From Dehalococcoidia bacterium (GTDB taxonomy: Bacteria > Chloroflexota > Dehalococcoidia > Lucifugimonadales > UBA3495): a stretch of 64,000 bases of DNA. This document shows positions 1 through 64,000 of this stretch, one piece after another. Under the pieces are notes generated by a model. That model was not told where the DNA came from. It made no database searches and was given only the letters and a program-made list of their open reading frames with translations. Each line of letters starts with the position of its first letter. Position 1 is the first letter of the stretch. The stretch is from positions 836,411 to 900,410 of the forward strand of contig CBDEFY010000007.1 of assembly GCA_965237595.1 (NCBI GenBank), given 5' to 3'. A program made the translations under genes and the position numbers.

Positions 1-974
1 CCCCGCAGGCTCGTTGATAGTTGGCGGCTCGTCCATGATGGCGAAGATTCCGTCAGCGGTAGACATGGCCATCATGCCCTGGTGGTAAAGGCCCACCAAC
101 TCCCGTAAAGGGCGGAATATCTCCACGCCCAGCATTAGGACGATCATCAACGGACGAAAATCCAGGCTGCCGTCGGCGACCCGTAGCGCTCCGAAGGCCA
201 GGGCCACGGCGGCGCCAGCCGAGATGCCTAGGATGGTTATAGCCGTGGTGCCCTGATTGGCGACCAAAACATTCATGCTGGTGCGGTACAAACGCTCGGA
301 CCGGGCAGCAAGCAACTGGCCCCGTATCCGGCTTTGCCCGAAGGCCTTCAAAGTCCCCAGACCTTGGACAGCGTCCAGGAAGTCGGCGCCTAAGGCTCCG
401 TAAGCCACCCGGCGTGCCAAGTTGCCGGACCGCTTCCACAAGTTGAAGAGGTTCGGCGCCACCAGCGTAAATAGCGCGAACCCCAAGAATATGAACGCAA
501 TTTGGAGGTCGATATACGCCATAAAAACGAAAATTAGGATGGGAGTCAGGGCAGCCACGATGAGCTGCGGTAGGAACTTTCCAAAAAACGCCTCAAGCGT
601 CTCCACTCCTTCGGCCAGAGACACCGTCACGTCGCCGGTGCGGCTCTGGTCGAAGTATCCCGGGCCCAAAGCCAGCGCATGCTCGTAAAGCCGCTTCCTG
701 AGTTGGACCTTGACAATGCTGGCCGTGTGGTGGCTGATGACATCTTGCTGGTACTCCAAAACACCTCTCAACGCAATTAGCCCAACTATAGCGATTATGG
801 GCCACAGCAACGTTGAGAATTCCGCGTCTCCGTGGATTACTTGAAATATGACGACGGCCGCGATGACCAGTCTCGCGATGCCAGCGACCACGCCTAATAG
901 ACCTACCAGGGCGGCGGCCAGGATTCTGAGCCGCACTCCCTCGGTCAACGCAAGGAGACGGGGGTGTAGGTACA
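1..974 (-). CDS. ABC exporter, N-terminal transmembrane domain (3' end beyond window edge)
   Basis: Own minus-strand translation from ATG 974 (GGAGGAG 5 nt upstream): MYLHPRLLALTEGVRLRILAAALVGLL...GYFDQSRTGDV...LGTLKAFGQ. Multi-helix ABC_membrane pattern, open to position 1. Absent from the ORF track because there is no stop in the window. Confidence 0.75.
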
Positions 975-1273
975 TTATTACTCCTCCTTAGCTAACGCTA
1001 TTCCCTCATTGGGGATAAACTGCCGGGGTCTTTCGTTCGGGCTGGCGTCAACGCCAGCCTGGATCAGCCCCGCCCGTACTTTCTAGGCATGTTTCCTTCT
1101 CGGCGGCCCATCAGGTTCGATGTTTTTGTCCCGGTTGCTTCGGACCGTTTTGGCAGGGACTCCTCTGAGAATTCGACTTTACTCTTCCACTGCGGCTTGC
1201 AGTCCAATTTCCTCTGCCGACCCATAACCTCCGCCCTCATGCCGGGGCAAAGGCGCCGATGATGTCCACTGTG

Positions 1274-1651
1274 TTAGGAGCCAGGGGCAGAGCACAGGGT
1301 AGGACGCTCCGGCGTCCGCATACCCCTGGAGTCGATGGCGGCTCTTCCCTCCGCCTTCTGGTGCCACTCCTCAAGGGCCTCCGACAGGGTGCGACGCCCT
1401 ATTGTACCGCAAAGTCCACAATGCTGGTGGCGCCCCTCATAGGCCGCGGCGTTGGGTCCCGTGCGAATGTGGTCTAAGGCAATCGTGCCGCCGAAAGGAA
1501 ACTCCAGGTCGGTGTGCGATTCGACGCCGTTCTTCTGACACGTCCTACTCATAAGAGCATGAACCAACCAGTGGAGCAACAGTTCGTTACGGCCTTTCAT
1601 CCTGGCGTACCGCCAGATCGCCACCGGGGCAATCCGATCAGGTTTGCCCAC
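1274..1651 (-). CDS. unassigned ORF, possibly a gene remnant
   Basis: 125-aa ORF from the track with no motif I recognise. It seems to continue in another frame (1179..1367) and lies among gene remnants. Confidence 0.15.
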   Translation of the reverse strand: MGKPDRIAPVAIWRYARMKGRNELLLHWLVHALMSRTCQKNGVESHTDLEFPFGGTIALDHIRTGPNAAAYEGRHQHCGLCGTIGRRTLSEALEEWHQKAEGRAAIDSRGMRTPERPTLCSAPGS

Positions 1652-1809
1652 GACCTTACTGGGTCGGCCTGTGGGTTCACTCAGAACGGCTTACGGCCGG
1701 GTCACAATCCTCCTCACCCGGCGGGAGGGGTCGCCAATTGGGCCAGATGCTTGCCGGTCCCTCGAACCACAATCCTTCAGCGGAAGGAGGAGCCGGGCGA
1801 CGATAACGC

Positions 1810-1984
1810 CTACAGTGACACCTGGGCAGCCGAGCAGGAACTGAACATCCCGCTTCCGGTGACCTCATTGTTGCAGCAGATGCTGGGCGCCCTGGTCAAC
1901 GAAGGCGAGTCGGAAGCCAATCACTCGGCCATCCTGAAGTTCATAGAGGACCTGTCCAAGGTCGAAGTAAATGCCGGAGGCTAG
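1810..1984 (+). pseudogene. C-terminal remnant of a HIBADH/6PGDH-like NAD-binding oxidoreductase
   Basis: Only the last ~55 aa of ORF 1514..1984 look protein-like (AEQELNIPLPVTSLLQQMLGALVNEGESEANHSAILKFIEDL). This is typical of the C-terminal helical domain of 3-hydroxyisobutyrate dehydrogenase-type enzymes. The upstream part is not coding-like. Confidence 0.45.
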
Positions 1985-2100
1985 CACGCCGCCGGGAAAG
2001 GCTGGGGCCACGTTCGGACGAATCTGATGCTCTGGCCGACGCCCCCATCTCCGACTCGGTCGTGAGTCCCGAGTTCGTCGGACCTAACCTTCCGCCGAAC

Positions 2101-2199
2101 GAGGTTGTGATTTTATTCCCCAGGGTGGCCTTATTGCGACTAATTTCAAAGCTATATTGAGACTCAAATTCGGTAATTTCGCGATAAAATCATAACCTC
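2101..2199. repeat. 99-bp AT-rich element bounded by 16-bp inverted repeats
   Basis: GAGGTTGTGATTTTAT (2101..2116) versus the reverse complement of ATAAAATCATAACCTC (2184..2199), 15/16 match. The interior is also partly palindromic and is conspicuously AT-rich against the GC-rich surroundings. Confidence 0.6.
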
Positions 2200-2263
2200 T
2201 TTAGCCGGACAGACGGAGGGCGGACTGTTGAACCACGCCCCCGCCACAACCAAGCTCCGCAAA

Positions 2264-2290
2264 TGAAAAGGGTCCGCCTCAGGCGGACCC
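2264..2290 (-). terminator. rho-independent terminator of the acyl-CoA dehydrogenase gene
   Basis: GGGTCCGCC-TCA-GGCGGACCC stem-loop (2270..2290), followed on the minus strand by TTTTC. It lies 30 nt downstream of the stop at 2320. Confidence 0.7.
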
Positions 2291-2319
2291 TCTGCTTGTT
2301 CTAGTGTGATTCGGAAGTT

Positions 2320-3495
2320 TTAGCCGCGGGGCAATCCCAGTCCTCGGCCGGCGATGATGTTGCGTTGGACCTCCGAGGTCCCGGCGGCGATGGTGCCGGC
2401 GAAGGCGTTCATCCAGTGTTCTTGCACCCGACCCTTGAGGGGCGCCCACTTTTCTTCCCGGCCCAGGGTGCCGTACATGCCCAGGATGTCCAAGGAAGCC
2501 TCGGCCACCCGCTGCACGGTCTCGCTTCCGAAGACCTTACTCATGGACGCTTCTTTAGTGGGAATGATGTCCTGTGACTGCATGTAGGCCACGTTGTAGG
2601 CCATCAAGCGGGCCACTTCACAGTCGATGTACCGGTCGGCCATGAGGTTGCGCACCCAGGGAATCTCCATGAGGGGCTGCCCGTTGCGCTTGGTCTCGGT
2701 GGCGAACTCCCGGGTGTCGTCCAGCAGCCGCCGGGCTGAGGCGGAGTAGTCGATGCCTGATCGCTCGAAGTCCAGCAAGGTTACGGCCACGTACCAACCC
2801 CGGTCCTCTTCGCCGACCACGTTGGCCCTGGGCACCCGGACATTGTCGAAGGTCACTTGGTTGAACTCGTGTCCGTCGGCCATGTTGATGATGGGGCGGA
2901 CCGACACTCCAGGGCTCTTCATGTCCACCAGCACGAAACTGATGCCACGGTGCTTGGGGGCGTCGGGGTCGGTGCGGGTGAGGAGCATGATCCAGTCGGC
3001 GCGGTGGGCCAGGGTGGTCCACACCTTGGCGCCGTTAATCACCAGGTCGTCCCCGTCGCGAACCGCTCGGGTGCTGAGGGAGGCCAGGTCGGAGCCCGAT
3101 TCCGGCTCGCTGTAGCCCTGACACCACTGGACCTCGCCCCTGGCCACAGGAGGCAGGTGGGTCCTCTTCTGCCCCTCCGAACCGTGAATCATCAGGGTGG
3201 GTCCAAGCATACGGACGCCAAAGATATCCCGTCCCGGGGCCCTCATGTAGGTTATTTCCTCGTTGAAGATGGCCGACTTTACCGGGGAGGCTTTCTGGCC
3301 GCCGTATTCCTCCGGCCAGTGCATGGTGAGCCAGCCCTTTTCCGCCATCTTCTGGCGGACGTCCCGGTTGAGGTCCCAGTCGTCATCTTCGGGGTAACGG
3401 CCGCCGCCTTCCCATGTTTCAGGAAGCTCGGCCTTCATGAATGCCCGTAGTTCTCTCCGGAACTCTTCGTCCTCGGCAGTGAACTTGAACTCCAC
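2320..3495 (-). CDS. acyl-CoA dehydrogenase
   Basis: ORF 2320..3549. Typical ACAD pattern (WCQGYSEPESGSDLASL, TLLDFERSG, GTSEVQRNIIA). Start moved to GTG 3495 behind AGGAG. Confidence 0.9.
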   Translation of the reverse strand: MEFKFTAEDEEFRRELRAFMKAELPETWEGGGRYPEDDDWDLNRDVRQKMAEKGWLTMHWPEEYGGQKASPVKSAIFNEEITYMRAPGRDIFGVRMLGPTLMIHGSEGQKRTHLPPVARGEVQWCQGYSEPESGSDLASLSTRAVRDGDDLVINGAKVWTTLAHRADWIMLLTRTDPDAPKHRGISFVLVDMKSPGVSVRPIINMADGHEFNQVTFDNVRVPRANVVGEEDRGWYVAVTLLDFERSGIDYSASARRLLDDTREFATETKRNGQPLMEIPWVRNLMADRYIDCEVARLMAYNVAYMQSQDIIPTKEASMSKVFGSETVQRVAEASLDILGMYGTLGREEKWAPLKGRVQEHWMNAFAGTIAAGTSEVQRNIIAGRGLGLPRG

Positions 3496-3527
3496 GGCGT
3501 ATCTCCTATGAAGCGTAAAGGGGGTGG

Positions 3528-3764
3528 TTAACCGCCCACAGCCACGCAAGTGACTGTGCGCACCACTCCTGGGACGGTGTGGATATGACCTGTGACCAGG
3601 TTACCCACTACGGCCATGTCTTCGCCGGTTACCAATGCGATGATATCGTAGGGACCCGTGACCACGTCCACCGTGGATATGCCCTGCAGACCGGTCAAGG
3701 TGGTGGCCACCTCGCGCGTTTTCCCGACCGCAGTTTCGATCAACAGATATGCTTTGGTTGCCAT
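3528..3764 (-). CDS. small Lrp/AsnC ligand-binding-domain protein
   Basis: MATKAYLLIETAVGKTREVATTLTGLQGISTVDVVTGPYDIIALV... is a stand-alone AsnC_trans_reg-like fold. ATG 3764 sits behind GGGGAGGGG. Confidence 0.75.
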   Translation of the reverse strand: MATKAYLLIETAVGKTREVATTLTGLQGISTVDVVTGPYDIIALVTGEDMAVVGNLVTGHIHTVPGVVRTVTCVAVGG

Positions 3765-3883
3765 GATCGCCCCTCCCCAGTCTCGCTGCGTGTAGGAGGT
3801 CATTCTACGGCCCGGCTTCTGGCGGTGTCAATTTGGCGCGAACGTGGGCGGCGGCCGCCCGGCCCCGGCTATAATGGGCCCCT

Positions 3884-4609
3884 ATGCCTCAGAGAATGGA
3901 ACTCCTAAAGGCAGGCGCCTCTCGGTTGGGAATCGCCCTGTCCGACGCCCAACTGGACCAGTTCGAGACCTACTTTCAAGAGCTGATCGACTGGAACCAA
4001 CGGGCCAACCTGACTGCCATCACGGAGTACGAAGACGTCCAGGTCAAGCACTTCTTGGACTCGCTGACAGTGTGCCTGGTAGCGGAAGAGGTACTGGCCG
4101 GACTGGCGCTGGTAATCGATGCGGGCGCCGGGGCGGGATTGCCGGGCTTGGCGTTGAAATTAGTCTTTCCGGAGATACAACTTTCCTTGTTGGGATCGAT
4201 GGGGAAGAAGACCGCATTCCTGGAGCATTTATCGGCCAAGCTCGGTCTGGAAGGAGTTTCGGTCCACACCGGCCGCGCGGAGGTCTTGGCCCGCGAGGTG
4301 GGTCTGAGGGATGCCTTTGACCTGGCAGTGGTCAGAGGGGTGGCCAAGCTGCCGCTGCTGCTGGAGTACTGCCTGCCTTTCTGCAAGACCGGAGGCAGGG
4401 TGGTTGCACTGAAGCACGGGGGCGATGGGCGGGAACTGGGCGCTGCGGCCAACGCCTTGGCGGAGTTGGGTGGGCGAATCGAAAAAGTGGTCCCAGTGGA
4501 GTTGGAGGGGCTGACCGACGACCGGGTGGTCATCGCCGTGGAGAAGACCGGGCCGACCCCTGATCGTTATCCCAGGCGGGTGGGGATACCGGCCAAGCGG
4601 CCGTTGTGA
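3884..4609 (+). CDS. rsmG: 16S rRNA (guanine527-N7)-methyltransferase
   Basis: 241 aa. LDQFETYFQELIDWNQRANLTAITEYEDVQVKHFLDSL and IDAGAGAGLPGLALK are classic GidB/RsmG motifs. Confidence 0.9.
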   Translation: MPQRMELLKAGASRLGIALSDAQLDQFETYFQELIDWNQRANLTAITEYEDVQVKHFLDSLTVCLVAEEVLAGLALVIDAGAGAGLPGLALKLVFPEIQLSLLGSMGKKTAFLEHLSAKLGLEGVSVHTGRAEVLAREVGLRDAFDLAVVRGVAKLPLLLEYCLPFCKTGGRVVALKHGGDGRELGAAANALAELGGRIEKVVPVELEGLTDDRVVIAVEKTGPTPDRYPRRVGIPAKRPL

Positions 4610-4648
4610 AGACGTCATCCCTAAACCGTAGGGGCACCACCGACACGC

Positions 4649-4684
4649 AAAAAAGAGGCCTCCGAACTCTCGGAGGCCTCTTTA
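4649..4684. terminator. bidirectional rho-independent terminator
   Basis: AAAAAA-GAGGCCTCCGA-ACTC-TCGGAGGCCTC-TTT lies between the convergent rsmG and the protease gene. Confidence 0.75.
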
Positions 4685-4711
4685 ATGATTTACTGGGCGT
4701 TTTTGGGAAAC

Positions 4712-5509
4712 TTAATCAGCCCATAAGACGTGGGTAAACACCTTGTTGCCATTGCCCAACTCTAGCTCGAACAGGTCGGGGCGGCCTTTGCCGTCGGTGC
4801 TAATGGCCTTGCCCCACTGCCTGACGTCCTGTCCAGGCGCCTCGCCTCTCTTGCCGTTATTACCTCCCTTTCCGTTGTTCTTTCCACCGCCACCGCCAGA
4901 GCCGTCTAGATGCTCGTATTTGGTGGCCAACAAGTCGTAGTCATGTTGGTTTGGATGCTGGTTCGATTCCGGATTGCTTGTGTAGTCCATGCAGGTATTT
5001 AAATTCTGGTTGCCAAAGTTCTCGTCTTGGTGTCCGAGCCCAAATACGTGACCAATCTCTTGACACAACACCATCTGCCGCCACGCCGAGGTGGTGTAGT
5101 TACCGTTGGTGAGGTACGTATCGTTCACCTTCACGTAGCCCCTGGTGATATGTTTACCTTTAGCCACCCAAATCCCTGCGATTCCTAGCCAACCGGTGCT
5201 GCCGTACGTGGAGTTGCAGATTTCGACATTGCCAACAGCCGGGCTGCATGTCGTAGGATCGATGCCCCTTTGGGCAATCACATTGGCGAGCACGAGCGAT
5301 TGGCCCTGTTCGTTCCAATCGTTTTTGGCATCTGCCAGGTGCGTGTCCCAGTCTCCTGACACGTTATCACCGAGAGAAAGGGTCAATGGATTGGCCGTGC
5401 GTTACCAGTGGTAATTCCGCCAAGAATGGTCCGCGCTTGCCACCATAGGCAAGGCGAGGGCCATTATGACCAATACTATGAATGCAATAGGAAGTCGAAT
5501 CTTTTTCAT
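4712..5509 (-). pseudogene. secreted metzincin-like zinc protease interrupted by one in-frame TAA
   Basis: ATG 5509 gives the signal peptide MKKIRLPIAFIVLVIMALALPMVASA-DHSWRNYHW. TAA follows at 5402..5404, then the same frame continues as RTANPLTLSLGDNV... with the motif QEIGHVFGLGH. Confidence 0.7.
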
Positions 5510-5788
5510 CTTGATACCCCCAAATATGCGAGCAAGACTGAATTTCTCAGATCGTCTAGGCTACTGTACCGGGAGGCCCTCCGTGAGTGGTGAGAACCTG
5601 GTTTACGACGGGCATTAGTCGCAAACGCTAGGCCATTACCGTTGAAGTGGCCGTATTCGGTCAAGTTCACTGCATAATGTTATGTAACCCACAGCGGGAT
5701 TGCAGGGGCTTGCCCGCGCCTATATGATTTACGGGGCCCGCCTCAGCGGGCATGCCTGATTCTAAAGGTAATTCCGGAGGGGTGTTCT

Positions 5789-6730
5789 ATGTCCGTGATG
5801 GTTACCGGTGGCACCGGGTTCATCGGCAACAGAATCGTCCGCAAGCTCCTGGACCGGGGTGAAGAGGTGGTCTGCTTTGACCTGGCCCCGCCCCGGGCCA
5901 ACCTTGAACCCTATCTGGACCGTATCAAGATGTACCGGGGCGACGTGACCCAGTTGCCCCATCTGTTGGAGGCCATCAACACCCACCAAGTACACAAGAT
6001 TATTCACATGGCCGCGCTGTTGCCCCCAGACACTGAGGACCGGCCCCACTACAGCATGCAGGTCAACATCGGCGGCACCAACAACGTTTTTGAAGCGGCC
6101 CGATGGACCGGGATCCAGCGGGTGGTCTACGCCAGTTCCATCGCTGTCTACGGGGTCCAAGACACCTTCGGCGACCGGCCCATCAACGAGGACGATCTCA
6201 ACGACCCAATCAACGTCTACGGCATGACCAAGTCGGTGAACGACTTTTCGGCCAAGCGCTACATCGACCGCTACGGCTTGGACCTGCGAGGGGTGCGTAT
6301 CTGCACCGTGTTCGGCCACGGCAGGGTCACGGGAATGACGGGCATGATCGGCGGGCTGTTGATGTCCCTGCCGGCCATCGGCAAGCCGGTGAACATGCCC
6401 TTTCACGAAGATGAGCCGTCGCCCATGATCCACGCCGAAGACGCCGCTGAGATATTCGTCAGGGCGGCCCTCGCCGAGAAACTGGACCACCGGGTCTACA
6501 TCAGCGGGGGCGCCTTGTGCACCATCAAGGAGATGGCCGACATCGTGCGCAGCATCATTCCCGACGCCCAGATAAGCACCGGAGAGCAGTTGGTGCCCCA
6601 TGTGTACAACGTGGACAATAGCCGGATGCTGGCCGACATCGGCTACGAGATTGCGCCCCTGCGGCAGCGGATCCTGGAACATATCAACGACGCCCGCGCC
6701 GAGGCGAGCATGGACCCTCTGAGCGGGTAG
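5789..6730 (+). CDS. NAD-dependent epimerase/dehydratase (extended SDR)
   Basis: MSVMVTGGTGFIGNRIV Rossmann motif, a YxxxK-type region (YGMTKSVND), and an RBS GGAGG upstream. Confidence 0.9.
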   Translation: MSVMVTGGTGFIGNRIVRKLLDRGEEVVCFDLAPPRANLEPYLDRIKMYRGDVTQLPHLLEAINTHQVHKIIHMAALLPPDTEDRPHYSMQVNIGGTNNVFEAARWTGIQRVVYASSIAVYGVQDTFGDRPINEDDLNDPINVYGMTKSVNDFSAKRYIDRYGLDLRGVRICTVFGHGRVTGMTGMIGGLLMSLPAIGKPVNMPFHEDEPSPMIHAEDAAEIFVRAALAEKLDHRVYISGGALCTIKEMADIVRSIIPDAQISTGEQLVPHVYNVDNSRMLADIGYEIAPLRQRILEHINDARAEASMDPLSG

Positions 6731-6745
6731 CATGGGGCTCCACCA

Positions 6746-6790
6746 ACGTAGGGGCACGGTCCCGATGCCATCGGGACCGTGCCCCTACGT
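6746..6790. repeat. 45-nt near-perfect palindromic hairpin (REP-like or terminator-like)
   Basis: ACGTAGGGGCACGGTCCCGATG / CATCGGGACCGTGCCCCTACGT, directly after the epimerase stop, with no T-tract. The 11-mer CGTAGGGGCAC recurs at 4627..4637 after rsmG. Confidence 0.7.
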
Positions 6791-6849
6791 GTGCTACCGT
6801 CGAGTTGGGTTATAATTGCGTTTAGCTTCAGCCGCCCCAGAGAGATGAG

Positions 6850-7779
6850 ATGAGTATCGCCATCGGTTACATGCCAGGAGCCTACGGAGAGGAGGGGGAA
6901 GACCCCGGTTATCTCCGTAAGTTGGTCGAAGTCGGAGATAAGCACGGCTACGACTCCCTCTGGCTCAGCGACCGCATCGTCGGCGAGAAATTCAGCCTGG
7001 AACCCATGATGGCCTGCTCCATGGTGGCGGCCTATTCTGATCGCCTCAAGTTTGGCACCAGCGTGCTGGCCATGCCCCTCCGCAACCCGGTGGTGCTGGC
7101 CAAACAGATAGCCACTCTGGACTACCTGTCCCAGGGGCGGTTCTTCCCGGCGGTGGGACTGGGCCAAGAGGAACCGGAGGAATACGAGGCCTGTGGCGTC
7201 AGCAAGGAGCGGCGCGGCCCCCGGACCGATGAAGCGATCCAATTGATGCGCCGCTTGTGGCAGGAGGACGATGTCACCCACGAAGGCGAGTTCTTCAGTT
7301 GCCACAACGTTACGGTCACGCCCAAGCCCTATCTGCAGCCTTCGACCCCGGTCTGGATCGGGGGGCGGTCCGCAGCCGCAGCCCGCCGCGTTGGGCGGGT
7401 GGGCGACGGTTGGCTGGTGTCCAGCGCCACGCCCGAGGAAGTGAGAGAGGGCTGTGGCATCCTTTTTGAGACGGCCAACGAGTACAACCGGGAGATTGAG
7501 GACGACCACGTTGGAATCCTGATGGGTTACTACGTCTCCGACAACGTGGCGGAGGCCACCGAGAAGGCCGAACGGTTCGTTACCCGCCAGCGCCCCGACG
7601 CCCATTTCACCGAGTTCACCGCCGTGGGCCCGGTGGACAAAGTGGCGGAATACGTCCAGAGCTACATCGAGGCCGGTGGATCCAAGTTCGTGATGCGGCC
7701 CATGTGCGCCGCTGAAGAGACCATGGAGCAACTAGACATCCTGGGTAAAGAGCTGCTGCCTCAGTTCCACAAGAAGTAG
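6850..7779 (+). CDS. LLM-class (luciferase-like) F420/flavin-dependent oxidoreductase
   Basis: DSLWLSDRIV...LKFGTSVLAMPLRNPVVLAKQIATLDYLSQGRFFPAVGLG is the typical LLM pattern. Confidence 0.85.
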   Translation: MSIAIGYMPGAYGEEGEDPGYLRKLVEVGDKHGYDSLWLSDRIVGEKFSLEPMMACSMVAAYSDRLKFGTSVLAMPLRNPVVLAKQIATLDYLSQGRFFPAVGLGQEEPEEYEACGVSKERRGPRTDEAIQLMRRLWQEDDVTHEGEFFSCHNVTVTPKPYLQPSTPVWIGGRSAAAARRVGRVGDGWLVSSATPEEVREGCGILFETANEYNREIEDDHVGILMGYYVSDNVAEATEKAERFVTRQRPDAHFTEFTAVGPVDKVAEYVQSYIEAGGSKFVMRPMCAAEETMEQLDILGKELLPQFHKK

Positions 7780-8192
7780 AGCACACTAACGGGCTCCTCC
7801 GTGGCACTGGTCAGCAAGGGCTACCGAATCGATCAAGCAACGGCGTTCAATGGGCGGTGTGGTGTGTCTTGGCCCGGTATACCCCCGGCCGGGGCAATCT
7901 GCTGTTGACCCTCCTACCCACCGTATTTCTGGCCGGGCCCATACCCTTATTGCTGCAGGCTTTCTTCGTCGTCTTGGCGTTGCCGTCGTTCATGTTTCAA
8001 ACGTGGGTCTGAGTGAAGGTACAGCTCGCCACCGCGAATCATCACAAGAGGAGCCGCCGCCGGGCCTAGGGCTGGCGGCCGAGCGGCGAGGTGAGGCTCC
8101 GTTTTGGAAATTGCCCCGGTGCGGCACGCCCCAAGGGGCCGTTTGAGTGTTAATATCATTCCCGGCAACACCACTCCGGCGGAGGCAAGGCA

Positions 8193-9224
8193 TTGGCTTA
8201 CTACATGTACGTTTCCATTCAGGAAGAAGACCGAATCGCCATCTTCACCATGACCCCGAAGACCGGGAAGTTGAAGCATCACGGGGATGCGGAGCTGAAG
8301 GGACGTCCCGCGCCCATGGCCGTGGACCCGGACCGGAATTACCTTTTTGCCGGCCGCCGCAAAGCCGATGAATACGGGCTTTCCAGTTTCAAGATCGACC
8401 GAAAAGGCGGTGGTCTTACGCCCATAGGGTCTATTCCGCTCAAGGGCGACCCGGTGCACATCTCCACCGACAAGACCGGCAAATTTCTGTTGTCGGCCTA
8501 CTACTACCAGAAAACCGCTGCGGTCCACAGCATCGGCGAAGACGGCGTGCTGGCCGATCCGCCAGTGGTTTGGCGGGAGACCGCAATCGGGGCCCACTAC
8601 ATCCAGACAGACCCCGCCAACCGGTTTGCCTACGTCCCCCATATCGCAGAAGGAGCGATGACGGGAGCCAATGCAATCTTACAGTTTCGTTTCGACGCCG
8701 AGACGGGAAATCTCACACCCCTCTCTCCAAGCCGGACCAACCCCAGAGAGCCGGATGGCCCCCGCCATATCTGTTTCCACCCAACCAAGGACATCGTCTA
8801 TTCGTCCAACGAGCAGGGCAACAGCGTGACCGTCTACTCATTCGACTCTGACAAAGGCAACCTGTACCCCATACAGACCGTGACCACATTGCCCAGCGGG
8901 TTCGAGGGTAAGAATTCCTGCTCCCAGATCCAAATCACGCCGGACGGAAAATTCCTGTACGCACCCAACCGGGGCCACAACAGCATCGCCTCATTCAAGG
9001 TAAACCCGGACAACGGCAATCTGACGCCCAACGGCCAGGCGCCCACCGAGGCGGTCCCACGAGCCTTCAGCATCGATCCCCAGGGTAGTTTCCTTTATGC
9101 CGCCGGGTTGGAGACCGGGAAGCTGGCCTCCTACCGCATCAACCAGGACACTGGGGAATTGGAACCCATGGAGGTCTACGATTTGGGCAAGGGCCCCATG
9201 TGGGTGCTGATTACCGAGTTGTAG
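8193..9224 (+). CDS. 7-bladed beta-propeller lactonase (6-phosphogluconolactonase/YbhE-like)
   Basis: 343 aa with repeated blade pattern (PRHICFHPTKDIVYSSNEQGNSVTVY, GKFLYAPNRGHNSIASF). TTG 8193 lies 7 nt behind GGAGG. Confidence 0.8.
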   Translation: MAYYMYVSIQEEDRIAIFTMTPKTGKLKHHGDAELKGRPAPMAVDPDRNYLFAGRRKADEYGLSSFKIDRKGGGLTPIGSIPLKGDPVHISTDKTGKFLLSAYYYQKTAAVHSIGEDGVLADPPVVWRETAIGAHYIQTDPANRFAYVPHIAEGAMTGANAILQFRFDAETGNLTPLSPSRTNPREPDGPRHICFHPTKDIVYSSNEQGNSVTVYSFDSDKGNLYPIQTVTTLPSGFEGKNSCSQIQITPDGKFLYAPNRGHNSIASFKVNPDNGNLTPNGQAPTEAVPRAFSIDPQGSFLYAAGLETGKLASYRINQDTGELEPMEVYDLGKGPMWVLITEL

Positions 9225-9917
9225 AGGGCCGACGATGAAGTTTGGGTTCATGTTGCCTTCTCGGGGCCCTCTGGCCCGGCCGGAAAATCTTTTGGTCATC
9301 GCCACACGCGGCGAGGAACTAGGCTACAGTTTCATGACGTTCCCCGACCACATCGTGATGCCTCGGGACGTTTCGTTCCAGTACCCTTAATCCGATCCGG
9401 AGTATTTCCGGGCACCGACAGCGGCGAGACCATGGAGCAACTGACCACCCTGGCATTTCTGGCCGGTCAGACCAGCTCCATCAGGCTGGTCACCAGCGTA
9501 ATGATTGTCCCCCACCGCAGCCCCGTCTTTACCGCCAAAGCCCTGTCGACTCTGGATATACTTTCCCAGGGAAGGCTGACGGTGGGAGTGGGAGTCGGTT
9601 GGTTGGAAGAGGAGTTTCAGGCGTTGGAGACCCCGCCATTCGCCGAACGGGGCGCGGTCACCGACGAATATATCCAGGTTTTCAAAGAGCTTTGGACCAG
9701 CGAAGCTTGCAATGAACAGCAGTTCATTTCCTAGTTGCAATCCGGATTCGCGGACATACCGACGCTCACCAGTTCGATGGGACTTATTGCCACTTCTCCA
9801 ACATAGATTTTCTACCCAAGCCCGTACAGAATCCCCATCCGCCCATCTGGGTTGGTGGTGAAAGCCGGCGGGCCATTCGCCGGGCCGCCCGGTTCGGCGA
9901 CGGTTGGCAGCTCCTAG

Positions 9918-11393
9918 CAGCCTGTCCGAGTAATACGGGGCAATTAGGGGTAAAATAGAGGCCAAGCTGGGTTGAGGAGGCAGGGATGAGCAAGACCTTT
10001 CGCCGCTATGAGCCGGATCAGATGCTGCTGATGCCGGTGGCCCTTCAGGAGTGGCTACCAGCAGATCATATGGCCTATTTCATCTCCGATGTGGTGGACC
10101 ATTTGGACCTGAAGGAAATCCTGAGCACGTATGAGGGTGAGGAGCGAGGCTATCCTCCCTACCATCCGGTGATGATGGTGAAGGTGCTGGTATACGCCTA
10201 CTGTGCTGGGGTGCCCTCCTCCCGGCGCATCGAGAAGCGTCTCCATGAGGATATCGCCTTCCGAGTGCTGGCGGCCAATAACACTCCCGACTTCCGCACC
10301 ATCTCCGACTTCCGCAAGGAGCACCTGGTAGCTCTAGGTGGTCTCTTCCTAAAGGTGTTGGAACTATGCCGGCAGGCCGGGCTGGCCAAGCTGGGGCACG
10401 TTTCCCTGGATGGGACTAAGGTGAAGGCCAACGCTTCCAAGCATAAGGCCATGAGCTACGGCAAGATGAAGGAGAAAAGGGCACGACTGGAGGCTGAGGT
10501 TGAGGAGCTATTTCGGAGGGCTCAGGAGGCGGACGAAGCGGAGGACCGGTGCTACGGGAAGGACCGTCGCGGGGATGAGTTACCCGTGGAGTTGGCCTTT
10601 CGAGAAAGCCGACTGAAAAGGATTAGAGAGGCTCAGGAGGCCCTGGAAGCGGAGGCCCAAATCCACGGAAAGGAAGTCCCGGAGGATAAGGCCCAGCGGA
10701 ACTTCACCGACCCGGACTCCCGAATAATGCCAGGGCCCGGGGGCAAGGAGTTCAGCCAATCTTACAACTGTCAGGCGGCGGTGGACAGCGCTTATCAGGT
10801 CATCGTGGCGGCCGATGTTACCAAGCAACCCTCGGACCACGGCTGGGCCCTACCCCTGGTGAAGGAGATCGAAGACAATACCGGCACTCTGCCCAGAGAG
10901 GCATCAGCCGATGCTGGTTACTACTCGGCCCAAGCTGTAGAAGAGCTATACGCCCTGGGGGTAGACCCCTTCATCCCACCAGATAAGACCCGGCATGGAA
11001 CGGTGATACCGTCGGCACCCCGAGGTCGGATTCCCAGGCATCTGTCGACGGCGGACCGGATGCGTCGAAAGCTGAGAACCCAGCGGGGTCGGCAACGCTA
11101 CGCCCTGAGAATGGGGACGGTGGAGCCGGTCTTCGGGCAGATCAAACAGGGCCGGGGCTTCCGGCAGTTTCTGCTCCGAGGATTAGAGAAGGTGAAGTTG
11201 GAGTGGAAGCTAATATGCGCCGGACACAACCTGCTCAAGCTCTTCTCTGCCCTGAAAACAAGCCACACTAAGCCAGGGAGTCGAGTAGTGGCGTAAGAGT
11301 CTATGTTTGACGCCCGCTGATCAGGAGCCCCGACGGCAGCAAAGACTTACCCCTAACGCCCCAACTCCCATTAGCAATTACCCAGACAGGCTC
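9918..11393 (+). mobile_element. IS1182-type insertion sequence (about 1.48 kb) with CTAG target duplication
   Basis: Imperfect terminal IRs: AGCCTGTCCGAGTAAT...TTAGGGGTAA at the left, and the reverse complement AGCCTGTCTGGGTAAT...TTAGGGGTAA at the right. CTAG flanks both ends (9914..9917 and 11394..11397). Removing the IS restores GDGWQLLGNNNRF. Confidence 0.85.
9986..11296 (+). CDS. IS1182/IS5-type DDE transposase
   Basis: 436 aa. YEPDQMLLMPVALQEWLPADHMAYFISDVVDHLDL, YHPVMMVKVLVYAYCAGVPSSRRIEKRLHEDIAFRVLA. Confidence 0.9.
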   Translation: MSKTFRRYEPDQMLLMPVALQEWLPADHMAYFISDVVDHLDLKEILSTYEGEERGYPPYHPVMMVKVLVYAYCAGVPSSRRIEKRLHEDIAFRVLAANNTPDFRTISDFRKEHLVALGGLFLKVLELCRQAGLAKLGHVSLDGTKVKANASKHKAMSYGKMKEKRARLEAEVEELFRRAQEADEAEDRCYGKDRRGDELPVELAFRESRLKRIREAQEALEAEAQIHGKEVPEDKAQRNFTDPDSRIMPGPGGKEFSQSYNCQAAVDSAYQVIVAADVTKQPSDHGWALPLVKEIEDNTGTLPREASADAGYYSAQAVEELYALGVDPFIPPDKTRHGTVIPSAPRGRIPRHLSTADRMRRKLRTQRGRQRYALRMGTVEPVFGQIKQGRGFRQFLLRGLEKVKLEWKLICAGHNLLKLFSALKTSHTKPGSRVVA

Positions 11394-12181
11394 CTAGGCA
11401 ACAACAACCGGTTTTCCACAGTCACTGAGGAGGGGCTTGCCACCGGCATCCGGAGACTGGACGCCGATCTGGAACGGGTGGGCCGGCCTGCCGGTTCTGC
11501 GGCGGTGACCAGCCGGATGCTGGGCTATGACTTGAAGAAAAACGGTGGGTCCTCAAACCTTAGCGGCCGTCCTTTGCCGGAACGTCGGACGAGATTGCTT
11601 CGGACATACGCCGGTTTCAGGAATTGGGCGTCGCCAACCTGGTGCCCGGTTTCCACAGCGTGGCTAGGTTAGCGGCCAGTCGTGACGACATGCTTAGGGA
11701 TTTGGAGGACTTCGCCAATATGGTCGTGCCCAGGGTCTAGAGGCCAGCCATTCGACCCGTCAATCTCAGTCCCCGCCCCATAAATCGAGCTGAACCTGGC
11801 ACGAGCTCGGCGAATCAATGTCCGCGCCGGCCCCCAAAGCGGCCCCTTCACCTACCAATCGGAGAATTACGGCGCTGACGATGGCCCCGGCCTGAGTCCG
11901 GCCATTCCGCGTGCCAATCGAATCCGCCGGGTCGCCGCGACGTTTTCTGCCCGAATCACAATGAAAATGCCATCAGCGGCTAGCCTGCGAGACAACCGTG
12001 GTTGCTATAATCGTTCGACATGTCGTCGATGAACGGAATGCAGCACTCGCGAGGGGCGATGTTGATTATCCCTAAGCGGGGAAGATTTCTTGTATTTAGC
12101 CTCTTTGTTCTTCTCCTGGCACTTGCCGCCGTAGCTTGTGGCGAGGGGGAAGCCACTCCTACTCAGCTGAGGTGGACCCAA

Positions 12182-13126
12182 TTAGTTGGACAGGTTTGGT
12201 GCAAAACTAAGTGGGAGTTCCGCCGTCTTTCCAAGGTCTGAGAACGCTCCGTTCGGTGCCCGTTTCCCATTGATTGACCGTTCATCTGATGGCGCCAAGT
12301 CTCCTTTGAGCACCTCAGCCGGTGTCCGGTAGCCCAAGGCCTGGTGGGGTCTTTGGTTGTTGTAGAAGCTGAAGTATGCGTCAGGCCCGGCCTTGGCTTC
12401 TCGCCCGTTGGAGTAGGCTTTCAGGTAGACCTCCTCGTACTTAACCGTGCGCCACAGCCGCTCCAACAAGATGTTGTCGGTGTAGCGTCCCTTCCCGTCC
12501 ATGCTGATTCTCACTCCGTGCTGCTCTAGGAGACCGGTGAAGGCTTCGCCGGTGAACTGGCTGCCCTGGTCGGTGTTGAAGACCTCTGGCTTCCCCTTGC
12601 CAAGCGCTTCCTCCAATGTCTCGACACAGAAATCAGCATCCAAGGTGTTGGAAAGACGCCAGGCCACCACGTACCGCGTGTACCAATCCATGATGGCCAC
12701 CAGGTATAAGAAACCCTTGGCCATGGGGATGTAGGTGATGTCGGCGGCCCACACCTGATTTGGTCTGGTGATCTCCATGCCGCTCAGGAGGTAGGGATAC
12801 ACCTTGTGCCCTGGCCCCGGCTTGCTGGTCCGGGGCCACCGGTAGATGGCACGTAGTCCCATGGTCCGCATCAGACGCTGGACCCGCTTCCGGTTCACCC
12901 TGTGACCTTGAGTGCCCAGCCAGACCCTCATGCGCCGCGACCCGTAGAAGGGGGTACTTAGGTACTGGTGGTCCATCGCCTTCATCACCGTCAGGTTCTC
13001 CGAGCAAGTCCCCTTGCGCCGGTAGTTTAGGCTGGACCTGCTGATGCTCAGTAAGGCGCACTGTCTCACTGTGGACAAGGCTGGGTGCCGCCGGTCCACC
13101 ATCTCCCGCCGCCGCTCCCGGCTCAT
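12182..13126 (-). CDS. IS3-family transposase OrfB (rve integrase core)
   Basis: 314 aa. [61 protein letters not shown]. Confidence 0.9.
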
Positions 13127-13425
13127 GGACCGAGCCTCTCCGCCAAGAAATCCCGCTCAACCTTCAGTTGGCCGATCTGCTGATAGAGCCGGGCAACAAG
13201 GACCGCATCGCTCTTCTGGCGTTTGTCTTGGTTCCCACCAAAGACGCCGACCGCTCCTTCCAACAAGGACTTCTTCCAGGCCTGGATCTGCCCGGGATGG
13301 ACCTCGTAGCGGGCGGCCAGTTGGGCCACCGTCTCTTCACCCTTCACCGCTTCCAGGGCCACCTTGGCCTTGAATGTTGGGCTGTGCTTCCTCCGCTCTT
13401 TTGACATGTCCCACTCCTCCCTCAC
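13123..13425 (-). CDS. IS3-family transposase OrfA (HTH)
   Basis: [46 protein letters not shown]. The stop overlaps the OrfB start (ATGA). Confidence 0.9.
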
Positions 13426-14759
13426 AGCAACAGCTGTGGCTATTTTAGGAGCAGAACTCTCACTTAACCACCTGTCCGAATTTCCGGGTCCACCTCAAGC
13501 TGCCCGAACCTACTTCCGTCCCGGCTACCTCCACCCCGCAGCCGACTCCGGGCGGTGAGAGAGTAACTCAGCCCCCAGCGCCCACACCGACCCCCGAACC
13601 GACACCCACCGACCTCCCGCGACCTACGCCCACCAACACCTCTGCGCCAACGCCGACGAATACGCCCGTGCCGGTGCCAACCGACACCCCCGAGGCGGCG
13701 CCCACCGAGACACCCGAGCCTACTCCGACCAACACGCCCCCGCCGCCGACACCAACGCCGACGCCAGCGCCAACGCCCACGCCCGTACCAGGCCCGACGC
13801 CGACCCCCAATCAACTGTTGTGGACCTATGAGATTAGCGAAGAAGGCGCCAGTGTCGATCACGTGGCCCTCAGGGCTGACGGCTTGACCCTTGCGGCGGG
13901 AACTTCATCCGGCGATATCCATCTATTAAACGAGCAGGGTGCCCTGCGGTGGACCTTCGACGGTGCGGCAGACGCTCCCGACGGGGTTACTCAACGTAGG
14001 GTGACCGGCCTGGCTATGGACCTGGACGGCAACCGCATCCTGGCAGGATTTACCGACGACGAAGGGACCGAGACAGCCGCCGGCGTTTTGTACTTGCTCG
14101 ACGACCAACCGATTAAACTGTGGTCGGTCACCATTGGCGGCCCGGTAAGCGATGTCAGCATCTCCGATAATGGCAGCAGAATAGGTGCCGGGTCGGCCGA
14201 CAGCAATCTTTACTCGCTGACCGATGAAGGCACCACCCGTTGGATTTACGAGACACCGGTCGACGCTGGCCAGCCAGTAAACGGCGCCGCAGTCTCGCCC
14301 GATGGCTCTCGTTCCGTAGCAGGGTCCCAGGCAAGCCAGGTTTACCTGCTAAATACCGACGGTGCCAAGATCTGGACCGTTGATACCGACGGCCCGGTTA
14401 ACGACGTTGCAATCGCCAGCGAGGGTTCCCGAGTGGCGGCAGGCACCGCGAGCGGCAGTGTGTATCTCTTTAACAGCCAGGGAGCCGCTATCCGCCAGGT
14501 GTCAAATCCGGAAACCTCTATTCTCGCAGTTGCTCTCAATTCCGACGGTACCCGATTGGCCGCCGGGTCTGCCGACGGGCGTGTATTTTACTTCGACAGC
14601 CAGGGCATAATGTTGTGGGAAGTGTTTTTAGGTGGCTCCATCACCAGCGTGTCAGCGGGCTCAACCACCAGTAGGGTTGCCGCCTCATCCGGAGCCAAAG
14701 TTTATATGTTGTCCGGGCAAATTCCCTAACCGGGGGTGCCCCGGCATCACCACAGCAAC

Positions 14760-14810
14760 GGCGGGCCGCGCGGGGGTCGAACCCCCGGCACCCGGATCAA
14801 GAGTTCGAGG
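14760..14810 (-). pseudogene. 3' half of a tRNA-Lys(CTT)-like gene (anticodon loop to acceptor end)
   Basis: The reverse complement reads CTCTTGA-TCCGG-GTGCC-GGGGG-TTCGACC-CCCGC-GCGGCCC-G-CC. It matches the 3' part of the tRNA-Lys at 27949..27986 at 34/38 positions. The 5' half is absent. Confidence 0.5.
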
Positions 14811-15322
14811 CAAGGTGTCGTCTGATATGTTTTCGTGCCTGGCGACGTACCTGGATGTATAGAGTCTGAACTCCGGTTCGTGTCTGACGACCCTTGTTGC
14901 CCTCGCCTATCCTCGAGTGGATGTCGGCGATTCTGTCGGCAAAATGGACCGACGTTTGGGGCCCGATCTACCCCCCGACAGGGCTTGACGGACGCCAGGC
15001 AGGCTGATGTGAACGCCGGAAATATTTTTGGAGTTTATCGGTCGCATTCTCTTACACCTGTTGGCATGGGGTTACCCCCTAGTGAAGTAGGATTGGGTCA
15101 GACGGGAGATTCAAACCTACTCTTCTGACTGGTTGGCGCCCAGGCGGATCAAGATCAACGCTCAGAACTTCGTTTATTAGTTCATCTATTGTGAACGAGG
15201 TTGTTAGCAACCAATCGCCCGATGCGGACACTCTCGTTAGATGTCTTCGTACGGGTCCCCAGTCGAATCGCCATTAAAACATGTTCCGACAACAATGGCG
15301 ATTAGGAAACTACCGAGTATGA

Positions 15323-15490
15323 TTACTGCCGGGACTCCGATAAGATGGTCACGAATTTGTTCTTCTCATTCCCCTCGACCACATTCTGTAACCCCAGGAA
15401 AACGAAGCTTAATATTATCAAGACGATTACCAGTCCAATAGTACTGAGGCCGATGATCGAGAGAAGGGTCAACGCTGGGTCCGATTCCAT
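15323..15490 (-). CDS. possible 55-aa single-pass membrane peptide
   Basis: Own translation: MESDPALTLLSIIGLSTIGLVIVLIILSFVFLGLQNVVEGNEKNKFVTILSESRQ. It lies in a lower-GC stretch, is below the ORF-track length cutoff, and has no clear RBS. Confidence 0.25.
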   Translation of the reverse strand: MESDPALTLLSIIGLSTIGLVIVLIILSFVFLGLQNVVEGNEKNKFVTILSESRQ

Positions 15491-15651
15491 CTCGCCCTAT
15501 TTGCCCCTTAGCCACTCAACAGGTTTATTGCCGGGTGGCACCTAGCACCCAGTTCGGCTTCGTCTCTCTTTAATCTGTTCCCAGGATGGGTACATCAAAT
15601 TATTCTGGCCGTCTCTCCCGATTGGGGTGACCGAGTTCACGTTCACCCTCA

Positions 15652-16122
15652 TTAGGGGGTCGGGTCCAACTCATTCCCGTGAACAACCGAATGCTGCCAC
15701 GCCGCCAAATGCGCGGGGTCTAGCCTTTCGATTTCTGGCAGCCGGTCGAAATCGGTATCGGCGGAGATGATGCGTCGCAAGCCCAGGCGCTGCATTACTG
15801 CCGCATGCAAGAGGTCGCGACCGCCCAGCTCCTGATTGGCGTCAGCCAATACGGCTGCATGCTGCACGTCCACCGCCTGGACTACTTCGATTCGGTCCTG
15901 CATCAGCTCGCTGAATCGGCGAAAGGCCTCCCGCCCCAGCGGCCATAACCGAAGCGAGAGGTAACGGTGGAGCAACTCTTGGAGAACCTCGGCGTCCGTC
16001 ACAAACGACTGGGGATGCTCCGCCGCCAGCAGCAGGATTTCGACACAGGGCTCTTTCAGCTGGTGCGTCCGGCCGGCGGCGTAAATTGGGATGTTGGCAT
16101 CAATGAAGGTCGCCGGGCTCAT
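15652..16122 (-). CDS. vapC: PIN-domain toxin (VapC-type)
   Basis: FIDANIPIYAAG...VTDAEVLQELLHRY...GRDLLHAAVM...IISADTDFDR carries the PIN acidic residues. It overlaps the upstream RHH gene. Confidence 0.85.
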   Translation of the reverse strand: MSPATFIDANIPIYAAGRTHQLKEPCVEILLLAAEHPQSFVTDAEVLQELLHRYLSLRLWPLGREAFRRFSELMQDRIEVVQAVDVQHAAVLADANQELGGRDLLHAAVMQRLGLRRIISADTDFDRLPEIERLDPAHLAAWQHSVVHGNELDPTP

Positions 16123-16354
16123 GGGCGGCCTCCAACTGGCGGATCAGAATTGCCGGGTCGGGAACGTCTTCTATCTCCAACCGGCCCAACTCCTGAGCCG
16201 CGCGCCTACGGCGGGCTACGACACTATCCTCGTAGGCCCGGTCAATGAGCCGGCGCACGGTCTCGGATACAGGGGTGCCCTGCTCCGCCGCCATTTCCCG
16301 CAGCTTGCGCCGGCGCTCTTGGTTGAGACGCACCTCTAAACGTTCGATGGCCAT
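16100..16354 (-). CDS. vapB: ribbon-helix-helix antitoxin (VapB/CopG-type)
   Basis: MAIERLEVRLNQERRRKLREMAAEQGTPVSETVRRLIDRAY. 23-nt overlap with vapC. Confidence 0.8.
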   Translation of the reverse strand: MAIERLEVRLNQERRRKLREMAAEQGTPVSETVRRLIDRAYEDSVVARRRRAAQELGRLEIEDVPDPAILIRQLEAAHEPGDLH

Positions 16355-16374
16355 GGGAAACCTCCGTGCAAACC

Positions 16375-16412
16375 ATTGTACGGCATATTTGTGCCGTAAT
16401 CAAACTGCCGTA
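16375..16412 (-). promoter_or_regulatory. candidate vapBC promoter with operator repeats
   Basis: The minus strand reads TTGATT-N17-TACAAT. The spacer carries the palindrome TACGGCA-N6-TGCCGTA (16379..16398), and a third TACGGCA copy lies at 16406..16412. Confidence 0.4.
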
Positions 16413-16547
16413 CGCACCGGGTTTATGGGCCTCATGTGTAGACCGTCAGCGATAATGGGACACATATAAGGGTAGGAAAACCCGAGAGTCGGAGGGTGGT
16501 GTGAGCTCCTGAAATGAGGGTAGAGTTACCCACAGAAAGGAGCAGAT

Positions 16548-16955
16548 GTGTCCCAATTAGAAGTAAGCAAAGCAGAGGCCGCCGAGGAACGAAGCGAGCA
16601 GACCAGGTCTTTCGTCCGTACAGTGAAGGCGGCTGCCCGACGTAAGTACACCTCCGAAGACAAGATCCGAATTGTTCTGGAGGGCTTCCGCCGCGAGGTC
16701 ACAGTCAACGACCTGTGCCGGCGGGAGGGGATCAAGCCCCACTCCTACTACTCGTGGACCAAAGAGTTCATGGAGGCGGGCAAGGAGAGGTTGACCCGTG
16801 ACTCGGTTCGGGACGCCACTCAGCATGAGGTAGGGCAGCTCAAGCGAGAGAACGGGGAACTCAAGGAGCTAGTGGCCGATCTGTCGCTGGAGGCGTACCG
16901 TCTCAAAAAAACGGCCATCCCCGTGCCCCAGGACGCCACCGGTACCAGCGGATGA
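16548..16955 (+). CDS. IS3-family transposase OrfA
   Basis: 135 aa. KYTSEDKIRIVLEGFRREVTVNDLCRREGIKPHSYYSWTKEF followed by a leucine-zipper-like tail. Confidence 0.9.
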   Translation: MSQLEVSKAEAAEERSEQTRSFVRTVKAAARRKYTSEDKIRIVLEGFRREVTVNDLCRREGIKPHSYYSWTKEFMEAGKERLTRDSVRDATQHEVGQLKRENGELKELVADLSLEAYRLKKTAIPVPQDATGTSG

Positions 16956-17938
16956 GCGCCCCGGAGAAGGCAGAGGTAGTTACCAAAGTATCCTCGTCTC
17001 CCCTCCCCAAGCGAAAGGTCCTCAGAGAGCTGGGCATCCCTAAGAGCACCTACTACCGGTGGCTCAGACGCCAAGACCAACAAGGACTTGAGGACCGACC
17101 AGGAGGCGATCAGGCACCATGGAACCGTCTTACTATTCAGGAAGAACGCTCAGTCCTGTTATCAGCCAGAGAGATGCCAGAGCTGAGCTGCCGTCAGCTG
17201 GCCGCGTGGATCACCGACAACCAGGGCTTCTCAGTCTCAGAGTCCAGCGTCTACCGTATCCTGGGCAGGGAGGGCCTAGTGAAGCGGCCTGAGATGCGGT
17301 TGGCCGCGGGGAAGGAGTACCACCGCAAGACCACAGGACCTCACCAGATGTGGGCCACCGATGCCTCATACTTCAGGGTGGTTGGTTGGGGCTACTACTA
17401 CCTGGTCACCGTTATGGACGACTACTCCCGCTTCATCCTGGCTCACAGGCTTCAGCAAGATATGACGGCCGACTCCTTCATCGAGGTGGTCCAGGATGCT
17501 GTGGACACGACCAGCATGGACCAAGTTCCAGTCACAGACCGCACCAGGCTGCTGAGTGACAACGGTCCAGGCTATGTCTAAAGAGCATTCAGGGACTACC
17601 TGGGGATGGTTGGCATCAAGCACATCCTAGCAACTCCTTTCCACCCTCAGACCAACGGGAAGCTGGAGCGCTACCACCAGACCATCAAACGGGACGTCAA
17701 CCAGGTGCCTTATGAGTTGCCCGCCGACCTTGAGGCTGCTATCGCGGCCTTCGTCAGCTACTACAACTACCGGCGCTATCACAAGGCTCTGGGCAACGTG
17801 ACACCATCAGACGTGCTCAAGGGAAGACGGCAAGAGATCCTACAACGCAGGAAGGAGGTGAAGGCTCAAACCACCGAACGGCGACGACGCTACAACAGGG
17901 CCCTCAGGGAGCTCACCAGACCTCCATCCAGCCCCTGA
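16952..17938 (+). CDS. IS3-family transposase OrfB (rve) carrying an in-frame TAA at 17579..17581
   Basis: ORFs 16952..17581 and 17606..17938 share one frame: ...[45 protein letters not shown]. The D, D and E regions lie on both sides of the stop. Confidence 0.8.
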
Positions 17939-17981
17939 TCTCTCGGCTCCCAATGTGTCCCACTTTTGCTGGTTGCTAACA

Positions 17982-18400
17982 CTCGAGGTCGCGGTGAAGC
18001 TTCATGCTCGATATGCCCTTGAGGTTTGTCGTCACGAGGTAGATCGCAATGGCCCATTTGCGCATCGGCAGGTTGGAGCCCTGCATGAGCGTACCGAGCT
18101 TGACGCTGAAGTAGGAGCGGCAATCGGAGCACCAGTAGGGCATGGGAGTAGCGTTCGGAACTTCGCTCGTCTTGACGCTGCCACACTTGGCGCAGGCCCG
18201 GCCATTAGGCCAACGGGTTTCCTCGAACCACTTGCGGGCCGAATCCTCGTCGGGGAACATGTCAAACAGTTGTACAAGGCTGATTCCAATTCTGTGGGAC
18301 TTCCCAGGGCCTGCCATAATCGTCTCTCCTTGCCCGTTGTCTCTCTAGTTCAATCATAGCTGACTACGCCTATGTTGTTAAGGATGAGTTATAATTCCCT
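17982..18400 (-). mobile_element. IS1595-type remnant (5' third only), cut by IS copy A
   Basis: The transposase N-terminus MAGPGKSHRIGISLVQLFDMFPDEDSARKWFEETRWPNGRACAKCGS... stops at ...KLHRDL. It is about 90% like the longer copy at 56431..57230. Confidence 0.75.
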
Positions 18401-18552
18401 AAGAAAGCGTGCTGGCCAAGACAGGTACCATCAACGATGTCCTCGTGGGTGTCCTGCCTTTCTATGGTATGTATGTTAGTTGTCATCGGCCTGGTGATTG
18501 CCTTCCCGGAGATTGCCACCTGGCTCCCCGACCAAGCCAAAGGCGCACGCTA
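18400..18552 (+). pseudogene. C-terminal scrap of a TRAP-type large permease (DctM-like), frameshifted
   Basis: ...INDVLVGVLPFYG then, in another frame, MLVVIGLVIAFPEIATWLPDQAKGAR-stop. It abuts the IS1595 end. Confidence 0.4.
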
Positions 18553-18575
18553 AGGGTCGCCGGCTCGGCCGGGCC

Positions 18576-18627
18576 AAAAAAAAGCGTCCTTCCGGCTCAT
18601 TTCATCCGGAAGGACGCTGATACTTTT
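18576..18627. terminator. bidirectional rho-independent terminator
   Basis: A8-AGCGTCCTTCCGG-loop-CCGGAAGGACGCT-GATACTTTT, with a 13-bp stem. Confidence 0.8.
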
Positions 18628-18659
18628 CAGAGCAACAAATAAAAGCGGGCCGTCGGCCC

Positions 18660-19049
18660 TTAACCTGGTAGGCGGACTATGGCTTCCACCTCCACCAGGA
18701 ATTCCGGCCGCACCAGTCCGGCCACCACAACGGTAGAACTGGCGGGCGGGTCCTTGGGCCAAGTTTCGGCCCGGACCTTGGCATAGCCACTGTAGTACGC
18801 GATGTCGGTGATGAAGCACGTAATCTTGGCCACGTCCTCCATCTTGCCTCCGGCGGCAGTGACCACGCTCCGGATGTTGGCCATCACCTGGCGGGACTGC
18901 GCCTCGGCGTCACCCTCGCCGACCACGGTGCCGCTTTGGTCCACGGCTACGTGACCCGATACGAACAGGAAATCTCCGACCACAACTCCGGGCGACAGGG
19001 CCGGGTTGGGGGCGGCTCCCGGGGGAATCACAGGCTTTCTCTCTGGCAT
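18660..19049 (-). CDS. RidA/YjgF family protein
   Basis: MPERKPVIPPGAAPNPALSPGVVVGDFLFVSGHVAVDQ...EVEAIV. Start moved to ATG 19049. Confidence 0.85.
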   Translation of the reverse strand: MPERKPVIPPGAAPNPALSPGVVVGDFLFVSGHVAVDQSGTVVGEGDAEAQSRQVMANIRSVVTAAGGKMEDVAKITCFITDIAYYSGYAKVRAETWPKDPPASSTVVVAGLVRPEFLVEVEAIVRLPG

Positions 19050-19195
19050 TGCATCACCTCCAGAACAGTATCGAATCAGTACAGCGCACCGGCGGCGCGA
19101 GCCCACATTATACATACTAGGGAAAATACGGCCAGGGAAAATCTGGCAGGGAAAATCTGGTGTGCAATGGGAAGATGGGAGCGGGGATGGGCCGG

Positions 19196-21454
19196 CTAGC
19201 CGCGGGAGGGGGCGGGCATGCTGGAGCGGTCACGGGTGACGGAGATGCAACCGCGCACGCCGTCCAGCTTGGAGAAGAGCTTGTTCAGCTGGTCCAAACC
19301 GGTGGTATGGCAGGTTAGGGCCATGGTGACCGTGCCGTCGGCCCACTCTTCGGTGACCACCGAGGCGATGTTCACCCCCTCGTTGGAGACCACGGAGGTC
19401 ATGTCTCGCAGTAGTCCAACCCGGTCGTAAGCCTTCATGGTGACCCGCACCGGGTAGAGTTGTTGCTCTTGGCCCCACTGGACGTCCACCAGGCGCTCCG
19501 GCTCGTCCTCATGTTGAACGCTGGAGCAGTCCTGCTTGTGGACGGTGACTCCGCGAGCCCGGGTGATGAAGCCGATTATCGGGTCGCCGGGAATGGGGTT
19601 GCAGCACCGGCCCATACGCATGAGCAGGTCGCCAACGCCCAGGACGGTGATCCCGGAACTGGGGCTGGAAAGCGGTAGGTCGTTGCGTCGTTGGGTCAGC
19701 GGCGGTTCGGTCTCTTGGCCGATCTGGGCCAGACGGTGGGACAGCAGACTCTCAGCGATGGTGCCGGAGCCCAGATTAGCCAGCAGGTCGTCCATCGTGT
19801 CTACTTTGAACAGGCCCATCACTGTTTCATCATCGACCTTTTGGTTCAGCCGACGCAGCTCCCGGCGCATGACTTCCTTCCCCCGCTGGATGTTTGTGCC
19901 GCGCTCCTGTCTCCGGAACCATTGCCGAACGCTCTGCCGGGCGCCTGCTGAGCGGACGTAGCCGCGGTTGGGATTTAGCCAGTCCAGGCTGGGGCCCCGG
20001 TCCGCCTTGGAGGTGAAAATCTCAACCGTGTCTCCGTTCTCCAAGGAAGTGTCCAAAGAGACGAGTTTGCCGTTGACCTTGCCGCCGATGCAGCGGTGGC
20101 CCAGTTCGGTGTGGATTTTGTAGGCGAAGTCCACCGGAGTGGAGCCTGCGGTCAGTTCAACGATCCGGCCTTTGGGCGTGTAGACGAAGACTTGGTCCTG
20201 AAAGAAGTCCTGCTTAACCGACTCGATGAACTCGGCGGTCCCGGCAACTTCCCGCTGCCACTCCAGTAACTGCCGCAGCCAGGTCATCTTCTCTTCGAAC
20301 TGTTGGTCGCGGGAATTGCCTTCTTTATAGGCCCAGTGGGCCGCGACGCCGTACTCGGCGATCTGGTGCAGCTCGTAGGTTTTGATTTGCACTTCCAGAG
20401 GCATCCCGCCGTCGCAGATGACGGTGGTGTGCAGCGCCTGGTACATGTTTTCCTTGGGATTGCCGATGTAGTCATCGAACTGACCGGGGATGGGGTGCCA
20501 CATCTGGTGGACCACACCCAGGGACTTGTAACAGTCCTCGGTCTCGTTGACCAGCACCCGCAATGCAAAGAGGTCGTAGATGTCCCCGAAGTCCTTTCCC
20601 TGGTCTTGGTACTTCCGCATCTTGAGGTAGGTGCTGTAGATGCCCTTGGGCCGGCCGATCACTTCGGCGGTGACGCCATACCCGGCCAACTCTTCCCGCA
20701 GCGCGGTAGAAACATTCTCGATGTATTCCTCGCGCTCGGTGCGCTTGGAAGCCAGAGTCTTGGAAATCTCCCGGTACTTCTCCTCGTTCAGGTGCCGAAA
20801 CGCCAGGTCATCCAGCCGCCATTTAATCTCCCAGATGCCCAGACGGTGGGCCAAGGGGGAATAGATGTCCAGGGTCTCTTGGGCGATGCGTTTCCGCTTC
20901 TCCGGGGGCAGGGCGTCCAGGGTCTGCATGTTGTGCAAACGGTCGGCCAGCTTTATCAGCACCACCCGGATGTCCTCCGCCATGGAGACGAGCATCTTGC
21001 GCAGGCTTTCGGCGTGGAGGTGCTCCGCATCGTCGATAAGGTTTTCGACATCTTCCTTGGGGAGATGGAGCTTGTCGTCCATGCGAGTCAGCTTGGTGAC
21101 CCCGTCAACCAGTTTGGTCACTTCGGGCCCAAACCGCTGGTCAATCTCCTCCAGAGAAACATCGCAGTCTTCGACTACGTCATGGAGCAGGGCGGCGACA
21201 ATGGTGTGGGAGTCCAGGTGGAGGTCGGCGAGGAAGAGGGCGGTTTCCAGAGGGTGGGCGATATAGGGACCGCCCGATTCGCGCATTTGGCCTTCATGAC
21301 ACTGGTCGGCAAAGTGGTAGGCCTGCCCCACCAATTTGGTGCTTTCCTCGGGCAGATAGGTGCCGACCCTCTCGATAAGGGTCTTTGCGCCTTCTGAAGC
21401 TACCTTATCCTTAGCTACCACTGTCCTCTGATAATAATACAAGGGCCTTATCAA
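19196..21454 (-). CDS. rel: bifunctional (p)ppGpp synthetase/hydrolase, RelA/SpoT family
   Basis: HD domain (HPLETALFLADLHLD...LLHDVVED), synthetase (YIGNPKENMYQALHTTV), and TGS and ACT regions. The exact start is uncertain. Confidence 0.9.
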   Translation of the reverse strand: MIRPLYYYQRTVVAKDKVASEGAKTLIERVGTYLPEESTKLVGQAYHFADQCHEGQMRESGGPYIAHPLETALFLADLHLDSHTIVAALLHDVVEDCDVSLEEIDQRFGPEVTKLVDGVTKLTRMDDKLHLPKEDVENLIDDAEHLHAESLRKMLVSMAEDIRVVLIKLADRLHNMQTLDALPPEKRKRIAQETLDIYSPLAHRLGIWEIKWRLDDLAFRHLNEEKYREISKTLASKRTEREEYIENVSTALREELAGYGVTAEVIGRPKGIYSTYLKMRKYQDQGKDFGDIYDLFALRVLVNETEDCYKSLGVVHQMWHPIPGQFDDYIGNPKENMYQALHTTVICDGGMPLEVQIKTYELHQIAEYGVAAHWAYKEGNSRDQQFEEKMTWLRQLLEWQREVAGTAEFIESVKQDFFQDQVFVYTPKGRIVELTAGSTPVDFAYKIHTELGHRCIGGKVNGKLVSLDTSLENGDTVEIFTSKADRGPSLDWLNPNRGYVRSAGARQSVRQWFRRQERGTNIQRGKEVMRRELRRLNQKVDDETVMGLFKVDTMDDLLANLGSGTIAESLLSHRLAQIGQETEPPLTQRRNDLPLSSPSSGITVLGVGDLLMRMGRCCNPIPGDPIIGFITRARGVTVHKQDCSSVQHEDEPERLVDVQWGQEQQLYPVRVTMKAYDRVGLLRDMTSVVSNEGVNIASVVTEEWADGTVTMALTCHTTGLDQLNKLFSKLDGVRGCISVTRDRSSMPAPSRG

Positions 21455-21669
21455 AGTCTATACAGGCGTCGAAATGTACCGCCCATCGTCGGCGGCGAGA
21501 GGATTAAGTTCCACCGCCAGGGCGTTAACTGCGGCGCGGCAATCAGTTAGGGGCCAGCGCCGATGTGAGCCCGATAAGACCGGCACCCGCCACAAGACCG
21601 AGGCCTCTTACGCAACAGCCTGAACATCCCCCCTTTCGTAAAGGGGGCTGGGGGGATTTCCGCCCGCAC

Positions 21670-22230
21670 CTAAACCGGCAACGGTGGCTCGGTGATGTCG
21701 GCTGGCAGGCCAACATCGAAGGCGTTTATGTTAAAGGCCAAGGACGAGTAATACCCCATCAGGTTGGTCAGTTCCACTAGACCCCGGACGCCGAACTGGG
21801 TCTGGGCGGCATCGAAAGTGGACTGGTTGACCTTGTGGGTGCGGAAAAACTCCCGCCCGTAGTCGACCACCGCCGATTCTTGGGCCGACAGATTGGGCAG
21901 GTCCTTCTTGTCGCGCAGGTTGTCAACCAATTCGTCGCTTAGCCCCGATTGGCGGCCAAAGGCGGCGTGGGCGTTCCAGATGAACTGGCAGTCCAGCTCC
22001 CGGGCGGTCAATATCATGGCCAACTCCCGCACGTTGGCTGGCAGACTGGACTCGTCGCCCCGGATGTAGGCCCTCAAGTGCTCGCCCCGCTTGGTGAGTT
22101 CGGGGACGTTGATCATTACGGCGATGGGTCCGATGTCCGGCACGCTGCCGCGCTGGCTGACCAATTCGTCAAAGGCGGCCAGTTGGTCTTGGGGTACGCT
22201 CTCTCTGCTGGCTGTGGGGATTCGTGCCAC
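21670..22230 (-). CDS. carboxymuconolactone decarboxylase (AhpD-like) family protein
   Basis: 186 aa. RELAMILTARELDCQFIWNAHAAFGRQSGL is the typical CMD-family pattern. Confidence 0.85.
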   Translation of the reverse strand: MARIPTASRESVPQDQLAAFDELVSQRGSVPDIGPIAVMINVPELTKRGEHLRAYIRGDESSLPANVRELAMILTARELDCQFIWNAHAAFGRQSGLSDELVDNLRDKKDLPNLSAQESAVVDYGREFFRTHKVNQSTFDAAQTQFGVRGLVELTNLMGYYSSLAFNINAFDVGLPADITEPPLPV

Positions 22231-22350
22231 TTTTGCCTCCCGTTAATCTCAGTTGGTGTGTTCGCCAAAGCCTGGCGGGCATCACATGATACAACAGCCG
22301 CTGGCGGCAGGTGTGGCAAGCCATCCCAAACTAAAGTAATCTTGACCAAC

Positions 22351-23871
22351 ATGTCTTCGATTAACTCCGGGTCCAACGCAGGCAGCGGGACGTCTCTAAC
22401 CCGCAGCGGCAACTACAAGTACTGGGTATTTGGGGCCCTGGCCATCGGCACATTCGCCTCGGTGGTCGACCATGGCAGCGCCAACGTGGCGTTGCCCACC
22501 ATCGCCCGCCATTTCCAGACCGACCTGCCCACCATCCAGTGGGTGGTCATCACCTATGCCCTGACCATCAGCGCCCTGCTGTTGCCCATGGGACGGCTCT
22601 CGGACCTCATCGGACGCAAGAAGGTCTACATCGCAGGGACGTTGGTGCTGGCTCTTGGGGCCGCGATGTCTGGGCTGTCACCCACATTGGAGCTGCTGTT
22701 TCCCTCCCGTTTCCTGCAGGGTATCGGGGCCGCCATGACCCAGGGCACCGGCATGGCCATCATCACGGCGGCTTTCCCCGCCAACGAAAAGGGACGGGCC
22801 ATCGGGCTTATCATGACCATGGTGGGGGTGGGCGCGGTTGCCGGTCCGGCCGTCGGAGGCGTGGTGGTCGATGCCTTCGGCTGGCGCGCGGTGTTCTTCC
22901 TGACGCTGCCCCTAGACCTCATCGGCGCGGCGGCGACGCTGTGGGTGTTGCGGGGCTGGCCGGAGGTCCGGGAGACCGGGGACACCCGTTTCGACTGGTT
23001 GGGAGCGGCGTTATCCGCCGGGATCCTGGTGGTGTTGCTGGTGGCCATGACCACCGGCAACAAGGCCGGTTGGTTATCGCTCCCCATCTTGGGCGCCTTC
23101 GCCGGTGCCGCCATGATGCTGGGCGCCTTTATCTGGTGGGAACTGCGCACCAGCGCACCGATGCTGGACCTGAGACTGTTCAAAGGAAGGACATTTTCCT
23201 TCGGGGTATCGGCGGCTTTTCTGACCTTCTTGGGGTCGTCGGCGGTCTTGTTTCTCATGCCGTTTTATCTACAGAACGTTCTTGGCTATAGCGCCAAGAC
23301 GGCCGGTTTTGTCGTGGTGCCAGGCGCTCTGTGCATGGCGGTGTTGGGGTCAGTCAGCGGGGTGCTCTCAGACCGGTTCGGTTGGCGTCCCTTTACCGTT
23401 GGCGGCCTGGCGGCCTCGGCTACGGGACTGCTCATCTTGTCGCGGCTAACCGAAACTTCGTCCTTATGGATGGTGGTGCCGGCGATGATGCTGATGACCA
23501 GCGGCATGGGGACCTTCTATTCGCCCAACACCAGTTCGATGATGCACGCCGTAAGCCAAGCCAAGTACGGTGTGGTGTCTGGGTTCTTGAACTTGGTGCG
23601 GAATGCGGCCAATGTCTCCAGCATCGCCATCGCAACCATCATCGTGACCACCACCATGGGCTCTCTTGGATTCGAGCCCAGCTTGGAAGCAGTGCGCGGC
23701 GACACGGCGGGGGTGGGCCACGCCTTTACCGTGGGACTCCGCTACTCCTTCTTGGTCATGATGGGAATGGTACTCTCGGCGATGACAATATCGGTCCTCC
23801 AAGGAGGCCGCGCCGCGTCTCCGGATCCAGCGGATGTAAGGGACTTGGAAGAGTCCCAAGCCGAGGTCTAG
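22351..23871 (+). CDS. MFS transporter, DHA2 (EmrB/QacA-like, 14-TMS type)
   Basis: MSSINSG...ALPTIARHFQTDLPTIQWVVITYALTISALLLPMGRLSDLIGRKKVY. Start moved to ATG 22351 inside ORF 21949..23871. Confidence 0.85.
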   Translation: MSSINSGSNAGSGTSLTRSGNYKYWVFGALAIGTFASVVDHGSANVALPTIARHFQTDLPTIQWVVITYALTISALLLPMGRLSDLIGRKKVYIAGTLVLALGAAMSGLSPTLELLFPSRFLQGIGAAMTQGTGMAIITAAFPANEKGRAIGLIMTMVGVGAVAGPAVGGVVVDAFGWRAVFFLTLPLDLIGAAATLWVLRGWPEVRETGDTRFDWLGAALSAGILVVLLVAMTTGNKAGWLSLPILGAFAGAAMMLGAFIWWELRTSAPMLDLRLFKGRTFSFGVSAAFLTFLGSSAVLFLMPFYLQNVLGYSAKTAGFVVVPGALCMAVLGSVSGVLSDRFGWRPFTVGGLAASATGLLILSRLTETSSLWMVVPAMMLMTSGMGTFYSPNTSSMMHAVSQAKYGVVSGFLNLVRNAANVSSIAIATIIVTTTMGSLGFEPSLEAVRGDTAGVGHAFTVGLRYSFLVMMGMVLSAMTISVLQGGRAASPDPADVRDLEESQAEV

Positions 23872-23875
23872 CCGA

Positions 23876-24211
23876 CTACAGCGGACTGCCGCCCAGCAGA
23901 CCGGCGAACCGGAGACTCCACAGCACGGCCGCTATTACGGTGGATGCAATCAACGTAACCGTGGCCCGGTTCTTCCACGCGGGTCCCCGCCAACTGCCAT
24001 GGGATGGCGCCAGCCACCAACCCCGCGCCAACATGAGCAGGGTGATGACCAAGAACGGCCAGGTGAGCGCCTGCAACGCAGGCGCCAAGGCCAGCCCGGT
24101 TGATGTCCCGCCGAAAACACCGAGCAGGCCCGGGACCACTCATCACCAAGGAAGTGGCAGCAGTCCGCTGAGCAGGCCTACAAAAGGCTTTTCCACGTGC
24201 AGTAGTTTCAT
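23876..24211 (-). CDS. MerT-like small membrane protein with tandem in-frame TGA TGA (candidate Sec-Sec, or a pseudogene)
   Basis: ATG 24211: MKLLHVEKPFVGLLSGLLPLPW, then TGA TGA at 24145..24140, then VVPGLLGVFGGTSTGLALAPALQALTWPFLVITLLMLARGWW... in the same frame. Confidence 0.5.
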
Positions 24212-24308
24212 GTTCCTCGAACCTGTTTTGTCAGATGGATTAGGAACTAGAGGCTATTTCAAAAACCGGTACGAACCGCGGTCAGGTCCCTATTTTAAGA
24301 TACAAGGC

Positions 24309-24671
24309 TCAGTCCTCCACCAAAGTCCGGGTGACGTCCACGGTGGCGTAGGACCAGGCAATCTTGAAGGGTGTTGTGCCGGTGTTGATCAGCCGGTGTT
24401 GGGCGCCCGGCGTGATGAAGGCGGCGTCGTACTGGCGCACTTGGTTCTCTTGTCCGTTAATCATCAAGATGCCCTCACCCTCGATCACAATCACCGACTC
24501 TTCGGCGTTGTGGTAGTGGGTGGTGTTGGATGTGCCCGCCTCGAAGGTGGTGATGCCGCTGGAAATCTCGGTGGCGCCTACCTCTTTGGTAACGCTGCTG
24601 GCGACGGTGACTCCCGGAGCGCGTTCCAGGCTGCTGACTTCTTCTCTTTTGATCACCCGTGGTTCAGCCAT
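24309..24671 (-). CDS. cupin-domain protein
   Basis: MAEPRVIKREEV...THYHNAEESVIVIEGEG...ITPGAQHRLINTG. ATG 24671. Confidence 0.8.
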   Translation of the reverse strand: MAEPRVIKREEVSSLERAPGVTVASSVTKEVGATEISSGITTFEAGTSNTTHYHNAEESVIVIEGEGILMINGQENQVRQYDAAFITPGAQHRLINTGTTPFKIAWSYATVDVTRTLVED

Positions 24672-24682
24672 CTTGAACTCCT

Positions 24683-26131
24683 TTATTCCTTGGCCAAAAA
24701 ATCCCGCACCACAGCACTGGCGGGCTCCCGGTCGGTCATGTCGTACAGAATTATGGAATTGCGGACCGAGTCGGCCTGGAAGAACCGCTCGTAGAGTATT
24801 TGCCGGGCCCCGAAGGCGCTGCAGCTCACGTCCCAGGCTAGTCGGAACAGCTTCACCCGGTCCCGGGCCGATGTGCTGTCGGTTTCCAGGTAGCGGTTGA
24901 TTTCCTCGGCCAACGGACATTCCATGTCGGCCTCGGTGGGCAGGGCCATCAGGCTGCTGGAACCCAACAGGTGCAGTATCTCGCCCATGCGCGGGTACAT
25001 TCGGATGAACATGTTGCGGGCCACCTGCAAGGGCAACTCCGCGGGACACATCACACCCCATTGGTCAATCTTAGCGTCGACCTCCGCCGCCCGCAGGCAG
25101 GACTTGGTGACTTCCAGGTTCTCGATAATCTCGGCAATCATGCCTTGGACCTGGGGCTGTTCGCTGGAACCCAGGGTTTCGGTCATCAGGTTGGCCAAAC
25201 CCAAAACGAACTCGCATTTGGCCAGGTTCTTGGTCACCACTTGATGGCCCGAGTGGAGGTGCCGGTTGGTAGCTTGCTGTAAATTGTTGCAAAGCTCCAC
25301 GTCGCCCAAGAGAAACACCCGCTCCCAGGGCACCAGAACATTGTCGAAGAAGGCCACTGCATCCATCTCCTCGAAACGTGAACCCAAGGCATGGTCGAAA
25401 TGGGTGCGCTCGAGGTCGAAGCTCTCCCGGCATTGGAACTTGAGGCCCGGAGTGTTGCAGGGAATGGCGAAGGAGGTGGGGCTGGGCGCGTTGTTCGGCA
25501 GCATGTGGGAAGTGGTTGGATACAGTGCAATCTCTTCGGATAGAGGGGCCAAAGTTGCCAACACCCGCGCTCCGTGGACAATGATCCCGGCGTCGGTCTC
25601 TTTCACCACCGAGAGGGCGATGTCCGTCCGGTCCTCCAGAGGAGTCGCGCCGGGGGCCCGATTGCGTTGCAGGTTCAGCAGTGTGTGGGTCAATACCAGG
25701 TCGTTCTCCCGGACGTACTCGTAGTAGTTTTGGATATTCTTTTTGAACTCGGGACGGTTCTGGGCGAAGTAGTCGCCGGCGGCGGCCATGGCCATCATGT
25801 TCACGTTCATAAAGTCAGGGCTGCGGCCCATCATCCCACAGGTGGCCTGGGACCAATGGTGCATCATCACCCGGCGGCGCTCCAGGTCCTCATGGGTCCG
25901 GGGGGTGATGAAAGACAGGCCCACCCGGTCACTGGTGGTGGGCGAATCGTAGGTCATCTCGTCCTGCAACTTGGCATCGTGCTGCATGTCCAGCAGATTG
26001 GCCATGGTCTGCACCCCGTTGCGCAGGCCGGGGTGGGTGGTGATGTCTTTGACTTTCTTGCCGTTGAGGTAGACGACCGGGGAATTTTCCCTCAGACCTT
26101 TGATGTATTCCGCTCCGGTCCTGGCTGGCAT
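24683..26131 (-). CDS. HpaB-family flavin-dependent aromatic monooxygenase, oxygenase component
   Basis: 482 aa. MPARTGAEYIKGLRENSPVVYLNGKKVKDITTHPGLRNGVQTMANLLDMQHD. Confidence 0.85.
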   Translation of the reverse strand: MPARTGAEYIKGLRENSPVVYLNGKKVKDITTHPGLRNGVQTMANLLDMQHDAKLQDEMTYDSPTTSDRVGLSFITPRTHEDLERRRVMMHHWSQATCGMMGRSPDFMNVNMMAMAAAGDYFAQNRPEFKKNIQNYYEYVRENDLVLTHTLLNLQRNRAPGATPLEDRTDIALSVVKETDAGIIVHGARVLATLAPLSEEIALYPTTSHMLPNNAPSPTSFAIPCNTPGLKFQCRESFDLERTHFDHALGSRFEEMDAVAFFDNVLVPWERVFLLGDVELCNNLQQATNRHLHSGHQVVTKNLAKCEFVLGLANLMTETLGSSEQPQVQGMIAEIIENLEVTKSCLRAAEVDAKIDQWGVMCPAELPLQVARNMFIRMYPRMGEILHLLGSSSLMALPTEADMECPLAEEINRYLETDSTSARDRVKLFRLAWDVSCSAFGARQILYERFFQADSVRNSIILYDMTDREPASAVVRDFLAKE

Positions 26132-26314
26132 GGTCTGACCTCCGTGCTACGGGTTCCGGGCTACGGCCCGCTGGCCGGCGCTGCTCAATATCAGGGCGAT
26201 TGGGAATATCGAACGGTGAGATATTACCATGCCCCAGCTTCGTTGCCACTGTCGCACAAAGGGCGTACCATGCGCCTGCCCGAGCGTGGTAATCAGTTAT
26301 CGGAGATTGGAGAT

Positions 26315-26632
26315 ATGTACGTGATAATCGTGCCCATCCAGATACAAGAAGGACACCGGGAAGAGTTCCTGGAGGCCCTGATGGTAGACGCCAAGGGGGC
26401 CAACAATGATGAGCCCGGCTGCCTGCGGTTCGACGCGGTCCAAGACGCCGAAGACGACCACCGCATCTGGCTTTATGAGGTCTACAAGGACGAGGCAGCC
26501 TTCCAGGCCCACTTGGCCGCGCCACACTTTGCCGTATTCAAGGAAGCGGCTGATAAGTGGCGGGTAGAGGGTATCCAAGGGTCCGCCAGGGGGAGCAAAA
26601 ATCTTTACCCCACCGACGCCGAGTGGCGGTAG
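26315..26632 (+). CDS. antibiotic-biosynthesis-monooxygenase (ABM) domain protein
   Basis: MYVIIVPIQIQEGHREEFLEALMVDAKGANNDEPGCLRFDAVQDAEDDHRIWLYEVYKDEAAFQAHLAAPHF. Confidence 0.8.
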   Translation: MYVIIVPIQIQEGHREEFLEALMVDAKGANNDEPGCLRFDAVQDAEDDHRIWLYEVYKDEAAFQAHLAAPHFAVFKEAADKWRVEGIQGSARGSKNLYPTDAEWR

Positions 26633-26702
26633 CCGCCGGTTCCTATCCCAGTTCCCGTTTATGGTGCCGATGTGAAGAACGAAATTATTTCGGAGGGCCG
26701 CA

Positions 26703-27098
26703 ATGACTAAGACCATCCTTCGGAGCGCCAAGGTCGCCCCACCAGGCGGGATAATGTCCCAGGGAGTTGAGGTGCCGGCAGGCAAGATGGTGTTCGTCTC
26801 GGGTCAGGTGGCGAGGGACCCGGACGGCAGTGTTGTCGGCGTGGGCGATGTCACCGCCCAGACCCGTAAGGTGTTGCAGAACATGCAGGCAGTGTTGGCC
26901 GAGTCCGGGGCCACCATGGATGATGTGGTGAAAGTCACGGTATTCGTCACCAACTTGGAGCAGCACTTCGCCGCCATCCATAAGGTGCGGGGCGAGTTCT
27001 TCAAGAGCGACTACCCGGCCAGCACCATGGTGGAGGTGAAATCCCTGGTCCACGAGGACATGCTCATCGAGATCGAGGCCATTGCGGTGGTGCAATAG
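26703..27098 (+). CDS. RidA/YjgF family protein
   Basis: 131 aa. FVSGQVARDPDG...DVTAQTRKVLQNMQAVLAESGATMDDVVKVTVFV...IEIEAIAV. Confidence 0.9.
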   Translation: MTKTILRSAKVAPPGGIMSQGVEVPAGKMVFVSGQVARDPDGSVVGVGDVTAQTRKVLQNMQAVLAESGATMDDVVKVTVFVTNLEQHFAAIHKVRGEFFKSDYPASTMVEVKSLVHEDMLIEIEAIAVVQ

Positions 27099-27127
27099 CT
27101 GAAAGCCATCAGCATTCAGGACATAGG

Positions 27128-27160
27128 AAAGGGCGTCCCAATTCATCGGGACGCCCTTTT
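27128..27160. terminator. bidirectional rho-independent terminator
   Basis: AAAGGGCGTCCC-loop-GGGACGCCCTTTT lies between the convergent RidA and VOC genes. Confidence 0.75.
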
Positions 27161-27188
27161 GCCTTTCCGGGGAATAACCGATCGGTTT

Positions 27189-27692
27189 CTAGCTCTTGGC
27201 TGATACGCCGTCAGGCTGAAGTTCATTTTCCCAAGGGCCGGGGAAATTGCCCATGACGCGGTCGCCGTGCATGAAGAGCTTTTCCTGACGTTGCCATTCG
27301 CTCCGCGGCGTCTCGTAGTAGACCTCGATGCCGTTGCCGTCGGGGTCCTCTAAATAAATGCCCAAGGACAAACCGTGGTTGGAGACCCGCTTAATCTCCA
27401 CGCCCTTTTCGTGCAGGTTGTTGTAGAAGTCGGCTAGGTCGGCCAGGTTATCCATGCGCCAGGCCATGTGGTTCAGGCCCACCTGTCCCTGATGGGGGCC
27501 TTCGGCGTCGGCGCCCACCTCCATCAGAGCAATCTCATGGGACTCATCCAGGTTGGCCGACATGAATGCGGCTCGCCCAGCCAGGAAGTCGTAGGTGTGC
27601 AGACCCAAGACGTCCTCGTACCACTGGCGCGATGCCTCTGCGTTCCGAACATAAATGTTCACATGACCCAAGTGGCTTGGTGTGTAACCCAT
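27189..27692 (-). CDS. VOC/glyoxalase-family (extradiol dioxygenase-like) protein
   Basis: MGYTPSHLGHVNIYVRNAEASRQWYEDVLGLH...LNHMAWRM...GLSLGIYLEDPDGNGIEVY. Start moved to ATG 27692. Confidence 0.85.
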   Translation of the reverse strand: MGYTPSHLGHVNIYVRNAEASRQWYEDVLGLHTYDFLAGRAAFMSANLDESHEIALMEVGADAEGPHQGQVGLNHMAWRMDNLADLADFYNNLHEKGVEIKRVSNHGLSLGIYLEDPDGNGIEVYYETPRSEWQRQEKLFMHGDRVMGNFPGPWENELQPDGVSAKS

Positions 27693-27902
27693 CGTTCTTC
27701 TCCAATTATAGAGTAGGCTTACGTCGTAAAAATTACCACAACCGGCGGAAGTTACGCAACCGGCCGGCGCGGCCGGGTTCCCACAGGTACGCGAGCGCAG
27801 TATCCACCCTCGTACCGACTGGCAACACTGCCCGTGCATTCACGTCCTCGCCCAGGCGCTGGTGATACAATATTTCCGGCGGGGCCGTAGCCTCGGCGCG
27901 CC

Positions 27903-29564
27903 TCAACAATGGGCCGTTAGCTCAGTTTGGCAGAGCACCGGACTTTTAATCCGGGTGTCGCGGGTTCGACCCCCGCACGGCCCACCAAACTTGACGGTAA
28001 ACAGAACCGAGCCGTTCAGTGCCATCTCCTCGGCGTCTCTCCCCGGTATGGGGCTGTCCTCGGGCATCGGAATCGTGTAGCGCACCACGGCATTGTCGGG
28101 CATGACGACGATCTCCTTCACGAAGCTCTCGATGAAGGCCCTGCGCTCCGTCAGCTCGCTCTCGTTGAGGAACATGCTCATGTCTAGGGCGTAGGCTGTG
28201 ATGGTCTCCACGTCGTCCAGGACCTCTCTGCGTTGGGAGAGCATCGCCCTCGCCTCCTCCGCCGTAGCCTCCAGTTTCTCCTGCCGCTCCCTGTGCTCTC
28301 TGATGCGGGGTTTGAAGTCGTCGATGTCCAGGTCAGTGGTCTCCGCCAGGTCGTAGAGCCGTCCCAACCTGCGCTTCACGTCCACCAACTCCGCCTCGAT
28401 GGTTTCCAGCTTCTGCCTCTGCTCCTTTGCCACCCCGTCCATCTCCTCGTCCACCAGCTTCACCAACGTCCGGATGTTGGACTCGGTGAGCACGTTCTCC
28501 CGAATTTTGCCCACCACCTGCTCCTCGAAGCGGCGGGCGTTGAGCCTGGGGGCGTTGCAGGTGCCACTGCCGCGCTTGAGGAGGGACTGGCAGACGTAGT
28601 AGGCGAACTTCCCGCTCTTGGCGTCTTGGCCGGAAAGGGCGCGGTTGCACGCCTTGCACCGAACGAGCCCGCTGAGAAGATAGGTGCTGCCCACCCTGCG
28701 GGGGTGGCTCTTCCTGGGTGCGCGGGAGCGCAGCTTGCGGTTCACCCTGCGGAACCGGGCCTTGGATATGATGGCGGGGAAGGCCTTCTCCACCCGCACC
28801 GGGTCCGCCTTGTCCTTGGCGTTGGTCCCCCAGACCAGGGTTCCGGTGTACGCCTCGTTCCTCAGGATGATGTGGATGCCGTTCTTGGACCAGAGCCTGC
28901 CGGTGGGGTTGGCGATGCCCTCGTCGTTGAGGGTGCGGGTGATGTCCAGGATTCCCCTGCCTGCCTCGGCCATGCCGAAGATGCGCTCCACCACGGGCGC
29001 GGTCGTGGGATCGGGTTCCAGGGTGGGCCGCTTCTTGGCTCCGTCCTGCACCATGAGCTTCCGGTAGCCGTAGGGCACGCGACTGGCCACCCAGAAGCCT
29101 CTAGAAGCAGACTCACGCATCCCCCTGACAACTTCCTGTGCCAGATTCTCCGAGTAGAATTCGTCCACGCTCTCGATGATGGCCTCCATGAGCTTGCCGG
29201 TGGGGGAATCGTCGGCGTGCTCGGTGATGGAGACGACGCGGATGCCGCGCCGCCTCAGCATGGCCTTGAAGGCGACGGCGTGCTCGCGCTTGCGGGTGAA
29301 GCGGCTGAACTTCCAGACGAGGATCTCCTTGAAGGGGGCCTCGGGCTTGGCTGCCTCGTCCAGCATCTTTTGGAACTGGGGCCGGTCGGCGATGCGCCCG
29401 CTCTCGGCCTCGTCCACGTACTCGCGGGCGACGTGGTACCCGTTCTTCTCGGCGTAGTCCCTGAGCGCCCGCAGCTGGGCGGCCACGGACAGGTCCACGT
29501 CCTGGCGGTCGCTGGATACTCTGGCGTAGAGGGCGGCCGGTATCAGATCGAGTCGGTCGTTCAT
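27903..29564 (-). CDS. large serine recombinase
   Basis: MNDRLDLIPAALYARVSSDRQDVDLSVAAQL (catalytic Ser region), a recombinase domain, the zinc ribbon CKACNRALSG...YYVCQ, and a coiled coil. The last ~27 codons are antisense to the tRNA-Lys. Confidence 0.85.
   Translation of the reverse strand: MNDRLDLIPAALYARVSSDRQDVDLSVAAQLRALRDYAEKNGYHVAREYVDEAESGRIADRPQFQKMLDEAAKPEAPFKEILVWKFSRFTRKREHAVAFKAMLRRRGIRVVSITEHADDSPTGKLMEAIIESVDEFYSENLAQEVVRGMRESASRGFWVASRVPYGYRKLMVQDGAKKRPTLEPDPTTAPVVERIFGMAEAGRGILDITRTLNDEGIANPTGRLWSKNGIHIILRNEAYTGTLVWGTNAKDKADPVRVEKAFPAIISKARFRRVNRKLRSRAPRKSHPRRVGSTYLLSGLVRCKACNRALSGQDAKSGKFAYYVCQSLLKRGSGTCNAPRLNARRFEEQVVGKIRENVLTESNIRTLVKLVDEEMDGVAKEQRQKLETIEAELVDVKRRLGRLYDLAETTDLDIDDFKPRIREHRERQEKLEATAEEARAMLSQRREVLDDVETITAYALDMSMFLNESELTERRAFIESFVKEIVVMPDNAVVRYTIPMPEDSPIPGRDAEEMALNGSVLFTVKFGGPCGGRTRDTRIKSPVLCQTELTAHC
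27911..27987 (+). tRNA. tRNA-Lys: tRNA-Lys (anticodon UUU)
   Basis: Folded by hand. Acceptor GGGCCGT/ACGGCCC, D-arm GCTCAGTTTGGCAGAGC, anticodon arm CCGGA-CTTTTAA-TCCGG, T-arm GCGGG-TTCGACC-CCCGC, and an encoded CCA. Confidence 0.9.
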
Positions 29565-29788
29565 CGCTCTCTCCTCCCTGTCTCTTCCTGCTCGGTAGTG
29601 ATGCGGGAGCGCAGTCGTTCCAGCCGCTCCCGTCTTCGCCACTCCCTCTCCTTCATGAACAGGCGTATACCCTGTCTGAGCAGCTCGCTCACGGAGAGGT
29701 CGTCCTCCTTCATCACCTGGCGCACCTGCGCCTCCATCTCCGGGGGCAGGGAGAAGGTGATGGTCTTGGATCGCCTGGGGGTGGTCAC
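29561..29788 (-). CDS. ribbon-helix-helix (CopG-like) protein coupled to the recombinase
   Basis: VTTPRRSKTITFSLPPEMEAQVRQVMKEDDLSVSELLRQGIRLF. GTG 29788 sits behind GGAG. The stop overlaps the recombinase ATG (ATGA). The longer ORF start lies inside the IS end. Confidence 0.6.
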   Translation of the reverse strand: MTTPRRSKTITFSLPPEMEAQVRQVMKEDDLSVSELLRQGIRLFMKEREWRRRERLERLRSRITTEQEETGRRER

Positions 29789-29855
29789 AACTCTTGTCTC
29801 CTGTTGTAGTATTGTTAGCAACCAGCAAAAGTGGGACACATTGGGAGCCGAGAGA

Positions 29856-30842
29856 TCAGGGGCTGGATGGAGGTCTGGTGAGCTCCCTGAGGGCCCTGTT
29901 GTAGCGTCGTCGCCGTTCGGTGGTTTGAGCCTTCACCTCCTTCCTGCGTTGTAGGATCTCTTGCCGTCTTCCCTTGAGCACGTCTGATGGTGTCACGTTG
30001 CCCAGAGCCTTGTGATAGCGCCGGTAGTTGTAGTAGCTGACGAAGGCCGCGATAGCAGCCTCAAGGTCGGCGGGCAACTCATAAGGCACCTGGTTGACGT
30101 CCCGTTTGATGGTCTGGTGGTAGCGCTCCAGCTTCCCGTTGGTCTGAGGGTGGAAAGGAGTTGCTAGGATGTGCTTGATGCCAACCATCCCCAGGTAGTC
30201 CCTGAATGCTCTTTAGACATAGCCTGGACCGTTGTCACTCAGCAGCCTGGTGCGGTCTGTGACTGGAACTTGGTCCATGCTGGTCGTGTCCACAGCATCC
30301 TGGACCACCTCGATGAAGGAGTCGGCCGTCATATCTTGCTGAAGCCTGTGAGCCAGGATGAAGCGGGAGTAGTCGTCCATAACGGTGACCAGGTAGTAGT
30401 AGCCCCAACCAACCACCCTGAAGTATGAGGCATCGGTGGCCCACATCTGGTGAGGTCCTGTGGTCTTGCGGTGGTACTCCTTCCCCGCGGCCAACCGCAT
30501 CTCAGGCCGCTTCACTAGGCCCTCCCTGCCCAGGATACGGTAGACGCTGGACTCTGAGACTGAGAAGCCCTGGTTGTCGGTGATCCACGCGGCCAGCTGA
30601 CGGCAGCTCAGCTCTGGCATCTCTCTGGCTGATAACAGGACTGAGCGTTCTTCCTGAATAGTAAGACGGTTCCATGGTGCCTGATCGCCTCCTGGTCGGT
30701 CCTCAAGTCCTTGTTGGTCTTGGCGTCTGAGCCACCGGTAGTAGGTGCTCTTAGGGATGCCCAGCTCTCTGAGGACCTTTCGCTTGGGGAGGGGAGACGA
30801 GGATACTTTGGTAACTACCTCTGCCTTCTCCGGGGCGCTCAT
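29856..30842 (-). CDS. IS3-family transposase OrfB with the same in-frame TAA (30213..30215)
   Basis: ORFs 30213..30842 and 29856..30188 share one frame. Products are identical to copy A. Confidence 0.8.
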
Positions 30843-31246
30843 CCGCTGGTACCGGTGGCGTCCTGGGGCACGGGGATGGCCGTTTTTTTGAGACGGTACG
30901 CCTCCAGCGACAGATCGGCCACTAGCTCCTTGAGTTCCCCGTTCTCTCGCTTGAGCTGCCCTACCTCATGCTGAGTGGCGTCCCGAACCGAGTCACGGGT
31001 CAACCTCTCCTTGCCCGCCTCCATGAACTCTTTGGTCCACGAGTAGTAGGAGTGGGGCTTGATCCCCTCCCGCCGGCACAGGTCGTTGACTGTGACCTCG
31101 CGGCGGAAGCCCTCCAGAACAATTCGGATCTTGTCTTCGGAGGTGTACTTACGTCGGGCAGCCGCCTTCACTGTACGGACGAAAGACCTGGTCTGCTCGC
31201 TTCGTTCCTCGGCGGCCTCTGCTTTGCTTACTTCTAATTGGGACAC
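30839..31246 (-). CDS. IS3-family transposase OrfA (copy B)
   Basis: Identical 135-aa product to 16548..16955. Confidence 0.9.
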   Translation of the reverse strand: MSQLEVSKAEAAEERSEQTRSFVRTVKAAARRKYTSEDKIRIVLEGFRREVTVNDLCRREGIKPHSYYSWTKEFMEAGKERLTRDSVRDATQHEVGQLKRENGELKELVADLSLEAYRLKKTAIPVPQDATGTSG

Positions 31247-31357
31247 ATCTGCTCCTTTCTGTGGGTAACTCTACCCTCATTTCAGGAGCTCACACCACCC
31301 TCCGACTCTCGGGTTTTCCTACCCTTATATGTGTCCCATTATCGCTGACGGTCTACA

Positions 31358-31666
31358 ATCGACTACGCCGAACGGCGGGCGAGCGTGGCCGGGCGTTCGG
31401 TCCATCTGACTCCCACCGAGTACGAGCTGCTCTTTGAGCTGTCGGTGAATGCCGGACGGGTGTTGACCTTCGACGCGCTGTTGGACCGGGTCTGGGGCCT
31501 AGGGCGTTCCGGCGACAGGGGGAGCGTCCGCACCTACGTGAAGCGACTCCGCCGCAAGCTGCGCGAGGACGCCGGGAATCCGAAGTATATCTTCGCTGAG
31601 CCTCGCGTCGGCTACCGGATGCCGAAGGGAGGGCAAACATCAGGCGAGCCGCCAGCAACTGATTGA
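31358..31666 (+). pseudogene. OmpR/PhoB-type response regulator, DNA-binding domain only (receiver domain lost at the IS junction)
   Basis: Reading from the IS boundary: IDYAERRASVAGRSVHLTPTEYELLFELSVNAGRVLTFDALLDRVWG...YVKRLRRKL...VGYRM. Confidence 0.8.
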
Positions 31667-31712
31667 ACCGATGTTTACCCACCTTTAATGAGGAAGTGAG
31701 GAATGGAACACG

Positions 31713-32633
31713 ATGCCGCACCCCGACCTCGCCGTCGTCACCGGCGCCTTCAGCTATACGGGAAGGTATGTCACCCGGCGTCTGCTTGGCGAGGGCGTCC
31801 GCGTCAGGACACTGACCCGCAGCCCGGATGCGGAGGACCCCTTCGGCGGCCGGGTGGAGGTGGCCCCCCTGGACTTCTCCGACCCCGATGGGCTGTGCCG
31901 TTCGATGCAGGGAGCCGGCGTCTTCTACAACACCTACTGGATACGGTACGCGCACGGAAGGACAACCTTCGACCTCGCCGTGGAGAACACCAGGACGCTG
32001 TTCGAGGCAGCCAAGAGCGCGGGCGTTGGCAGGATTGTCCATTTCTCAGTGACGAACCCCTCCTCCGGGTCTGGGCTGCCCTACTTCAGAGGCAAGGTCC
32101 AGGTTGAGGACATGCTGGTGGGCCTGGGAATTCCTTACGCCATCATCAGACCTACCCTGGTCTTCGGGGTCGGCGACCTGCTGCTCAACAACATGGCCTG
32201 GGCGCTGCGGCGCTTTCCTGTCTTCCCCGTCTACGGGAACGGCGACTATCCGGTCCAGCCCGTCTACGTCGAAGACGTTGCGGCCCAGGCGGTGGAGGCG
32301 GGCTCTCAGAGCGAGAACTCAGTTGCCGATGCAGCCGGGCCGGACACGTTCTCCTTCGAGGACCTGCTTCGCCTGCTGGCCTCCTCAATGGGAGTCCGAA
32401 GGCGGTTCCTACACATGCATCCGCGCGTGGGTCTCGCCTTGACCGGGCTGGTGGGCCTCCTGATGCGCGACATGGCGCTCACCCATGACGAGGTTGTCGG
32501 CCTCATGGCCGGCCTGCTGACATCCGAAGCTGCGCCGACCGGCACGACGAGGTTGAGCGACTGGCTGGCAGAGAACGGGGACGGCCTCGGGAGACGGTAC
32601 GTGTCCGAGCTGCGGCGGAACTACAGGGGGTAG
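31713..32633 (+). CDS. NAD(P)H-binding NmrA/atypical-SDR family protein
   Basis: AVVTGAFSYTGRYVTRRLLGEGVRVRTLTRSP. 306 aa. Confidence 0.8.
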   Translation: MPHPDLAVVTGAFSYTGRYVTRRLLGEGVRVRTLTRSPDAEDPFGGRVEVAPLDFSDPDGLCRSMQGAGVFYNTYWIRYAHGRTTFDLAVENTRTLFEAAKSAGVGRIVHFSVTNPSSGSGLPYFRGKVQVEDMLVGLGIPYAIIRPTLVFGVGDLLLNNMAWALRRFPVFPVYGNGDYPVQPVYVEDVAAQAVEAGSQSENSVADAAGPDTFSFEDLLRLLASSMGVRRRFLHMHPRVGLALTGLVGLLMRDMALTHDEVVGLMAGLLTSEAAPTGTTRLSDWLAENGDGLGRRYVSELRRNYRG

Positions 32634-32932
32634 TGGCCATCGGGACGGGTCGGCCAAAGGTTGGCTGGGCGAGCATGGGCGGCATTGCCGCCGCCCATGC
32701 GGTCCTGTCATAATCGTGGGGTGGTGGGCCAGGCCTTGGGGAGCCTCACAGTCCCCCCAGCCACATCTCGAAGATTGTTCCACCTACTATCCACTTAGGC
32801 CCACCAGACTTGACAAAATCAAGAACCTTTTCGCTGAAATTCCGGTTGACGCTCTAGTTGGAGGCACGTGGCCTGATAGTCAGCAGTGCTCCGAGAACAC
32901 TCTGGCCACACCCTCCTGTACCCGGTTGTCCC

Positions 32933-32970
32933 TTGACTCCCACTAGGGCTATGTGTAACATCATTACACA
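32933..32970 (+). promoter_or_regulatory. candidate promoter and operator of the second vapBC pair
   Basis: TTGACT (32933) -N17- TAACAT (32956). The inverted repeat TGTGTAA-N5-TTACACA (32952..32970) overlaps the -10, 28 nt before the ATG. Confidence 0.45.
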
Positions 32971-32997
32971 CTCACCTTAACCCGACTGGAGAGCGAC

Positions 32998-33273
32998 ATG
33001 GCCAGAGTGCAGTTGGTAATGCCGGACGACGACCGAGAGCGCTTCGTTGACCAAGCACGGCGGGAGGGCATGTCCCTCAGCGCCTGGCTGCGAGCAGCCG
33101 CCCGGGAGCGTCTCGAAGCGCGCCAGAGCGTGACGCTGTTCGAGTCCCCGCAAGACGTCGAGGAGTTCTTCAGATCATGCGCTGCTCTGGATGGTCCGGA
33201 GACGGAGCCGGACTGGGGTGAGCACTTGCGCGTCATGAGCGAGTCGCGTGCGATAGGAGCGGCCGGAACGTGA
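32998..33273 (+). CDS. vapB: ribbon-helix-helix antitoxin (VapB-type)
   Basis: MARVQLVMPDDDRERFVDQARREGMSLSAWLRAAARERLE. 4-nt overlap with the PIN gene. Confidence 0.8.
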   Translation: MARVQLVMPDDDRERFVDQARREGMSLSAWLRAAARERLEARQSVTLFESPQDVEEFFRSCAALDGPETEPDWGEHLRVMSESRAIGAAGT

Positions 33274-33665
33274 TTTTCGTTGATTCCAACGTCTTCATGT
33301 ACGCGGTAGGACGGCCACACCTACTCCAGACGGCCGCCCAGCGCTTCTTCGTCGAAGCCAACCGGAATGGCACCCCATTGTGCACTTCAGCGGAGGTCAT
33401 GCAGGAGTTGGCCCACGTATACCTGCCCACTGGGAGGCTGCAAACCTTCGATGCAGCGCTGGAGCTAATGGCCAGCGCAGCAGTTGAGGTCTGGCCGCTG
33501 GCGGAGGCGGACGTAGCTCTGGCCCGGCGGCTCCACGAGCAATATCCGACCCTACAAGCCCGCGACCTCTGTCACCTGGCCAGTTGCCGACGGCGCAGTG
33601 TCGAGGAGATAAAGACCTTTGACCAAGCTTTCGCGGCCATATCCGGCGATCCGTCAATCCCATAG
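33270..33665 (+). CDS. vapC: PIN-domain toxin (VapC-type)
   Basis: MIFVDSNVFMYAVG...TSAEVMQELAHVY...ARDLCHLASC...IKTFDQAF. Confidence 0.85.
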   Translation: MIFVDSNVFMYAVGRPHLLQTAAQRFFVEANRNGTPLCTSAEVMQELAHVYLPTGRLQTFDAALELMASAAVEVWPLAEADVALARRLHEQYPTLQARDLCHLASCRRRSVEEIKTFDQAFAAISGDPSIP

Positions 33666-33824
33666 AGGCGAGCATAGTCCGGTCAAAGGCTGACGGAGCA
33701 CGTATGCCACCTAAGACGGAGCCGAGTACATGCCCCGAACGGACCGCCGAACTGGAGGAATCGGCAGGCGAATGCCCTGCCGTAGCCGCCCAAGGGTCGC
33801 ACCGATGGAACCCGTCGTGAGCAT

Positions 33825-36800
33825 TTGATTGTGACGAGCGCAACGCATGAACACACTCTGAACGTCGCCCTCGGCGAGGTACTGGGGCGGCTGCGTCTAA
33901 GCTGGCGGACACGAAGCGAGCAGACTGGTCACGTGCTCATGGAGGGTGGTCGGCCTGACATTCTCTATAGAGGAAGCGAGCGGTTGGCCTATTGCCATCG
34001 AGGCTGAACGCAGCAATCATGCCAGTGCGGAGGCTGATGCCCAAGCGCGGCTTGGCCGCACGGTAGCTAGCACAGGCCGACAGATAGAGACCGCGATTGC
34101 GCTGGTGTACCCGGCGAACCTCCATTCACTTGACGGCTCTACGCTACGGTATGCCATTAGCAGCACTCAGGACTTAGAGTACGCGCTCTACACCCGCCGC
34201 GTCGACAGTCCGCCCGAACGCCTGCCGTCCCAGGGGTGGATTACCGGCAGCGTGCGAGACCTGGCTATGCTCGTCCATCGTGCCGCCGTTCCCCCACCCA
34301 GGGTCGCAGCGCTCGCCTTTGAACTTGAGGATGGTGTGAGGCTCGCGGCAGAGGAGTTTACACGCAGGCATCCTTACGGAAATGAACTTGGGACAAGAGT
34401 CGCGAGCGTCCTTGGCCAATCGGACGATGAAGAAGGACAGACTCGGCGCATGGCGATGACGGTGATCGTCAATGCCCTCGTCTTTCACGAATCGCTTGCC
34501 GAGGTCGAGTTCAATGTTCCGGACGCTGAAGCAGGTAGTAGACGTGGAGTACGCCCTATCGAGTCTTTCCGTCCTGGGAGTGTATTCGCTCCTGAAGAGG
34601 TTTGCCTGGAATGGGAGAGAATTCTGACTGTCAACTACTGGCCTATCTTCTGGTCTGCCAAGGAGATGCTGCGTCTCATGCCGACTGCGACAGTCAACGC
34701 CTTGCTGAGTTGGCTTTGGCAGACGGGCCAGAAGCTCGTCGCGGGAGGTGTGACTCGTTCACATGATCTCATGGGCATCGTCTTTCAGAGGCTGATTGCC
34801 GACCGCAAGTTCCTTGCAACCTACTACACACGACCAGAAGCAGCCGCTCTGCTCGCAGGCCGTTGGGAGGGGCAGACTGGGGCGAGGGCGAGACACTGGC
34901 CGGCGCACAGATAGGCGACTTCGCCTGTGGTACGGGCACCTTGCTTTCCATGGCATACCAGCGGATGTCGTTACTGCATGAACTGCATGGCGGGGATTCG
35001 CGAAAGTTGCACGGACCGATGATGCGGCACGGATTGATGGGCCTCGATGTGCTCAACATCGCCGTGCATCTGACGGCGGCGATGCTGGCCGGTAGTCAAC
35101 CTGATACCCCATTCGATGGCGAATGCCTGTTGACGATGCCCTACGGGGCACAAGAGGACGGCAACGTTGCGATTGGCTTGCTGGATCTGCTGGCCGAGAC
35201 TGTACAACCGTCACTGATGGATACCGCCGCAGCGGTATCAGCCGGGGGCAGAGCGCCTGAAAGGGTGCGTGACCTCGTGTCCAGAGTCGGACACACCCAA
35301 TTCGACCTTGTAATCATGAACCCGCCCTTCGTTCGTTCAACCGGCATGGAATCGGAGAAACGAGGAACGGGAAACCCGGCGTTTGCGGCCTTCGATACCG
35401 GCAAAGCAACCCAGCGACGTATGCAGGACTCGCTCGCTGTCCTCCGAGGGACGGCATCAATCGGTACCGGCAACGCTGGCCTCGCCGCGGACTTTCTTGA
35501 CCTCGCGTTACGCAAGGTTCGTAAGGACGGTGTGCTTGCTCTAGTGCTGCCGCTTAGCGCCGCCAGCGGAACTGAATGGGAGGATGCGCGCAAGGCCCTG
35601 GCCAAACACTGCCAGGACATTATCGTCGTAACCGTTGCAGGGGCAGGTTCCTATGACTCCTCTTTTTCTGCCGACACCGGAATGGCGGAATGCTTGCTGG
35701 TAGCCCGACGCGGTGAGACGTCGGCGCAGAAGCGAGCAACTTTCGTGATGCTTCGGCAAAGACCCAAATCCACCGTCGAGGCGGAATTGTTGGCTACCGA
35801 GATATCTCGCATTCGTGAGTCTGGCCAACTGCGTGCCGTCGAGCGTTTAGAGGGCCGTAGCGTCGTTGCCATTGGGGAGAGCGATTACGGCGTGATGCTT
35901 GACGCTCCGCTTCCTGAATCAGGTCCGTGGCCCCTCGTGGGAATTCGTGACGAGGAGCTTGCCCAGGTGGGCTGGAACCTTGAGCGGGGGGCATTGGTCC
36001 CATTAGGGCAGCCGAATCTAGCAAGCGTCGATATAGCTATCGCACCCATAGGACAAATTGGTGGAAGAGGCCCCTACCATACGGACATCTATTGGGACCA
36101 GCCCGACGGAACGCCACGCGGTCCCTTTGAGCTGATAAAGCCGGCAGTCAGCCCAGCACCTACGTATCCGATGCTTTGGGCGCACGCTGCCAAGCGCGAG
36201 AGAAGGCTCGTTGTCGACCCAGATTCGGAAGGTCGGATAAAGGCAGCGTCGCGGAGAGTGACGCAGGATGATCTGATGGAAAAGGCTGCAAGCGTATGGG
36301 GTACCGCCACTCGGGCTCACTACAACCGCGATTTGCAATTTAATTCCCAGTCTCTCATTGTGGCGATGACGGATCGTCCGTGTATTGGCGGGCAGGCTTG
36401 GCCGTCGGTCATTTTTGAGAACAGGGAGCATGAGTACGCCTTTGCCTTGTGGAGCAACTCGACGTTGGGTTTGCTGTTGCATTGGTGGGTTGCGAACAAG
36501 ACCCAGTCCGGCCGAGGACGGACGACAGTGACTGGCATACCCAAGATTCCCACCTTAGATGTGAGAACTTTGACGGATGAGCAAAAAGCCTCCGCCATGA
36601 CCCCGTTTGAAGCCTTGCAGGAGCGGCGGTTTCTCCCATTCGACCAGATTGACGAGGACCCGGCCCGAGCTGAACTCGACCGCCGCCTTCTGGAGGATGT
36701 GCTCGGCCTGCCGCAAACGCTATGTGAGGCTGATGGCCCCATCGACTTGCTCCGCCGTAAGCTTGCCCGCGAGCCGCAGATTCACGGTGGCAAGCAAACG

Positions 36801-36857
36801 AGAGTTGTTTTCTATGCCGAGGGGGATGAAAACAACGAGCCCCGGTCAGATCGTTAG
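33825..36857 (+). pseudogene. single-chain PD-(D/E)xK-like nuclease + gamma-class N6-adenine DNA methyltransferase + TRD-like C-terminus (type IIG-like), two frameshifts as sequenced
   Basis: Three ORFs chain together. GGRPDIL / IEEASGWPIAIEAERS is the nuclease-like part (shift within 33946..34007). ...ATYYTRPEAAALLAG / ADWGEGETLAGAQIGDFACGTG is motif I (shift within 34863..34914). NPPF lies at 35319..35330. The C-terminal ~330 aa are TRD-like. Confidence 0.7.
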
Positions 36858-36966
36858 GAAACCTCCCTGCGGTTGCGGTGACTTCAAGCTTCGACACCGA
36901 CGTTGCATTCAAAGACCCTGCCACGTGCCGATTGCCCACCGGACGCTCAATCACTACGATCGTACT

Positions 36967-38680
36967 ATGGTGCTCTCAGACCGACAGCTGCTCGACGCCC
37001 TCAGCCGGACGCCGTTCGTCGACTCGGCGGAGCTGGCGCTCATTCTTGGCGAGCCGCACGCCACGGTTCACCGCGCCCTGTCCGGCCTGCTGGCCAACGG
37101 TGTAGCTGGCCGCGTGAGCCACGGGAGACCGCCCAGCTGCCTTCTAGCCAGAGGTACTACCTGACGGCTAGGGGCATCAGAGAGGCCACAGGAGTTCTCG
37201 GCTTGGAGACGCCTTCAGACTTCGTGCGAGCCTACCCGGTGTCCAGGCAGTGGCTGGCCTTGCTCATCCGGCGGATGGACGCGGTGGTCGCCGTCTACCG
37301 AATCGCCGCCTCGATGTCCCCCGGCATCGGCGGGCTCCGATCCCACCTGGAGTTCCACCGCAGGGGCCGCTTCGACGCCACCATCACGCTCCACGACGGC
37401 CGTAGCTTCGGTGTGGTGCGGCAAGCCTGACCCTGCGGCGTCGGTCGCTCTACGACCGGCTGAGGGCCATAGCGGAGTACGACTACACCCGCCGCCCCGA
37501 CACCGTTCTGATCCTGACGCCCAGCATCTGGGAGGAGAGGCTGACGACGAGGTTCTGCGAGGAACGGAACCTCCGTGACTGCTACGTCGCCGTGGAGTCC
37601 AGGGACGCGCTCGAAGGCCGGGACCTTCGCCTCTGGTGTTGCACCTCGTGGGTGATCGGAAGCAGGTTCTTTAGTCTGGAGACCATCAGCTCCCACAGCA
37701 GCGCCGGCGGAGCGCCCCGCACGGAGTCGCCGGAGCGGAAGCGGGCATCGCTACCCCGCCCCGAGCGGATGGTCCAGGCTGCGCCCACCTTCGGCATCAG
37801 CCCGTCTGAGAAGCGGACGCTCGACCTCATCACCGACCACCCGATGATTCCCCGTGAGCACCTGGCCACCTGGCTCGGCGTCTCTGAGGGGCGAGTCAGC
37901 CAGATGGTGCGCAGCCTCGTGAACACCTGGGGCCTCGTCGAGCGTCATGGAACAAGGGGCGACAACCGCTACACGCTGTCCGCCGAGGGCATACGCTACG
38001 TCACCCACAGGGACCGCGCCCAGCTCCCGACCACGCAGGGCATCTGGAGCACCGCCCTCACCACAGACCGCCAGGGCCGGAGACGTCACGTGGGCCACCG
38101 CATCGAGACGTGGGCTCGGCAGACGAAGCACGCCGACGGCATCACGTGGTTTCTGTCGAAGCTTGAAGCCGAGGCCAGGGCAGACCCCGACAGCGAGCTG
38201 CTGTGGTCGGTCCCCACCGCGAGGTCCGACCGGGCCTACAACTGGGTCCAGTCGGCCATCGCCCCCGACGCCGTGGGGAAGATGACCGCAGAGGGCCTTC
38301 AGATACCGTTCTACTTCGAGTACGAGCTTCGCGCCCGTCACCCCATGGGAGTCCTCGCCCGCCTGAGTCCATACAGAAGCTACTACTGGTCGAACGAGCC
38401 GGGGGACGACCAGCCGCCGTTCCCCGCTACGCTCTTCGTTGTGGACACAGAGGAGGTCGAGGCAACCTACGTGCGCACCGCTGCCCACATGAGCCGGATG
38501 TCGCTGCCCATATTCGTGTCCTGCACCTCTGTGCTGTCACGCACGGGTACCCTTGGACGGTCCTGGTATCCACTCTGGGAGCCGGAGTCTCCGAGGCGTG
38601 CGCTGTCCGAGCTGCGCCTCTATCAATGGGACTCGCTCTACCACCGGATGCGTCACCGTCCTGTAGGAGGGAATAGATAG
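36967..38680 (+). pseudogene. tandem-duplicated wHTH + replication-relaxation (Replic_Relax-like) protein, two frameshifts as sequenced
   Basis: First half: MVLSDRQLLDALSRTPFVDSAELALILGEPHATVHRALSGLLANG...YYLTARG...RFDATITLHDGRSFGVV. Second half: SPSEKRTLDLITDHPMIPREHLATWLGVSEGRVSQMVRSLV...RYTLSAEG...APDAVGKMTAEGLQIPFYFEYELR. Shifts lie near 37100..37164 and 37425..37432. Confidence 0.65.
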
Positions 38681-38758
38681 GGCCGATACGTCCCCATCTG
38701 CCCTTCCTGCTGGCTGGGGGGTACAAAATGGCACAACCGGCCCGATTTCCGGGGACTT

Positions 38759-38796
38759 CCAGAGGCCGTTTCACAGCCAAATCAGCTACGAAACGG
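38759..38796 (+). repeat. repeat-module copy alpha (hairpin part only)
   Basis: CCGTTTC-acagccaaaTCAGCTAC-GAAACGG (38766..38796). It shares the TCAGCTRCGRAAY core with copies at 41.30 and 41.86 kb. Confidence 0.55.
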
Positions 38797-38799
38797 GGT

Positions 38800-38903
38800 T
38801 GACGTGTCGCCTGACGTGTCAGGAAGAAAAATGGGAATCTATGCTAAAGTACAGGGACACTAGAATTGCACTTTTGCAACCCCATGAGGAGGGGTGACGT
38901 GTC
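38800..38903 (+). promoter_or_regulatory. three copies of TGACGTGTC around the leader of the HTH gene
   Basis: Copies at 38800..38808, 38812..38820 (tandem, 12-bp period, overlapping a TTGACG hexamer) and 38895..38903 (23 nt before ATG 38926). A TAGAAT box lies at 38861. Confidence 0.4.
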
Positions 38904-38925
38904 AGCCGATAGGGAAGGAAAACCG

Positions 38926-39390
38926 ATGGATGAGCCTGTCCGCTGGGTCACGAAAGCGGAGGCGGCGCAGGAGCTGGAGATATCCCTGTCCACCCTGGAC
39001 AGGAAGATCAGGAAGGGAGAGGTCGAGGTTGCCAGGGAAGGCAGCCGGGTCTACGTCCGGATGCACGGGCCGGAGTATCTGAGCGACGAGGAGATGCTGC
39101 GCCGGGCCATCGCCAAGGAGGATGAGCTTGAGCGGACCGTGCGGGAGTTGGAGCGAAACGCATCCGAGTTGAAGCTTAGAGCATCTGAGCTGGAGCGGCA
39201 GCGGGACGAGGCCAGGGAGTCCGCATCCGCCAGCAGACGGCCATACGAGGAGCTGGAGAAGGCGTACCGGAAGGAGACCGCCGCGACTAAGGAGACGAAG
39301 GAGCTGCTCAACATGGTCCGCGTGACCGCCGTCGTGCTGTTGGTGCTGCTGGTCGGTAGCGTTCTCGTGTGGTGGCTTGTGCTGACGTAG
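38926..39390 (+). CDS. membrane-anchored HTH (excisionase/MerR-like) coiled-coil protein
   Basis: MDEPVRWVTKAEAAQELEISLSTLDRKIRKGEVEV (HTH), then an ELERTVRELERNASELKLRASELERQRDEARE coiled coil, then a C-terminal TM VTAVVLLVLLVGSVLVWWLVL. Confidence 0.7.
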   Translation: MDEPVRWVTKAEAAQELEISLSTLDRKIRKGEVEVAREGSRVYVRMHGPEYLSDEEMLRRAIAKEDELERTVRELERNASELKLRASELERQRDEARESASASRRPYEELEKAYRKETAATKETKELLNMVRVTAVVLLVLLVGSVLVWWLVLT

Positions 39391-39445
39391 GAGGACCTGT
39401 CGGCCTTCACCCCCTGCCCGCTGAGTCTCTTTCGAATCAGTTTCG

Positions 39446-40213
39446 CTACTTGAACGTCGACGCGTCCTCGCCCACCCACTTGATAATGAGCGCATTCAGT
39501 GACCCGTCAGCCTTCATCGACTCTAAAGCCTCGTTGAGGCTTCCCTTCAGGTCGCTGTCCTTGCGGACGCCAATTCCGAGACCCCGGTCCAGCAGTATAG
39601 ATGGGCCAACAATCGCCAGTTGGCCCTCGTACTCCGCAAGTTTCTCCACGCCATAGCCGTGGTCCACGAGGACGGCATCCACCTCGCCGTTGAGCACCGC
39701 GTCTACGGCGTCTATCGATCCGTCAAGCGACACGAACGGCCTCCCCAACTCCGTGAAGTAGTCGGAGTATATGGTGTTCGCGGTAACTCCTATCGTGCCT
39801 TGGGCGGCTTCGTCGCCCGCGCCAGCCCCAGCCACGTACACGGAGGGGGTTGGCGGGTAGTAGGCTTCCGTAAAGTCGATCAGCTCCTCACGTATTGCGG
39901 TGATGCTCATGCCGGCGAGGATCGCATCGAACTCTTCCGCCACGAGGTCGGGAATCATCGTCTCCCATTCGTTCAGGACCCACTCGCACTCCAAATCGGC
40001 GCGTCGGCACAGCTCGTCCCCCAGGTCACGCTCAAGGCCGTCTATTTCGCCCTCGTCGTTGATGAAGTCGAAGGGATGGTAGTTGCCGACAGTGGCTATC
40101 GCCACCGCGTCCGCACCCCCGCATGCGGCCAGCAAAGGCATGAGCGCCGCCGCCAAAAGAAGCGCAGCAAGCACGTGTACGAACCGGCCTTCTAAGGTCA
40201 ACCCCCGTCTCAC
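39446..40213 (-). CDS. amino-acid ABC transporter substrate-binding lipoprotein (family 3), orphan
   Basis: Lipobox LLAACGG. NYHPFDFINDEGEIDGLERDLGDELCRRADLECEWV...DAILAGMSIT...IDFT. No permease or ATPase gene nearby. Confidence 0.85.
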   Translation of the reverse strand: MRRGLTLEGRFVHVLAALLLAAALMPLLAACGGADAVAIATVGNYHPFDFINDEGEIDGLERDLGDELCRRADLECEWVLNEWETMIPDLVAEEFDAILAGMSITAIREELIDFTEAYYPPTPSVYVAGAGAGDEAAQGTIGVTANTIYSDYFTELGRPFVSLDGSIDAVDAVLNGEVDAVLVDHGYGVEKLAEYEGQLAIVGPSILLDRGLGIGVRKDSDLKGSLNEALESMKADGSLNALIIKWVGEDASTFK

Positions 40214-40590
40214 TTGAGCAAGCCTCCATGATGCGCAGGCTTGGGTCGTCGTCGGGATAATTTGGTGACGTTCCGTGTGGGCGTCACCTCTTGCAAAACA
40301 ATACACGTCCGCAACCCGGACGTTCAAGGGGCAGTCTCAAAAGCTCGAAAGTCTGCTCAAGAGGAGTCCGTTGTTGGACTACATCACGATCACTGTGGAT
40401 GATGCGTCAACGTCTTCGAGGAGGGCGAGGAGCGCCCTTACCAGCCGCGTAACCGGACGTACTGCACCGGCCCACATCCATCGCCGTTTGCGCCGTGTTT
40501 TCCAACCGACCCGCCGCTTTGCCGACCTGTCTGCACCCCACCATCAATCGGGTTTCAGCCTTTCAGTCCGGAATGCAGCCTTAACTCGAA

Positions 40591-40700
40591 GTGTTGGCCG
40601 TCCACGTCCTGTAGCGGGGCGTTTACCGCTGTGCCAAGTACGAAATCGCGCCTTCCGACGCTTCGCTGCCAAACTCAAACTGCTGTACACCCCCTGCACA
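40591..40700 (+). repeat. repeat-module copy beta (about 110 nt)
   Basis: GTGTTGGCCGTCCACGTCCTGTAG-CGGGGCGTTT..GTACGAAATCGCGCC..-42 nt-CTGTACACCCCC. About 75-80% identical to copy gamma over the first 60 nt. Confidence 0.6.
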
Positions 40701-40734
40701 GGGCGGACGACCTCCATTTCGGCTGGACTTGCAA

Positions 40735-40754
40735 GGTGCATCACGTGATGCACC
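40735..40754. promoter_or_regulatory. perfect 20-bp palindrome (operator-like)
   Basis: GGTGCATCAC|GTGATGCACC, about 35 nt downstream of repeat module beta. Confidence 0.5.
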
Positions 40755-41256
40755 TCATGGGGGATATGCGAACCATCCCGCCCGGCCATACGGGAAGGTG
40801 AACGCCACGGTCGGCGCCGACATGCTTCGCGATGCAACTGGCGAGGCGTCAATAATCAGGGTCGAACCACCCGTGATCAGCAACCCGGGACCACGTCGAC
40901 AGGTGAGTGACTAATCCGGGCGTCGGATTCGTCAATGATCCGCAACCAAACGACCGAGCGGGTCAACCTAACCTGGGATTGACATGTCGATACTCTGATT
41001 CCCCGTCTCAGACTCCACGACGCGGTTGACGCGCCAGACGTTTCAGGCGTGCCCATGCCCCTCAACCTCGCTCTCATCTACGACTCGAACCCCGGTTTCC
41101 GCCTTCACGCTCCCGTACAAAATTGTCAGCTTCAGCTATGGATTTCACAGCCTTTTGTTCACCGAGCCGCTCTCCGCCGCAAACAAAAATGCCCGGATCA
41201 GCTATGGATCACTCATGGACTTGTATCCATCTGGTGGAACGTGCCCTTCCGACAAA

Positions 41257-41365
41257 GTGTTCACTGTTCACGTCCTGTAGAGGGCCGTTTCCCACTGTTT
41301 CAGCTGCGAAATGGCCCGACATGCAAATTTGTAACCAAAGTCAAATCCCTGTACACGCCCCCCGC
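41257..41365 (+). repeat. repeat-module copy gamma
   Basis: GTGTTCACTGTTCACGTCCTGTAG-AGGGCCGTTTC-ccactgtTTCAGCTGC-GAAATGGCCC-..42 nt..-CTGTACACGCCCCCC. 10-bp stem. Confidence 0.6.
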
Positions 41366-41827
41366 ATCCCGGAAGGCGCTCATGTCGTCGGACCTTATAA
41401 GGGGTCACATGAGTGTGCGGTCTCATGGGAGGTTACGTACGACTTCTCGATTGTTGACACTGGAAGGCGGACTCCGGAGCTGACGTCGCCGCCCTACTCC
41501 GCAGAGCAGCGGGAGACGCTCCGGCGCGGGCTGCGCATCCTGGCCCAGATGATCGTACGCGCCCATCTGCGGAGGCAGGTGTCCCAGTCCGGGGCTGCGC
41601 GCCGGAGTCGCCTGCGGAGGCCGAGGACGAAGACTGAGTAGCTCACCGCCTCGACTTCCGCCCTTCGGCTCCCGTTCGTCCTGTCCCCACGCCCAATTGA
41701 CAAAGTGCAATTCTCAAAGCTGGCACTGTCCCCTCCCACCCGATTCCTCTGATTGCCAAAATGCAATTTCCAAAGCTGCGATTGTCCAGTAGGGGTGGAA
41801 GGAACCCCGGAATCAAATTGCTCGTTG

Positions 41828-41920
41828 CGATGTAGCAGACAGCCTCATTCACCTCGATTTCAGCTACGGAATCGCTCAACCTGCAACTTGCCGCCTCACC
41901 CATTCTCCTGTACACGGGTA
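41828..41920 (+). repeat. repeat-module copy delta (diverged)
   Basis: CGATTTC-AGCTAC-GGAATCG hairpin (41855..41874) and CCTGTACAC 41 nt downstream (41907..41915). Confidence 0.5.
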
Positions 41921-42055
41921 ACACACCCCGAACGGTCCCACGATTCTCGTGCCCCGTGAGGAGGGGCTGTGCGCGAGCCCTGCTTGGCCCGTTTCAGCCC
42001 TCGTAGCGGCCATGCACCCCTTGCGTCAAGGTATCCTATGGCCTACAATAGGGCG

Positions 42056-42348
42056 ATGGTCGAGATTCGCCAGACTGCGGTCTACGCCCGCTGGTTCAGG
42101 CGTCTTCGGGACAGGGAGGTGAGGCGTGCAAATCGACAGCCGCACCCGGCGGTTGTCCCTGGGCAGCCCCGGCGACGTGAGTTCGGTGGGCGAAGGGGTT
42201 TCCGAGATTCACATCGACTACGGACCCGGCTACCGGGTGTACTTCGTGCAGCGGGGGGAAGCCCTGGTCGTCCTTCTGGCCGGAGGCGACAAGGACAGCC
42301 TAGGAGCGTGACATTCGAAGGGCGCTGGAGCTGGCCAGTGGACTGTAG
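42056..42348 (+). pseudogene. RelE/ParE-superfamily 'addiction module killer' (HigB-like) toxin with two +1 frameshifts
   Basis: MVEIRQTAVYARWFRRLRDREV / (A)QIDSRTRRLSLGSPGDVSSVGEGVSEIHIDYGPGYRVYFVQRGEALVVLLAGGDKDS / ERDIRRALELASGL-stop. Three frames. 293 nt is 97 codons plus 2 nt. Confidence 0.75.
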
Positions 42349-42360
42349 GGGGCAGCAGAT

Positions 42361-42711
42361 ATGGCAAGGACGCAGGCAAGGCCGTGGGACCCGGCGGAGC
42401 ATCTGGAGACCGGGGAGGACATGGCCGCCTACCTGAACGTCGCCCTAGAAGAGAGAGACCTGAGCCTGATCATGGCGACCCTGGGGGACATCGCCCGCGC
42501 CCGCAAGATGGCGATAGTGGCGGAAGAGACCGGGCTGGGCAGGGAGAGCCTCTACAAGTCGCTGTCCGCCGACGGCAACCCGGAGTTCGCCACCGTGCTC
42601 AAGGTGGTGCGCGCCCTGGGACTCCGGCTTCGAGCGACCGCAGTGCCCGGAGCAATCGGCGAACAGGATACCCGGTCTTCGGCTCTGCCCCAGGAGTCGT
42701 CGCCGATCTGA
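42361..42711 (+). CDS. higA: HigA-family addiction-module antidote protein (HTH)
   Basis: WDPAEHLETGEDMAAYLNVALEE...IARARKMAIVAEETGLGRESLYKSLSADGNPEFATVLKVVRALGLRL. Confidence 0.85.
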   Translation: MARTQARPWDPAEHLETGEDMAAYLNVALEERDLSLIMATLGDIARARKMAIVAEETGLGRESLYKSLSADGNPEFATVLKVVRALGLRLRATAVPGAIGEQDTRSSALPQESSPI

Positions 42712-42761
42712 ACAGGAGGACGTTGGATGGCGTCCGGCTTCACTACGCGATGGAGGTGAAC

Positions 42762-43499
42762 GTGAAAATGGTCAGACTGGTCTTTGCGATTGCCGTTCTC
42801 ATGTCCTTGTGCCTGTCGTGCATCGGAGGACCCGAAGTCGTCAGGATGGGCACGGAGGGAGCCTATCCCCCCTACAACTTCATCAACGACGAGGGCGAGG
42901 TCGACGGGTTCGAGCGTGAGCTGGGCGACGAGCTGTGCCGGCGGGCCGATCTGGAATGCGTCTGGGTGACCAACGAATGGGACAGCATCATACCCAACCT
43001 GGTGGAGGGCAAGTACGACACCATCATAGCGGGAATGAGCATCACCGATGAGCGGGACGAGGTCATCGACTTCACGCAGCCGTACATCCCGCCCAGTCCA
43101 TCGGTATACATCGCCCTGGCAGGGGCCAGTGACGAAGCGGTTGCCGGTAGAGTGGCCGCCCAGGTGTCCACCATCCAGGCGGACTACCTGTCGGAATCCG
43201 GCGCAACGCTGGTGGAGTACGAGTTGGCCGAAGATGTCTTTTCGGCCGTCCTGAGAGGCGAGGCGGATGCGACGCTGGTCGATATCGGGTTCGCCCACGA
43301 GTACATGACGAAGAGCGGAGAGGGACTGGCAATCGTCGGTCCCCAGGTGATGCTCGACGCCGGTACCGGCGTCGGCGTCCGGGAGTCCGACGGCGCGTTG
43401 AAAGACAAGCTGGACCGGGCCATCGACGCCATGAAAGAGGACGGCTCATTGAATGCCCTCATCGAGAAGTGGTTCGGCCCGGACGCCGAGACGTTCTAA
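42762..43499 (+). CDS. amino-acid ABC transporter substrate-binding lipoprotein (family 3), orphan paralog
   Basis: VKMVRLVFAIAVLMSLCLSCIGG. AYPPYNFINDEGEVDGFERELGDELCRRADLECVWV. By-eye alignment suggests roughly half the residues match 39446..40213. GTG 42762 lies 5 nt behind GGAGG. Confidence 0.85.
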   Translation: MKMVRLVFAIAVLMSLCLSCIGGPEVVRMGTEGAYPPYNFINDEGEVDGFERELGDELCRRADLECVWVTNEWDSIIPNLVEGKYDTIIAGMSITDERDEVIDFTQPYIPPSPSVYIALAGASDEAVAGRVAAQVSTIQADYLSESGATLVEYELAEDVFSAVLRGEADATLVDIGFAHEYMTKSGEGLAIVGPQVMLDAGTGVGVRESDGALKDKLDRAIDAMKEDGSLNALIEKWFGPDAETF

Positions 43500-43611
43500 C
43501 GGGCGTTGCAGTTGGCCGGACTGGCGGATTGAACGACGCGACCGAAGGACAAGCCATTGCGGAGGAGGACGACATGAGGAAACGCCTGGCTCTCCCGCTC
43601 ACGGTATTGTT

Positions 43612-44001
43612 TCACATCCGCCGCGTCTTGCTGATGACCTCAATGAGCCGGTAGCCGTACCTCGATGCATCCTGGGGCGGCTCTTCCTGGTCCGGCCAGG
43701 CGTCATACCGCTCCACCTTGAGCAGATAGTCGAATCCCTCAACGTAGTCGAAACCTTCTATTGCGTCGTAGAAGAGCTCGCCGTTGACCACCATGCATCT
43801 CATGGGCGCCACTCCAACGCAGTCCCTGAGCTCCGGCCCAACCGCAAACTCAATTATCTCGCTGTCATCCGAAGAGGCGCAGGACACGGAGACCAGAACC
43901 ATAAGCATGACGGCCAGCACTGCGATCAGCGCTTTGCAGGAAGGAAACCGTGTTGGCCTGTCGGCCGGGCCAACGCGGCGAGGCGGCCTTGCATTGATCA
44001 T
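43612..44001 (-). CDS. DUF4377-like lipoprotein
   Basis: Signal and lipobox LMVLVSVSCAS. CVGVAPMRCMVVNGELFYDAIEGFDYVEGFDYLLKVERY. ATG 44001 sits behind GAGAGGTGG. Confidence 0.7.
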   Translation of the reverse strand: MINARPPRRVGPADRPTRFPSCKALIAVLAVMLMVLVSVSCASSDDSEIIEFAVGPELRDCVGVAPMRCMVVNGELFYDAIEGFDYVEGFDYLLKVERYDAWPDQEEPPQDASRYGYRLIEVISKTRRM

Positions 44002-44282
44002 ATTCCACCTCTCTGACAATAGCTGATATGTGTATTCAATATTACACAATCCGGCCCCAATCGGGCTTATCGTTCAAATGGAAAGGGGAAAGCGGGGCGG
44101 CTCTCCCCTTTCTCGTTGTCAGGACGGTTGCCGGGGCGACTTCCCGGCTGCCAGTCAACGACGCCTTGGTCTGTAGACCGTCAGCGATAATGGGACACAT
44201 ATAAGGGTAGGAAAACCCGAGAGTGGGAGGGTGGTGTGAGCTCCTGAAATGAGGGTAGAGTTACCCACAGAAAGGAGCAGAT

Positions 44283-44690
44283 GTGTCCCAATTAGAAGTA
44301 AGCAAAGCAGAGGCCGCCGAGGAACGAAGCGAGCAGACCAGGTCTTTCGTCCGTACAGTGAAGGCGGCTGCCCGACGTAAGTACACCTCCGAAGACAAGA
44401 TCCGAATTGTTCTGGAGGGCTTCCGCCGCGAGGTCACAGTCAACGACCTGTGCCGGCGGGAGGGGATCAAGCCCCACTCCTACTACTCGTGGACCAAAGA
44501 GTTCATGGAGGCGGGCAAGGAGAGGTTGACCCGTGACTCGGTTCGGGACGCCACTCAGCATGAGGTAGGGCAGCTCAAGCGAGAGAACGGGGAACTCAAG
44601 GAGCTAGTGGCCGATCTGTCGCTGGAGGCGTACCGTCTCAAAAAAACGGCCATCCCCGTGCCCCAGGACGCCACCGGTACCAGCGGATGA
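44283..44690 (+). CDS. IS3-family transposase OrfA (copy C)
   Basis: Identical 135-aa product. Confidence 0.9.
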   Translation: MSQLEVSKAEAAEERSEQTRSFVRTVKAAARRKYTSEDKIRIVLEGFRREVTVNDLCRREGIKPHSYYSWTKEFMEAGKERLTRDSVRDATQHEVGQLKRENGELKELVADLSLEAYRLKKTAIPVPQDATGTSG

Positions 44691-45673
44691 GCGCCCCGGA
44701 GAAGGCAGAGGTAGTTACCAAAGTATCCTCGTCTCCCCTCCCCAAGCGAAAGGTCCTCAGAGAGCTGGGCATCCCTAAGAGCACCTACTACCGGTGGCTC
44801 AGACGCCAAGACCAACAAGGACTTGAGGACCGACCAGGAGGCGATCAGGCACCATGGAACCGTCTTACTATTCAGGAAGAACGCTCAGTCCTGTTATCAG
44901 CCAGAGAGATGCCAGAGCTGAGCTGCCGTCAGCTGGCCGCGTGGATCACCGACAACCAGGGCTTCTCAGTCTCAGAGTCCAGCGTCTACCGTATCCTGGG
45001 CAGGGAGGGCCTAGTGAAGCGGCCTGAGATGCGGTTGGCCGCGGGGAAGGAGTACCACCGCAAGACCACAGGACCTCACCAGATGTGGGCCACCGATGCC
45101 TCATACTTCAGGGTGGTTGGTTGGGGCTACTACTACCTGGTCACCGTTATGGACGACTACTCCCGCTTCATCCTGGCTCACAGGCTTCAGCAAGATATGA
45201 CGGCCGACTCCTTCATCGAGGTGGTCCAGGATGCAGTGGACACGACCAGCATGGACCAAGTTCCAGTCACAGACCGCACCAGGCTGCTGAGTGACAACGG
45301 TCCAGGCTATGTCTAAAGAGCATTCAGGGACTACCTGGGGATGGTTGGCATCAAGCACATCCTAGCAACTCCTTTCCACCCTCAGACCAACGGGAAGCTG
45401 GAGCGCTACCACCAGACCATCAAACGGGACGTCAACCAGGTGCCTTATGAGTTGCCCGCCGACCTTGAGGCTGCTATCGCGGCCTTCGTCAGCTACTACA
45501 ACTACCGGCGCTATCACAAGGCTCTGGGCAACGTGACACCATCAGACGTGCTCAAGGGAAGACGGCAAGAGATCCTACAACGCAGGAAGGAGGTGAAGGC
45601 TCAAACCACCGAACGGCGACGACGCTACAACAGGGCCCTCAGGGAGCTCACCAGACCTCCATCCAGCCCCTGA
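44687..45673 (+). CDS. IS3-family transposase OrfB with the same in-frame TAA (45314..45316)
   Basis: ORFs 44687..45316 and 45341..45673 share one frame. Confidence 0.8.
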
Positions 45674-45802
45674 TCTCTCGGCTCCCAATGTGTCCCACTT
45701 TTGCTGGTTGCTAACACGCCCCCAGTAGTTGAACGTCATTGAATTGAGGTACAACTGGTGTATTCTGCCGGCATTGGCGAATTGTATCCAAGGAGAGGGG
45801 TC

Positions 45803-46020
45803 GTGCCGGCTAAGAAGTACCGTATCGAACTGACCACGGAAGAGCAACAGGAACTGAAGGCCCTGGCTTCCAAGGGACGGGCAGCAGCGTACAAGCAGAC
45901 CCATGCACGCATCCTGTTGCTGAGCGATGAAGTCCGGAAAGACGGAGGCCTGACGGACGAAGAGGTTACCCGGTCCCTCGAGATCGCCAGCGCCACAGTG
46001 GAACGTGTCAAGGGCGGCGA
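45803..46020 (+). pseudogene. IS630-family transposase, N-terminal HTH fragment
   Basis: VPAKKYRIELTTEEQQELKALASKGRAAAYKQTHARILLLSDE...GLTDEEVTRSLEIASATVERV, then homology is lost. Confidence 0.65.
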
Positions 46021-46024
46021 AGGA

Positions 46025-46327
46025 CTACGGCAGACCTCGCTCAAGTTCATCTCCGACTTCTCCGACTTCGCCAACTGGGACAACGCGGCCAAAGCGGCGT
46101 ACCTGGAAACCGGACTGGGACCGGCACGGGCCGCCCCACCCGGAGGAGACACCGCTGGTGGTGGACCCCTTCGCCAGCGATCTCAACCCGGCGCTAACGA
46201 GCGGCCACACGACGATCGCGGCGCTGAACCAGAGGAAGCCAGCGTCTCGAGTGAGGCGGTACTTCCAGAAGAGTGCAACGGCGATCGCAATAAACACGAT
46301 CACGTTGAGTAACAAAACTATAAGCAT
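46025..46327 (-). CDS. possible small two-TM membrane protein (C-terminus doubtful)
   Basis: MLIVLLLNVIVFIAIAVALFWKYRLTRDAGFLWFSAAIVVWPLVSAGL... The tail overlaps the IS630 scrap and looks non-native. Confidence 0.3.
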   Translation of the reverse strand: MLIVLLLNVIVFIAIAVALFWKYRLTRDAGFLWFSAAIVVWPLVSAGLRSLAKGSTTSGVSSGWGGPCRSQSGFQVRRFGRVVPVGEVGEVGDELERGLP

Positions 46328-46386
46328 GTCGACACCTCGCTGACTCGGGTCACCTCGAACTTGCTAACCCACATCTCTACAGCCAC

Positions 46387-48036
46387 CTACTGCTCGCCCT
46401 GCGATTCGCGAACGTCGGAGGAGCCAGCGGACGTGCTACGCCGCCGGCCCTTGTACCTGCGTATCAGCCAGTAGCCTCCGCCTCCAACGACCAGCCACGC
46501 AGGACTGAGTATGGCCACCCAGATGACTCCGATCAGTGCCCCCTGACCAACCGCGGACAGGGTCCTCACAGCGGTCTTGCCCTGGTCGCTGAAGCTCAAA
46601 CCCGTGATGACCCAGCCCGGCATCTCTCTAACCCTTACGTCGAGCGAGCTGGAGTCCTCCACAGTACCCGCCTCACTCTCGGCCGTTATCGTAAGCGTCG
46701 CCTGATACGAGAAAGGCCGGTGGTGCTCATAGACATGAGTCGCTACGGCGGTGGTGATCCCCACTCCCAGCATTCCCGTGGCAGGCTCGGAGCCGTCGCC
46801 GAAGTCCCACCTGTACTCTACCTCGTTCAGACCCGGCGGCCGAGTGAAGGACCCACTGAACTCGACCTCCTCGCCCTCGTCCACAGCGATACTCTCGCCG
46901 GCGAAGACAACGATGTCGGGAATCCTGGTGACCTCGACCATCAGGGTCGTATCGCCTTCGGCGGCACCCGCTTCGCCGCTGCCCTGTATCTCGAACTGAA
47001 CGATGTATGGCGAGTCCTCTTCGTCTCTGTACCTATGGGTCACAGTCGCCGCGACCCGGGTATCTTCTTTCTCCGTTGGCGCCGTCTGATGGCCGCGAAT
47101 GCTCTCACCGTCACCGAAGTCCCACGTGTAGCTGAAGTCCTCGATCCCCTCGGGCGGCTTGAAAAAGGCACGGAACCTGACCCTCTCGCCGACACCGGTC
47201 GTCTTGTCTGCTATCTCCTCCACCGCCATGTCAACTGGCTCAAGCTCTAAGTTGACGCTCACCAGCGAAAACGCCGAAGTCTCCTCAAGAAGCTTGATCT
47301 TACCCTGCAGGCGCTCAACCTCTTCCTGGACTCCGGTCAAGGTCTGCTGGACCTTCAAAGCGGCCTCGACGGTCTCGGCGCGCCCCAATAGCTTGAGCAG
47401 CGCCTTTTCCGTGGCCTCCTGATTATCCAGCCGCGCCCTCAGGTCGAAGTACTCATCGGTCACGTCTCGGCTGTCAGAGACCTCCGCTTTGACCTCGACG
47501 GCCATCTCCCTCAGACGCGCGGTCGCCTTATCCAGGGCTTCAGCCGGAACACGGAAGGAGATGAACCCACGGTGCTTCTCGAATCGATTGGTGGATACGA
47601 CCCAACCGCCCAGTTCTCTGGCCAGCGCCGTGATCCGGTCCATGGAGCCCTGCACGTCCGTCACCACGATCGTAGCCTCGACAGTGCGGACGATGATTCG
47701 TTCCTGATTCACCAGCTGAGCGTGTATCTCCGACGAAGCCTCGATATCGGCCGGTGCAGCGGCAGGGGCCGCCAGCACCGCCATGGCCTCCTCCACGACT
47801 ACTTCCCTAGGGGCAGGGGCCGCTGCTGCTGCGGGTGCTGCTGCCGCCCCCGGCACACCTGGCGCACCCGGCACACCCGGATGCCCAGCAGATTCGTCAC
47901 TGCTGGGAAGCAAATCCCATCCTGTGGATTCGTCCGAGCCACCGCACGCGGTCACAGCCAGCAGTGCGACGAGCATTATTGGGATTGGAAATCGGCTAAT
48001 TCTCAAAAGAATGGTCCAGCGACCTCCCTCTAGCAA
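46387..48036 (-). CDS. DUF4349-like lipoprotein with two PKD domains and a C-terminal TM anchor
   Basis: Lipobox LLAVTACGG. DUF4349-like core (IVRTVEATIVVTDVQGSMDRI...DVTDEYFDLRARLDNQEATEKALLKLL). Two PKD-like WDFGDG segments. TM tail IGVIWVAILSPAWLVVGGGGYWLI. Confidence 0.8.
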   Translation of the reverse strand: MLEGGRWTILLRISRFPIPIMLVALLAVTACGGSDESTGWDLLPSSDESAGHPGVPGAPGVPGAAAAPAAAAAPAPREVVVEEAMAVLAAPAAAPADIEASSEIHAQLVNQERIIVRTVEATIVVTDVQGSMDRITALARELGGWVVSTNRFEKHRGFISFRVPAEALDKATARLREMAVEVKAEVSDSRDVTDEYFDLRARLDNQEATEKALLKLLGRAETVEAALKVQQTLTGVQEEVERLQGKIKLLEETSAFSLVSVNLELEPVDMAVEEIADKTTGVGERVRFRAFFKPPEGIEDFSYTWDFGDGESIRGHQTAPTEKEDTRVAATVTHRYRDEEDSPYIVQFEIQGSGEAGAAEGDTTLMVEVTRIPDIVVFAGESIAVDEGEEVEFSGSFTRPPGLNEVEYRWDFGDGSEPATGMLGVGITTAVATHVYEHHRPFSYQATLTITAESEAGTVEDSSSLDVRVREMPGWVITGLSFSDQGKTAVRTLSAVGQGALIGVIWVAILSPAWLVVGGGGYWLIRRYKGRRRSTSAGSSDVRESQGEQ

Positions 48037-48324
48037 TGACCGTTTCAGATGCGTTCCATAGTGTAAGCCTAGAAAATCCTTTAGAGTTGATATTAAGGTT
48101 AGAACACTCTATAGAAATGATGCAAGCCATGAAATAAATGGGGCTTACCAGCGGTCACAACTTGGCCCTGCGCGGGACGAAGGGTAACGTGATCCGGCAG
48201 CCCAGAGGAACTTTGGAAAGAACCGGTGAAACAATCATCGTCCAAGTGAACCCCAGGATCGGCGACATCGTGGACGGCTATCTTGCGCACCGCACTAAGG
48301 AAGTGGAATCCCTGTTAAAAGCCC

Positions 48325-48687
48325 TTGATCGGGGCGAATTTGACCCACATCACCGAGATGGTAGGCAACTTTGCCGCACATTTGACCCGGGATGAGATGG
48401 CCTATGGCGCCCAGGAGCGGGGGCTCAACTGGGGATCGATTCGGGCGCCCGATGAACTGGTGGATGAGGGCCACCTGAATGATCGCGGCTTTTGGGTGGA
48501 GGTTCCCCATCCTGAGCTGGACCGGAGCTTCAAATACCCCGGTCCCGCCGGTATATACAACGGCTCACCCTGGCGAATATCAAGACGGGCCCCCTTGATC
48601 GGGGAGCACAACGAGGAGATTTACTGCGGGGAACTGGGGCTTCAAAGGACGGAGTTGGCTTACCTGGCGGAATCGGGAGTGGTGTAG
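48325..48687 (+). pseudogene. family III CoA-transferase (CaiB/BaiF-like), C-terminal fragment only
   Basis: ...GSIRAPDELVDEGHLNDRGFWVEVPHPELDRSFKYPGPAG...RRAPLIGEHNEEIY. The N-terminal ~280 aa are absent. Confidence 0.6.
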
Positions 48688-48781
48688 GCCGCCGCGAATT
48701 ATCGGTCTAAAGCATGTCCTCCGAAGGGACTGGATTGTCTTCATGTCGGCGGCCACCGCCAAACCATGCTGGCACATCCTG

Positions 48782-49090
48782 CTATTGCGGTTCGAACATC
48801 TCATAAAACTCGATGTAGCTTTCCTCCACGAATTCATTCATCTGCTGCGACACAGACCTGATCTCCTCCGGCATTGGGTTACCTTCGCGGTAGGGTGACT
48901 CTAACACTGGCGCCGTCCAGTCCATATAGACCGTATTGGCAGGTCCCGGTACAGTGCCACCGCTGGTATATACCCTTATCGGAGAGCGCTGACCGGCGTT
49001 TTCATAAGCCTTGCCAATCTTCGTGATCTGCTCCGCCGCCCTTCGAGCTGTCCCTGGTTTACATCTGAAAACCCGCCGAATTAGGTACAT
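48782..49090 (-). CDS. hypothetical 102-aa protein
   Basis: Clean ORF with coding-like composition (MYLIRRVFRCKPGTARRAAEQITKIGKAYENAG...). No family recognised. Confidence 0.4.
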   Translation of the reverse strand: MYLIRRVFRCKPGTARRAAEQITKIGKAYENAGQRSPIRVYTSGGTVPGPANTVYMDWTAPVLESPYREGNPMPEEIRSVSQQMNEFVEESYIEFYEMFEPQ

Positions 49091-49250
49091 GGGAGTCCTC
49101 CTTCAGTTAATCTAGTCTTGCGCCCGCCCTTCGACAGGCTCAGGGCGAACGGTTTCCTTCCGTTCGTGGTGAGCTTGTCGATCCACAGCGGGGGGGTTCT
49201 GATAAGCCCCCAGTGTGCTTCCTCCCGGAGCGGCCTCACACAGGCCAATT

Positions 49251-49604
49251 CTACTCCATCGGGACTCTTTCGAACTGGGTCTTGGGGAATATGGCCAACA
49301 ACCTTGCGGTAGCGCCGGACCGGTTTTCGAACCCGTACTTGACACCTGCAGGGGCCAGGACAGTGTCCCCCTCTCCTAGCGTAACTACCTGGTCACCCAG
49401 AATTGCTTCCAGACTGCCCTCCACGATGACCATGGCCTCTTCGCTGTCGGGGTGGATGTGGGTGGTGACCCGACCTCCAGGTCCGATTTCCAGGTGGCTG
49501 ATGTATAACGACAGGGCACCCTGGGTAGCGTCGACGAGGACCGCCCGCTCGACCCCGGGATATCCCACTTCCGTGGTTGCATCAGCTTGACTTATGATGG
49601 GCAT
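49251..49604 (-). CDS. cupin-domain protein
   Basis: MPIISQADATTEV...LEIGPGGRVTTHIHPDSEEAMVIVEGS...APAGVKYGFEN. ATG 49604 sits behind GGAGGAAAG. Confidence 0.8.
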   Translation of the reverse strand: MPIISQADATTEVGYPGVERAVLVDATQGALSLYISHLEIGPGGRVTTHIHPDSEEAMVIVEGSLEAILGDQVVTLGEGDTVLAPAGVKYGFENRSGATARLLAIFPKTQFERVPME

Positions 49605-49746
49605 CGTCTTTCCTCCCCAGCAAATACAGTAATTGCTGACCGTTGCTCGGACTGATAACTCTTTGTTGGCGGGATTAGGGGAAGCCTGATATGAGACCCC
49701 TAATCCCCTCACCCCGGCAAAACACCTGTAGCAAGGCGTACGAGGA

Positions 49747-49878
49747 TCATGACGCGGGCACCAGGGGTCTAACCTCCGCCTGGAAGCGCTCCATGGTCCG
49801 GAACTTGTCGGCAAAGGACTCGCCGGGTATCTCTAAGTCGGGATTGCCCAGATCAAACTGATTCCTCCAACCATGTGA
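49747..49878 (-). pseudogene. C-terminal scrap of an unidentified (possibly LLM-type) gene cut by IS1380 copy 1
   Basis: ...HGWRNQFDLGNPDLEIPGESFADKFRTMERFQAEVRPLVPAS-stop. The ORF upstream of residue H is IS sequence. Confidence 0.3.
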
Positions 49879-50090
49879 CCCTGTGGGATGGCTCGAACTA
49901 TAAAAGGGCAGCCTGAGGGCGTCAACTGCATCCGATTCACTCAACTGACCCACTCCCATAGGGTAACCACCCCCCTGACGAGCGTAAAAGTCTAGAATTG
50001 CCTGCCCCTGCCCAAGCGTCTCCCTCGGGGTGGTCTATTTACCCCGGACGACCCCATAACTGTCCGAAATACCTGTGCTCTCAAAGCAGG

Positions 50091-51480
50091 CTAGCCAGGT
50101 GCCAGCCGAAGCCGGCTGATCCGTTCTAGTATCCCGGTCAGCATTTCCCTGGTTGCCAGCACCTCGGCAAGCTGAAACACCAGCCTCCTTGCGTGGCGTA
50201 CCAGTCGCCCACCCGTCTTGATCAGCCTGGTCTGAAGACTGGTCAGAGTCCAGTGCTTCATATCCTCCGGCAACACCAGCCTTCTCATAAAGTTGCCCAG
50301 GTTGTAAGTCAGGACGAACAGCCATAGTCTCACCTGGTTGGCCACGAACTTGTGGCAGGAAAGCCGGGTCCAGTTCAGGGCGTACTTGCCCTCCTTGATC
50401 CACTGCTCCGCCGTGCCACGGCCATTGTAAAAGCGGACTATTCCTTTGGGTGGATAGCTCAGGTTGGTCACGATGAAACCAACCCTGGGAAATAGCTCCC
50501 CCTGATGCCACTCTACTTTAGCCACCACTCGCCTGGGCAAGTGCCAACTCTGGGCCTGATAGGCAAAGTCATGGTAGGAGACGCTAGGCTCCCGGGATGG
50601 CCATTCGGTAGGACGCTCCAGCAAGGGTTGGATCTGCTCCTGAATTACCTGATTGGCGGGAAGCCGGATGGCGTACCCGATCTTTCCTTGTTCCAGATAC
50701 TCGTATAGCTCCGGCTTGGCAAAAGCAGCGTCACCCCGGAACAGCAACCGCAGTCCTTTCTTCTGGTATCCTTTCACCACCGGCTCAAGGAGTTCCTGCC
50801 AGCCATCGGCACTATGCACGTTTCCGGGTCGTAGCGTCGCTCCTTCGCAATCCCCAAACTGGTTGAACAGAAAGAGGGGATGATAGCAGACACACTCGAA
50901 GTGCCCGTTGTAGGCGGCTCCTTCCTGCTGACCATGCACTGGACTCTCCGAACTGTCCATGTCCAGAATCACTCGCCGGTGTGGAGTGTGAGCCATGGCC
51001 AGCTCCACCCACTGGGGATTCATCAGGGCCAGCCCCTTTAGGTTGTCCTCTTGAGTCAGAGTCTCCGTCTCAAAACGGCTCATGGTGTTGGTTCTGGCGG
51101 CGTTGCGGTCTGAGCCTTGCCAGCCCACGACAACTCTCATGGCTGGGTCTTGGGAAAGACGTTCTGCATCGTTGGTATCATCGTAGTCGGCCAAGCGGCT
51201 GTAGATGGACTGGCGGAGCAGAGGGACCAGGTGGTGGCGGATGTTGCGGCCGGTACGGCTTTCCTGGAGATAGTCGGAGGCTATGGGGGTAAGGTCCAGG
51301 GCGTCATCCAGTTCTCGGAATGCCAGCAGTCCGGCGTCGGAGGTGATGGTAAGGTCCAGGGCGTCATCCAGTTCTCGGAATGCCAGCAGTCCGGCCGGAG
51401 GTGATGGTGGCACCATGTAACTCCAGCCGGATTTGGGGATTGAATTGGAGCCGAAGAGAGGCCTTTTCGCGGTCACCCAT
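50091..51480 (-). pseudogene. IS1380-family transposase, frameshifted by a 60/58-bp tandem duplication
   Basis: The canonical start MGDREKASLRLQFNPQIRLELHGATITS runs out of frame. The rest closely matches the intact copy-2 protein (by-eye alignment). Confidence 0.8.
51288..51405. repeat. tandem duplication (60 nt + 58 nt) inside the transposase gene
   Basis: GGTAAGGTCCAGGGCGTCATCCAGTTCTCGGAATGCCAGCAGTCCGGCGTCGGAGGTGAT is repeated. The second unit lacks 2 nt (GGCGTCGGA versus GGCCGGA). Confidence 0.85.
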
Positions 51481-52179
51481 CGGGTGCCTCCAATGTCGGT
51501 ACGCAAGTTATCTGAAATAGCCAACTTATTGCATGTATTATATCTGAAATACGGCTAAGAGATTCATGTAACGACTAGAAAAACAAGAAAGTTGCCTGTT
51601 TACCGCATCACTTGTTTGAGCCAAATGGGGAATACGGGGTAAGACTAAAGACGAAAGAATCACGCGATTTGTTCCCTGACCAATCGCGGATAGGGTCCTC
51701 ACAGCGGCATCCGCCCGCAGCAGGGAGGAGGCCATGTTGGAATGACTTCAGGCGAGAGAATTAGCCAACTCCACGATGTTGCCCGACCTGGGGAGCTACG
51801 CAAGGGCCTACGGCTAGTAGACGATCTCCAGACCGATCCGCCGATCTTCACCGGCCGTACGTCGAGCAACACGCCCAGCGCAAACGACGGCCGTAGCTCC
51901 TCGCACTCAAGGACGACGGCTCGCGGTCCTAGTCGGATACCAAGAGGACCGGGGTTATCTGCACAGGGTGTCAGTAGAGCGTCGTTTCCGGACTTCCTTT
52001 GGAAATTACAAACCTTAGAACTGGTGGTCGCGTTGTAGGGCGCTGCATATGCCGGCGCACGCCGATTAACCGATATTCGCAATGAGCGACGCCCCAGGGA
52101 CGGGCGAGCAGCGGGAGGGCATTGTTAAAAGTTCTTGAAAACAGGTCCGCGGCCGACGTCTCCCGCTTCGTCATCCGGA

Positions 52180-52572
52180 CTAGACTATGGAGTCCCGGTC
52201 AACCAGCGTTTCGGCCCTGGTGCGGTCGTCGGCGGATAGGGCGACGGTGGTGTAGCCGTGGTGGCGGGCCAAGATATGTAGGCTTTGTATGTTGACGCCG
52301 GTGTCCTTGAACCTCTGCGCGACTTTAGCAAGGGCTCCAGGCTCGTCGGGGAGTTGGAGGATTAGCGCGTCGTCGGTGACCACCTTGAAACCGGCGTCGG
52401 TTAGCGCTCGTAGAGCAGCGTCATTGTCGTCGGTCGTCAGGGTAACGACGCCGTTTTCCCCGGGGCCTTGAGCGGTCATAGTCTCGATATTGATGTCGTT
52501 ATCAGCCATTACGCGGCTGATATCCGCAATGACCCCCACTTCGTTGTTGGCTATGATGATGATTCGGTTCAT
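52180..52572 (-). CDS. ACT-domain protein (two ACT-like halves)
   Basis: MNRIIIIANNEVGVIADISRVMADNDINIETM... and LILQLPDEPGALAKVAQRFKDTGVNIQSLH. Confidence 0.8.
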   Translation of the reverse strand: MNRIIIIANNEVGVIADISRVMADNDINIETMTAQGPGENGVVTLTTDDNDAALRALTDAGFKVVTDDALILQLPDEPGALAKVAQRFKDTGVNIQSLHILARHHGYTTVALSADDRTRAETLVDRDSIV

Positions 52573-52601
52573 CCAGCGGTCCTCCTCGGGCCTGCTTCCG
52601 G

Positions 52602-53717
52602 CTAATTTTGCTTGAGACAGTCGTCAACTACCGCATCGATGGTCTCGCGGGTGACGTGGGGCATTGTGATGACGTGGGCGATGTCGCCGTAGGGAGCGAG
52701 TTGCCACTTGCGGACTACTTCCGCCGCCGGTTTCGGGAGTACTACGGTGACCGAGTTTTTATTGCGCCATGCGGGGATGCCGTTGTCATTGAAGCGGTGG
52801 ACGGCATAGTCAGCAACCTCGAGGCATTCCCTGACCATGTTCCTGAACCCTTCCAGCCCGCAGCTTTCGAAGGCGTACCACAGCATGAGGGGCGTCAGGG
52901 CGTTGCGCGACCCCGTAAGCGTAGTATCCAGTACGCCCACGTACTCGATGGACCGCGCGATACGCGCTACGTGCTTGCGCCGGGTCAGTGCGACGCCGCA
53001 GGGCATCGGCGAGCCGATCATTTTATGCCCGCTAATGGCGACGCTGTCGAATCCGAAGTCAAACCCGAAGGGCTGCGGCTCTTCCACGAATGGCAGGATC
53101 ATACCGCTGAGGGCGGCGTCGGCGTGAAGGTAGGATTGGGTAATCGCCAGGTCGTCCAGGATGGCGCGCACCTTCGCCACGTCATCCACGGCGCCCTTCA
53201 TAGTGGTGCCTATGTTCGCCACGAAGACGACCGGCGCGTCCCGATTGATTCGGATGGTCTCGTAGAGGTCATCGTAGTCGATCTCGCCGTGATCTTGACT
53301 CCTTATCATAATATTGCGCGCTTTCAGCACGCTCAATATCTTGACAACGCTGTAGTGGGTGTCCTGGGAAAAGTAGACCACGCCGTCGGGGAAGAGCTCC
53401 CGCCCCAGGTACAGGCCGTACATATTGCCCTCGGTCCCGCCGGAGGTGACGTAGCCCCATGCCTCCTCCCGGGCCAAGCGCATCATGTCAGCGAAATGCC
53501 CGATGACTTCGCGCTCTATCTCGTGGGTGTTGCTGCGGAAATTGCTGTCGTGAAAAGGGTCTCCGACGTTGTTGGCGCAATATTGCAGAAAGGGGAGCAG
53601 TTCGGAGTAGTCGAAGTTTTGATTGCAGGGATAGCCTACCTGATGTTGACTCAACGATTCAAAGTCGCGCAGCAGAGCCCCCAGACGCGCCTGGGCTTTC
53701 TCACCTGGACTGTTCAT
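52602..53717 (-). CDS. hdc: pyridoxal-phosphate-dependent histidine decarboxylase
   Basis: GYVTSGGTEGNMYGLYLGRE, HADAALSGMILPF, SGHKMIGSPMPCGV (PLP lysine) and WRNKNSVTVVLP match the Gram-negative-type HDC pattern along the full length. Confidence 0.85.
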   Translation of the reverse strand: MNSPGEKAQARLGALLRDFESLSQHQVGYPCNQNFDYSELLPFLQYCANNVGDPFHDSNFRSNTHEIEREVIGHFADMMRLAREEAWGYVTSGGTEGNMYGLYLGRELFPDGVVYFSQDTHYSVVKILSVLKARNIMIRSQDHGEIDYDDLYETIRINRDAPVVFVANIGTTMKGAVDDVAKVRAILDDLAITQSYLHADAALSGMILPFVEEPQPFGFDFGFDSVAISGHKMIGSPMPCGVALTRRKHVARIARSIEYVGVLDTTLTGSRNALTPLMLWYAFESCGLEGFRNMVRECLEVADYAVHRFNDNGIPAWRNKNSVTVVLPKPAAEVVRKWQLAPYGDIAHVITMPHVTRETIDAVVDDCLKQN

Positions 53718-54176
53718 TACGCCTCGCCCCCCGGAAAAGCTTGACTCATTGTGAATTTGCTCCTTCTCCTATGCCGCATGACAGCCCGGTTATAACCAAG
53801 AAAGCCGGGCACAAGTTGTTCTCGATCCCTCGCCAGTTCATCCAAGGCCCCTTGTTCCCCCTTCGTGAGGCGCACCCATTCCGCTGGCTGGTACATAGGT
53901 TGGCGGGGGTTCTACTCATTGCGAAAAAAGATCAAAGCCGACGAGGCGAAACTCGTCGCTGAAACCGGATGGAACCTGCCACTCTGAATCAACTGGAATT
54001 GTGAAGGTGGTTCCGGTGCTCGCCGGAGGCTCAACATCGGTAGGGCCTCTACAGGCGACGACAATCAGGACGACGATGAACGTTGCTATCGATGGTTTAA
54101 TTCAGTACATGCACGAGCACCACTACATATGTAACAGACATTAGGCTCCTAGAGAAGAGGTCCCTCTAGTACCGTT

Positions 54177-54398
54177 TCAATTTGATTCTATTGGATAGAC
54201 ATGTTTGAGCTTACTGCGAGCGTCCTGGGTGGAGAACCGCCAAGCTATGATGGCGGCGGCCTCGTTGCGCTCACGTTGGAGGGCCGCGATCTCCCGTCTC
54301 AGCAACGCTTCATCGCCGACCCGGCGGTTCAAACACTGCCGCCAACCTGCCCAGCAGCACCTTCTCATCGCCCGCAGCGATGTCGAGGCCGGCGCCAA
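54177..54398 (-). pseudogene. IS630-family transposase, C-terminal fragment
   Basis: ...RQCLNRRVGDEALLRREIAALQRERNEAAAIIAWRFSTQDARSKLKHVYP is the characteristic C-terminal tail of IS630/Tc1-type DDE transposases. Confidence 0.7.
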
Positions 54399-54401
54399 TC
54401 G

Positions 54402-54905
54402 TCAGGGGGACGTGAAGGCCACGACAAACAGCGCGAGAGCCGGATAGTAGGCCACGAAGACGTAGCTGTCGAACCCGGGCCCGACGGAGATGCTGGACGT
54501 GGCCAGGGCGATGTCCAGGGCGCTGAGGAGCAGCATCCACCGCCACGTGACCGGCCTGTTCGTCAGGAGCCGGAAGTGGACCAGGCCATTGAGCGCCACC
54601 AGCGGGACCATCAGGAGCACGTACAACCAGACGTCGGGGTACGAGAAGCCCGGCCGGTAGGCTATCTCGAAGGCCGAGACCAATGCGCTGAACCAGCGAC
54701 CCCAGACCGAAACCCTCGCGGCATAGGGCACAACATTGGTCTCGGTCCATATCGCCGGCGAAAACCGCTTCGCCATGGCTCCCATGTCAGCCCTGGGCAA
54801 GTTCAGGCTCCCGGTCCAGAGTGACAGGCTTGGATTCGCTTTCACCATCCCGCAATGAATACATCCGCCTATACCCGCGGTTTTTCCGGCGTTTATTACT
54901 GACAA
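54402..54905 (-). CDS. polytopic membrane protein fragment (possibly a sensor N-terminus), truncated by the IS630 scrap
   Basis: Hydrophobic helices WFSALVSAFEIAY, VWLYVLLMVPLVALNGLV, WMLLLSALDIALA and VFVAYYPALALFVVAF. No C-terminal domain. Confidence 0.4.
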   Translation of the reverse strand: MSVINAGKTAGIGGCIHCGMVKANPSLSLWTGSLNLPRADMGAMAKRFSPAIWTETNVVPYAARVSVWGRWFSALVSAFEIAYRPGFSYPDVWLYVLLMVPLVALNGLVHFRLLTNRPVTWRWMLLLSALDIALATSSISVGPGFDSYVFVAYYPALALFVVAFTSP

Positions 54906-55035
54906 TTTACATCAATTGCCCAACTGCTATGAGAACACAATGTACCGATATGACTAGGAAAAGTGAGGTGGACCCGGAAATTCGGACAGGTGGTTAAGTG
55001 AGAGTTCTGCTCCTAAAATAGCCACAGCTGTTGCT

Positions 55036-55338
55036 GTGAGGGAGGAGTGGGACATGTCAAAAGAGCGGAGGAAGCACAGCCCAACATTCAAGGCCAAGGT
55101 GGCCCTGGAAGCGGTGAAGGGTGAAGAGACGGTGGCCCAACTGGCCGCCCGCTACGAGGTCCATCCCGGGCAGATCCAGGCCTGGAAGAAGTCCTTGTTG
55201 GAAGGAGCGGTCGGCGTCTTTGGTGGGAACCAAGACAAACGCCAGAAGAGCGATGCGGTCCTTGTTGCCCGGCTCTATCAGCAGATCGGCCAACTGAAGG
55301 TTGAGCGGGATTTCTTGGCGGAGAGGCTCGGTCCATGA
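55036..55338 (+). CDS. IS3-family transposase OrfA (copy 2)
   Basis: Identical 100-aa product to 13123..13425. Confidence 0.9.
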
Positions 55339-56279
55339 GCCGGGAGCGGCGGCGGGAGATGGTGGACCGGCGGCACCCAGCCTTGTCCACAGTGAGACAG
55401 TGCGCCTTACTGAGCATCAGCAGGTCCAGCCTAAACTACCGGCGCAAGGGGACTTGCTTGGAGAACCTGACCGTGATGAAGGCGATGGACCACCAGTACC
55501 TAAGTACCCCCTTCTACGGGTCGCGGCGCATGAGGGTCTGGCTGGGCACTCAAGGTCACAGGGTGAACCGGAAGCGGGTCCAGCGTCTGATGCGGACCAT
55601 GGGACTACGTGCCATCTACCGGTGGCCCCGGACCAGCAAGCCGGGGCCAGGGCACAAGGTGTATCCCTGCCTCCTGAGCGGCATGGAGATCACCAGACCA
55701 AATCAGGTGTGGGCCGCCGACATCACCTACATCCCCATGGCCAAGGGTTTCTTATACCTGGTGGCCATCATGGATTGGTACACGCGGTACGTGGTGGCCT
55801 GGCGTCTTTCCAACACCTTGGATGCTGATTTCTGTGTCGAGACATTGGAGGAAGCGCTTGGCAAGGGGAAGCCAGAGGTCTTCAACACCGACCAGGGCAG
55901 CCAGTTCACCGGCGAAGCCTTCACCGGTCTCCTAGAGCAGCACGGAGTGAGAATCAGCATGGACGGGAAGGGACGCTACACCGACAACATCTTGTTGGAG
56001 CGGCTGTGGCGCACGGTTAAGTACGAGGAGGTCTACCTGAAGGCCTACTCCAACGGGCGAGAAGCCAAGGCCGGGCTTGACGCATACTTCAGCTTCTACA
56101 ACAACCAAAGACCCCACCAGGCCTTGGGCTACCGGACACCGGCTGAGGTGTTCAAAGGAGACTTGGCGCCATCAGATGAACGGTCAATCAATGGGAAACG
56201 GACACCAAGCAGAGCATTCTCAGACCTTGGAAAGACGGCGGAACTCTCACTTAGTTTTGCACCAAACCTGTCCAACTAA
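55335..56279 (+). CDS. IS3-family transposase OrfB (copy 2)
   Basis: 314 aa with a handful of substitutions (about 8 by eye) versus copy 1. Confidence 0.9.
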
Positions 56280-56293
56280 TTGGGTCCACCTCA

Positions 56294-56430
56294 GTACCAG
56301 GTGGACGTGTATCTACGGATCCGACGGGCGGTGATGGTGGATGGGATGAGCATCCGGGAGGTCTCCCGGGTGTTCGGGTTGCACCGGGACACGGTGCGCA
56401 AGATTCTGGCCTACTCAGCGCCGCCGGGCT
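56294..56430 (+). pseudogene. IS21-family IstA, N-terminal HTH scrap
   Basis: YQVDVYLRIRRAVMVDGMSIREVSRVFGLHRDTVRKILAYSAPPGY, squeezed between the IS3 copy and the IS1595 copy. Confidence 0.6.
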
Positions 56431-57145
56431 ACATCCCGTCAACGAACTCCTTGGCCGAGTGGTTGACGGCCTTATGCGGGCGCCTCAACCCCACGTAGGC
56501 CGATGCTTCGTCCGTGTAGACGATGGTGTCGGCTAACGTATGCTGATGCACGAATCCTTGGAGCGTAGACCTGTCCACGGACTCTACCGGCATGGCGGTT
56601 ATCTGGTTAGTCTTCCGGTCCTTCATCCCCACGACGGCCGCCTTGCCAACCGTCCCGCGAGTGTGGAGCTTCTTGCCCTTGTGCTTGTTGGTTTCCTTGC
56701 CCCCGATAAAGGTTTCATCGGCTTCGACGGGCCCATTGAACAGAGGATCACCGCCCTGCATGGCCTTGCGGATACGGTGGAGCATGTGCCAAGCGTTCTT
56801 TTGAGCAATCCCCAGGTCGCGGTGAAGCTTCATGCTCGATACGCCCTTGAGGTTTGTAGTCACGAGGTAGATCGCAATGGCCCACTTGCGCATCGGCAGG
56901 TTGGAGCCCTGCATGAGCGTACCGAGCTTGACGCTGAAGTAGGAGCGACAATCGGAGCACCAGTAGGGCATGGGAGTAGCGTTCGGAACTTCGCTCGTCT
57001 TGATGCTGCCACACTTGGCGCAGGCCCGGCCATTAGGCCAACGGGTTTGCTCGAACCACTTGCGGGCCGAATCCTCGTCGGGGAACATGTCAAACAGTTG
57101 TACAAGGCTGATTCCGATTCTGTGGGACTTCCCAGGGCCTGCCAT
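56429..57145 (-). CDS. IS1595-family transposase (C-terminally truncated, 238 aa)
   Basis: Zinc ribbon CAKCGS...YWCSDCRSYFS. DDE part ...ETFIGGKE...VYTDEASAY. The stop is created at the junction. Confidence 0.8.
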   Translation of the reverse strand: MAGPGKSHRIGISLVQLFDMFPDEDSARKWFEQTRWPNGRACAKCGSIKTSEVPNATPMPYWCSDCRSYFSVKLGTLMQGSNLPMRKWAIAIYLVTTNLKGVSSMKLHRDLGIAQKNAWHMLHRIRKAMQGGDPLFNGPVEADETFIGGKETNKHKGKKLHTRGTVGKAAVVGMKDRKTNQITAMPVESVDRSTLQGFVHQHTLADTIVYTDEASAYVGLRRPHKAVNHSAKEFVDGM

Positions 57146-57230
57146 AATCGTTTCTCCTTGCCCGTTGTTTCTCTAGTTCAATCATAGCTGATTACGCCTG
57201 TTTTGTCAAGTATTAGTTATAATCCCCTTA
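56431..57230 (-). mobile_element. IS1595-type IS, 3'-truncated copy
   Basis: Shares the upstream end (...AGTTATAATCCCCTTAA) and the transposase N-terminus with 17982..18400. The 3' part was replaced at about 56431. Confidence 0.8.
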
Positions 57231-57324
57231 ACTGCCATCGTCAAATTTCATAGTCAGGCCCGTCGTCATGATCCTCCGGGTCTCCGAAGTCTTCAAACTC
57301 TCATCCGCTAGTTCAACGCGAATA

Positions 57325-57867
57325 CTAACCGTCAACCAAGTTTTCGATCGCCTGGGGCGCCGCTATACAGGCCCGTTCCAATAGCTCTCCATTGGTCAAG
57401 CATACGATTGGATGCTCGATGATTGCCAAGCCGTAGTCGCGGTTGCCCCGCATGCGGGACATGGCCCGGGCCTGACTAACGAAGGGCCGAGTGGTCAGAA
57501 CCACCGAGGGCACACCCAGCAGCTCGGTCTCCATTGCGTCGTGCACACTGCACGCGGTGCAGGACCCTCATTCGGCAGTGGCGTGAATCACCGCGTCGCA
57601 CTTAGCCGCGAACTCCTTCAGGGCATCGGAACTGGCGGGCCACTGGTGGCTGCCCTTGTTGTATTCCATGATGCCTTTGATGTCGTAGCGCTCTTTGATC
57701 GTGGCGGCAATCATCCGCAACAACTCTTCCGAGTGAGGCTTGTTGTTGGAAAGCAAGCCCAGGGTTTTTCCGTTCAAGGTAGGAGGGCGGGGCGCCAAGA
57801 GCGCCGGGCCGTGATCGTTCTCGTCTCGCGGGTCCAGGGTTACCAACATCTTCTCAGGGGTTGCCAT
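57325..57867 (-). CDS. UGSC-motif (seleno)protein, TGA 57568..57570 read as Sec
   Basis: ORFs 57568..57885 and 57325..57546 share one frame: ...KCDAVIHATAE-TGA-GSCTACSVHDAMETELLGVPSVVLTT... The stem CTGCAC/GTGCAG starts 6 nt after the TGA. Confidence 0.75.
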
Positions 57868-57874
57868 ATTCGCA

Positions 57875-58147
57875 TCAGCTCCCAACGTCGATTTTTCGAG
57901 TCACCGGCCGACTGCTGCCCCAGGAAGGAATAACGTCGATAAAGGCCCCGGCGGAGCCCCCGGCGGCAACGACAGTAATCCGGCCGGGGTCGGCCACGCA
58001 ACCAACAAGCTGCTCTTGGTCGGTAAAGTTTTCTGGATGTTCCACGCGCCGCCAGGCGATCCATTCCCTGGCAGGTAGCCGGGCCTTTTCCCAGAGAAAC
58101 TCTTGTACTTGCTGCCTGGACCAGCCGGCTTCGGCCACGTATTGCAT
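57875..58147 (-). pseudogene. C-terminal part of the split gene upstream of the UGSC ORF
   Basis: MQYVAEAGWSRQQVQEFLWEKARLP... It joins in frame to ...VVLSPEVMQ at 60883 once 58148..60882 and one TTGCAT copy are removed. Confidence 0.65.
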
Positions 58148-58456
58148 TAGTATTCCTCATACACGCCGTCAACCATCCCATCGAGCGTACCAAACCATCT
58201 GTCGGCGTGGTGAACTGGCGTTCGATGGGCAGCGGAGGTGGCTTTCACCACGTTTGCACTCCCTTCGAACTCCTCCAGGCACGCACCTCTGATGACCTCA
58301 AGGATATTCGCTACCCTGGTGCTGGATGAAGCCCGGCGATACGCCCCAACACTTGCCGGAATATCTCCCGGGACACTGCCACTTCGGCAAGTTGAAACAC
58401 CAACCTCCTGGCATGCCGCATCAGACGTCCACCCATCTTGATGAGCTTGGTCTGAA
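58148..58456 (-). mobile_element. IS1380-family 3'-end remnant (third, more diverged copy)
   Basis: Encodes ...VQTKLIKMGGRLMRHARRLVFQLAEVAVSREIFRQVLGRIAGLHPAPG-stop, homologous to the C-termini of copies 1 and 2, plus part of the downstream end region. Confidence 0.65.
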
Positions 58457-58800
58457 CCTTTATCCTCTATTTCTTTGCCACCTGGTGACCCCACTGCCGC
58501 GCCGAGTTACGGACGCTGCATGAGTTGACAAGCCAGTTCGGTGACGTGGCAGTTGTGGCTGTGGGCACCGACCCCAACGAGGGGTTGGAGAAGATCAGAT
58601 CATATAGAGATTCGCAAGGGTATACCTTCCCAATGGCCGTGACCGCCTCGGATACCATCCGTTCCTACCGAGTAACAAGCCAGTCAACGAAAATCGCCAT
58701 AGATAGAAACGGAGTCGTCCGAGTACGGTCCGGCTTCGGTACCCAGGGCAAGGGGTGGTGGCGGGACTTGTTCACGAAGCTGAATCAGGACTCCAGCTAG
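58457..58800 (+). pseudogene. thioredoxin-fold redoxin (TlpA/ResA-like) with U-x-x-C motif, N-terminally truncated
   Basis: TFILYFFATW-TGA(58486..58488)-PHCRAELRTLHELTSQFGDVAVVAVGTDPNEG...YTFPMAV...TKIAIDRNGVV. A SECIS-like hairpin GCGCCG-AGUUA-CGG(A)CGC lies at 58499..58516. Confidence 0.7.
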
Positions 58801-58850
58801 ACCCCAGGGGGCTACGCTTCTAGGGATACCTGGATGTTGCGCCGAGGTGG

Positions 58851-59144
58851 GTGGGGTTGCGTTCAGTACAAGGACCGCTCATGGAAGAGTGGCAGATTAG
58901 TCTGGCCCGATCTGTCGCCGGGGCAGGTGGACACGAGAACCCGACATTCCACGTCGGCGGTGTGACTGACCTTCCCTTCGAAGATGACTCCTTCGATGCA
59001 GCCCACTGCCATGCCGTTCTCATGCACGTTCTGGATACACAGGCTGTACTGGCCGAGGTGAAGAGGATCTTGAAACCTGGCGGCATCATCTCCAGTCGTG
59101 AAATGACTGTCGCATACTCGTTCCTGGAACCCCTCTTAGCCTGA
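58851..59144 (+). pseudogene. class I SAM-dependent methyltransferase fragment
   Basis: ...FHVGGVTDLPFEDDSFDAAHCHAVLMHVLDTQAVLAEVKRILKPGGIISSREM. The N-terminal SAM-binding motif is missing. Confidence 0.6.
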
Positions 59145-59183
59145 ATTTCCCAGATCAACCTGATTTCCCTGAACCGGTGTCAT

Positions 59184-60882
59184 CCTGTGCGGCGGGAACT
59201 ATAGTACGGTATCCTGAGCGCGTCAACTGCGCTCCGATTCACTCAATTGCTCCACTCTCATAGGATATCCATCGTCCTAACGAGCGTAGAAATTCCAAAT
59301 CCTCTGCCCTTGCCCAAGCGTCTCCCTCGTGGCGGCCCATTTACTCTTGACGACCCCATAACTGTCCTAAATACCGGTGCTCTCAAAGCAAGCTAGCCAG
59401 GTGCCAGCCGAAGCCGGCTGATCCGTTCTAGTATCCCGGTGAGCATTTCCCTGGTCACCAGCACCTCGGCAAGCTGAAACACCATCCTCCTGGCATGGCG
59501 TACCAGTCGCCCACCCGTCTTGATCAGCCTAGTCTGAAGACTGGTCAGAGTCCAATGCTTCATATCCTCCGGCAAAGCCAACCTTCTCATGAAGTTTCCC
59601 AGATTGTACGCCAGAACGAACAGCCATAGCCTCGCCTGGTTGGCCACGAACTTGTGACAGGACAGTCTGGTCCAGTTCAGGGCGTACTTGCCCTCCTTGA
59701 TCCACTGCTCCGCTGTGCCACGGCCATTGTAAAAGCGGACTATGCCTTTGGGTGGATAGCTCAGGTTGGTCACGATGAAGCCTACCCTGGGAAATAACTC
59801 CCCCTGATGCCACTCCACCTTGGCTACTACTCGCCGGGAAATACTCCAGCTCTGGGCCTGGTAAGTGAAGTCGTAGTAGGAGACGATCGGCCTCCTGGAA
59901 GACCAGTCGGCAGGTCGTACCAGCAGGTGCGCGATTTCTCTCTGAAGTACCGCGTTAGCTGAAAGCCGGATGGCGTACCCAATCATCTCTTGTTCCAAGT
60001 ACTCGTACACCTCTGGCTTGCCAAAGGCGGCATCACCCCGGAACAACAGCCGCCGTCCCTTCCTCTGGTATCTTTTCACCACCGGCTCAAGGAGTTCCTG
60101 CCAGCCCTCGGCGCTATGGACGTTGCCGGGGCGTAGCGTCGCTCCTTCACAATCGCCGAACTGGTTGAATAGAAAGAGGGGATGATAGCAGACACACTCG
60201 AAGTGCCCATTGTAGGCGGCACCCTCCTGATGGCCATGCACTGGACTCTCCGAGCTGTCCATGTCCAGAATCACTCGCTGGTGTGGAGTATGGGCCATAG
60301 CATCTTCCACCCATTGGGGATTCATTCGTGCCAGCCCCTGCAGGTTGTCCTGTTGGGTCAGAGTTTCAGTTTCAAAGCGGCTCACGGTGTTGGTGCTGGC
60401 GGCGTTCCGGTCTGATCCTTGCCAGCCCACGACGACTCTCATGGCTGGGTCTTGGGAAAGGCGTTCGGCATCATTGGTGTCATCGTAGCCGGCCAAGCGG
60501 CTGTAGATGGACTGTCTGAGCAGCGGGACGAGGTGGTGTCGGATGTTGCGACCGGAGCGGCTTTCCTGGAGATAGTCGGCAGCAATATGGGTAAGGCCCA
60601 GGGCATCATCCAGCTCTCGAATGGGCAAGAGTCCGGCATCGGAAGTGATGGTGGCACCGTGAAACTCCAGACGGACTTTGGGGTTGAACTGGAGCCGGAG
60701 AGGGGTTTTGTCGCCGTCACCCATCAGGTGCCTCCGGGGTTGTTACGCTATCTGAAGAATCTTACTATTCTAATGAATGTATTATAGCCGAGATGTTGGT
60801 GAAAAGTTCATGAGACGACTACAAAAGCAAGAACGTTGCCTATATACCGCATCACACTGTTATCCTAACTGGGAAATATGGG
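59184..60882 (-). mobile_element. IS1380-family IS, copy 2 (about 1.7 kb, intact transposase)
   Basis: Ends are CCTGTGCGGCGGGAAC... and ...TGGGAAATATGGG. The immediate flanks do not repeat each other. Confidence 0.8.
59393..60724 (-). CDS. IS1380-family DDE transposase
   Basis: 443 aa. FHGATITSDAGLLPIRELDDALGL, RGDAAFGKPEVYEYLE, YNGRGTAEQWIKEGK. Confidence 0.9.
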   Translation of the reverse strand: MGDGDKTPLRLQFNPKVRLEFHGATITSDAGLLPIRELDDALGLTHIAADYLQESRSGRNIRHHLVPLLRQSIYSRLAGYDDTNDAERLSQDPAMRVVVGWQGSDRNAASTNTVSRFETETLTQQDNLQGLARMNPQWVEDAMAHTPHQRVILDMDSSESPVHGHQEGAAYNGHFECVCYHPLFLFNQFGDCEGATLRPGNVHSAEGWQELLEPVVKRYQRKGRRLLFRGDAAFGKPEVYEYLEQEMIGYAIRLSANAVLQREIAHLLVRPADWSSRRPIVSYYDFTYQAQSWSISRRVVAKVEWHQGELFPRVGFIVTNLSYPPKGIVRFYNGRGTAEQWIKEGKYALNWTRLSCHKFVANQARLWLFVLAYNLGNFMRRLALPEDMKHWTLTSLQTRLIKTGGRLVRHARRMVFQLAEVLVTREMLTGILERISRLRLAPG

Positions 60883-61647
60883 TTGCATCACCTCAGGACT
60901 TAGAACTACCAGCACCTCCGAGGTGGACAGACCCAGTCCAATCATGGCGTGAGCGGTGCCAGTAAGAAATGAACTGGGGTCCTTGCCACCGTAGGTGCTT
61001 ACCTGAAGAGGTGAGTTGGCCGCGACTACCGTCACCGTGCTGGAGCCGCCATCGAACCCCTGATCTGCGGTCAATGGTGGCCAGTTGCCGGCGTCAAGGT
61101 TCTCCGCGAAGCAAAAGCTGTACTTGCCGGAGTGGCCGAAAGTGCTGTTGTCCATGTCCTGGGGGACTGAGCCGTAGAAGTTGGTTTTGACAAGGTTAAC
61201 GGCACGCCCAATGGTCGCGTTGGCCCGGTTGCCGGGGCCCATAGCACCGGTGGAGGAGTTCATACCTATTTCATGGGCGTAACTGCCGCTGACCAGCACC
61301 AACACCGTGATTCCGTTGGTTTAAGTGCTGCTGGCGTGCAGGTTGAAATCCCGTTCGCAGCAGGCCGCCACCGCTGACACCACCACCGGGAAATATTCGG
61401 GGCGGCAGCCAGCCATGACCGCGTTGATGGCCACCTTCTCGGCGGTGATGTGTTTTTGCCGAATTGCTTCCACGCCGATCACCTTGTCCGGCGGCAACCC
61501 GACGAATTCCAACATAGCGCGTACCCGGTCTTCGGTGGGAGGCACTATGGGCAAGCCGTCGGTCAAGTTGGCCTCAAAATAGTATTCTTGGGCCTGCTCC
61601 CAGTCACCGAACTGGTGCCGGAGTGAGGTCATGTTTTGGGATTTCAT
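60883..61647 (-). pseudogene. N-terminal part of the split gene upstream of the UGSC ORF, with an in-frame TAA at 61321..61323
   Basis: MKSQNMTSLRHQFGDWEQAQEYYFEANLTDGLPIVPPTEDR...NLHASST-TAA-TNGITVLVLVSGSYAHEIGMNSSTGAMGPGNRANATIGRAV... No family name recognised. Confidence 0.65.
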
Positions 61648-61864
61648 CGCGGAAGCGGTGTCCTTGCGGAGTCTGGAGATACCCCACCGATTGGGTACAA
61701 ATCGCCAGCTCGACGAGTGCCAGTAATGCCCAACGGATACTTTACTGCCCAGCAGACCGTTTTAATAAGCCTGGCCCATGCCGAGGGCCAAATTTTGGCA
61801 TCGGGACAGATAGGTTTACTGATCTGGTGTCCCTATCCAGGGCTTCAGTTGTGCGGAGCGGTTC

Positions 61865-62752
61865 TTAGTAAGCAGCGATGCCGCGGACCATTGTTTCCAA
61901 GCTGTAGACCGAGTCACCCGCAGTAATGTACATCGTACTTAGATTGGGACCACCAAAGGTGAAATTCCTGGGCACCTCTGGGACGTGAATAATTCCTATC
62001 TGCTCACCCTGGGGATTTATAACCCAGATCCCACCAGACCCGGTGCAATACACTCGTCCTTCCGTGTCCACTTTCATTCCGTCGGGGACTCCGGGCTTCG
62101 CGGAGGACATGTCGCAGAAGACCCTATTGATACTTAAGGACCCATCGATAGCGACATCGAACGCCCGGATGCGGCGGTGGGTGCAAACCTCGCCTCGCTC
62201 ACCCTCTCCGATGCACCGGTCGTCTAACCGGCTGATAGCCACGTAGAGTATCGACTGATCTGGAGAGAACGCCAGCCCGTTGGGGTACTCACATTCATCC
62301 GTGGCCACGGTAAGCCCGCCATCGGGCGCGATGCGAAATACGCCGGCAAACCCCAGTTCCCGGTTTTCCTGAGGGACGCTAGCTTCAGGGTCGGTGAAAT
62401 AAATACTCCCGTCCGAACGGCAGACGATGTCGTTCGGACGGTTCAAGCGCTTCCCTTGCCACCGGTCTGCTATCGTGGTTACCGAGCCTTCAGCATTCAT
62501 CTGGGTGATCTGCCGATTGGCCCCTTCACACATGACCAAACGGCCTTGGCGGTCCAAGGTGCAGCCGTTCCCTTCCCCTGTTTCGTGCCGGATTGGCTTC
62601 GCGTCTCCGCCCAGATCCCAACGCATAAGCATGCTTTCCCGGTGCCTGACGTAGGTCAAATACCCGCCCGGGTGCCACAAGGGGCCTTCGGTGGCCCCTC
62701 CCACGGCTATTAAGACAGGCTCGGCGGGTCCTATGATTTGTTCAACGGACAC
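61865..62752 (-). CDS. SMP-30/gluconolactonase/LRE-family protein
   Basis: 295 aa. EGPLWHPGGYLTYV..., NRPNDIVCRSDGSIYFTDP, YPNGLAFSPDQSILYVA and PDGMKVDTEGRVY blades. Confidence 0.85.
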   Translation of the reverse strand: MSVEQIIGPAEPVLIAVGGATEGPLWHPGGYLTYVRHRESMLMRWDLGGDAKPIRHETGEGNGCTLDRQGRLVMCEGANRQITQMNAEGSVTTIADRWQGKRLNRPNDIVCRSDGSIYFTDPEASVPQENRELGFAGVFRIAPDGGLTVATDECEYPNGLAFSPDQSILYVAISRLDDRCIGEGERGEVCTHRRIRAFDVAIDGSLSINRVFCDMSSAKPGVPDGMKVDTEGRVYCTGSGGIWVINPQGEQIGIIHVPEVPRNFTFGGPNLSTMYITAGDSVYSLETMVRGIAAY

Positions 62753-62817
62753 AATAGGCCTCCATGATTTGGCTAAAACCGAATAGGGTTTCCAGATTGT
62801 GGCACAATATTGCAGAC

Positions 62818-63051
62818 TTAGGCACCCTCAATTTCCCGGCATGGATATGTAAGATTCTCCCTCTTCGTGATCGCGCCTTGCGACCTACCAAGATCTGAGG
62901 GGCTGATCATATTAGGAAGGTAGTACTCCCCAAGCGGTGAATTGACCCAATCAGGTACGCGAATGAATGATGGGCCCTGGATGTTGTCCCCGATGATAGG
63001 ATGAAGGTCGGGTGTGATAATCGGGGCATCAATGAGACGGGTAACGCGCAT
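62818..63051 (-). pseudogene. N-terminal scrap of an unidentified beta-propeller/glycosidase-like gene
   Basis: MRVTRLIDAPIITPDLHPIIGDNIQGPSFIRVPDWVNSPLGEYYL, then non-coding-like sequence. Confidence 0.3.
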
Positions 63052-63114
63052 TTTGCCTTCTCCTGAAGGTCCAGGCACCGATAGGAGTGAATCTTGACGC
63101 AAATACAGCCTGTG

Positions 63115-63639
63115 TTATACGAACCAGCCCATCCCTTCGTGATAGCCTCTGAGGTACGCAATCTGCCCACCATGAACACAATTGTCAAAGACTAAAACCC
63201 CCAAAAATGAGCCTGTAGAAGCCGGGGGTCGGGGAGGAATAATAAGCTGGCGTTCCATATCAGATGCGTTCAATGATTCAATATATTCCCGAGCCGCGAC
63301 CGTCACTCCGTCATAGTAATCCATGAGCAATCTCTTGGCCGGGAGTTGCCAATCAGCGACCTGTGTCTTAGTCCAACCCTGGCCTGTATTATTGAGGTCA
63401 TCATCGAGACCGAATATTTCATACCAACCGCCTTTGACCCACAATTGGGGGGAGTCTTGACACCAGGTATGGACAAAGCGGTCAACGATCCTGGTCATAT
63501 GCCAAAGGAGCCACCCCATGGAGTTTGACTCGTCATTGAGTCGGTTTCCAATCATTGCGTCGTCCACATCTTCTAGAGCTTTGTCCACCATGCTCCAGTT
63601 ACGTTCTAGGGCAGACATGGCAGTTTCCGTAGCTGACAT
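63115..63639 (-). CDS. DinB-family protein
   Basis: MSATETAMSALERNWSMVDKALEDVDD...MGWLLWHMTRIVDRF...NCVHGGQIAYLRG is the four-helix DinB_2 pattern. ATG 63639. Confidence 0.8.
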   Translation of the reverse strand: MSATETAMSALERNWSMVDKALEDVDDAMIGNRLNDESNSMGWLLWHMTRIVDRFVHTWCQDSPQLWVKGGWYEIFGLDDDLNNTGQGWTKTQVADWQLPAKRLLMDYYDGVTVAAREYIESLNASDMERQLIIPPRPPASTGSFLGVLVFDNCVHGGQIAYLRGYHEGMGWFV

Positions 63640-63775
63640 CGGTCCTACTCCAAAATACCAATTATCGTAGGGGATCAATCTACAAGGGAGAGGTGGGATT
63701 GTCCAACGAAAAAGTCGGACCTGTTTTCTCGGGACAATCCGGAGCAAAGATTACAAAAGGGAGCTGAATAGGTCT

Positions 63776-64000
63776 ATGCCTCCACCGGAGCGGTACAACA
63801 CCGGATACAACGTTGGCGTGGGCGGTGCGGTGGTTCAGGAGGGCCGTTTATTGCTGGTACGCCGGGCGTCGCGCCGAGGCCGCGGCAATTGGCAGATACC
63901 CGGCGGGTTTGTCGAGCAAAACGAAACGATGGAGCTAGCCGTGGTTCGTGAAGTGGAGGAGGAAGCCGGAGTCAAGGCCACGGTCCAAGGCGTATTGGGT
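63776..64000 (+). CDS. NUDIX hydrolase (3' end beyond window)
   Basis: VGVGGAVVQEGRLLLVRRAS...WQIPGGFVEQNETMELAVVREVEEEAGV is the Nudix box GX5EX7REUXEEXGU. Confidence 0.8.
   Translation, partial: MPPPERYNTGYNVGVGGAVVQEGRLLLVRRASRRGRGNWQIPGGFVEQNETMELAVVREVEEEAGVKATVQGVLG

Follow-up and report, generated by a model that had tools for sequence, protein, structure and literature searches.

The window, by which we mean the whole 64,000-nucleotide stretch of Dehalococcoidia DNA that was analysed, carries on its minus strand a short membrane-protein gene whose reading frame passes through two adjacent TGA codons. The gene consists of 111 sense codons and a TAG stop (23878..23876, minus strand), and its parts are arranged as follows.

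23876..24211, minus strand: small membrane-protein gene, a single ORF (frame and amino acids kept on both sides of the TGA pair in 113 sequences)
24214..24218, minus strand: Shine-Dalgarno-like GAGGA, 2 nt before the ATG (read directly; the spacing is short)
24146..24211, minus strand: N-terminal 22 codons from ATG 24211, reading MKLLHVEKPFVGLLSGLLPLPW (sequence read and codon analysis)
24143..24145, minus strand: first UGA, the putative codon for Sec23 (103 TGA and 10 TGC at this column)
24140..24142, minus strand: second UGA, the putative codon for Sec24 (UGA in 113/113, every intact family member)
24089..24130, minus strand: hairpin H1, a SECIS candidate (95.5% of cells paired, covariation, recoding z)
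24067..24085, minus strand: hairpin H2, GCGCCYGC-GUU-GCRGGYGC, 8 bp (covariation, fold energy, recoding z)

The predicted product runs from M1 to W22, through U23 and U24, and on from V25 to L111, and it has three hydrophobic helices. Its 22-codon N-terminal part supplies the opening half of the first helix and closes with an invariant P-W; beyond the TGA pair a further 87 codons follow in the same frame (VVPGLLGVFGG...GGSPL). Re-reading the sequence confirmed the TGA TGA at 24145..24140 inside the ORF that opens at the minus-strand ATG 24211, and the six nucleotides 24140..24145 are unchanged in contigs assembled independently from four other public runs. Contigs of relatives that are described as 'metatranscriptome' also span the UGA pair; they are not counted here as proof of expression because the libraries are labelled WGA and may contain DNA.

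The motif W-(TGA|TGC)-TGA was found, always in frame, in 113 sequences, namely the window and 112 related loci, with W-TGA-TGA in 103/113, W-TGC-TGA in 10/113 and an invariant Trp codon before the pair. The family reaches down to about 43-50% protein identity with the UGA motif and the frame kept, and all named genomes that have the motif belong to Chloroflexota/Dehalococcoidia/SAR202; OZ252215.1, OY762261.2, OZ250155.1 and CBDFHC01 are among the genomes that bear the gene. The ten TGC-TGA (CU) loci fall in at least two lineages, one a clade of eight and the other a separate lineage. A Cys-equivalent pair had been predicted at this position, and the two homologue columns indeed hold UU (103) or CU (10) and nothing unrelated to Cys or Sec, with the frame kept on both sides. 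Cys was never seen at the second column in the 113 sequences, and a Cys-Cys form was found neither among these sequences nor in a profile search of 1.84 billion representative proteins. That a selenoprotein family should apparently lack a Cys-Cys version is uncommon and points to a chemical need for selenium. The original prediction had judged two chance nonsense hits an unlikely origin for the pair, and the recurrence of the same in-frame pair after an invariant Trp in 113 sequences agrees with that judgement: on this comparative evidence the TGA pair can hardly be accidental.

The reading as a pseudogene, a faulty assembly or a reassignment of UGA across the genome (code 4 or 25) could appeal to one JGI gene call that translates the pair as W-W and to TGA being the rarest stop among the window's long ORFs, but comparison effectively refutes it. 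Independent assemblies and runs show the identical pair, which recurs in more than 100 loci under purifying selection, TGA still ends 5 of the 36 longest ORFs in the window, in-frame TGAs are confined to the Cys-equivalent positions of selenoprotein families, and a truly decayed copy (L004/L057) looks different, with TGG changed to TAG, TGA changed to TTA and H2 lost as well.

Databases present the locus in another way. Nearly all of the homologues there have been called as 87-aa proteins that start at the codon after the pair; two read-through calls were seen, P0007 reading the pair as WW and P0080 reading it as CW. The annotation amounts to two genes, a 22-codon leader with a tandem stop and an 87-codon protein initiated at GTG, and this arrangement is very improbable. 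GTG does follow the pair directly in 62 of the 91 distinct sequences, but the codon in that place is ATC, GTC, GTA, ATA, ATT, GTT or GCC, and so not a start, in the other 29. The leader, moreover, is conserved as protein. In the 16 codons 5' of the pair, with the consensus EKPFVALLSGLLPLPW across 86 distinct sequences, the entropy by codon position is 1.05/0.57/1.49, and in-frame stops are found in 0/86 sequences compared with 59 and 19 in the other two frames. The hydrophobic stretch is continuous across the two stops, as had been noted at the outset, with the helix crossing the pair into 87 amino acids that are likewise conserved among homologues. TGC in place of the first TGA in 10 loci would fuse the leader and its stop differently, and structured RNA follows closely on the pair, at a place that would have to be open for initiation. 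Because the 16 upstream codons evolve as coding sequence and no start follows the pair in 29/91 sequences, codon-level comparison argues that the W-TGA-TGA locus is one gene read through both UGAs, and the division into two genes that would have undone the prediction is excluded on the same grounds.

Two further ORFs in the window with TGA at a redox-active site had led to the proposal that the organism decodes Sec, and both in-frame TGAs (57568 and 58486) are present.

57325..57885, minus strand: UGSC-family selenoprotein gene, TGA at 57568..57570 (...HATAE-TGA-GSCTAC; NCBIfam UGSC_fam match)
58486..58800, plus strand: remnant of a thioredoxin-fold gene, ResA/DsbE-like, ...FFATW-TGA-PHC, TGA at 58486..58488 (sequence and profile match)

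The first of these matches NF041046 with E 1.1e-33 and 116 bits (cutoff 125), and by sequence reading a hairpin, CUGCAC-CGC-GUGCAG, begins 6 nt past its UGA. The W-U-P-H-C gene is apparently truncated at its N-terminus, with an in-frame stop preceding the TGA by 11 codons; sequence reading also gave a hairpin, with AGUUA as its loop, that begins 11 nt past its UGA. The two genes with their in-frame TGAs are evidence for Sec decoding in this genome. A gene for tRNA-Sec was not found within the 64-kb window; one that scores 68.4 bits in Rfam was located on the contig of family members L021/L014, in L021 about 5 kb away from the family gene. Taken with the two selenoprotein genes, this tRNA on a relative's contig makes it probable that the window's genome has the Sec trait.

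On the usual view, each Sec insertion in bacteria is slow and depends on one UGA with a SECIS hairpin set at a constant distance from it; in the canonical case the hairpin stands about 11 nt past the UGA and has a G/U-containing apical loop that is bound by SelB. The 6-bp stem GTCCCG/CGGGAC to which the original prediction had drawn attention is not conserved, with 57.9% of cells paired and 368/500 shuffles reaching that value. The search 3' of the pair for a SECIS-like element ended instead at a conserved hairpin, H1, with its base 10 nt past the second UGA and 13 nt past the first, and at a second hairpin, H2, that starts 3 nt past H1 and 55 nt from the second UGA; both show covariation and a recoding signal. 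Together they are 95% paired, compared with 32-53% for slid controls, and 0/500 shuffles reach the observed value. Measured against synonymous recodings, both hairpins are much the more stable (z -2.63 for H1, -2.46 for H2), three control segments of the same gene lying between -0.17 and +0.15. These hairpins emerged by comparative analysis only, single-sequence folding of the window RNA being uninformative (z -0.55, -1.53).

The lower stem of H1 is conserved (GGCCUGCUCGG / CCGGGCUGGCC, with a U.U mismatch) and its upper stem is variable in sequence; the hairpin folds in nearly all of 87 sequences despite this divergence, and pair 31-66 covaries (CG 46, UG 27, GC 5, UA 3, AU 1, GU 1). The apical loop measures 3-7 nt in most sequences, is usually G-rich and lies 25-32 nt past the second UGA, a distance that exceeds the 12-20 nt of three other selenoprotein genes examined; with H2 farther away still, either hairpin may be the SelB site. 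In H2 the GUU loop is invariant and the synonymous sites nearly so (GCG for Ala, UUG for Leu). Its pair 78-86 is CG in 46 and UA in 29 cases, the third base of a Pro codon covarying with a Gln/Arg codon, and the window's own H2 has a fold energy of -16.5 kcal/mol (z -3.8). Within the same samples, the stretch 24057..24099 is found again on numerous distinct contigs. A search of the hairpin region with Rfam gave no SECIS or other family at gathering or permissive thresholds, and H2-like motifs elsewhere in the window were only chance one-mismatch matches, inside three copies of an IS element. Compared with the canonical bacterial SECIS of the E. coli fdhF type, H1 likewise begins about 10 nt past a UGA and the loops are usually G-rich (that of H2 is GUU), but at about 42 nt H1 far exceeds that type in length, lacks a conserved loop and is followed by a further and more conserved hairpin, and the element is common to two UGAs.

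Both UGAs are most likely read as Sec, to judge from their conservation and from what lies downstream of them. Recoding would be steered by RNA structure inside the coding sequence, H1 and then H2. The spacing of H1 equals that seen in a single-Sec gene of the same lineage, the UxxC TlpA-like selenoprotein gene that adjoins the family gene in relatives, whose own SECIS begins 10 nt past its UGA (GGGCUGGA-GGC-UCCAGCCC). In the simplest reading, one SECIS region would serve both codons through two successive deliveries of SelB and Sec-tRNA 3 nt apart. Two such SelB-dependent events in succession are expected from E. coli to be inefficient or slow, and this counts against a Sec-Sec product. It also favours the notion that only the second UGA is efficiently decoded as Sec, the first being a leaky or regulatory stop, a selenium-linked attenuator or a codon for a near-cognate tRNA (Trp or Cys), such that the mature protein lacks two Sec residues. 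We regard this notion as improbable. It draws further on the second column being always UGA when the first can be UGC, and on H1 having the TlpA-like spacing from the second UGA and a longer one from the first; on the other side, the first UGA has been kept in 103/113 sequences across deep divergence and its sole alternative is Cys, the residue that Sec replaces. Were Trp or termination tolerated there, TGG or other codons would be expected, and a stop ahead of an essential second Sec would yield only a 22-residue peptide.

The two hairpins could also be a dedicated bipartite SECIS for tandem Sec, though this is quite unlikely. At the ribosomal mRNA entrance one SelB-GTP-Sec-tRNA complex would then sit on H1 and another on H2, and the second UGA could be decoded at once after the first. 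The product, a membrane-embedded vicinal diselenol, would carry Hg(II), depend strictly on selenium and have no natural counterpart built from Cys alone. That each UGA has a hairpin of its own is made less likely by the CU forms, in which H1 and H2 both persist beside a single UGA.

What the protein might do is suggested by its neighbours in related genomes. The merA gene lies directly upstream on the same strand in 19 related loci that are spread over the whole family tree; at 527.7 bits this neighbour clears the cutoff of 454.45 set for the MerA equivalog model, and the C-terminus of the neighbouring MerA is (S/A)CC(V/I)(E/G), with (S/A)CCVE in 17 of the 18 intact copies. MerR-type regulators occur near the gene in 21 loci (17 of them placed on the family tree), and they recur as neighbours together with GDCCVxC proteins and weak MerE-like CPCH membrane proteins, the last sharing an operon with the gene in L030 and L028. 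A gene for a thioredoxin-fold TlpA/ResA-like lipoprotein (UxxC or CxxC, usually a selenoprotein with FPG-U-PTC) adjoins it in 17 loci, and in L001 and L030 a thioredoxin-fold gene stands within the mer operon between merR and merA, a place that is usually occupied by MerP/MerT. The window's own copy has no merA or merR nearby, its neighbours being a cupin gene and an MFS transporter gene, and its clade has no merA; about three quarters of the loci, the window included, have no adjacent mer gene, and many of these loci are short. From its place in the mer operons of related genomes, the family is probably a selenium-based equivalent of MerT, the mercury transporter, that has not been described before.

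The original prediction compared the protein to MerT, and the comparison holds as an analogy but not as demonstrable family membership. MerT (PF02411; Tn501/Tn21 type) has 116 aa to the 111 aa here, and in both the first of three hydrophobic helices bears a vicinal chalcogen pair with x-x-Pro behind it (CCLGPL in MerT, UUVVPG here). Both also have a basic loop between helices 2 and 3 and operon placement with merA and MerR-type genes, which the family shows in the 19 related loci. They differ in that the second, cytoplasmic Cys pair in MerT's loop between helices 2 and 3 is absent from the family, where the loop consensus is SHGxxWRSxWxRR with no conserved Cys and most members have no Cys beyond the pair. 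The pair here is Sec-Sec or Cys-Sec and never Cys-Cys, and the MerT gene lies between merR and merA, whereas the family gene is downstream of merA and confined to Chloroflexota.

Profile searches lend the likeness no statistical weight. With U written as C, the window protein has no match to Pfam MerT at E <= 10, and no model of NCBIfam release 20 matches the read-through protein, the NCBIfam MerTP_fusion model giving E 1.9. A per-member Pfam scan returned only weak matches, to Cyt_bd_oxida_II, MerC (4/49 members, E >= 0.12) and MerT (2/49, E >= 0.28), and MerE (PF05052) matched neither the window protein nor any of the 49 members. Alignment with hhalign against MerT has a probability of 1.6%, and it sets UU on the MerT CC with the three helices in register; against the neighbouring weak MerE-like CPCH protein the figure is 15.6% for 21 columns, and the two motifs do not line up. 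MerE, MerF and MerC are likewise small mer-operon membrane proteins with a Cys motif in the first helix, and the Gly-rich stretch after the motif of the MerE-like protein resembles that of the family (LLGVLGGTG and LLGLLGGTS), but they differ in helix number and in having CPC or CxxC as the motif. No relevant match came from a profile search of PDB sequences. None of the similarities to MerT, MerC or MerE is significant, and these comparisons mark the proteins as a new family that resembles MerT solely in architecture and context.

Selenoproteins that are predicted to move mercury or heavy metals across membranes have been listed before (PMC13188914, Table 1), among them ABB16073.1, and NCBIfam has NF045683, a MerT/CopZ fusion-like heavy-metal transport selenoprotein. 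Those belong to PF02411 proper and carry a single Sec, within C/SxxU, in contrast to the two adjacent Sec codons here, and the read-through protein matches neither the PF02411 nor the NF045683 model. Prokaryotic selenoproteins with two Sec residues near each other include the UxxU metal-binding NF041115, FmdB-family UxxU, Prx-like UxxU, TsoB with UxxxxU and MbdU with two CU (PMC13188914, Table 1). They too have more than one Sec per active or metal-binding site, and several are tied to mercury or metal handling, but their Sec codons are at least 2 codons apart and those of the present family are consecutive; therefore one downstream element must act at two spacings. The expectation that a Sec-Sec pair would be unusual is borne out by the 2026 inventory, whose 119 prokaryotic selenoprotein families and subfamilies include no UU motif (PMC13188914, Table 1). 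Searches of the literature on tandem or adjacent Sec, on SAR202 selenoproteins and on GDCCVxC turned up no description of this family.

We favour, with a probability of roughly 0.6, a single gene for a 111-residue inner-membrane protein in which both UGAs are decoded as Sec through the downstream RNA and which most likely handles Hg(II) or another soft metal. The protein would carry a vicinal Sec-Sec pair in the middle of its first hydrophobic helix (...LPLPW-U-U-VVPGLLG...). As the Cys pair does in MerT, this selenolate pair would bind Hg(II) or another soft metal within the membrane, and the ion might then be passed to cytoplasmic acceptors, either the C-terminal Cys-Cys of MerA or the small GDCCVxC protein. 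Such a role in metal transport, proposed by analogy, has to reckon with the binding of Hg by selenolate, which is so tight that transfer to Cys acceptors is not obviously favourable.

Chemistry of another kind is possible at the same site, though we think it unlikely: the Sec-Sec membrane protein may be a redox relay rather than a metal carrier, cycling between diselenide and diselenol and conveying reducing power, across the membrane or along it, to the TlpA/ResA-like lipoprotein, as CcdA/DsbD does for ResA/TlpA. The adjoining lipoprotein gene in 17 loci, the lack of merA in the window's clade and the fact that the pair is the sole redox-capable site of the protein would all suit a relay. Against it, a diselenide of adjacent residues is strained, proteins of the CcdA/DsbD type use two separated Cys in a pseudo-symmetric six-helix fold that has no counterpart here, and no recurrent gene for a cytoplasmic electron donor is found in the neighbourhood. 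The thioredoxin-fold gene that takes the MerP/MerT place in L001 and L030 fits MerP-like metal binding equally well.

If Sec is inserted at both positions, this would be the first vicinal Sec-Sec site that we have found described in a prokaryote. Two consecutive Sec codons in more than 100 loci provide a natural test of how flexible the SECIS spacing rule is, and a test case for whether SelB acts twice in succession or is pre-loaded on two hairpins. The family's place in merA operons of SAR202/Dehalococcoidia ties the use of selenium to the handling of mercury in bacteria of ocean water, sediment and groundwater. The family is invisible to surveys of selenoproteomes and of mercury genes because annotation cuts nearly all of its members to an 87-residue 'hypothetical protein'.

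The preferred reading would place the N-terminus of the protein in the cytoplasm together with the basic loop of helices 2-3. An AlphaFold2 model was made with the database protein P0007, which has WW in place of UU; Foldseek found no match to it in the PDB, and the model, at a moderate pLDDT of 69, has helices at 8-18, 23-42, 44-71 and 79-104.

The UU gene of the window opens at an ATG immediately preceded by GAGGA (read from the sequence), reads MKLLHVEKPFVGLLSGLLPLPW on the minus strand up to two adjacent in-frame TGA codons, and continues in the same frame for 87 codons after them, as the original prediction had described.

24211 to 23876, minus strand: UU gene by direct reading (ATG 24211; TGA TGA 24145..24140, read as putative Sec-Sec, U standing for Sec; TAG 23878..23876)

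Upstream of the UU gene are a cupin gene (24309..24668) and a gene for an HpaB-like monooxygenase; the UU gene and an MFS transporter gene are convergent. That the pair is an artefact is a minor possibility: positions 24140..24145 showed no difference across contigs (assembled contigs, not raw reads) independently assembled from four other public runs.

The pair is shared by a family of proteins that public records list as 'hypothetical protein', shortened to 87 aa. About 57 relatives came from a word-indexed protein search. Almost all are exactly 87 aa long and begin with the codon that follows the pair, gene callers thus having stopped at the TGAs; a JGI call of 112 aa renders the pair as Trp (PLPW-WW-VVPG). 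We collected 42 loci from GTDB species genomes, all but one of them labelled Chloroflexota, Dehalococcoidia or SAR202, together with 80 metagenome loci, and read the upstream frame for every match. In 113 sequences, the window included, the pair comes directly after an invariant Trp codon; it was TGA-TGA in 103 and TGC-TGA (Cys-Sec) in 10, in the same frame, and Cys-Cys in none of the 113. An exhaustive HMMER search of 1.84 billion representative proteins with the 87-residue profile gave only 23 matches, all fragments or read-through calls (WW, CW), and no full-length Cys-Cys homologue. Since the Cys-Sec forms occupy one clade of eight and one separate lineage on a neighbour-joining tree, the change between U and C at the first column probably arose more than once. 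A minor alternative, that the first UGA is an attenuator or is misread, has to accommodate this column, in which the only codons are TGA and TGC.

Two separate genes are another minor alternative. Of 91 distinct sequences, 62 have GTG as the codon following the pair; the remaining 29 have ATC, GTC, GTA, ATA, ATT, GTT or GCC, non-start codons that leave the downstream part without a conserved start. Across the 16 codons preceding the pair, entropy varies as in coding sequence (1.05, 0.57 and 1.49 at codon positions 1, 2 and 3), and no in-frame stop occurs in any of 86 distinct sequences, stops being frequent in the other two frames. Judged from the sequences, the upstream codons, the pair and the 87 codons are one gene.

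Sec decoding in the lineage is very likely, as originally proposed, because a related contig carries tRNA-Sec and selenoprotein genes occur in the window and beside the relatives. The tRNA-Sec (L021:667-762, minus strand, anticodon TCA; ARAGORN, and Rfam RF01852 at 68.4 bits) lies about 5 kb from a UU gene on a 1.1-Mb contig that holds two family copies, at loci L014 and L021; none was found within the 64-kb window. It adjoins an integrase-like fragment and a thioredoxin gene. The two further in-frame TGAs in the window, at 57568 and 58486, are both real and fall at UGSC and ResA/DsbE-like sites.

57325..57885, minus strand: UGSC (seleno)protein ORF, ...HATAE-TGA-GSCTAC, family match E 1e-33
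TGA at 58486, plus strand: ResA/DsbE-like thioredoxin fold, ...FFATW-TGA-PHC

The second of these, the W-U-P-H-C ORF (58300-58800), has an in-frame stop 11 codons before its TGA, so that its N-terminal part is missing. Possibly a remnant, it is flanked by transposase-like genes (56429..57145 and 59393..60724).

Two helices downstream of the UGA pair, inside the coding sequence, emerge when 87 distinct sequences are aligned without gaps (A2).

24130 to 24089, minus strand: H1, hairpin of about 42 nt, from alignment and folding
24085 to 24067, minus strand: H2, GCGCCYGC-GUU-GCRGGYGC

The lower stem of H1 is conserved (GGCCUGCUCGG / CCGGGCUGGCC, U.U mismatch included) and extends to a hairpin of about 42 nt in each sequence, the upper part differing in sequence. 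Its base lies 10 nt past the second UGA and 13 nt past the first, and its apical loop, of 3-7 nt in most sequences and usually G-rich, 25-32 nt past the second. H2 is nearly invariant, synonymous sites included, and covaries where the third base of a Pro codon pairs with a Gln/Arg codon (pair 78-86: CG 46, UA 29). Across both helices 95% of cells are paired, against 32-53% with partners slid, and none of 500 shuffles matched the observed pairing or covariation. In an alignment-independent test, in which each sequence was recoded with synonymous codons from the family's own usage, mean z for stability was -2.63 (H1) and -2.46 (H2), and 82% and 85% of the sequences, respectively, fell below -1.64; three control segments elsewhere in the gene gave no signal (-0.17 to +0.15). 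No Rfam family matched the hairpin region, and the 6-bp stem GTCCCG/CGGGAC first suggested here is not conserved among homologues.

Other selenoprotein genes provide a comparison for these positions. In a single-UGA TlpA-like gene of the lineage, an 8-bp hairpin closed by a GGC loop is conserved and begins 10 nt past the UGA, and hairpins read from the window sequence start at +11 in the thioredoxin-fold gene (AGUUA loop) and at +6 in the UGSC gene. Compared with these starts, H1 is rightly positioned for a SECIS element, of unusual length, and we regard it as a candidate. H2 has the compact conserved form of other SECIS elements but is 55 nt away; a folded H1 could bring it near (9 + 3 nt through the junction). 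Both hairpins are retained in the Cys-Sec forms, which argues against a strict design of one hairpin per UGA. A decayed copy (L004:5980-6075, same sequence in L057) has TAG for the TGG Trp codon, TTA for the first TGA, a destroyed H2 and a broken frame, and copies in L010, L060, L067, L068, L105 and L115 look frameshifted; these are either pseudogenes or assembly errors. In Logan contigs from several runs, depth rises about ten-fold over window 24055-24105 (the 3' half of H1, and H2), a segment common to many short contigs with differing flanks, so many family members within one sample share these nucleotides.

We regard the UU proteins as a new selenoprotein family, and their consecutive UGAs, with two hairpins behind them, as a new form of Sec recoding. 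The 119 prokaryotic selenoprotein families and subfamilies inventoried in 2026 include motifs such as UxxC, CxxU, CU, UxxU and UxxxxU, and UU is absent from them (PMC13188914). The 'putative mercuric transport protein' of that inventory belongs to PF02411 and has a single Sec in C/SxxU (PMC13188914). The UU family has two putative adjacent Sec and is not a MerT member. Full-text searches on adjacent or tandem bacterial Sec and on SAR202 selenoproteins, covering few subscription-journal papers, gave nothing on the UU family.

The proposed likeness to MerT stands for architecture and for the mer-operon context of relatives, and fails for family membership. Pfam, NCBIfam and PDB sequence families gave no match to the UU protein; hhalign against a MerT alignment gave a probability of 1.6%, with UU placed on the CC of MerT and three helices in register. 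In an AlphaFold model (pLDDT 69; no Foldseek match in PDB) the helices span 8-18, 23-42, 44-71 and 79-104, and a break falls at LPLPW, immediately ahead of the pair. Arg, Lys and Trp are abundant in the loop that joins helices 2 and 3, which by the positive-inside rule is probably cytoplasmic; this would give the topology of MerT. Unlike MerT, the family lacks a second Cys pair, and Cys is otherwise absent from most members.

A mercuric reductase gene lies directly upstream on the same strand in 19 loci. The encoded proteins fit the core MerA model full-length; the L033 copy scores 527.7 bits on the equivalog model (cutoff 454.45), and the intact copies terminate in the characteristic vicinal pair: 17 of the 18 have (S/A)CCVE, the other SCCIG. 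A MerR-type metal regulator is nearby in 21 loci (17 placed on the neighbour-joining tree); in L011 an ArsR/SmtB-type regulator (HTH_5; 119-aa ORF about 1.8-2.1 kb upstream of the pair) replaces it upstream of merA. Further neighbours recur.

L005:4863-5378, plus strand: TlpA/ResA-like lipoprotein gene, in-frame TGA, …LYFSFPG-U-PTC…; also adjoining the UU gene in L001, L002, L009, L011, L017, L021, L022, L044, L049, L050, L052, L054, L085, L098, L099, L104
L037:6199-6435, plus strand: GDCCVxC gene; also L008, L009, L015, L020, L021, L029, L081, L083, L091, L096, L100, L105
L037:5528-5767, plus strand: 79-aa membrane protein gene; also 14 other loci
L030, about 1.6-1.9 kb upstream of the pair: MerE-like 101-aa ORF
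L028, between merA and UU gene: MerE-like 114-aa ORF, C-terminal GGCC

The thioredoxin-fold lipoprotein gene (17 loci) usually encodes a UxxC selenoprotein, with CPPC (NCPPC) in L030 and a weak match in L098/L099 (28% identity, motif U-AKC). Its own conserved SECIS, GGGCUGGA-GGC-UCCAGCCC, begins 10 nt after the UGA and shows compensatory changes (GCGCUGGAGGCUCCAGCGC); gene callers split the gene in two. In some mer operons it occupies the usual merP/merT place. The GDCCVxC protein (NF041374, 87 bits; 13 loci) is encoded next to the UU gene, immediately upstream in most, always as a Cys form (GDCCVFCSY), and may be a cytoplasmic metal acceptor for these MerA proteins. The hydrophobic 79-aa protein (MVMLTLFGSIAVGVMFYSYW…), whose gene directly adjoins the UU gene on one side or the other in 15 loci, matches no family in Pfam or NCBIfam. 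Weak MerE-like CPCH membrane proteins in L030 and L028 (MerE E about 1e-3, below cutoff) show that a second putative Hg carrier can be encoded in UU-gene operons.

Gene order is merR, thioredoxin-fold gene, merE-like gene, merA, UU gene in L030, and merR, UxxC gene, merA, UU gene in L001, whose protein is 80% identical to the window's. It varies even among the window's close relatives, being cupin, merR, UxxC gene, UU gene in L005. In the window itself the cupin gene is next to the UU gene, with no merA or merR within the 64 kb. Because mer context is scattered across the whole family tree, the mercury link looks ancestral and partly lost in the window's clade.

We propose that SelB, directed by H1 and/or H2, would decode both UGAs as Sec, and that the selenolate pair in the first membrane helix would bind Hg(II) or another soft metal. 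The periplasmic UxxC lipoprotein, in a MerP-like role, may supply the ion, which would then be handed to cytoplasmic thiols, either the C-terminal Cys-Cys of MerA or the GDCCVxC protein. Sec at both codons is highly probable and the metal relay only slightly favoured; for the combined statement, with the better-supported half weighted more, we put the probability at roughly 0.6. In the main rival the selenoprotein is the same but would serve as redox partner to the thioredoxin-fold lipoprotein.

Stops of the 36 longest non-overlapping window ORFs were TAG in 19, TAA in 11 and TGA in 5, one ORF exiting the window end; TGA is unexpectedly rare given about 60% G+C, in a rough count that includes some spurious ORFs. 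The region is rich in insertion sequences, with a transposase-like ORF in three copies (16952-17581, plus; 30213-30842, minus; 44687-45316, plus), another in two (12182-13126, minus; 55335-56279, plus) and two related IS4-like ORFs (50091-51416 and 59393-60724, both minus).

What the first reader, a model, noticed from the sequence alone, without database searches (positions are those of the whole stretch)
38759..42011. Family of ~110-nt repeated modules with a covarying hairpin and a fixed-distance CTGTACAC box in a 1.7-kb stretch lacking convincing ORFs
There are three same-strand units: beta 40591..40700, gamma 41257..41365 and delta 41828..41920. They share the layout [CACGTCCTGTAG]-hairpin ending in TCAGCTRCGRAAY-41/42 nt-CTGTACAC. 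Beta and gamma are about 75-80% identical over the first 60 nt. A fourth, partial copy (alpha, 38766..38796) sits in the leader of the HTH gene. The stems change in a compensatory way: alpha CCGTTTC/GAAACGG, gamma GGGCCGTTTC/GAAATGGCCC, delta CGATTTC/GGAATCG (G:C replaced by A:T), and beta GCGTTT/GAAATCGC with a bulge. Shorter GTTTCAGC / TCAGCTATGGAT half-sites recur at 40551..40576, 41131..41152, 41195..41210 and 41986..42011. Each unit lies upstream of a small gene or of nothing obvious, and 40.33-42.05 kb has no ORF I would defend. This pattern fits a structured-RNA family or a reiterated protein-binding/origin-type site belonging to the surrounding accessory element, for example sites for the neighbouring HTH or replication-relaxation-like proteins. 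I do not recognise it as any named element.
Basis: seen in the sequence. Interest (0 to 1): 0.7.

Follow-up and report, generated by a model that had tools for sequence, protein, structure and literature searches.

The report
Repeated promoter-like control modules in mobile element
The repeats are real: diverged tandem copies of a ~220-base control region, conserved in a multicopy mobile-element family of sponge-type Dehalococcoidia.

Summary
The three same-strand units and the partial fourth copy exist where stated. The shared boxes are far more frequent than chance, and the box-to-box distance is fixed at 47-48 nt in 61 of 64 distinct copies. Each unit is a ~220-nt core inside a ~400-670-nt tandem segmental repeat. 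The same units, in the same order and strand, lie downstream of a Replic_Relax (PF13814, MOBC-type) gene in about 50 of 81 related loci from Dehalococcoidia MAGs.

The hairpin described as covarying fails a formal test on 47 copies. A different palindrome, 45-70 nt after CTGTACAC, does covary, but shows no G:T over A:C excess that would point to RNA.

The stretch is not ORF-free. It holds the decayed remnant of a small gene that is under purifying selection in intact elements.

Best reading (about 0.5): these are reiterated promoter/operator cassettes. The half-palindrome AGCTACGAA is a regulator site, a -35-like hexamer sits 17 nt before TACACN, and the site lies about -60 from the predicted start. 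In the alpha copy the same site sits 61, 71-72 or 83 nt before a clear extended -10.

Rivals are recognition or nick modules for the restriction-fold relaxase, or an RNA leader. No transcript 5' ends or binding data exist. The window's copy is a decaying element.

The parts
36967..38680 (+). Replic_Relax (PF13814, MOBC-type, restriction-fold) gene. Intact relatives are 570 aa. In the window it is split into three frame pieces, so it is a pseudogene.
   Evidence: Pfam hit of 38 bits against a cut-off of 25.3. 1937 homologues, mostly 570 aa. tblastn places the match in pieces at 36967-37125, 37128-37424 and 37424-38677.
38766..38796 (+). Alpha: a partial unit core. It holds the AGCTACGAA site (38784-38792) between the arms CCGTTTC and GAAACGG.
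   Evidence: Sequence. The equivalent site is matched by the unit profile or a motif search in most of the 81 related loci; a strict motif search finds it in 63.
38799..38903 (+). Control region of the HTH gene. It has three TGACGTGTC repeats (38800-38808, 38812-38820, 38895-38903) and an extended -10, TGCTAAAGT (38842-38850).
   Evidence: Sequence. Relatives carry TGCTAAAAT or TGCTAAACT at 61, 71-72 or 83 nt from the AGCT site.
38926..39390 (+). Gene for a 154-aa protein with an N-terminal HTH, a coiled coil and a C-terminal hydrophobic tail.
   Evidence: Translation. Weak HTH_17 and HTH_8 hits, below the Pfam cut-offs. Conserved next to Replic_Relax in related loci.
40457..40567 (+). Upstream extension of unit A. 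It belongs to the same tandem segmental repeat.
   Evidence: blastn aligns window 40457-40770 with L001 11174-11486. Alignment.
40568..40790 (+). It holds CACGTCCTGTAG (40603-40614), a degenerate site AAGTACGAA (40636-40644), CTGTACAC (40683-40690) and the perfect palindrome GGTGCATCAC/GTGATGCACC (40735-40754).
   Evidence: nhmmer score 157. Type clustering. Palindrome score 18.0, against a mean of 10.0 and a maximum of 17.5 in 30 shuffles.
41117..41209 (+). Two short sites, ACAAAAWTG..TCAGCTATGGAT, at 41117-41143 and 41183-41209, upstream of unit C.
   Evidence: Repeat family D6. Homologous sites in L020, L037 and L078.
41234..41456 (+). It holds CACGTCCTGTAG (41269-41280), the site AGCTGCGAA (41302-41310), TTGTAA-17 nt-TACACG with CTGTACAC at 41349-41356, and a degenerate palindrome near 41402-41425.
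   Evidence: nhmmer score 180..
41480..41641 (+). Decayed remnant of the small gene ORF-b (..RRGLRILAQMIVRAHLRR..). The start codon region is lost and a 2-nt insertion changes the C-terminal frame.
   Evidence: Motif search. Alignment with intact copies. In intact copies, differences by codon position are 1354/1176/2183.
41696..41787 (+). Two 36-nt direct repeats, ATTGACAAAGTGCAATTCTCAAAGCTGGCACTGTCC-like, at 41696-41731 and 41752-41787. An inverted copy lies at 38862-38879 in the HTH gene leader.
   Evidence: Repeat families D3 and I4. In other loci this position carries TTCGTAGCT, the inverted form of the site.
41795..42015 (+). It holds the site AGCTACGGA (41862-41870), TTGCCG (41888-41893), a 17-nt spacer and TACACG (41911-41916), with CTGTACAC at 41908-41915.
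   Evidence: nhmmer score 158. 15 of 16 D units have TTGnnn at 16-18 nt from the box. Homology between elements ends at the end of the D unit.
42021..42345 (+). First cargo gene. It has a canonical promoter, TTGCGT-17 nt-TACAAT (42021-42049), and a start codon 7 nt later (42056), so it is probably leaderless. It encodes a RelE/Gp49-like toxin and has two 1-nt insertions, so it is a pseudogene.
   Evidence: Sequence. Comparison with the L001 gene. Gene calls in L001 and L003.

Best explanation
The units are diverged tandem duplicates of the upstream control region, plus leader, of a small gene (ORF-b). They lie in the conserved core of a Replic_Relax (MOBC-type) integrated element family of Dehalococcoidia.

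Each unit works on double-stranded DNA as a promoter/operator cassette:
- An element-encoded DNA-binding protein is proposed to bind the half-palindrome AGCTACGAA (ideal form TTCGTAGCTACGAA). Which protein is unknown.
- A -35-like hexamer follows (TTGCCG, TTGCAA, TTGGAA or CTGTYA).
- 17 nt later comes an atypical -10, TACACN, inside the invariant CTGTACA. This puts the site centre at about -60 from the predicted start.
- Further upstream boxes (GGAAC..GTGTTCAC, CCTGTAG) and a downstream palindrome add control of unknown kind.

The alpha copy is the same site placed in phase upstream of the HTH gene's extended -10 promoter.

Shown: the anatomy, the conservation, the spacing and the phasing. Inferred: protein binding, promoter activity and the start sites.

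In the window the element is decaying, so these particular copies may no longer work.
For: 1. About 50 of 81 related loci carry the units. 94 of 99 profile hits are on the strand of Replic_Relax, and almost all of these lie 0.8-5 kb downstream of it.
2. The units fall into types (A, B, C, D and others) that recur from element to element and follow one order.
3. Between types only short boxes are conserved. The invariant or near-invariant columns are GGAA, T.G.T, AGCT and CTGTACA.
4. The AGCT-to-TGTAC distance is 47-48 nt in 61 of 64 distinct units, although the sequence in between differs between types.
5. A -35-like hexamer lies 16-18 nt before TACACN: TTGnnn in 15 of 16 D units, TTGCAA or TTGTAA in 5 of 7 C units, TTGGAA in all 3 E units, CTGTYA in most B units.
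6. A divergent D-like copy in L064 has TTGCTC-17 nt-TATATA at this place.
7. In alpha the site lies 61 (24 cases, one at 62), 71-72 (29) or 83 (2) nt before the hexamer of TGCTAAAAT or TGCTAAACT. These are steps of about one helical turn. Taking TACACN as the -10 puts the unit sites on the same face, at about -60.
8. L100 carries an 11-nt tandem duplication of the site.
9. AGCTACGAA-like sites number 177 in the ~3.3-kb region per locus, against 63 in the remaining ~17 kb. Inverted TTCGTAGCT copies occur before D units.
10. Units precede the intact ORF-b, cargo genes (hicAB in L109, a secreted protein in L100), or decayed ORF-b copies.
Against: - TACACN lacks the T at the last -10 position in every copy examined, and the consensus scan finds no sigma-70-type promoter in the units.
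- Genuine promoters of the same elements are canonical: TTGCGT-17 nt-TACAAT for cargo and TTGCCC-17 nt-TACGAT for Replic_Relax.
- Type A units have only a weak -35.
- CTGTACA is conserved more strictly than a -10 usually is.
- D units are followed by cargo genes that have their own promoters.
- Low-depth metatranscriptome contigs run across the box rather than starting after it.
- The phasing rests on only a few independent indel events.
- No binding protein has been identified.
Confidence: 0.5

Rival explanations
1. The units are recognition or nick modules (oriT-like) for the neighbouring restriction-fold (PD-(D/E)XK, MOBC-type) Replic_Relax protein. Its winged-helix domains would bind AGCTACGAA. 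Its nuclease domain would cut at or near the palindromic hexamer TGTACA. The nearby long palindrome would help strand opening. Several copies would allow transfer, or relaxase-mediated recombination, of segments.
For: - Replic_Relax, alpha, the HTH gene and the units form one conserved block, running from about 70 nt before the relaxase start to the end of the D unit.
- PF13814 is classed as MOBC relaxase (PMC5357655), has a PD-(D/E)XK fold and is usually fused to HTH domains (PMC3424549).
- MOBC relaxases resemble restriction enzymes (PMC6736028).
- The most conserved columns spell the palindromic hexamer TGTACA.
- The downstream palindrome keeps its symmetry while its sequence changes, with G:T equal to A:C, as expected for a DNA-level feature.
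- The units have a fixed orientation.
- The number of units varies between elements.
Against: - Three or four copies spaced 400-670 bp apart are not the usual form of an oriT.
- About 30 loci with a full-length Replic_Relax match keep alpha but have no unit. Any essential cis site is therefore more likely alpha than the units.
- The -35-like hexamers and the phasing relative to a real promoter are not predicted by this reading.
- No conjugation genes were seen nearby, and nicking is untested.
Confidence: 0.2
2. The units are transcribed as a structured RNA: a long 5' leader or a small RNA. The covarying hairpin just before the small ORF would control translation, stability or read-through.
For: - The units have a fixed strand.
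- In 42 non-D units, 11 of the 13 pairs in the palindrome's two main helices have changes on both sides. For the tested structure as a whole, 0 of 500 shuffles reach the observed covariation score.
- A further distinct palindrome sequence occurs in L100.
- The hairpin ends a few nt before a conserved GG.AGTTAYGCCC, and the unit region precedes small ORFs or other genes.
- Low-depth RNA-library contigs overlap units.
Against: - RNAalifold finds no consensus pair in the 47-unit family alignment and almost none in the 42 non-D units.
- In the palindrome, G:T is 61 and A:C is 63, so there is no strand bias.
- The palindrome is weak or absent in D units and in most B units.
- There is no Rfam match at E<=1.
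- RNA contigs cover the cargo gene hicB but not the units in L109.
- An 11-nt duplication and phasing in steps of 10-11 nt point to double-stranded DNA.
Confidence: 0.15
3. The units are relics of old tandem segmental duplications of the ORF-b cassette and have no present function. In the window they sit in a dead element.
For: - The units are cores of ~570-nt tandem segments that include decayed ORF-b copies.
- Some elements have lost all units.
- The window's Replic_Relax, ORF-b and toxin genes are all broken.
- The window's type A site is degenerate: AAGTACGAA.
Against: - Between paralogous types the boxes and their spacing are kept, while the sequence between them and the coding parts have diverged.
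- Each type recurs across many elements.
- This pattern indicates selection on the boxes, at least in intact elements.
Confidence: 0.1

Closest known systems
Activator-dependent bacterial promoters with a phased upstream regulator site (class I type, e.g. CRP sites centred near -61.5, -71.5, -82.5; from general knowledge)
   Same: A short, partly palindromic site lies at a fixed distance upstream of a weak core promoter. Allowed positions differ by about one helical turn: about -60 in the units, and -71.5, -81.5 or -93.5 in alpha. A -35-like hexamer lies 17 nt before the -10-like box.
   Different: The -10-like box TACACN lacks the conserved final T. No start sites are known and the regulator is unknown. 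Extra conserved boxes and a long downstream palindrome have no counterpart.
oriT regions of MOBC relaxases (pAD1 TraX, CloDF13 MobC). The described layout, an inverted repeat next to short direct repeats, is recalled from memory and was not checked here.
   Same: The units lie next to a PF13814 gene. They have a reiterated short site plus a long palindrome and a fixed orientation.
   Different: There are several dispersed copies instead of one compact site. No nick site is mapped. The units are absent from about 30 loci that keep the relaxase gene. The promoter-like geometry is unexplained by this comparison.
Repeated single-strand promoter or priming elements of plasmid leading regions (Frpo/ssi type; from memory)
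   Same: Several ~200-300-nt non-coding repeats lie on one strand next to transfer functions, each upstream of small genes.
   Different: Those elements fold into one long imperfect hairpin that rebuilds -35 and -10 boxes. Here single units fold only slightly better than shuffles (z = -1.9 to -3.8) and the 47-unit family alignment has no consensus fold.
Plasmid iterons at replication origins
   Same: A short site is reiterated, mostly in direct orientation, near a gene of a family named for replication and relaxation.
   Different: Iterons are clustered at helical spacing within about 100-200 bp, next to an AT-rich stretch. Here the sites are 60-670 bp apart and no AT-rich stretch is seen.

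Membership tests
Sigma-70-type promoter with upstream regulator site | -10 hexamer with A at position 2 and T at position 6 | tested here: not met
   The box is TACACC, TACACG or TACAGC in all 47 aligned units, and none ends in T. The consensus scan finds no promoter in the units.
Sigma-70-type promoter with upstream regulator site | -35-like hexamer 16-18 nt upstream of the -10 | tested here: met
   TTGnnn in 15 of 16 D units. TTGCAA or TTGTAA in 5 of 7 C units. TTGGAA in 3 of 3 E units. CTGTYA in most B units. Type A is weak, at 3-4 of 6 matches.
Sigma-70-type promoter with upstream regulator site | Regulator site kept on one face of the helix relative to the core promoter | tested here: met
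   Units: 47-48 nt in 61 of 64 copies. Alpha: 61, 71-72 or 83 nt to a clear extended -10. An 11-nt site duplication occurs in L100. Independent events are few.
Sigma-70-type promoter with upstream regulator site | Transcription start a few nt after the -10 | not testable with these tools
   Only unstranded assembled contigs of RNA libraries were available. They are low in depth and cross the box.
oriT of a MOBC (PF13814) relaxase | Lies in cis next to the relaxase gene and is conserved with it | tested here: inconclusive
   The units are part of the conserved block in about 50 loci. They are absent from about 30 loci with a full-length relaxase match, which keep only alpha.
oriT of a MOBC (PF13814) relaxase | Strand- and site-specific nick made by the relaxase | not testable with these tools
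   This needs biochemistry or transfer assays.
Structured RNA family | Match to a curated covariance model | tested here: not met
   Rfam 15 gives only tRNA-Lys at the gathering threshold. Nothing is found at E<=1 in window 38600-42100 or in L020 11650-14000.
Structured RNA family | Conserved secondary structure supported by covariation | tested here: inconclusive
There is no consensus fold for the family. The downstream palindrome covaries but without G:U preference, 61 against 63 A:C, and it is missing from D units and most B units.
Structured RNA family | Evidence of a defined transcript | tested here: inconclusive
   In L109 the RNA contigs cover only the cargo gene hicB. A few low-depth contigs overlap units in two runs.
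Replication-origin iterons | Tight cluster of direct repeats at helical spacing beside an AT-rich unwinding stretch | tested here: not met
   The sites are 60-670 bp apart. GC stays at 0.59-0.63 across 38-43 kb.
Replic_Relax / MOBC relaxase (the neighbouring gene) | Pfam PF13814 domain above the curated cut-off | tested here: met
   38 bits against a cut-off of 25.3, E = 2.4e-9. Catalytic residues were not examined. There is no sequence match to any solved structure.

The most novel reading that the evidence does not exclude
The ~220-nt units are a new kind of multi-copy cis module read by the restriction-fold (MOBC-type) Replic_Relax protein. Binding would occur at AGCTACGAA and cutting at the invariant TGTACA, next to a structure-conserved palindrome. 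The element would then carry an array of transfer or recombination origins that lets it shuffle or mobilise cargo segments. Alternatively, the units are a new leader-RNA class built around the covarying palindrome.
Probability: 0.2. Interest if true: 0.65.

Novelty: new member of a known kind. Interest (0 to 1): 0.38.

Why it matters
The repeats mark the non-coding core of an apparently undescribed mobile-element family. The family is very common in Dehalococcoidia genomes of the kind found in sponges. About 1900 protein variants of its Replic_Relax gene are on record, and single genomes hold five or more copies. These elements carry restriction-modification, toxin-antitoxin and other cargo.

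Knowing the control or recognition sites gives a handle for three things:
- finding element boundaries;
- predicting which copies are still active;
- designing binding, reporter or nicking tests for a relaxase class (MOBC, restriction fold) whose DNA targets are poorly known.

As a kind of feature, reiterated regulator sites with promoters on a mobile element, it is ordinary.

Tried and rejected
Tested in register on 47 units and rejected.
- **Other candidate helices.** GAACGC/GTGTTC is 96% paired but never varies on both sides. CGT.CTG/CAG..ACG is 83% paired with almost no compensatory change. Both are uninformative.
- **Whole-unit RNA fold.** Single units give z = -1.9 to -3.8, with different structures each time. 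The family consensus is empty.
- **ECF-sigma-type promoter (GGAAC-N17/18-GTT at the unit's 5' end).** The motif is its own reverse complement, and it also occurs reversed in other loci. It cannot be told apart from an inverted repeat, so it is not claimed.
- **Other motifs considered by eye.** Sigma-54 and sigma-B-type promoters, a DnaA box, LexA (Cheo) box, parS and integron attC sites were looked for in the sequence. No convincing match was seen and none was tested further.
- **att site at tRNA-Lys.** No direct repeat of the tRNA 3' end occurs within 37 kb.
- **Exact-protein look-ups for the window's genes.** Not on record.
- **Pattern scans.** Viral contigs gave 0 hits. Metagenome contigs gave 26 hits, of which only 5 are real units by profile.
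- **RNA evidence.** Runs that hold the window itself carry no library description and could not be used as RNA evidence. Sponge metatranscriptome contigs were laid on L109, L020 and L029 and were inconclusive.
- **Small ORF-b protein.** No Pfam or NCBIfam family. A paralogue beside an Xre/ImmA-like switch in L055 has none of the boxes upstream.
- **Francia et al. 2013 on pAD1 TraX.** Not held in the library, so the pAD1 oriT layout is cited from memory only.

Full report
**1. What is in the window**

The stretch lies inside an integrated element beside tRNA-Lys (27911-27987). The neighbouring genes, in order, are:
- a large serine recombinase (27903-29828, - strand) and a DNA methylase (34863-36857);
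- a Replic_Relax (PF13814) gene (36967-38680);
- a small HTH gene (38926-39390);
- an SBP_bac_3 gene on the - strand (39446-40327);
- the 1.7-kb stretch in question;
- a RelE/Gp49-like toxin and its antidote (42056-42711), then a second SBP_bac_3 gene.

- TCAGCTRYGRA has five clustered + strand hits, against 0.14 expected in the window. A sixth hit, on the - strand, lies in a coding sequence.
- CTGTACAC occurs three times, always in a unit.
- CACGTCCTGTAG occurs twice.
- Beta and gamma are 71% identical over 80 nt.

**2. Relatives**

The Replic_Relax protein has 1937 homologues at E<=1e-5. The 120 best are 75-100% identical over the window's 362-residue piece, and most are 570 aa long. A scan of one genome per species returned 80 loci, all from Dehalococcoidia MAGs, often several per genome; OZ253489.1 has at least five.

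In these loci homology starts about 70 nt before the Replic_Relax start codon. That upstream stretch holds a promoter of the form TTGCCC-17 nt-TACGAT, placed so that the mRNA is probably leaderless. Homology ends at the end of the delta-type unit. Cargo differs on both sides of this block.

A profile of the unit finds 99 hits in about 50 of 81 loci. Of these, 94 are on the Replic_Relax strand, and almost all of those lie 0.8-5 kb downstream of the gene.

The units cluster into types that recur from element to element:
- type A is the window's beta;
- type B is absent from the window;
- type C is gamma;
- type D is delta;
- types E and F are rarer.

The order along an element is A-B-C-D, with subsets present.

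Outside this family the unit is rare. There were no matches in viral contigs. Of 26 pattern matches in metagenome contigs, 5 are real units.

**3. Anatomy**

Aligned over about 220 nt, all types share these boxes:
- GGAAC;
- AAAGTGTTCACTG;
- GTCCTGTAG;
- TTTCAGCTACGAAAT;
- CTCCTGTACACCCC;
- a block of the form CTTATAGGGG.

The invariant columns spell GGAA, T.G.T and CTGTACA.

The units are the cores of longer tandem segments of about 400-670 nt. In L109 one segment runs from about 840 to 1410. Each segment also contains an upstream stretch and a copy, usually decayed, of a small gene that I call ORF-b.

ORF-b encodes ..RRGLRILARMIARAHLRRQ.. followed by an acidic tail. It is intact in about 16 loci. 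Among those copies:
- differences by codon position are 1354/1176/2183;
- among codons with a single difference, 1213 changes are synonymous and 1310 are not.

This pattern is expected of a real gene.

The window's copy (about 41480-41641) has lost its start and carries a 2-nt insertion. The region is therefore not ORF-free; it holds a dead small gene.

The window's Replic_Relax gene has two frame breaks and its toxin gene has two 1-nt insertions. The whole element is decaying.

**4. The hairpin claim**

In register, delta's 5' arm lies about 10 nt closer to the loop than the arms of alpha and gamma. On 47 units the proposed helix pairs in 59% of cells and shows no more covariation than shuffled columns (451 of 500 shuffles are at least as high; per-pair counts). 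RNAalifold gives no consensus pair in the 47-unit alignment. Rfam gives nothing.

A different feature does covary: a palindrome 45-70 nt after CTGTACAC.
- Type A: GGTGCATCAC/GTGATGCACC (window 40735-40754).
- Type C: TATAGGGGCGCTCAC/GTGAGCGCCCCTATA.
- L026 (type B): CTCATAACACCCCGCACA/TGTGCGGGGTGTTATGAG.
- Type E: CTTGAAAGGGAGGG../..CCCTCCCTTTCAAG.
- L100: GCCTGTAGG/CCTACAGGC.

On 42 non-D units, 11 of the 13 pairs in its two main helices change on both sides. For the tested structure as a whole, 0 of 500 shuffles reach the observed score.

Two results weaken an RNA reading of this palindrome. Its non-Watson-Crick cells are 61 G:T against 63 A:C, so no strand is favoured. It is also weak or absent in D units and most B units.

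**5. What the boxes look like**

AGCTACGAA is the right half of the perfect 14-bp palindrome TTCGTAGCTACGAA. Left-half copies (TTCGTAGCT) occur just before D units. Right-half sites number 177 in the ~3.3-kb region per locus, against 63 in the other ~17 kb.

The distance from AGCT to TGTAC is 47-48 nt in 61 of 64 distinct units.

A -35-like hexamer lies 16-18 nt before TACACN. It is specific to each type (TTGCCG, TTGCAA, TTGGAA, CTGTYA), and type A is weak. A divergent D-like copy in L064 has TTGCTC-17 nt-TATATA at the same place.

Alpha matches the unit profile, often weakly, in most loci; a strict motif search finds the site in 63. There the site lies upstream of a clear extended -10 (TGCTAAAAT, TGCTAAACT, or TGCTAAAGT in the window at 38842-38850). 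Around it are TGACGTGTC repeats and a CTGACCGGTCAG palindrome. The distance from the site to the hexamer is 61-62 nt in 24 cases, 71-72 in 29 and 83 in 2. These are steps of about one helical turn, and some arose by adding an 11-nt repeat.

If TACACN is read as a -10, the unit sites centre at about -60. Alpha centres at -71.5, -81.5 or -93.5, on the same face of the helix. L100 has an 11-nt tandem duplication of the site. These features fit a double-stranded DNA site for a regulator placed in phase with a promoter.

**6. What argues against a promoter**

- TACACN never ends in T, and the consensus scan finds no promoter in the units.
- Real promoters of the same elements are canonical.
- CTGTACA is more strictly conserved than a -10 usually is.
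- D units are followed by cargo genes that have their own promoters.
- The only RNA data are unstranded assembled contigs. In L109 they cover the cargo gene hicB but not the units. In two other runs a few low-depth contigs cross units, box included. Nothing can be concluded about start sites.

**7. Rivals**

PF13814 is classed with MOBC relaxases (PMC5357655) and has a restriction-enzyme fold, often fused to HTH domains (PMC3424549; PMC6736028). The invariant palindromic hexamer TGTACA, the reiterated site and the strand-neutral palindrome would suit recognition or nick modules for this protein.

Against this reading, there are several dispersed copies, and about 30 loci with a full-length Replic_Relax match keep alpha but no unit. 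L007, for example, has a deletion that fuses cargo to the ORF-b tail.

An RNA leader remains possible because of the covarying palindrome.

Pure relics are unlikely in intact elements, because boxes and spacing are kept between old paralogues while the rest has drifted.

**8. Verdict**

Its central structural claim is wrong and its extent was underestimated.
- The best-supported reading (about 0.5) is a set of reiterated regulator-site-plus-promoter cassettes of a Replic_Relax element family.
- The recognition or nick-site reading stands at about 0.2, the RNA-leader reading at about 0.15 and the relic reading at about 0.1.
- As a kind of feature it is ordinary, although this family of modules and its host element appear undescribed.

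Noticed in passing
window 36967-38680: The Replic_Relax gene is broken into three frame pieces (36967-37125, 37128-37424, 37424-38677). Relatives encode one 570-aa protein.
   Followed up: partly
window 42056-42345: The RelE/Gp49-like toxin gene has two 1-nt insertions (near 42125 and 42301) relative to the intact L001 gene. The antidote gene (42361-42711, dnstrm_HI1420) looks intact. The promoter TTGCGT-17 nt-TACAAT lies 7 nt before the ATG, so the mRNA is probably leaderless.
   Followed up: yes
window 39446-40327 (-) and about 42750-43499 (+): Two paralogous SBP_bac_3 solute-binding genes lie in inverted orientation on either side of the repeat array. They are 73% complementary over 177 nt (39945-40121 against 42824-43000). 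The first is an insertion between the HTH gene and unit A. L001 has a rhomboid gene at the same place.
   Followed up: partly
window 27903-29828 and 27911-27987: The 3' end of the large serine recombinase ORF overlaps tRNA-Lys on the opposite strand. No repeat of the tRNA end was found downstream, so the element's far boundary is undefined.
   Followed up: partly
loci L004-L083 (Dehalococcoidia MAGs): The Replic_Relax element family is multicopy. OZ253489.1 holds at least 5 copies and OZ252215.1 at least 4. Partial or tandem copies lie within 10 kb of full ones (L020 3-641, L037 4200-4616, L023 4533-5324). About 1900 protein variants are on record.
   Followed up: partly
window 38800-38903; L001 and L020 equivalents: Three TGACGTGTC repeats (in relatives, a CTGACCGGTCAG palindrome) bracket the HTH gene's extended -10. 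This is a second, separate set of likely operator sites. Some loci carry an extra 11-nt copy.
   Followed up: partly
L017, L020, L037 about 12480-12580; L109 895-965: Three ATGTCATT repeats, about 34 and 22 nt apart, lie just upstream of type B units. The window lacks them because it has no B unit.
   Followed up: no
L055 19787-20098; L007 about 20435: An ORF-b-like small protein (..EGLRILARIIARHYL..) also occurs as the first gene opposite an Xre plus ImmA-like pair, beside a serine recombinase. This suggests that the family has a role in the element's regulatory switch.
   Followed up: partly
window 44283-45673; 49931-51524 and 59233-60748; 51288-51395: An IS3-type transposase pair lies just after the cargo. 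A second transposase region is repeated 9.3 kb apart at 82-88% identity. A perfect 48-nt repeat, with copies 60 nt apart start to start, lies inside it.
   Followed up: no
L007 12180-12217 (- strand), likewise L006, L012, L013, L028, L062, L068: The 5' part of the unit (CCGGAAC..AAAGTGTTCAC) occurs alone and reversed, inside an insertion between alpha and the HTH gene, next to another HTH-protein gene.
   Followed up: no
L020 12656-12709 equivalent, run X34: One 89-nt contig from a size-fractionated metatranscriptome has higher depth (16.6) than the other contigs. It ends, with adapter sequence following, 5 nt after the CTGTACAC box of a B-like unit. Its strand and meaning are unknown.
   Followed up: no
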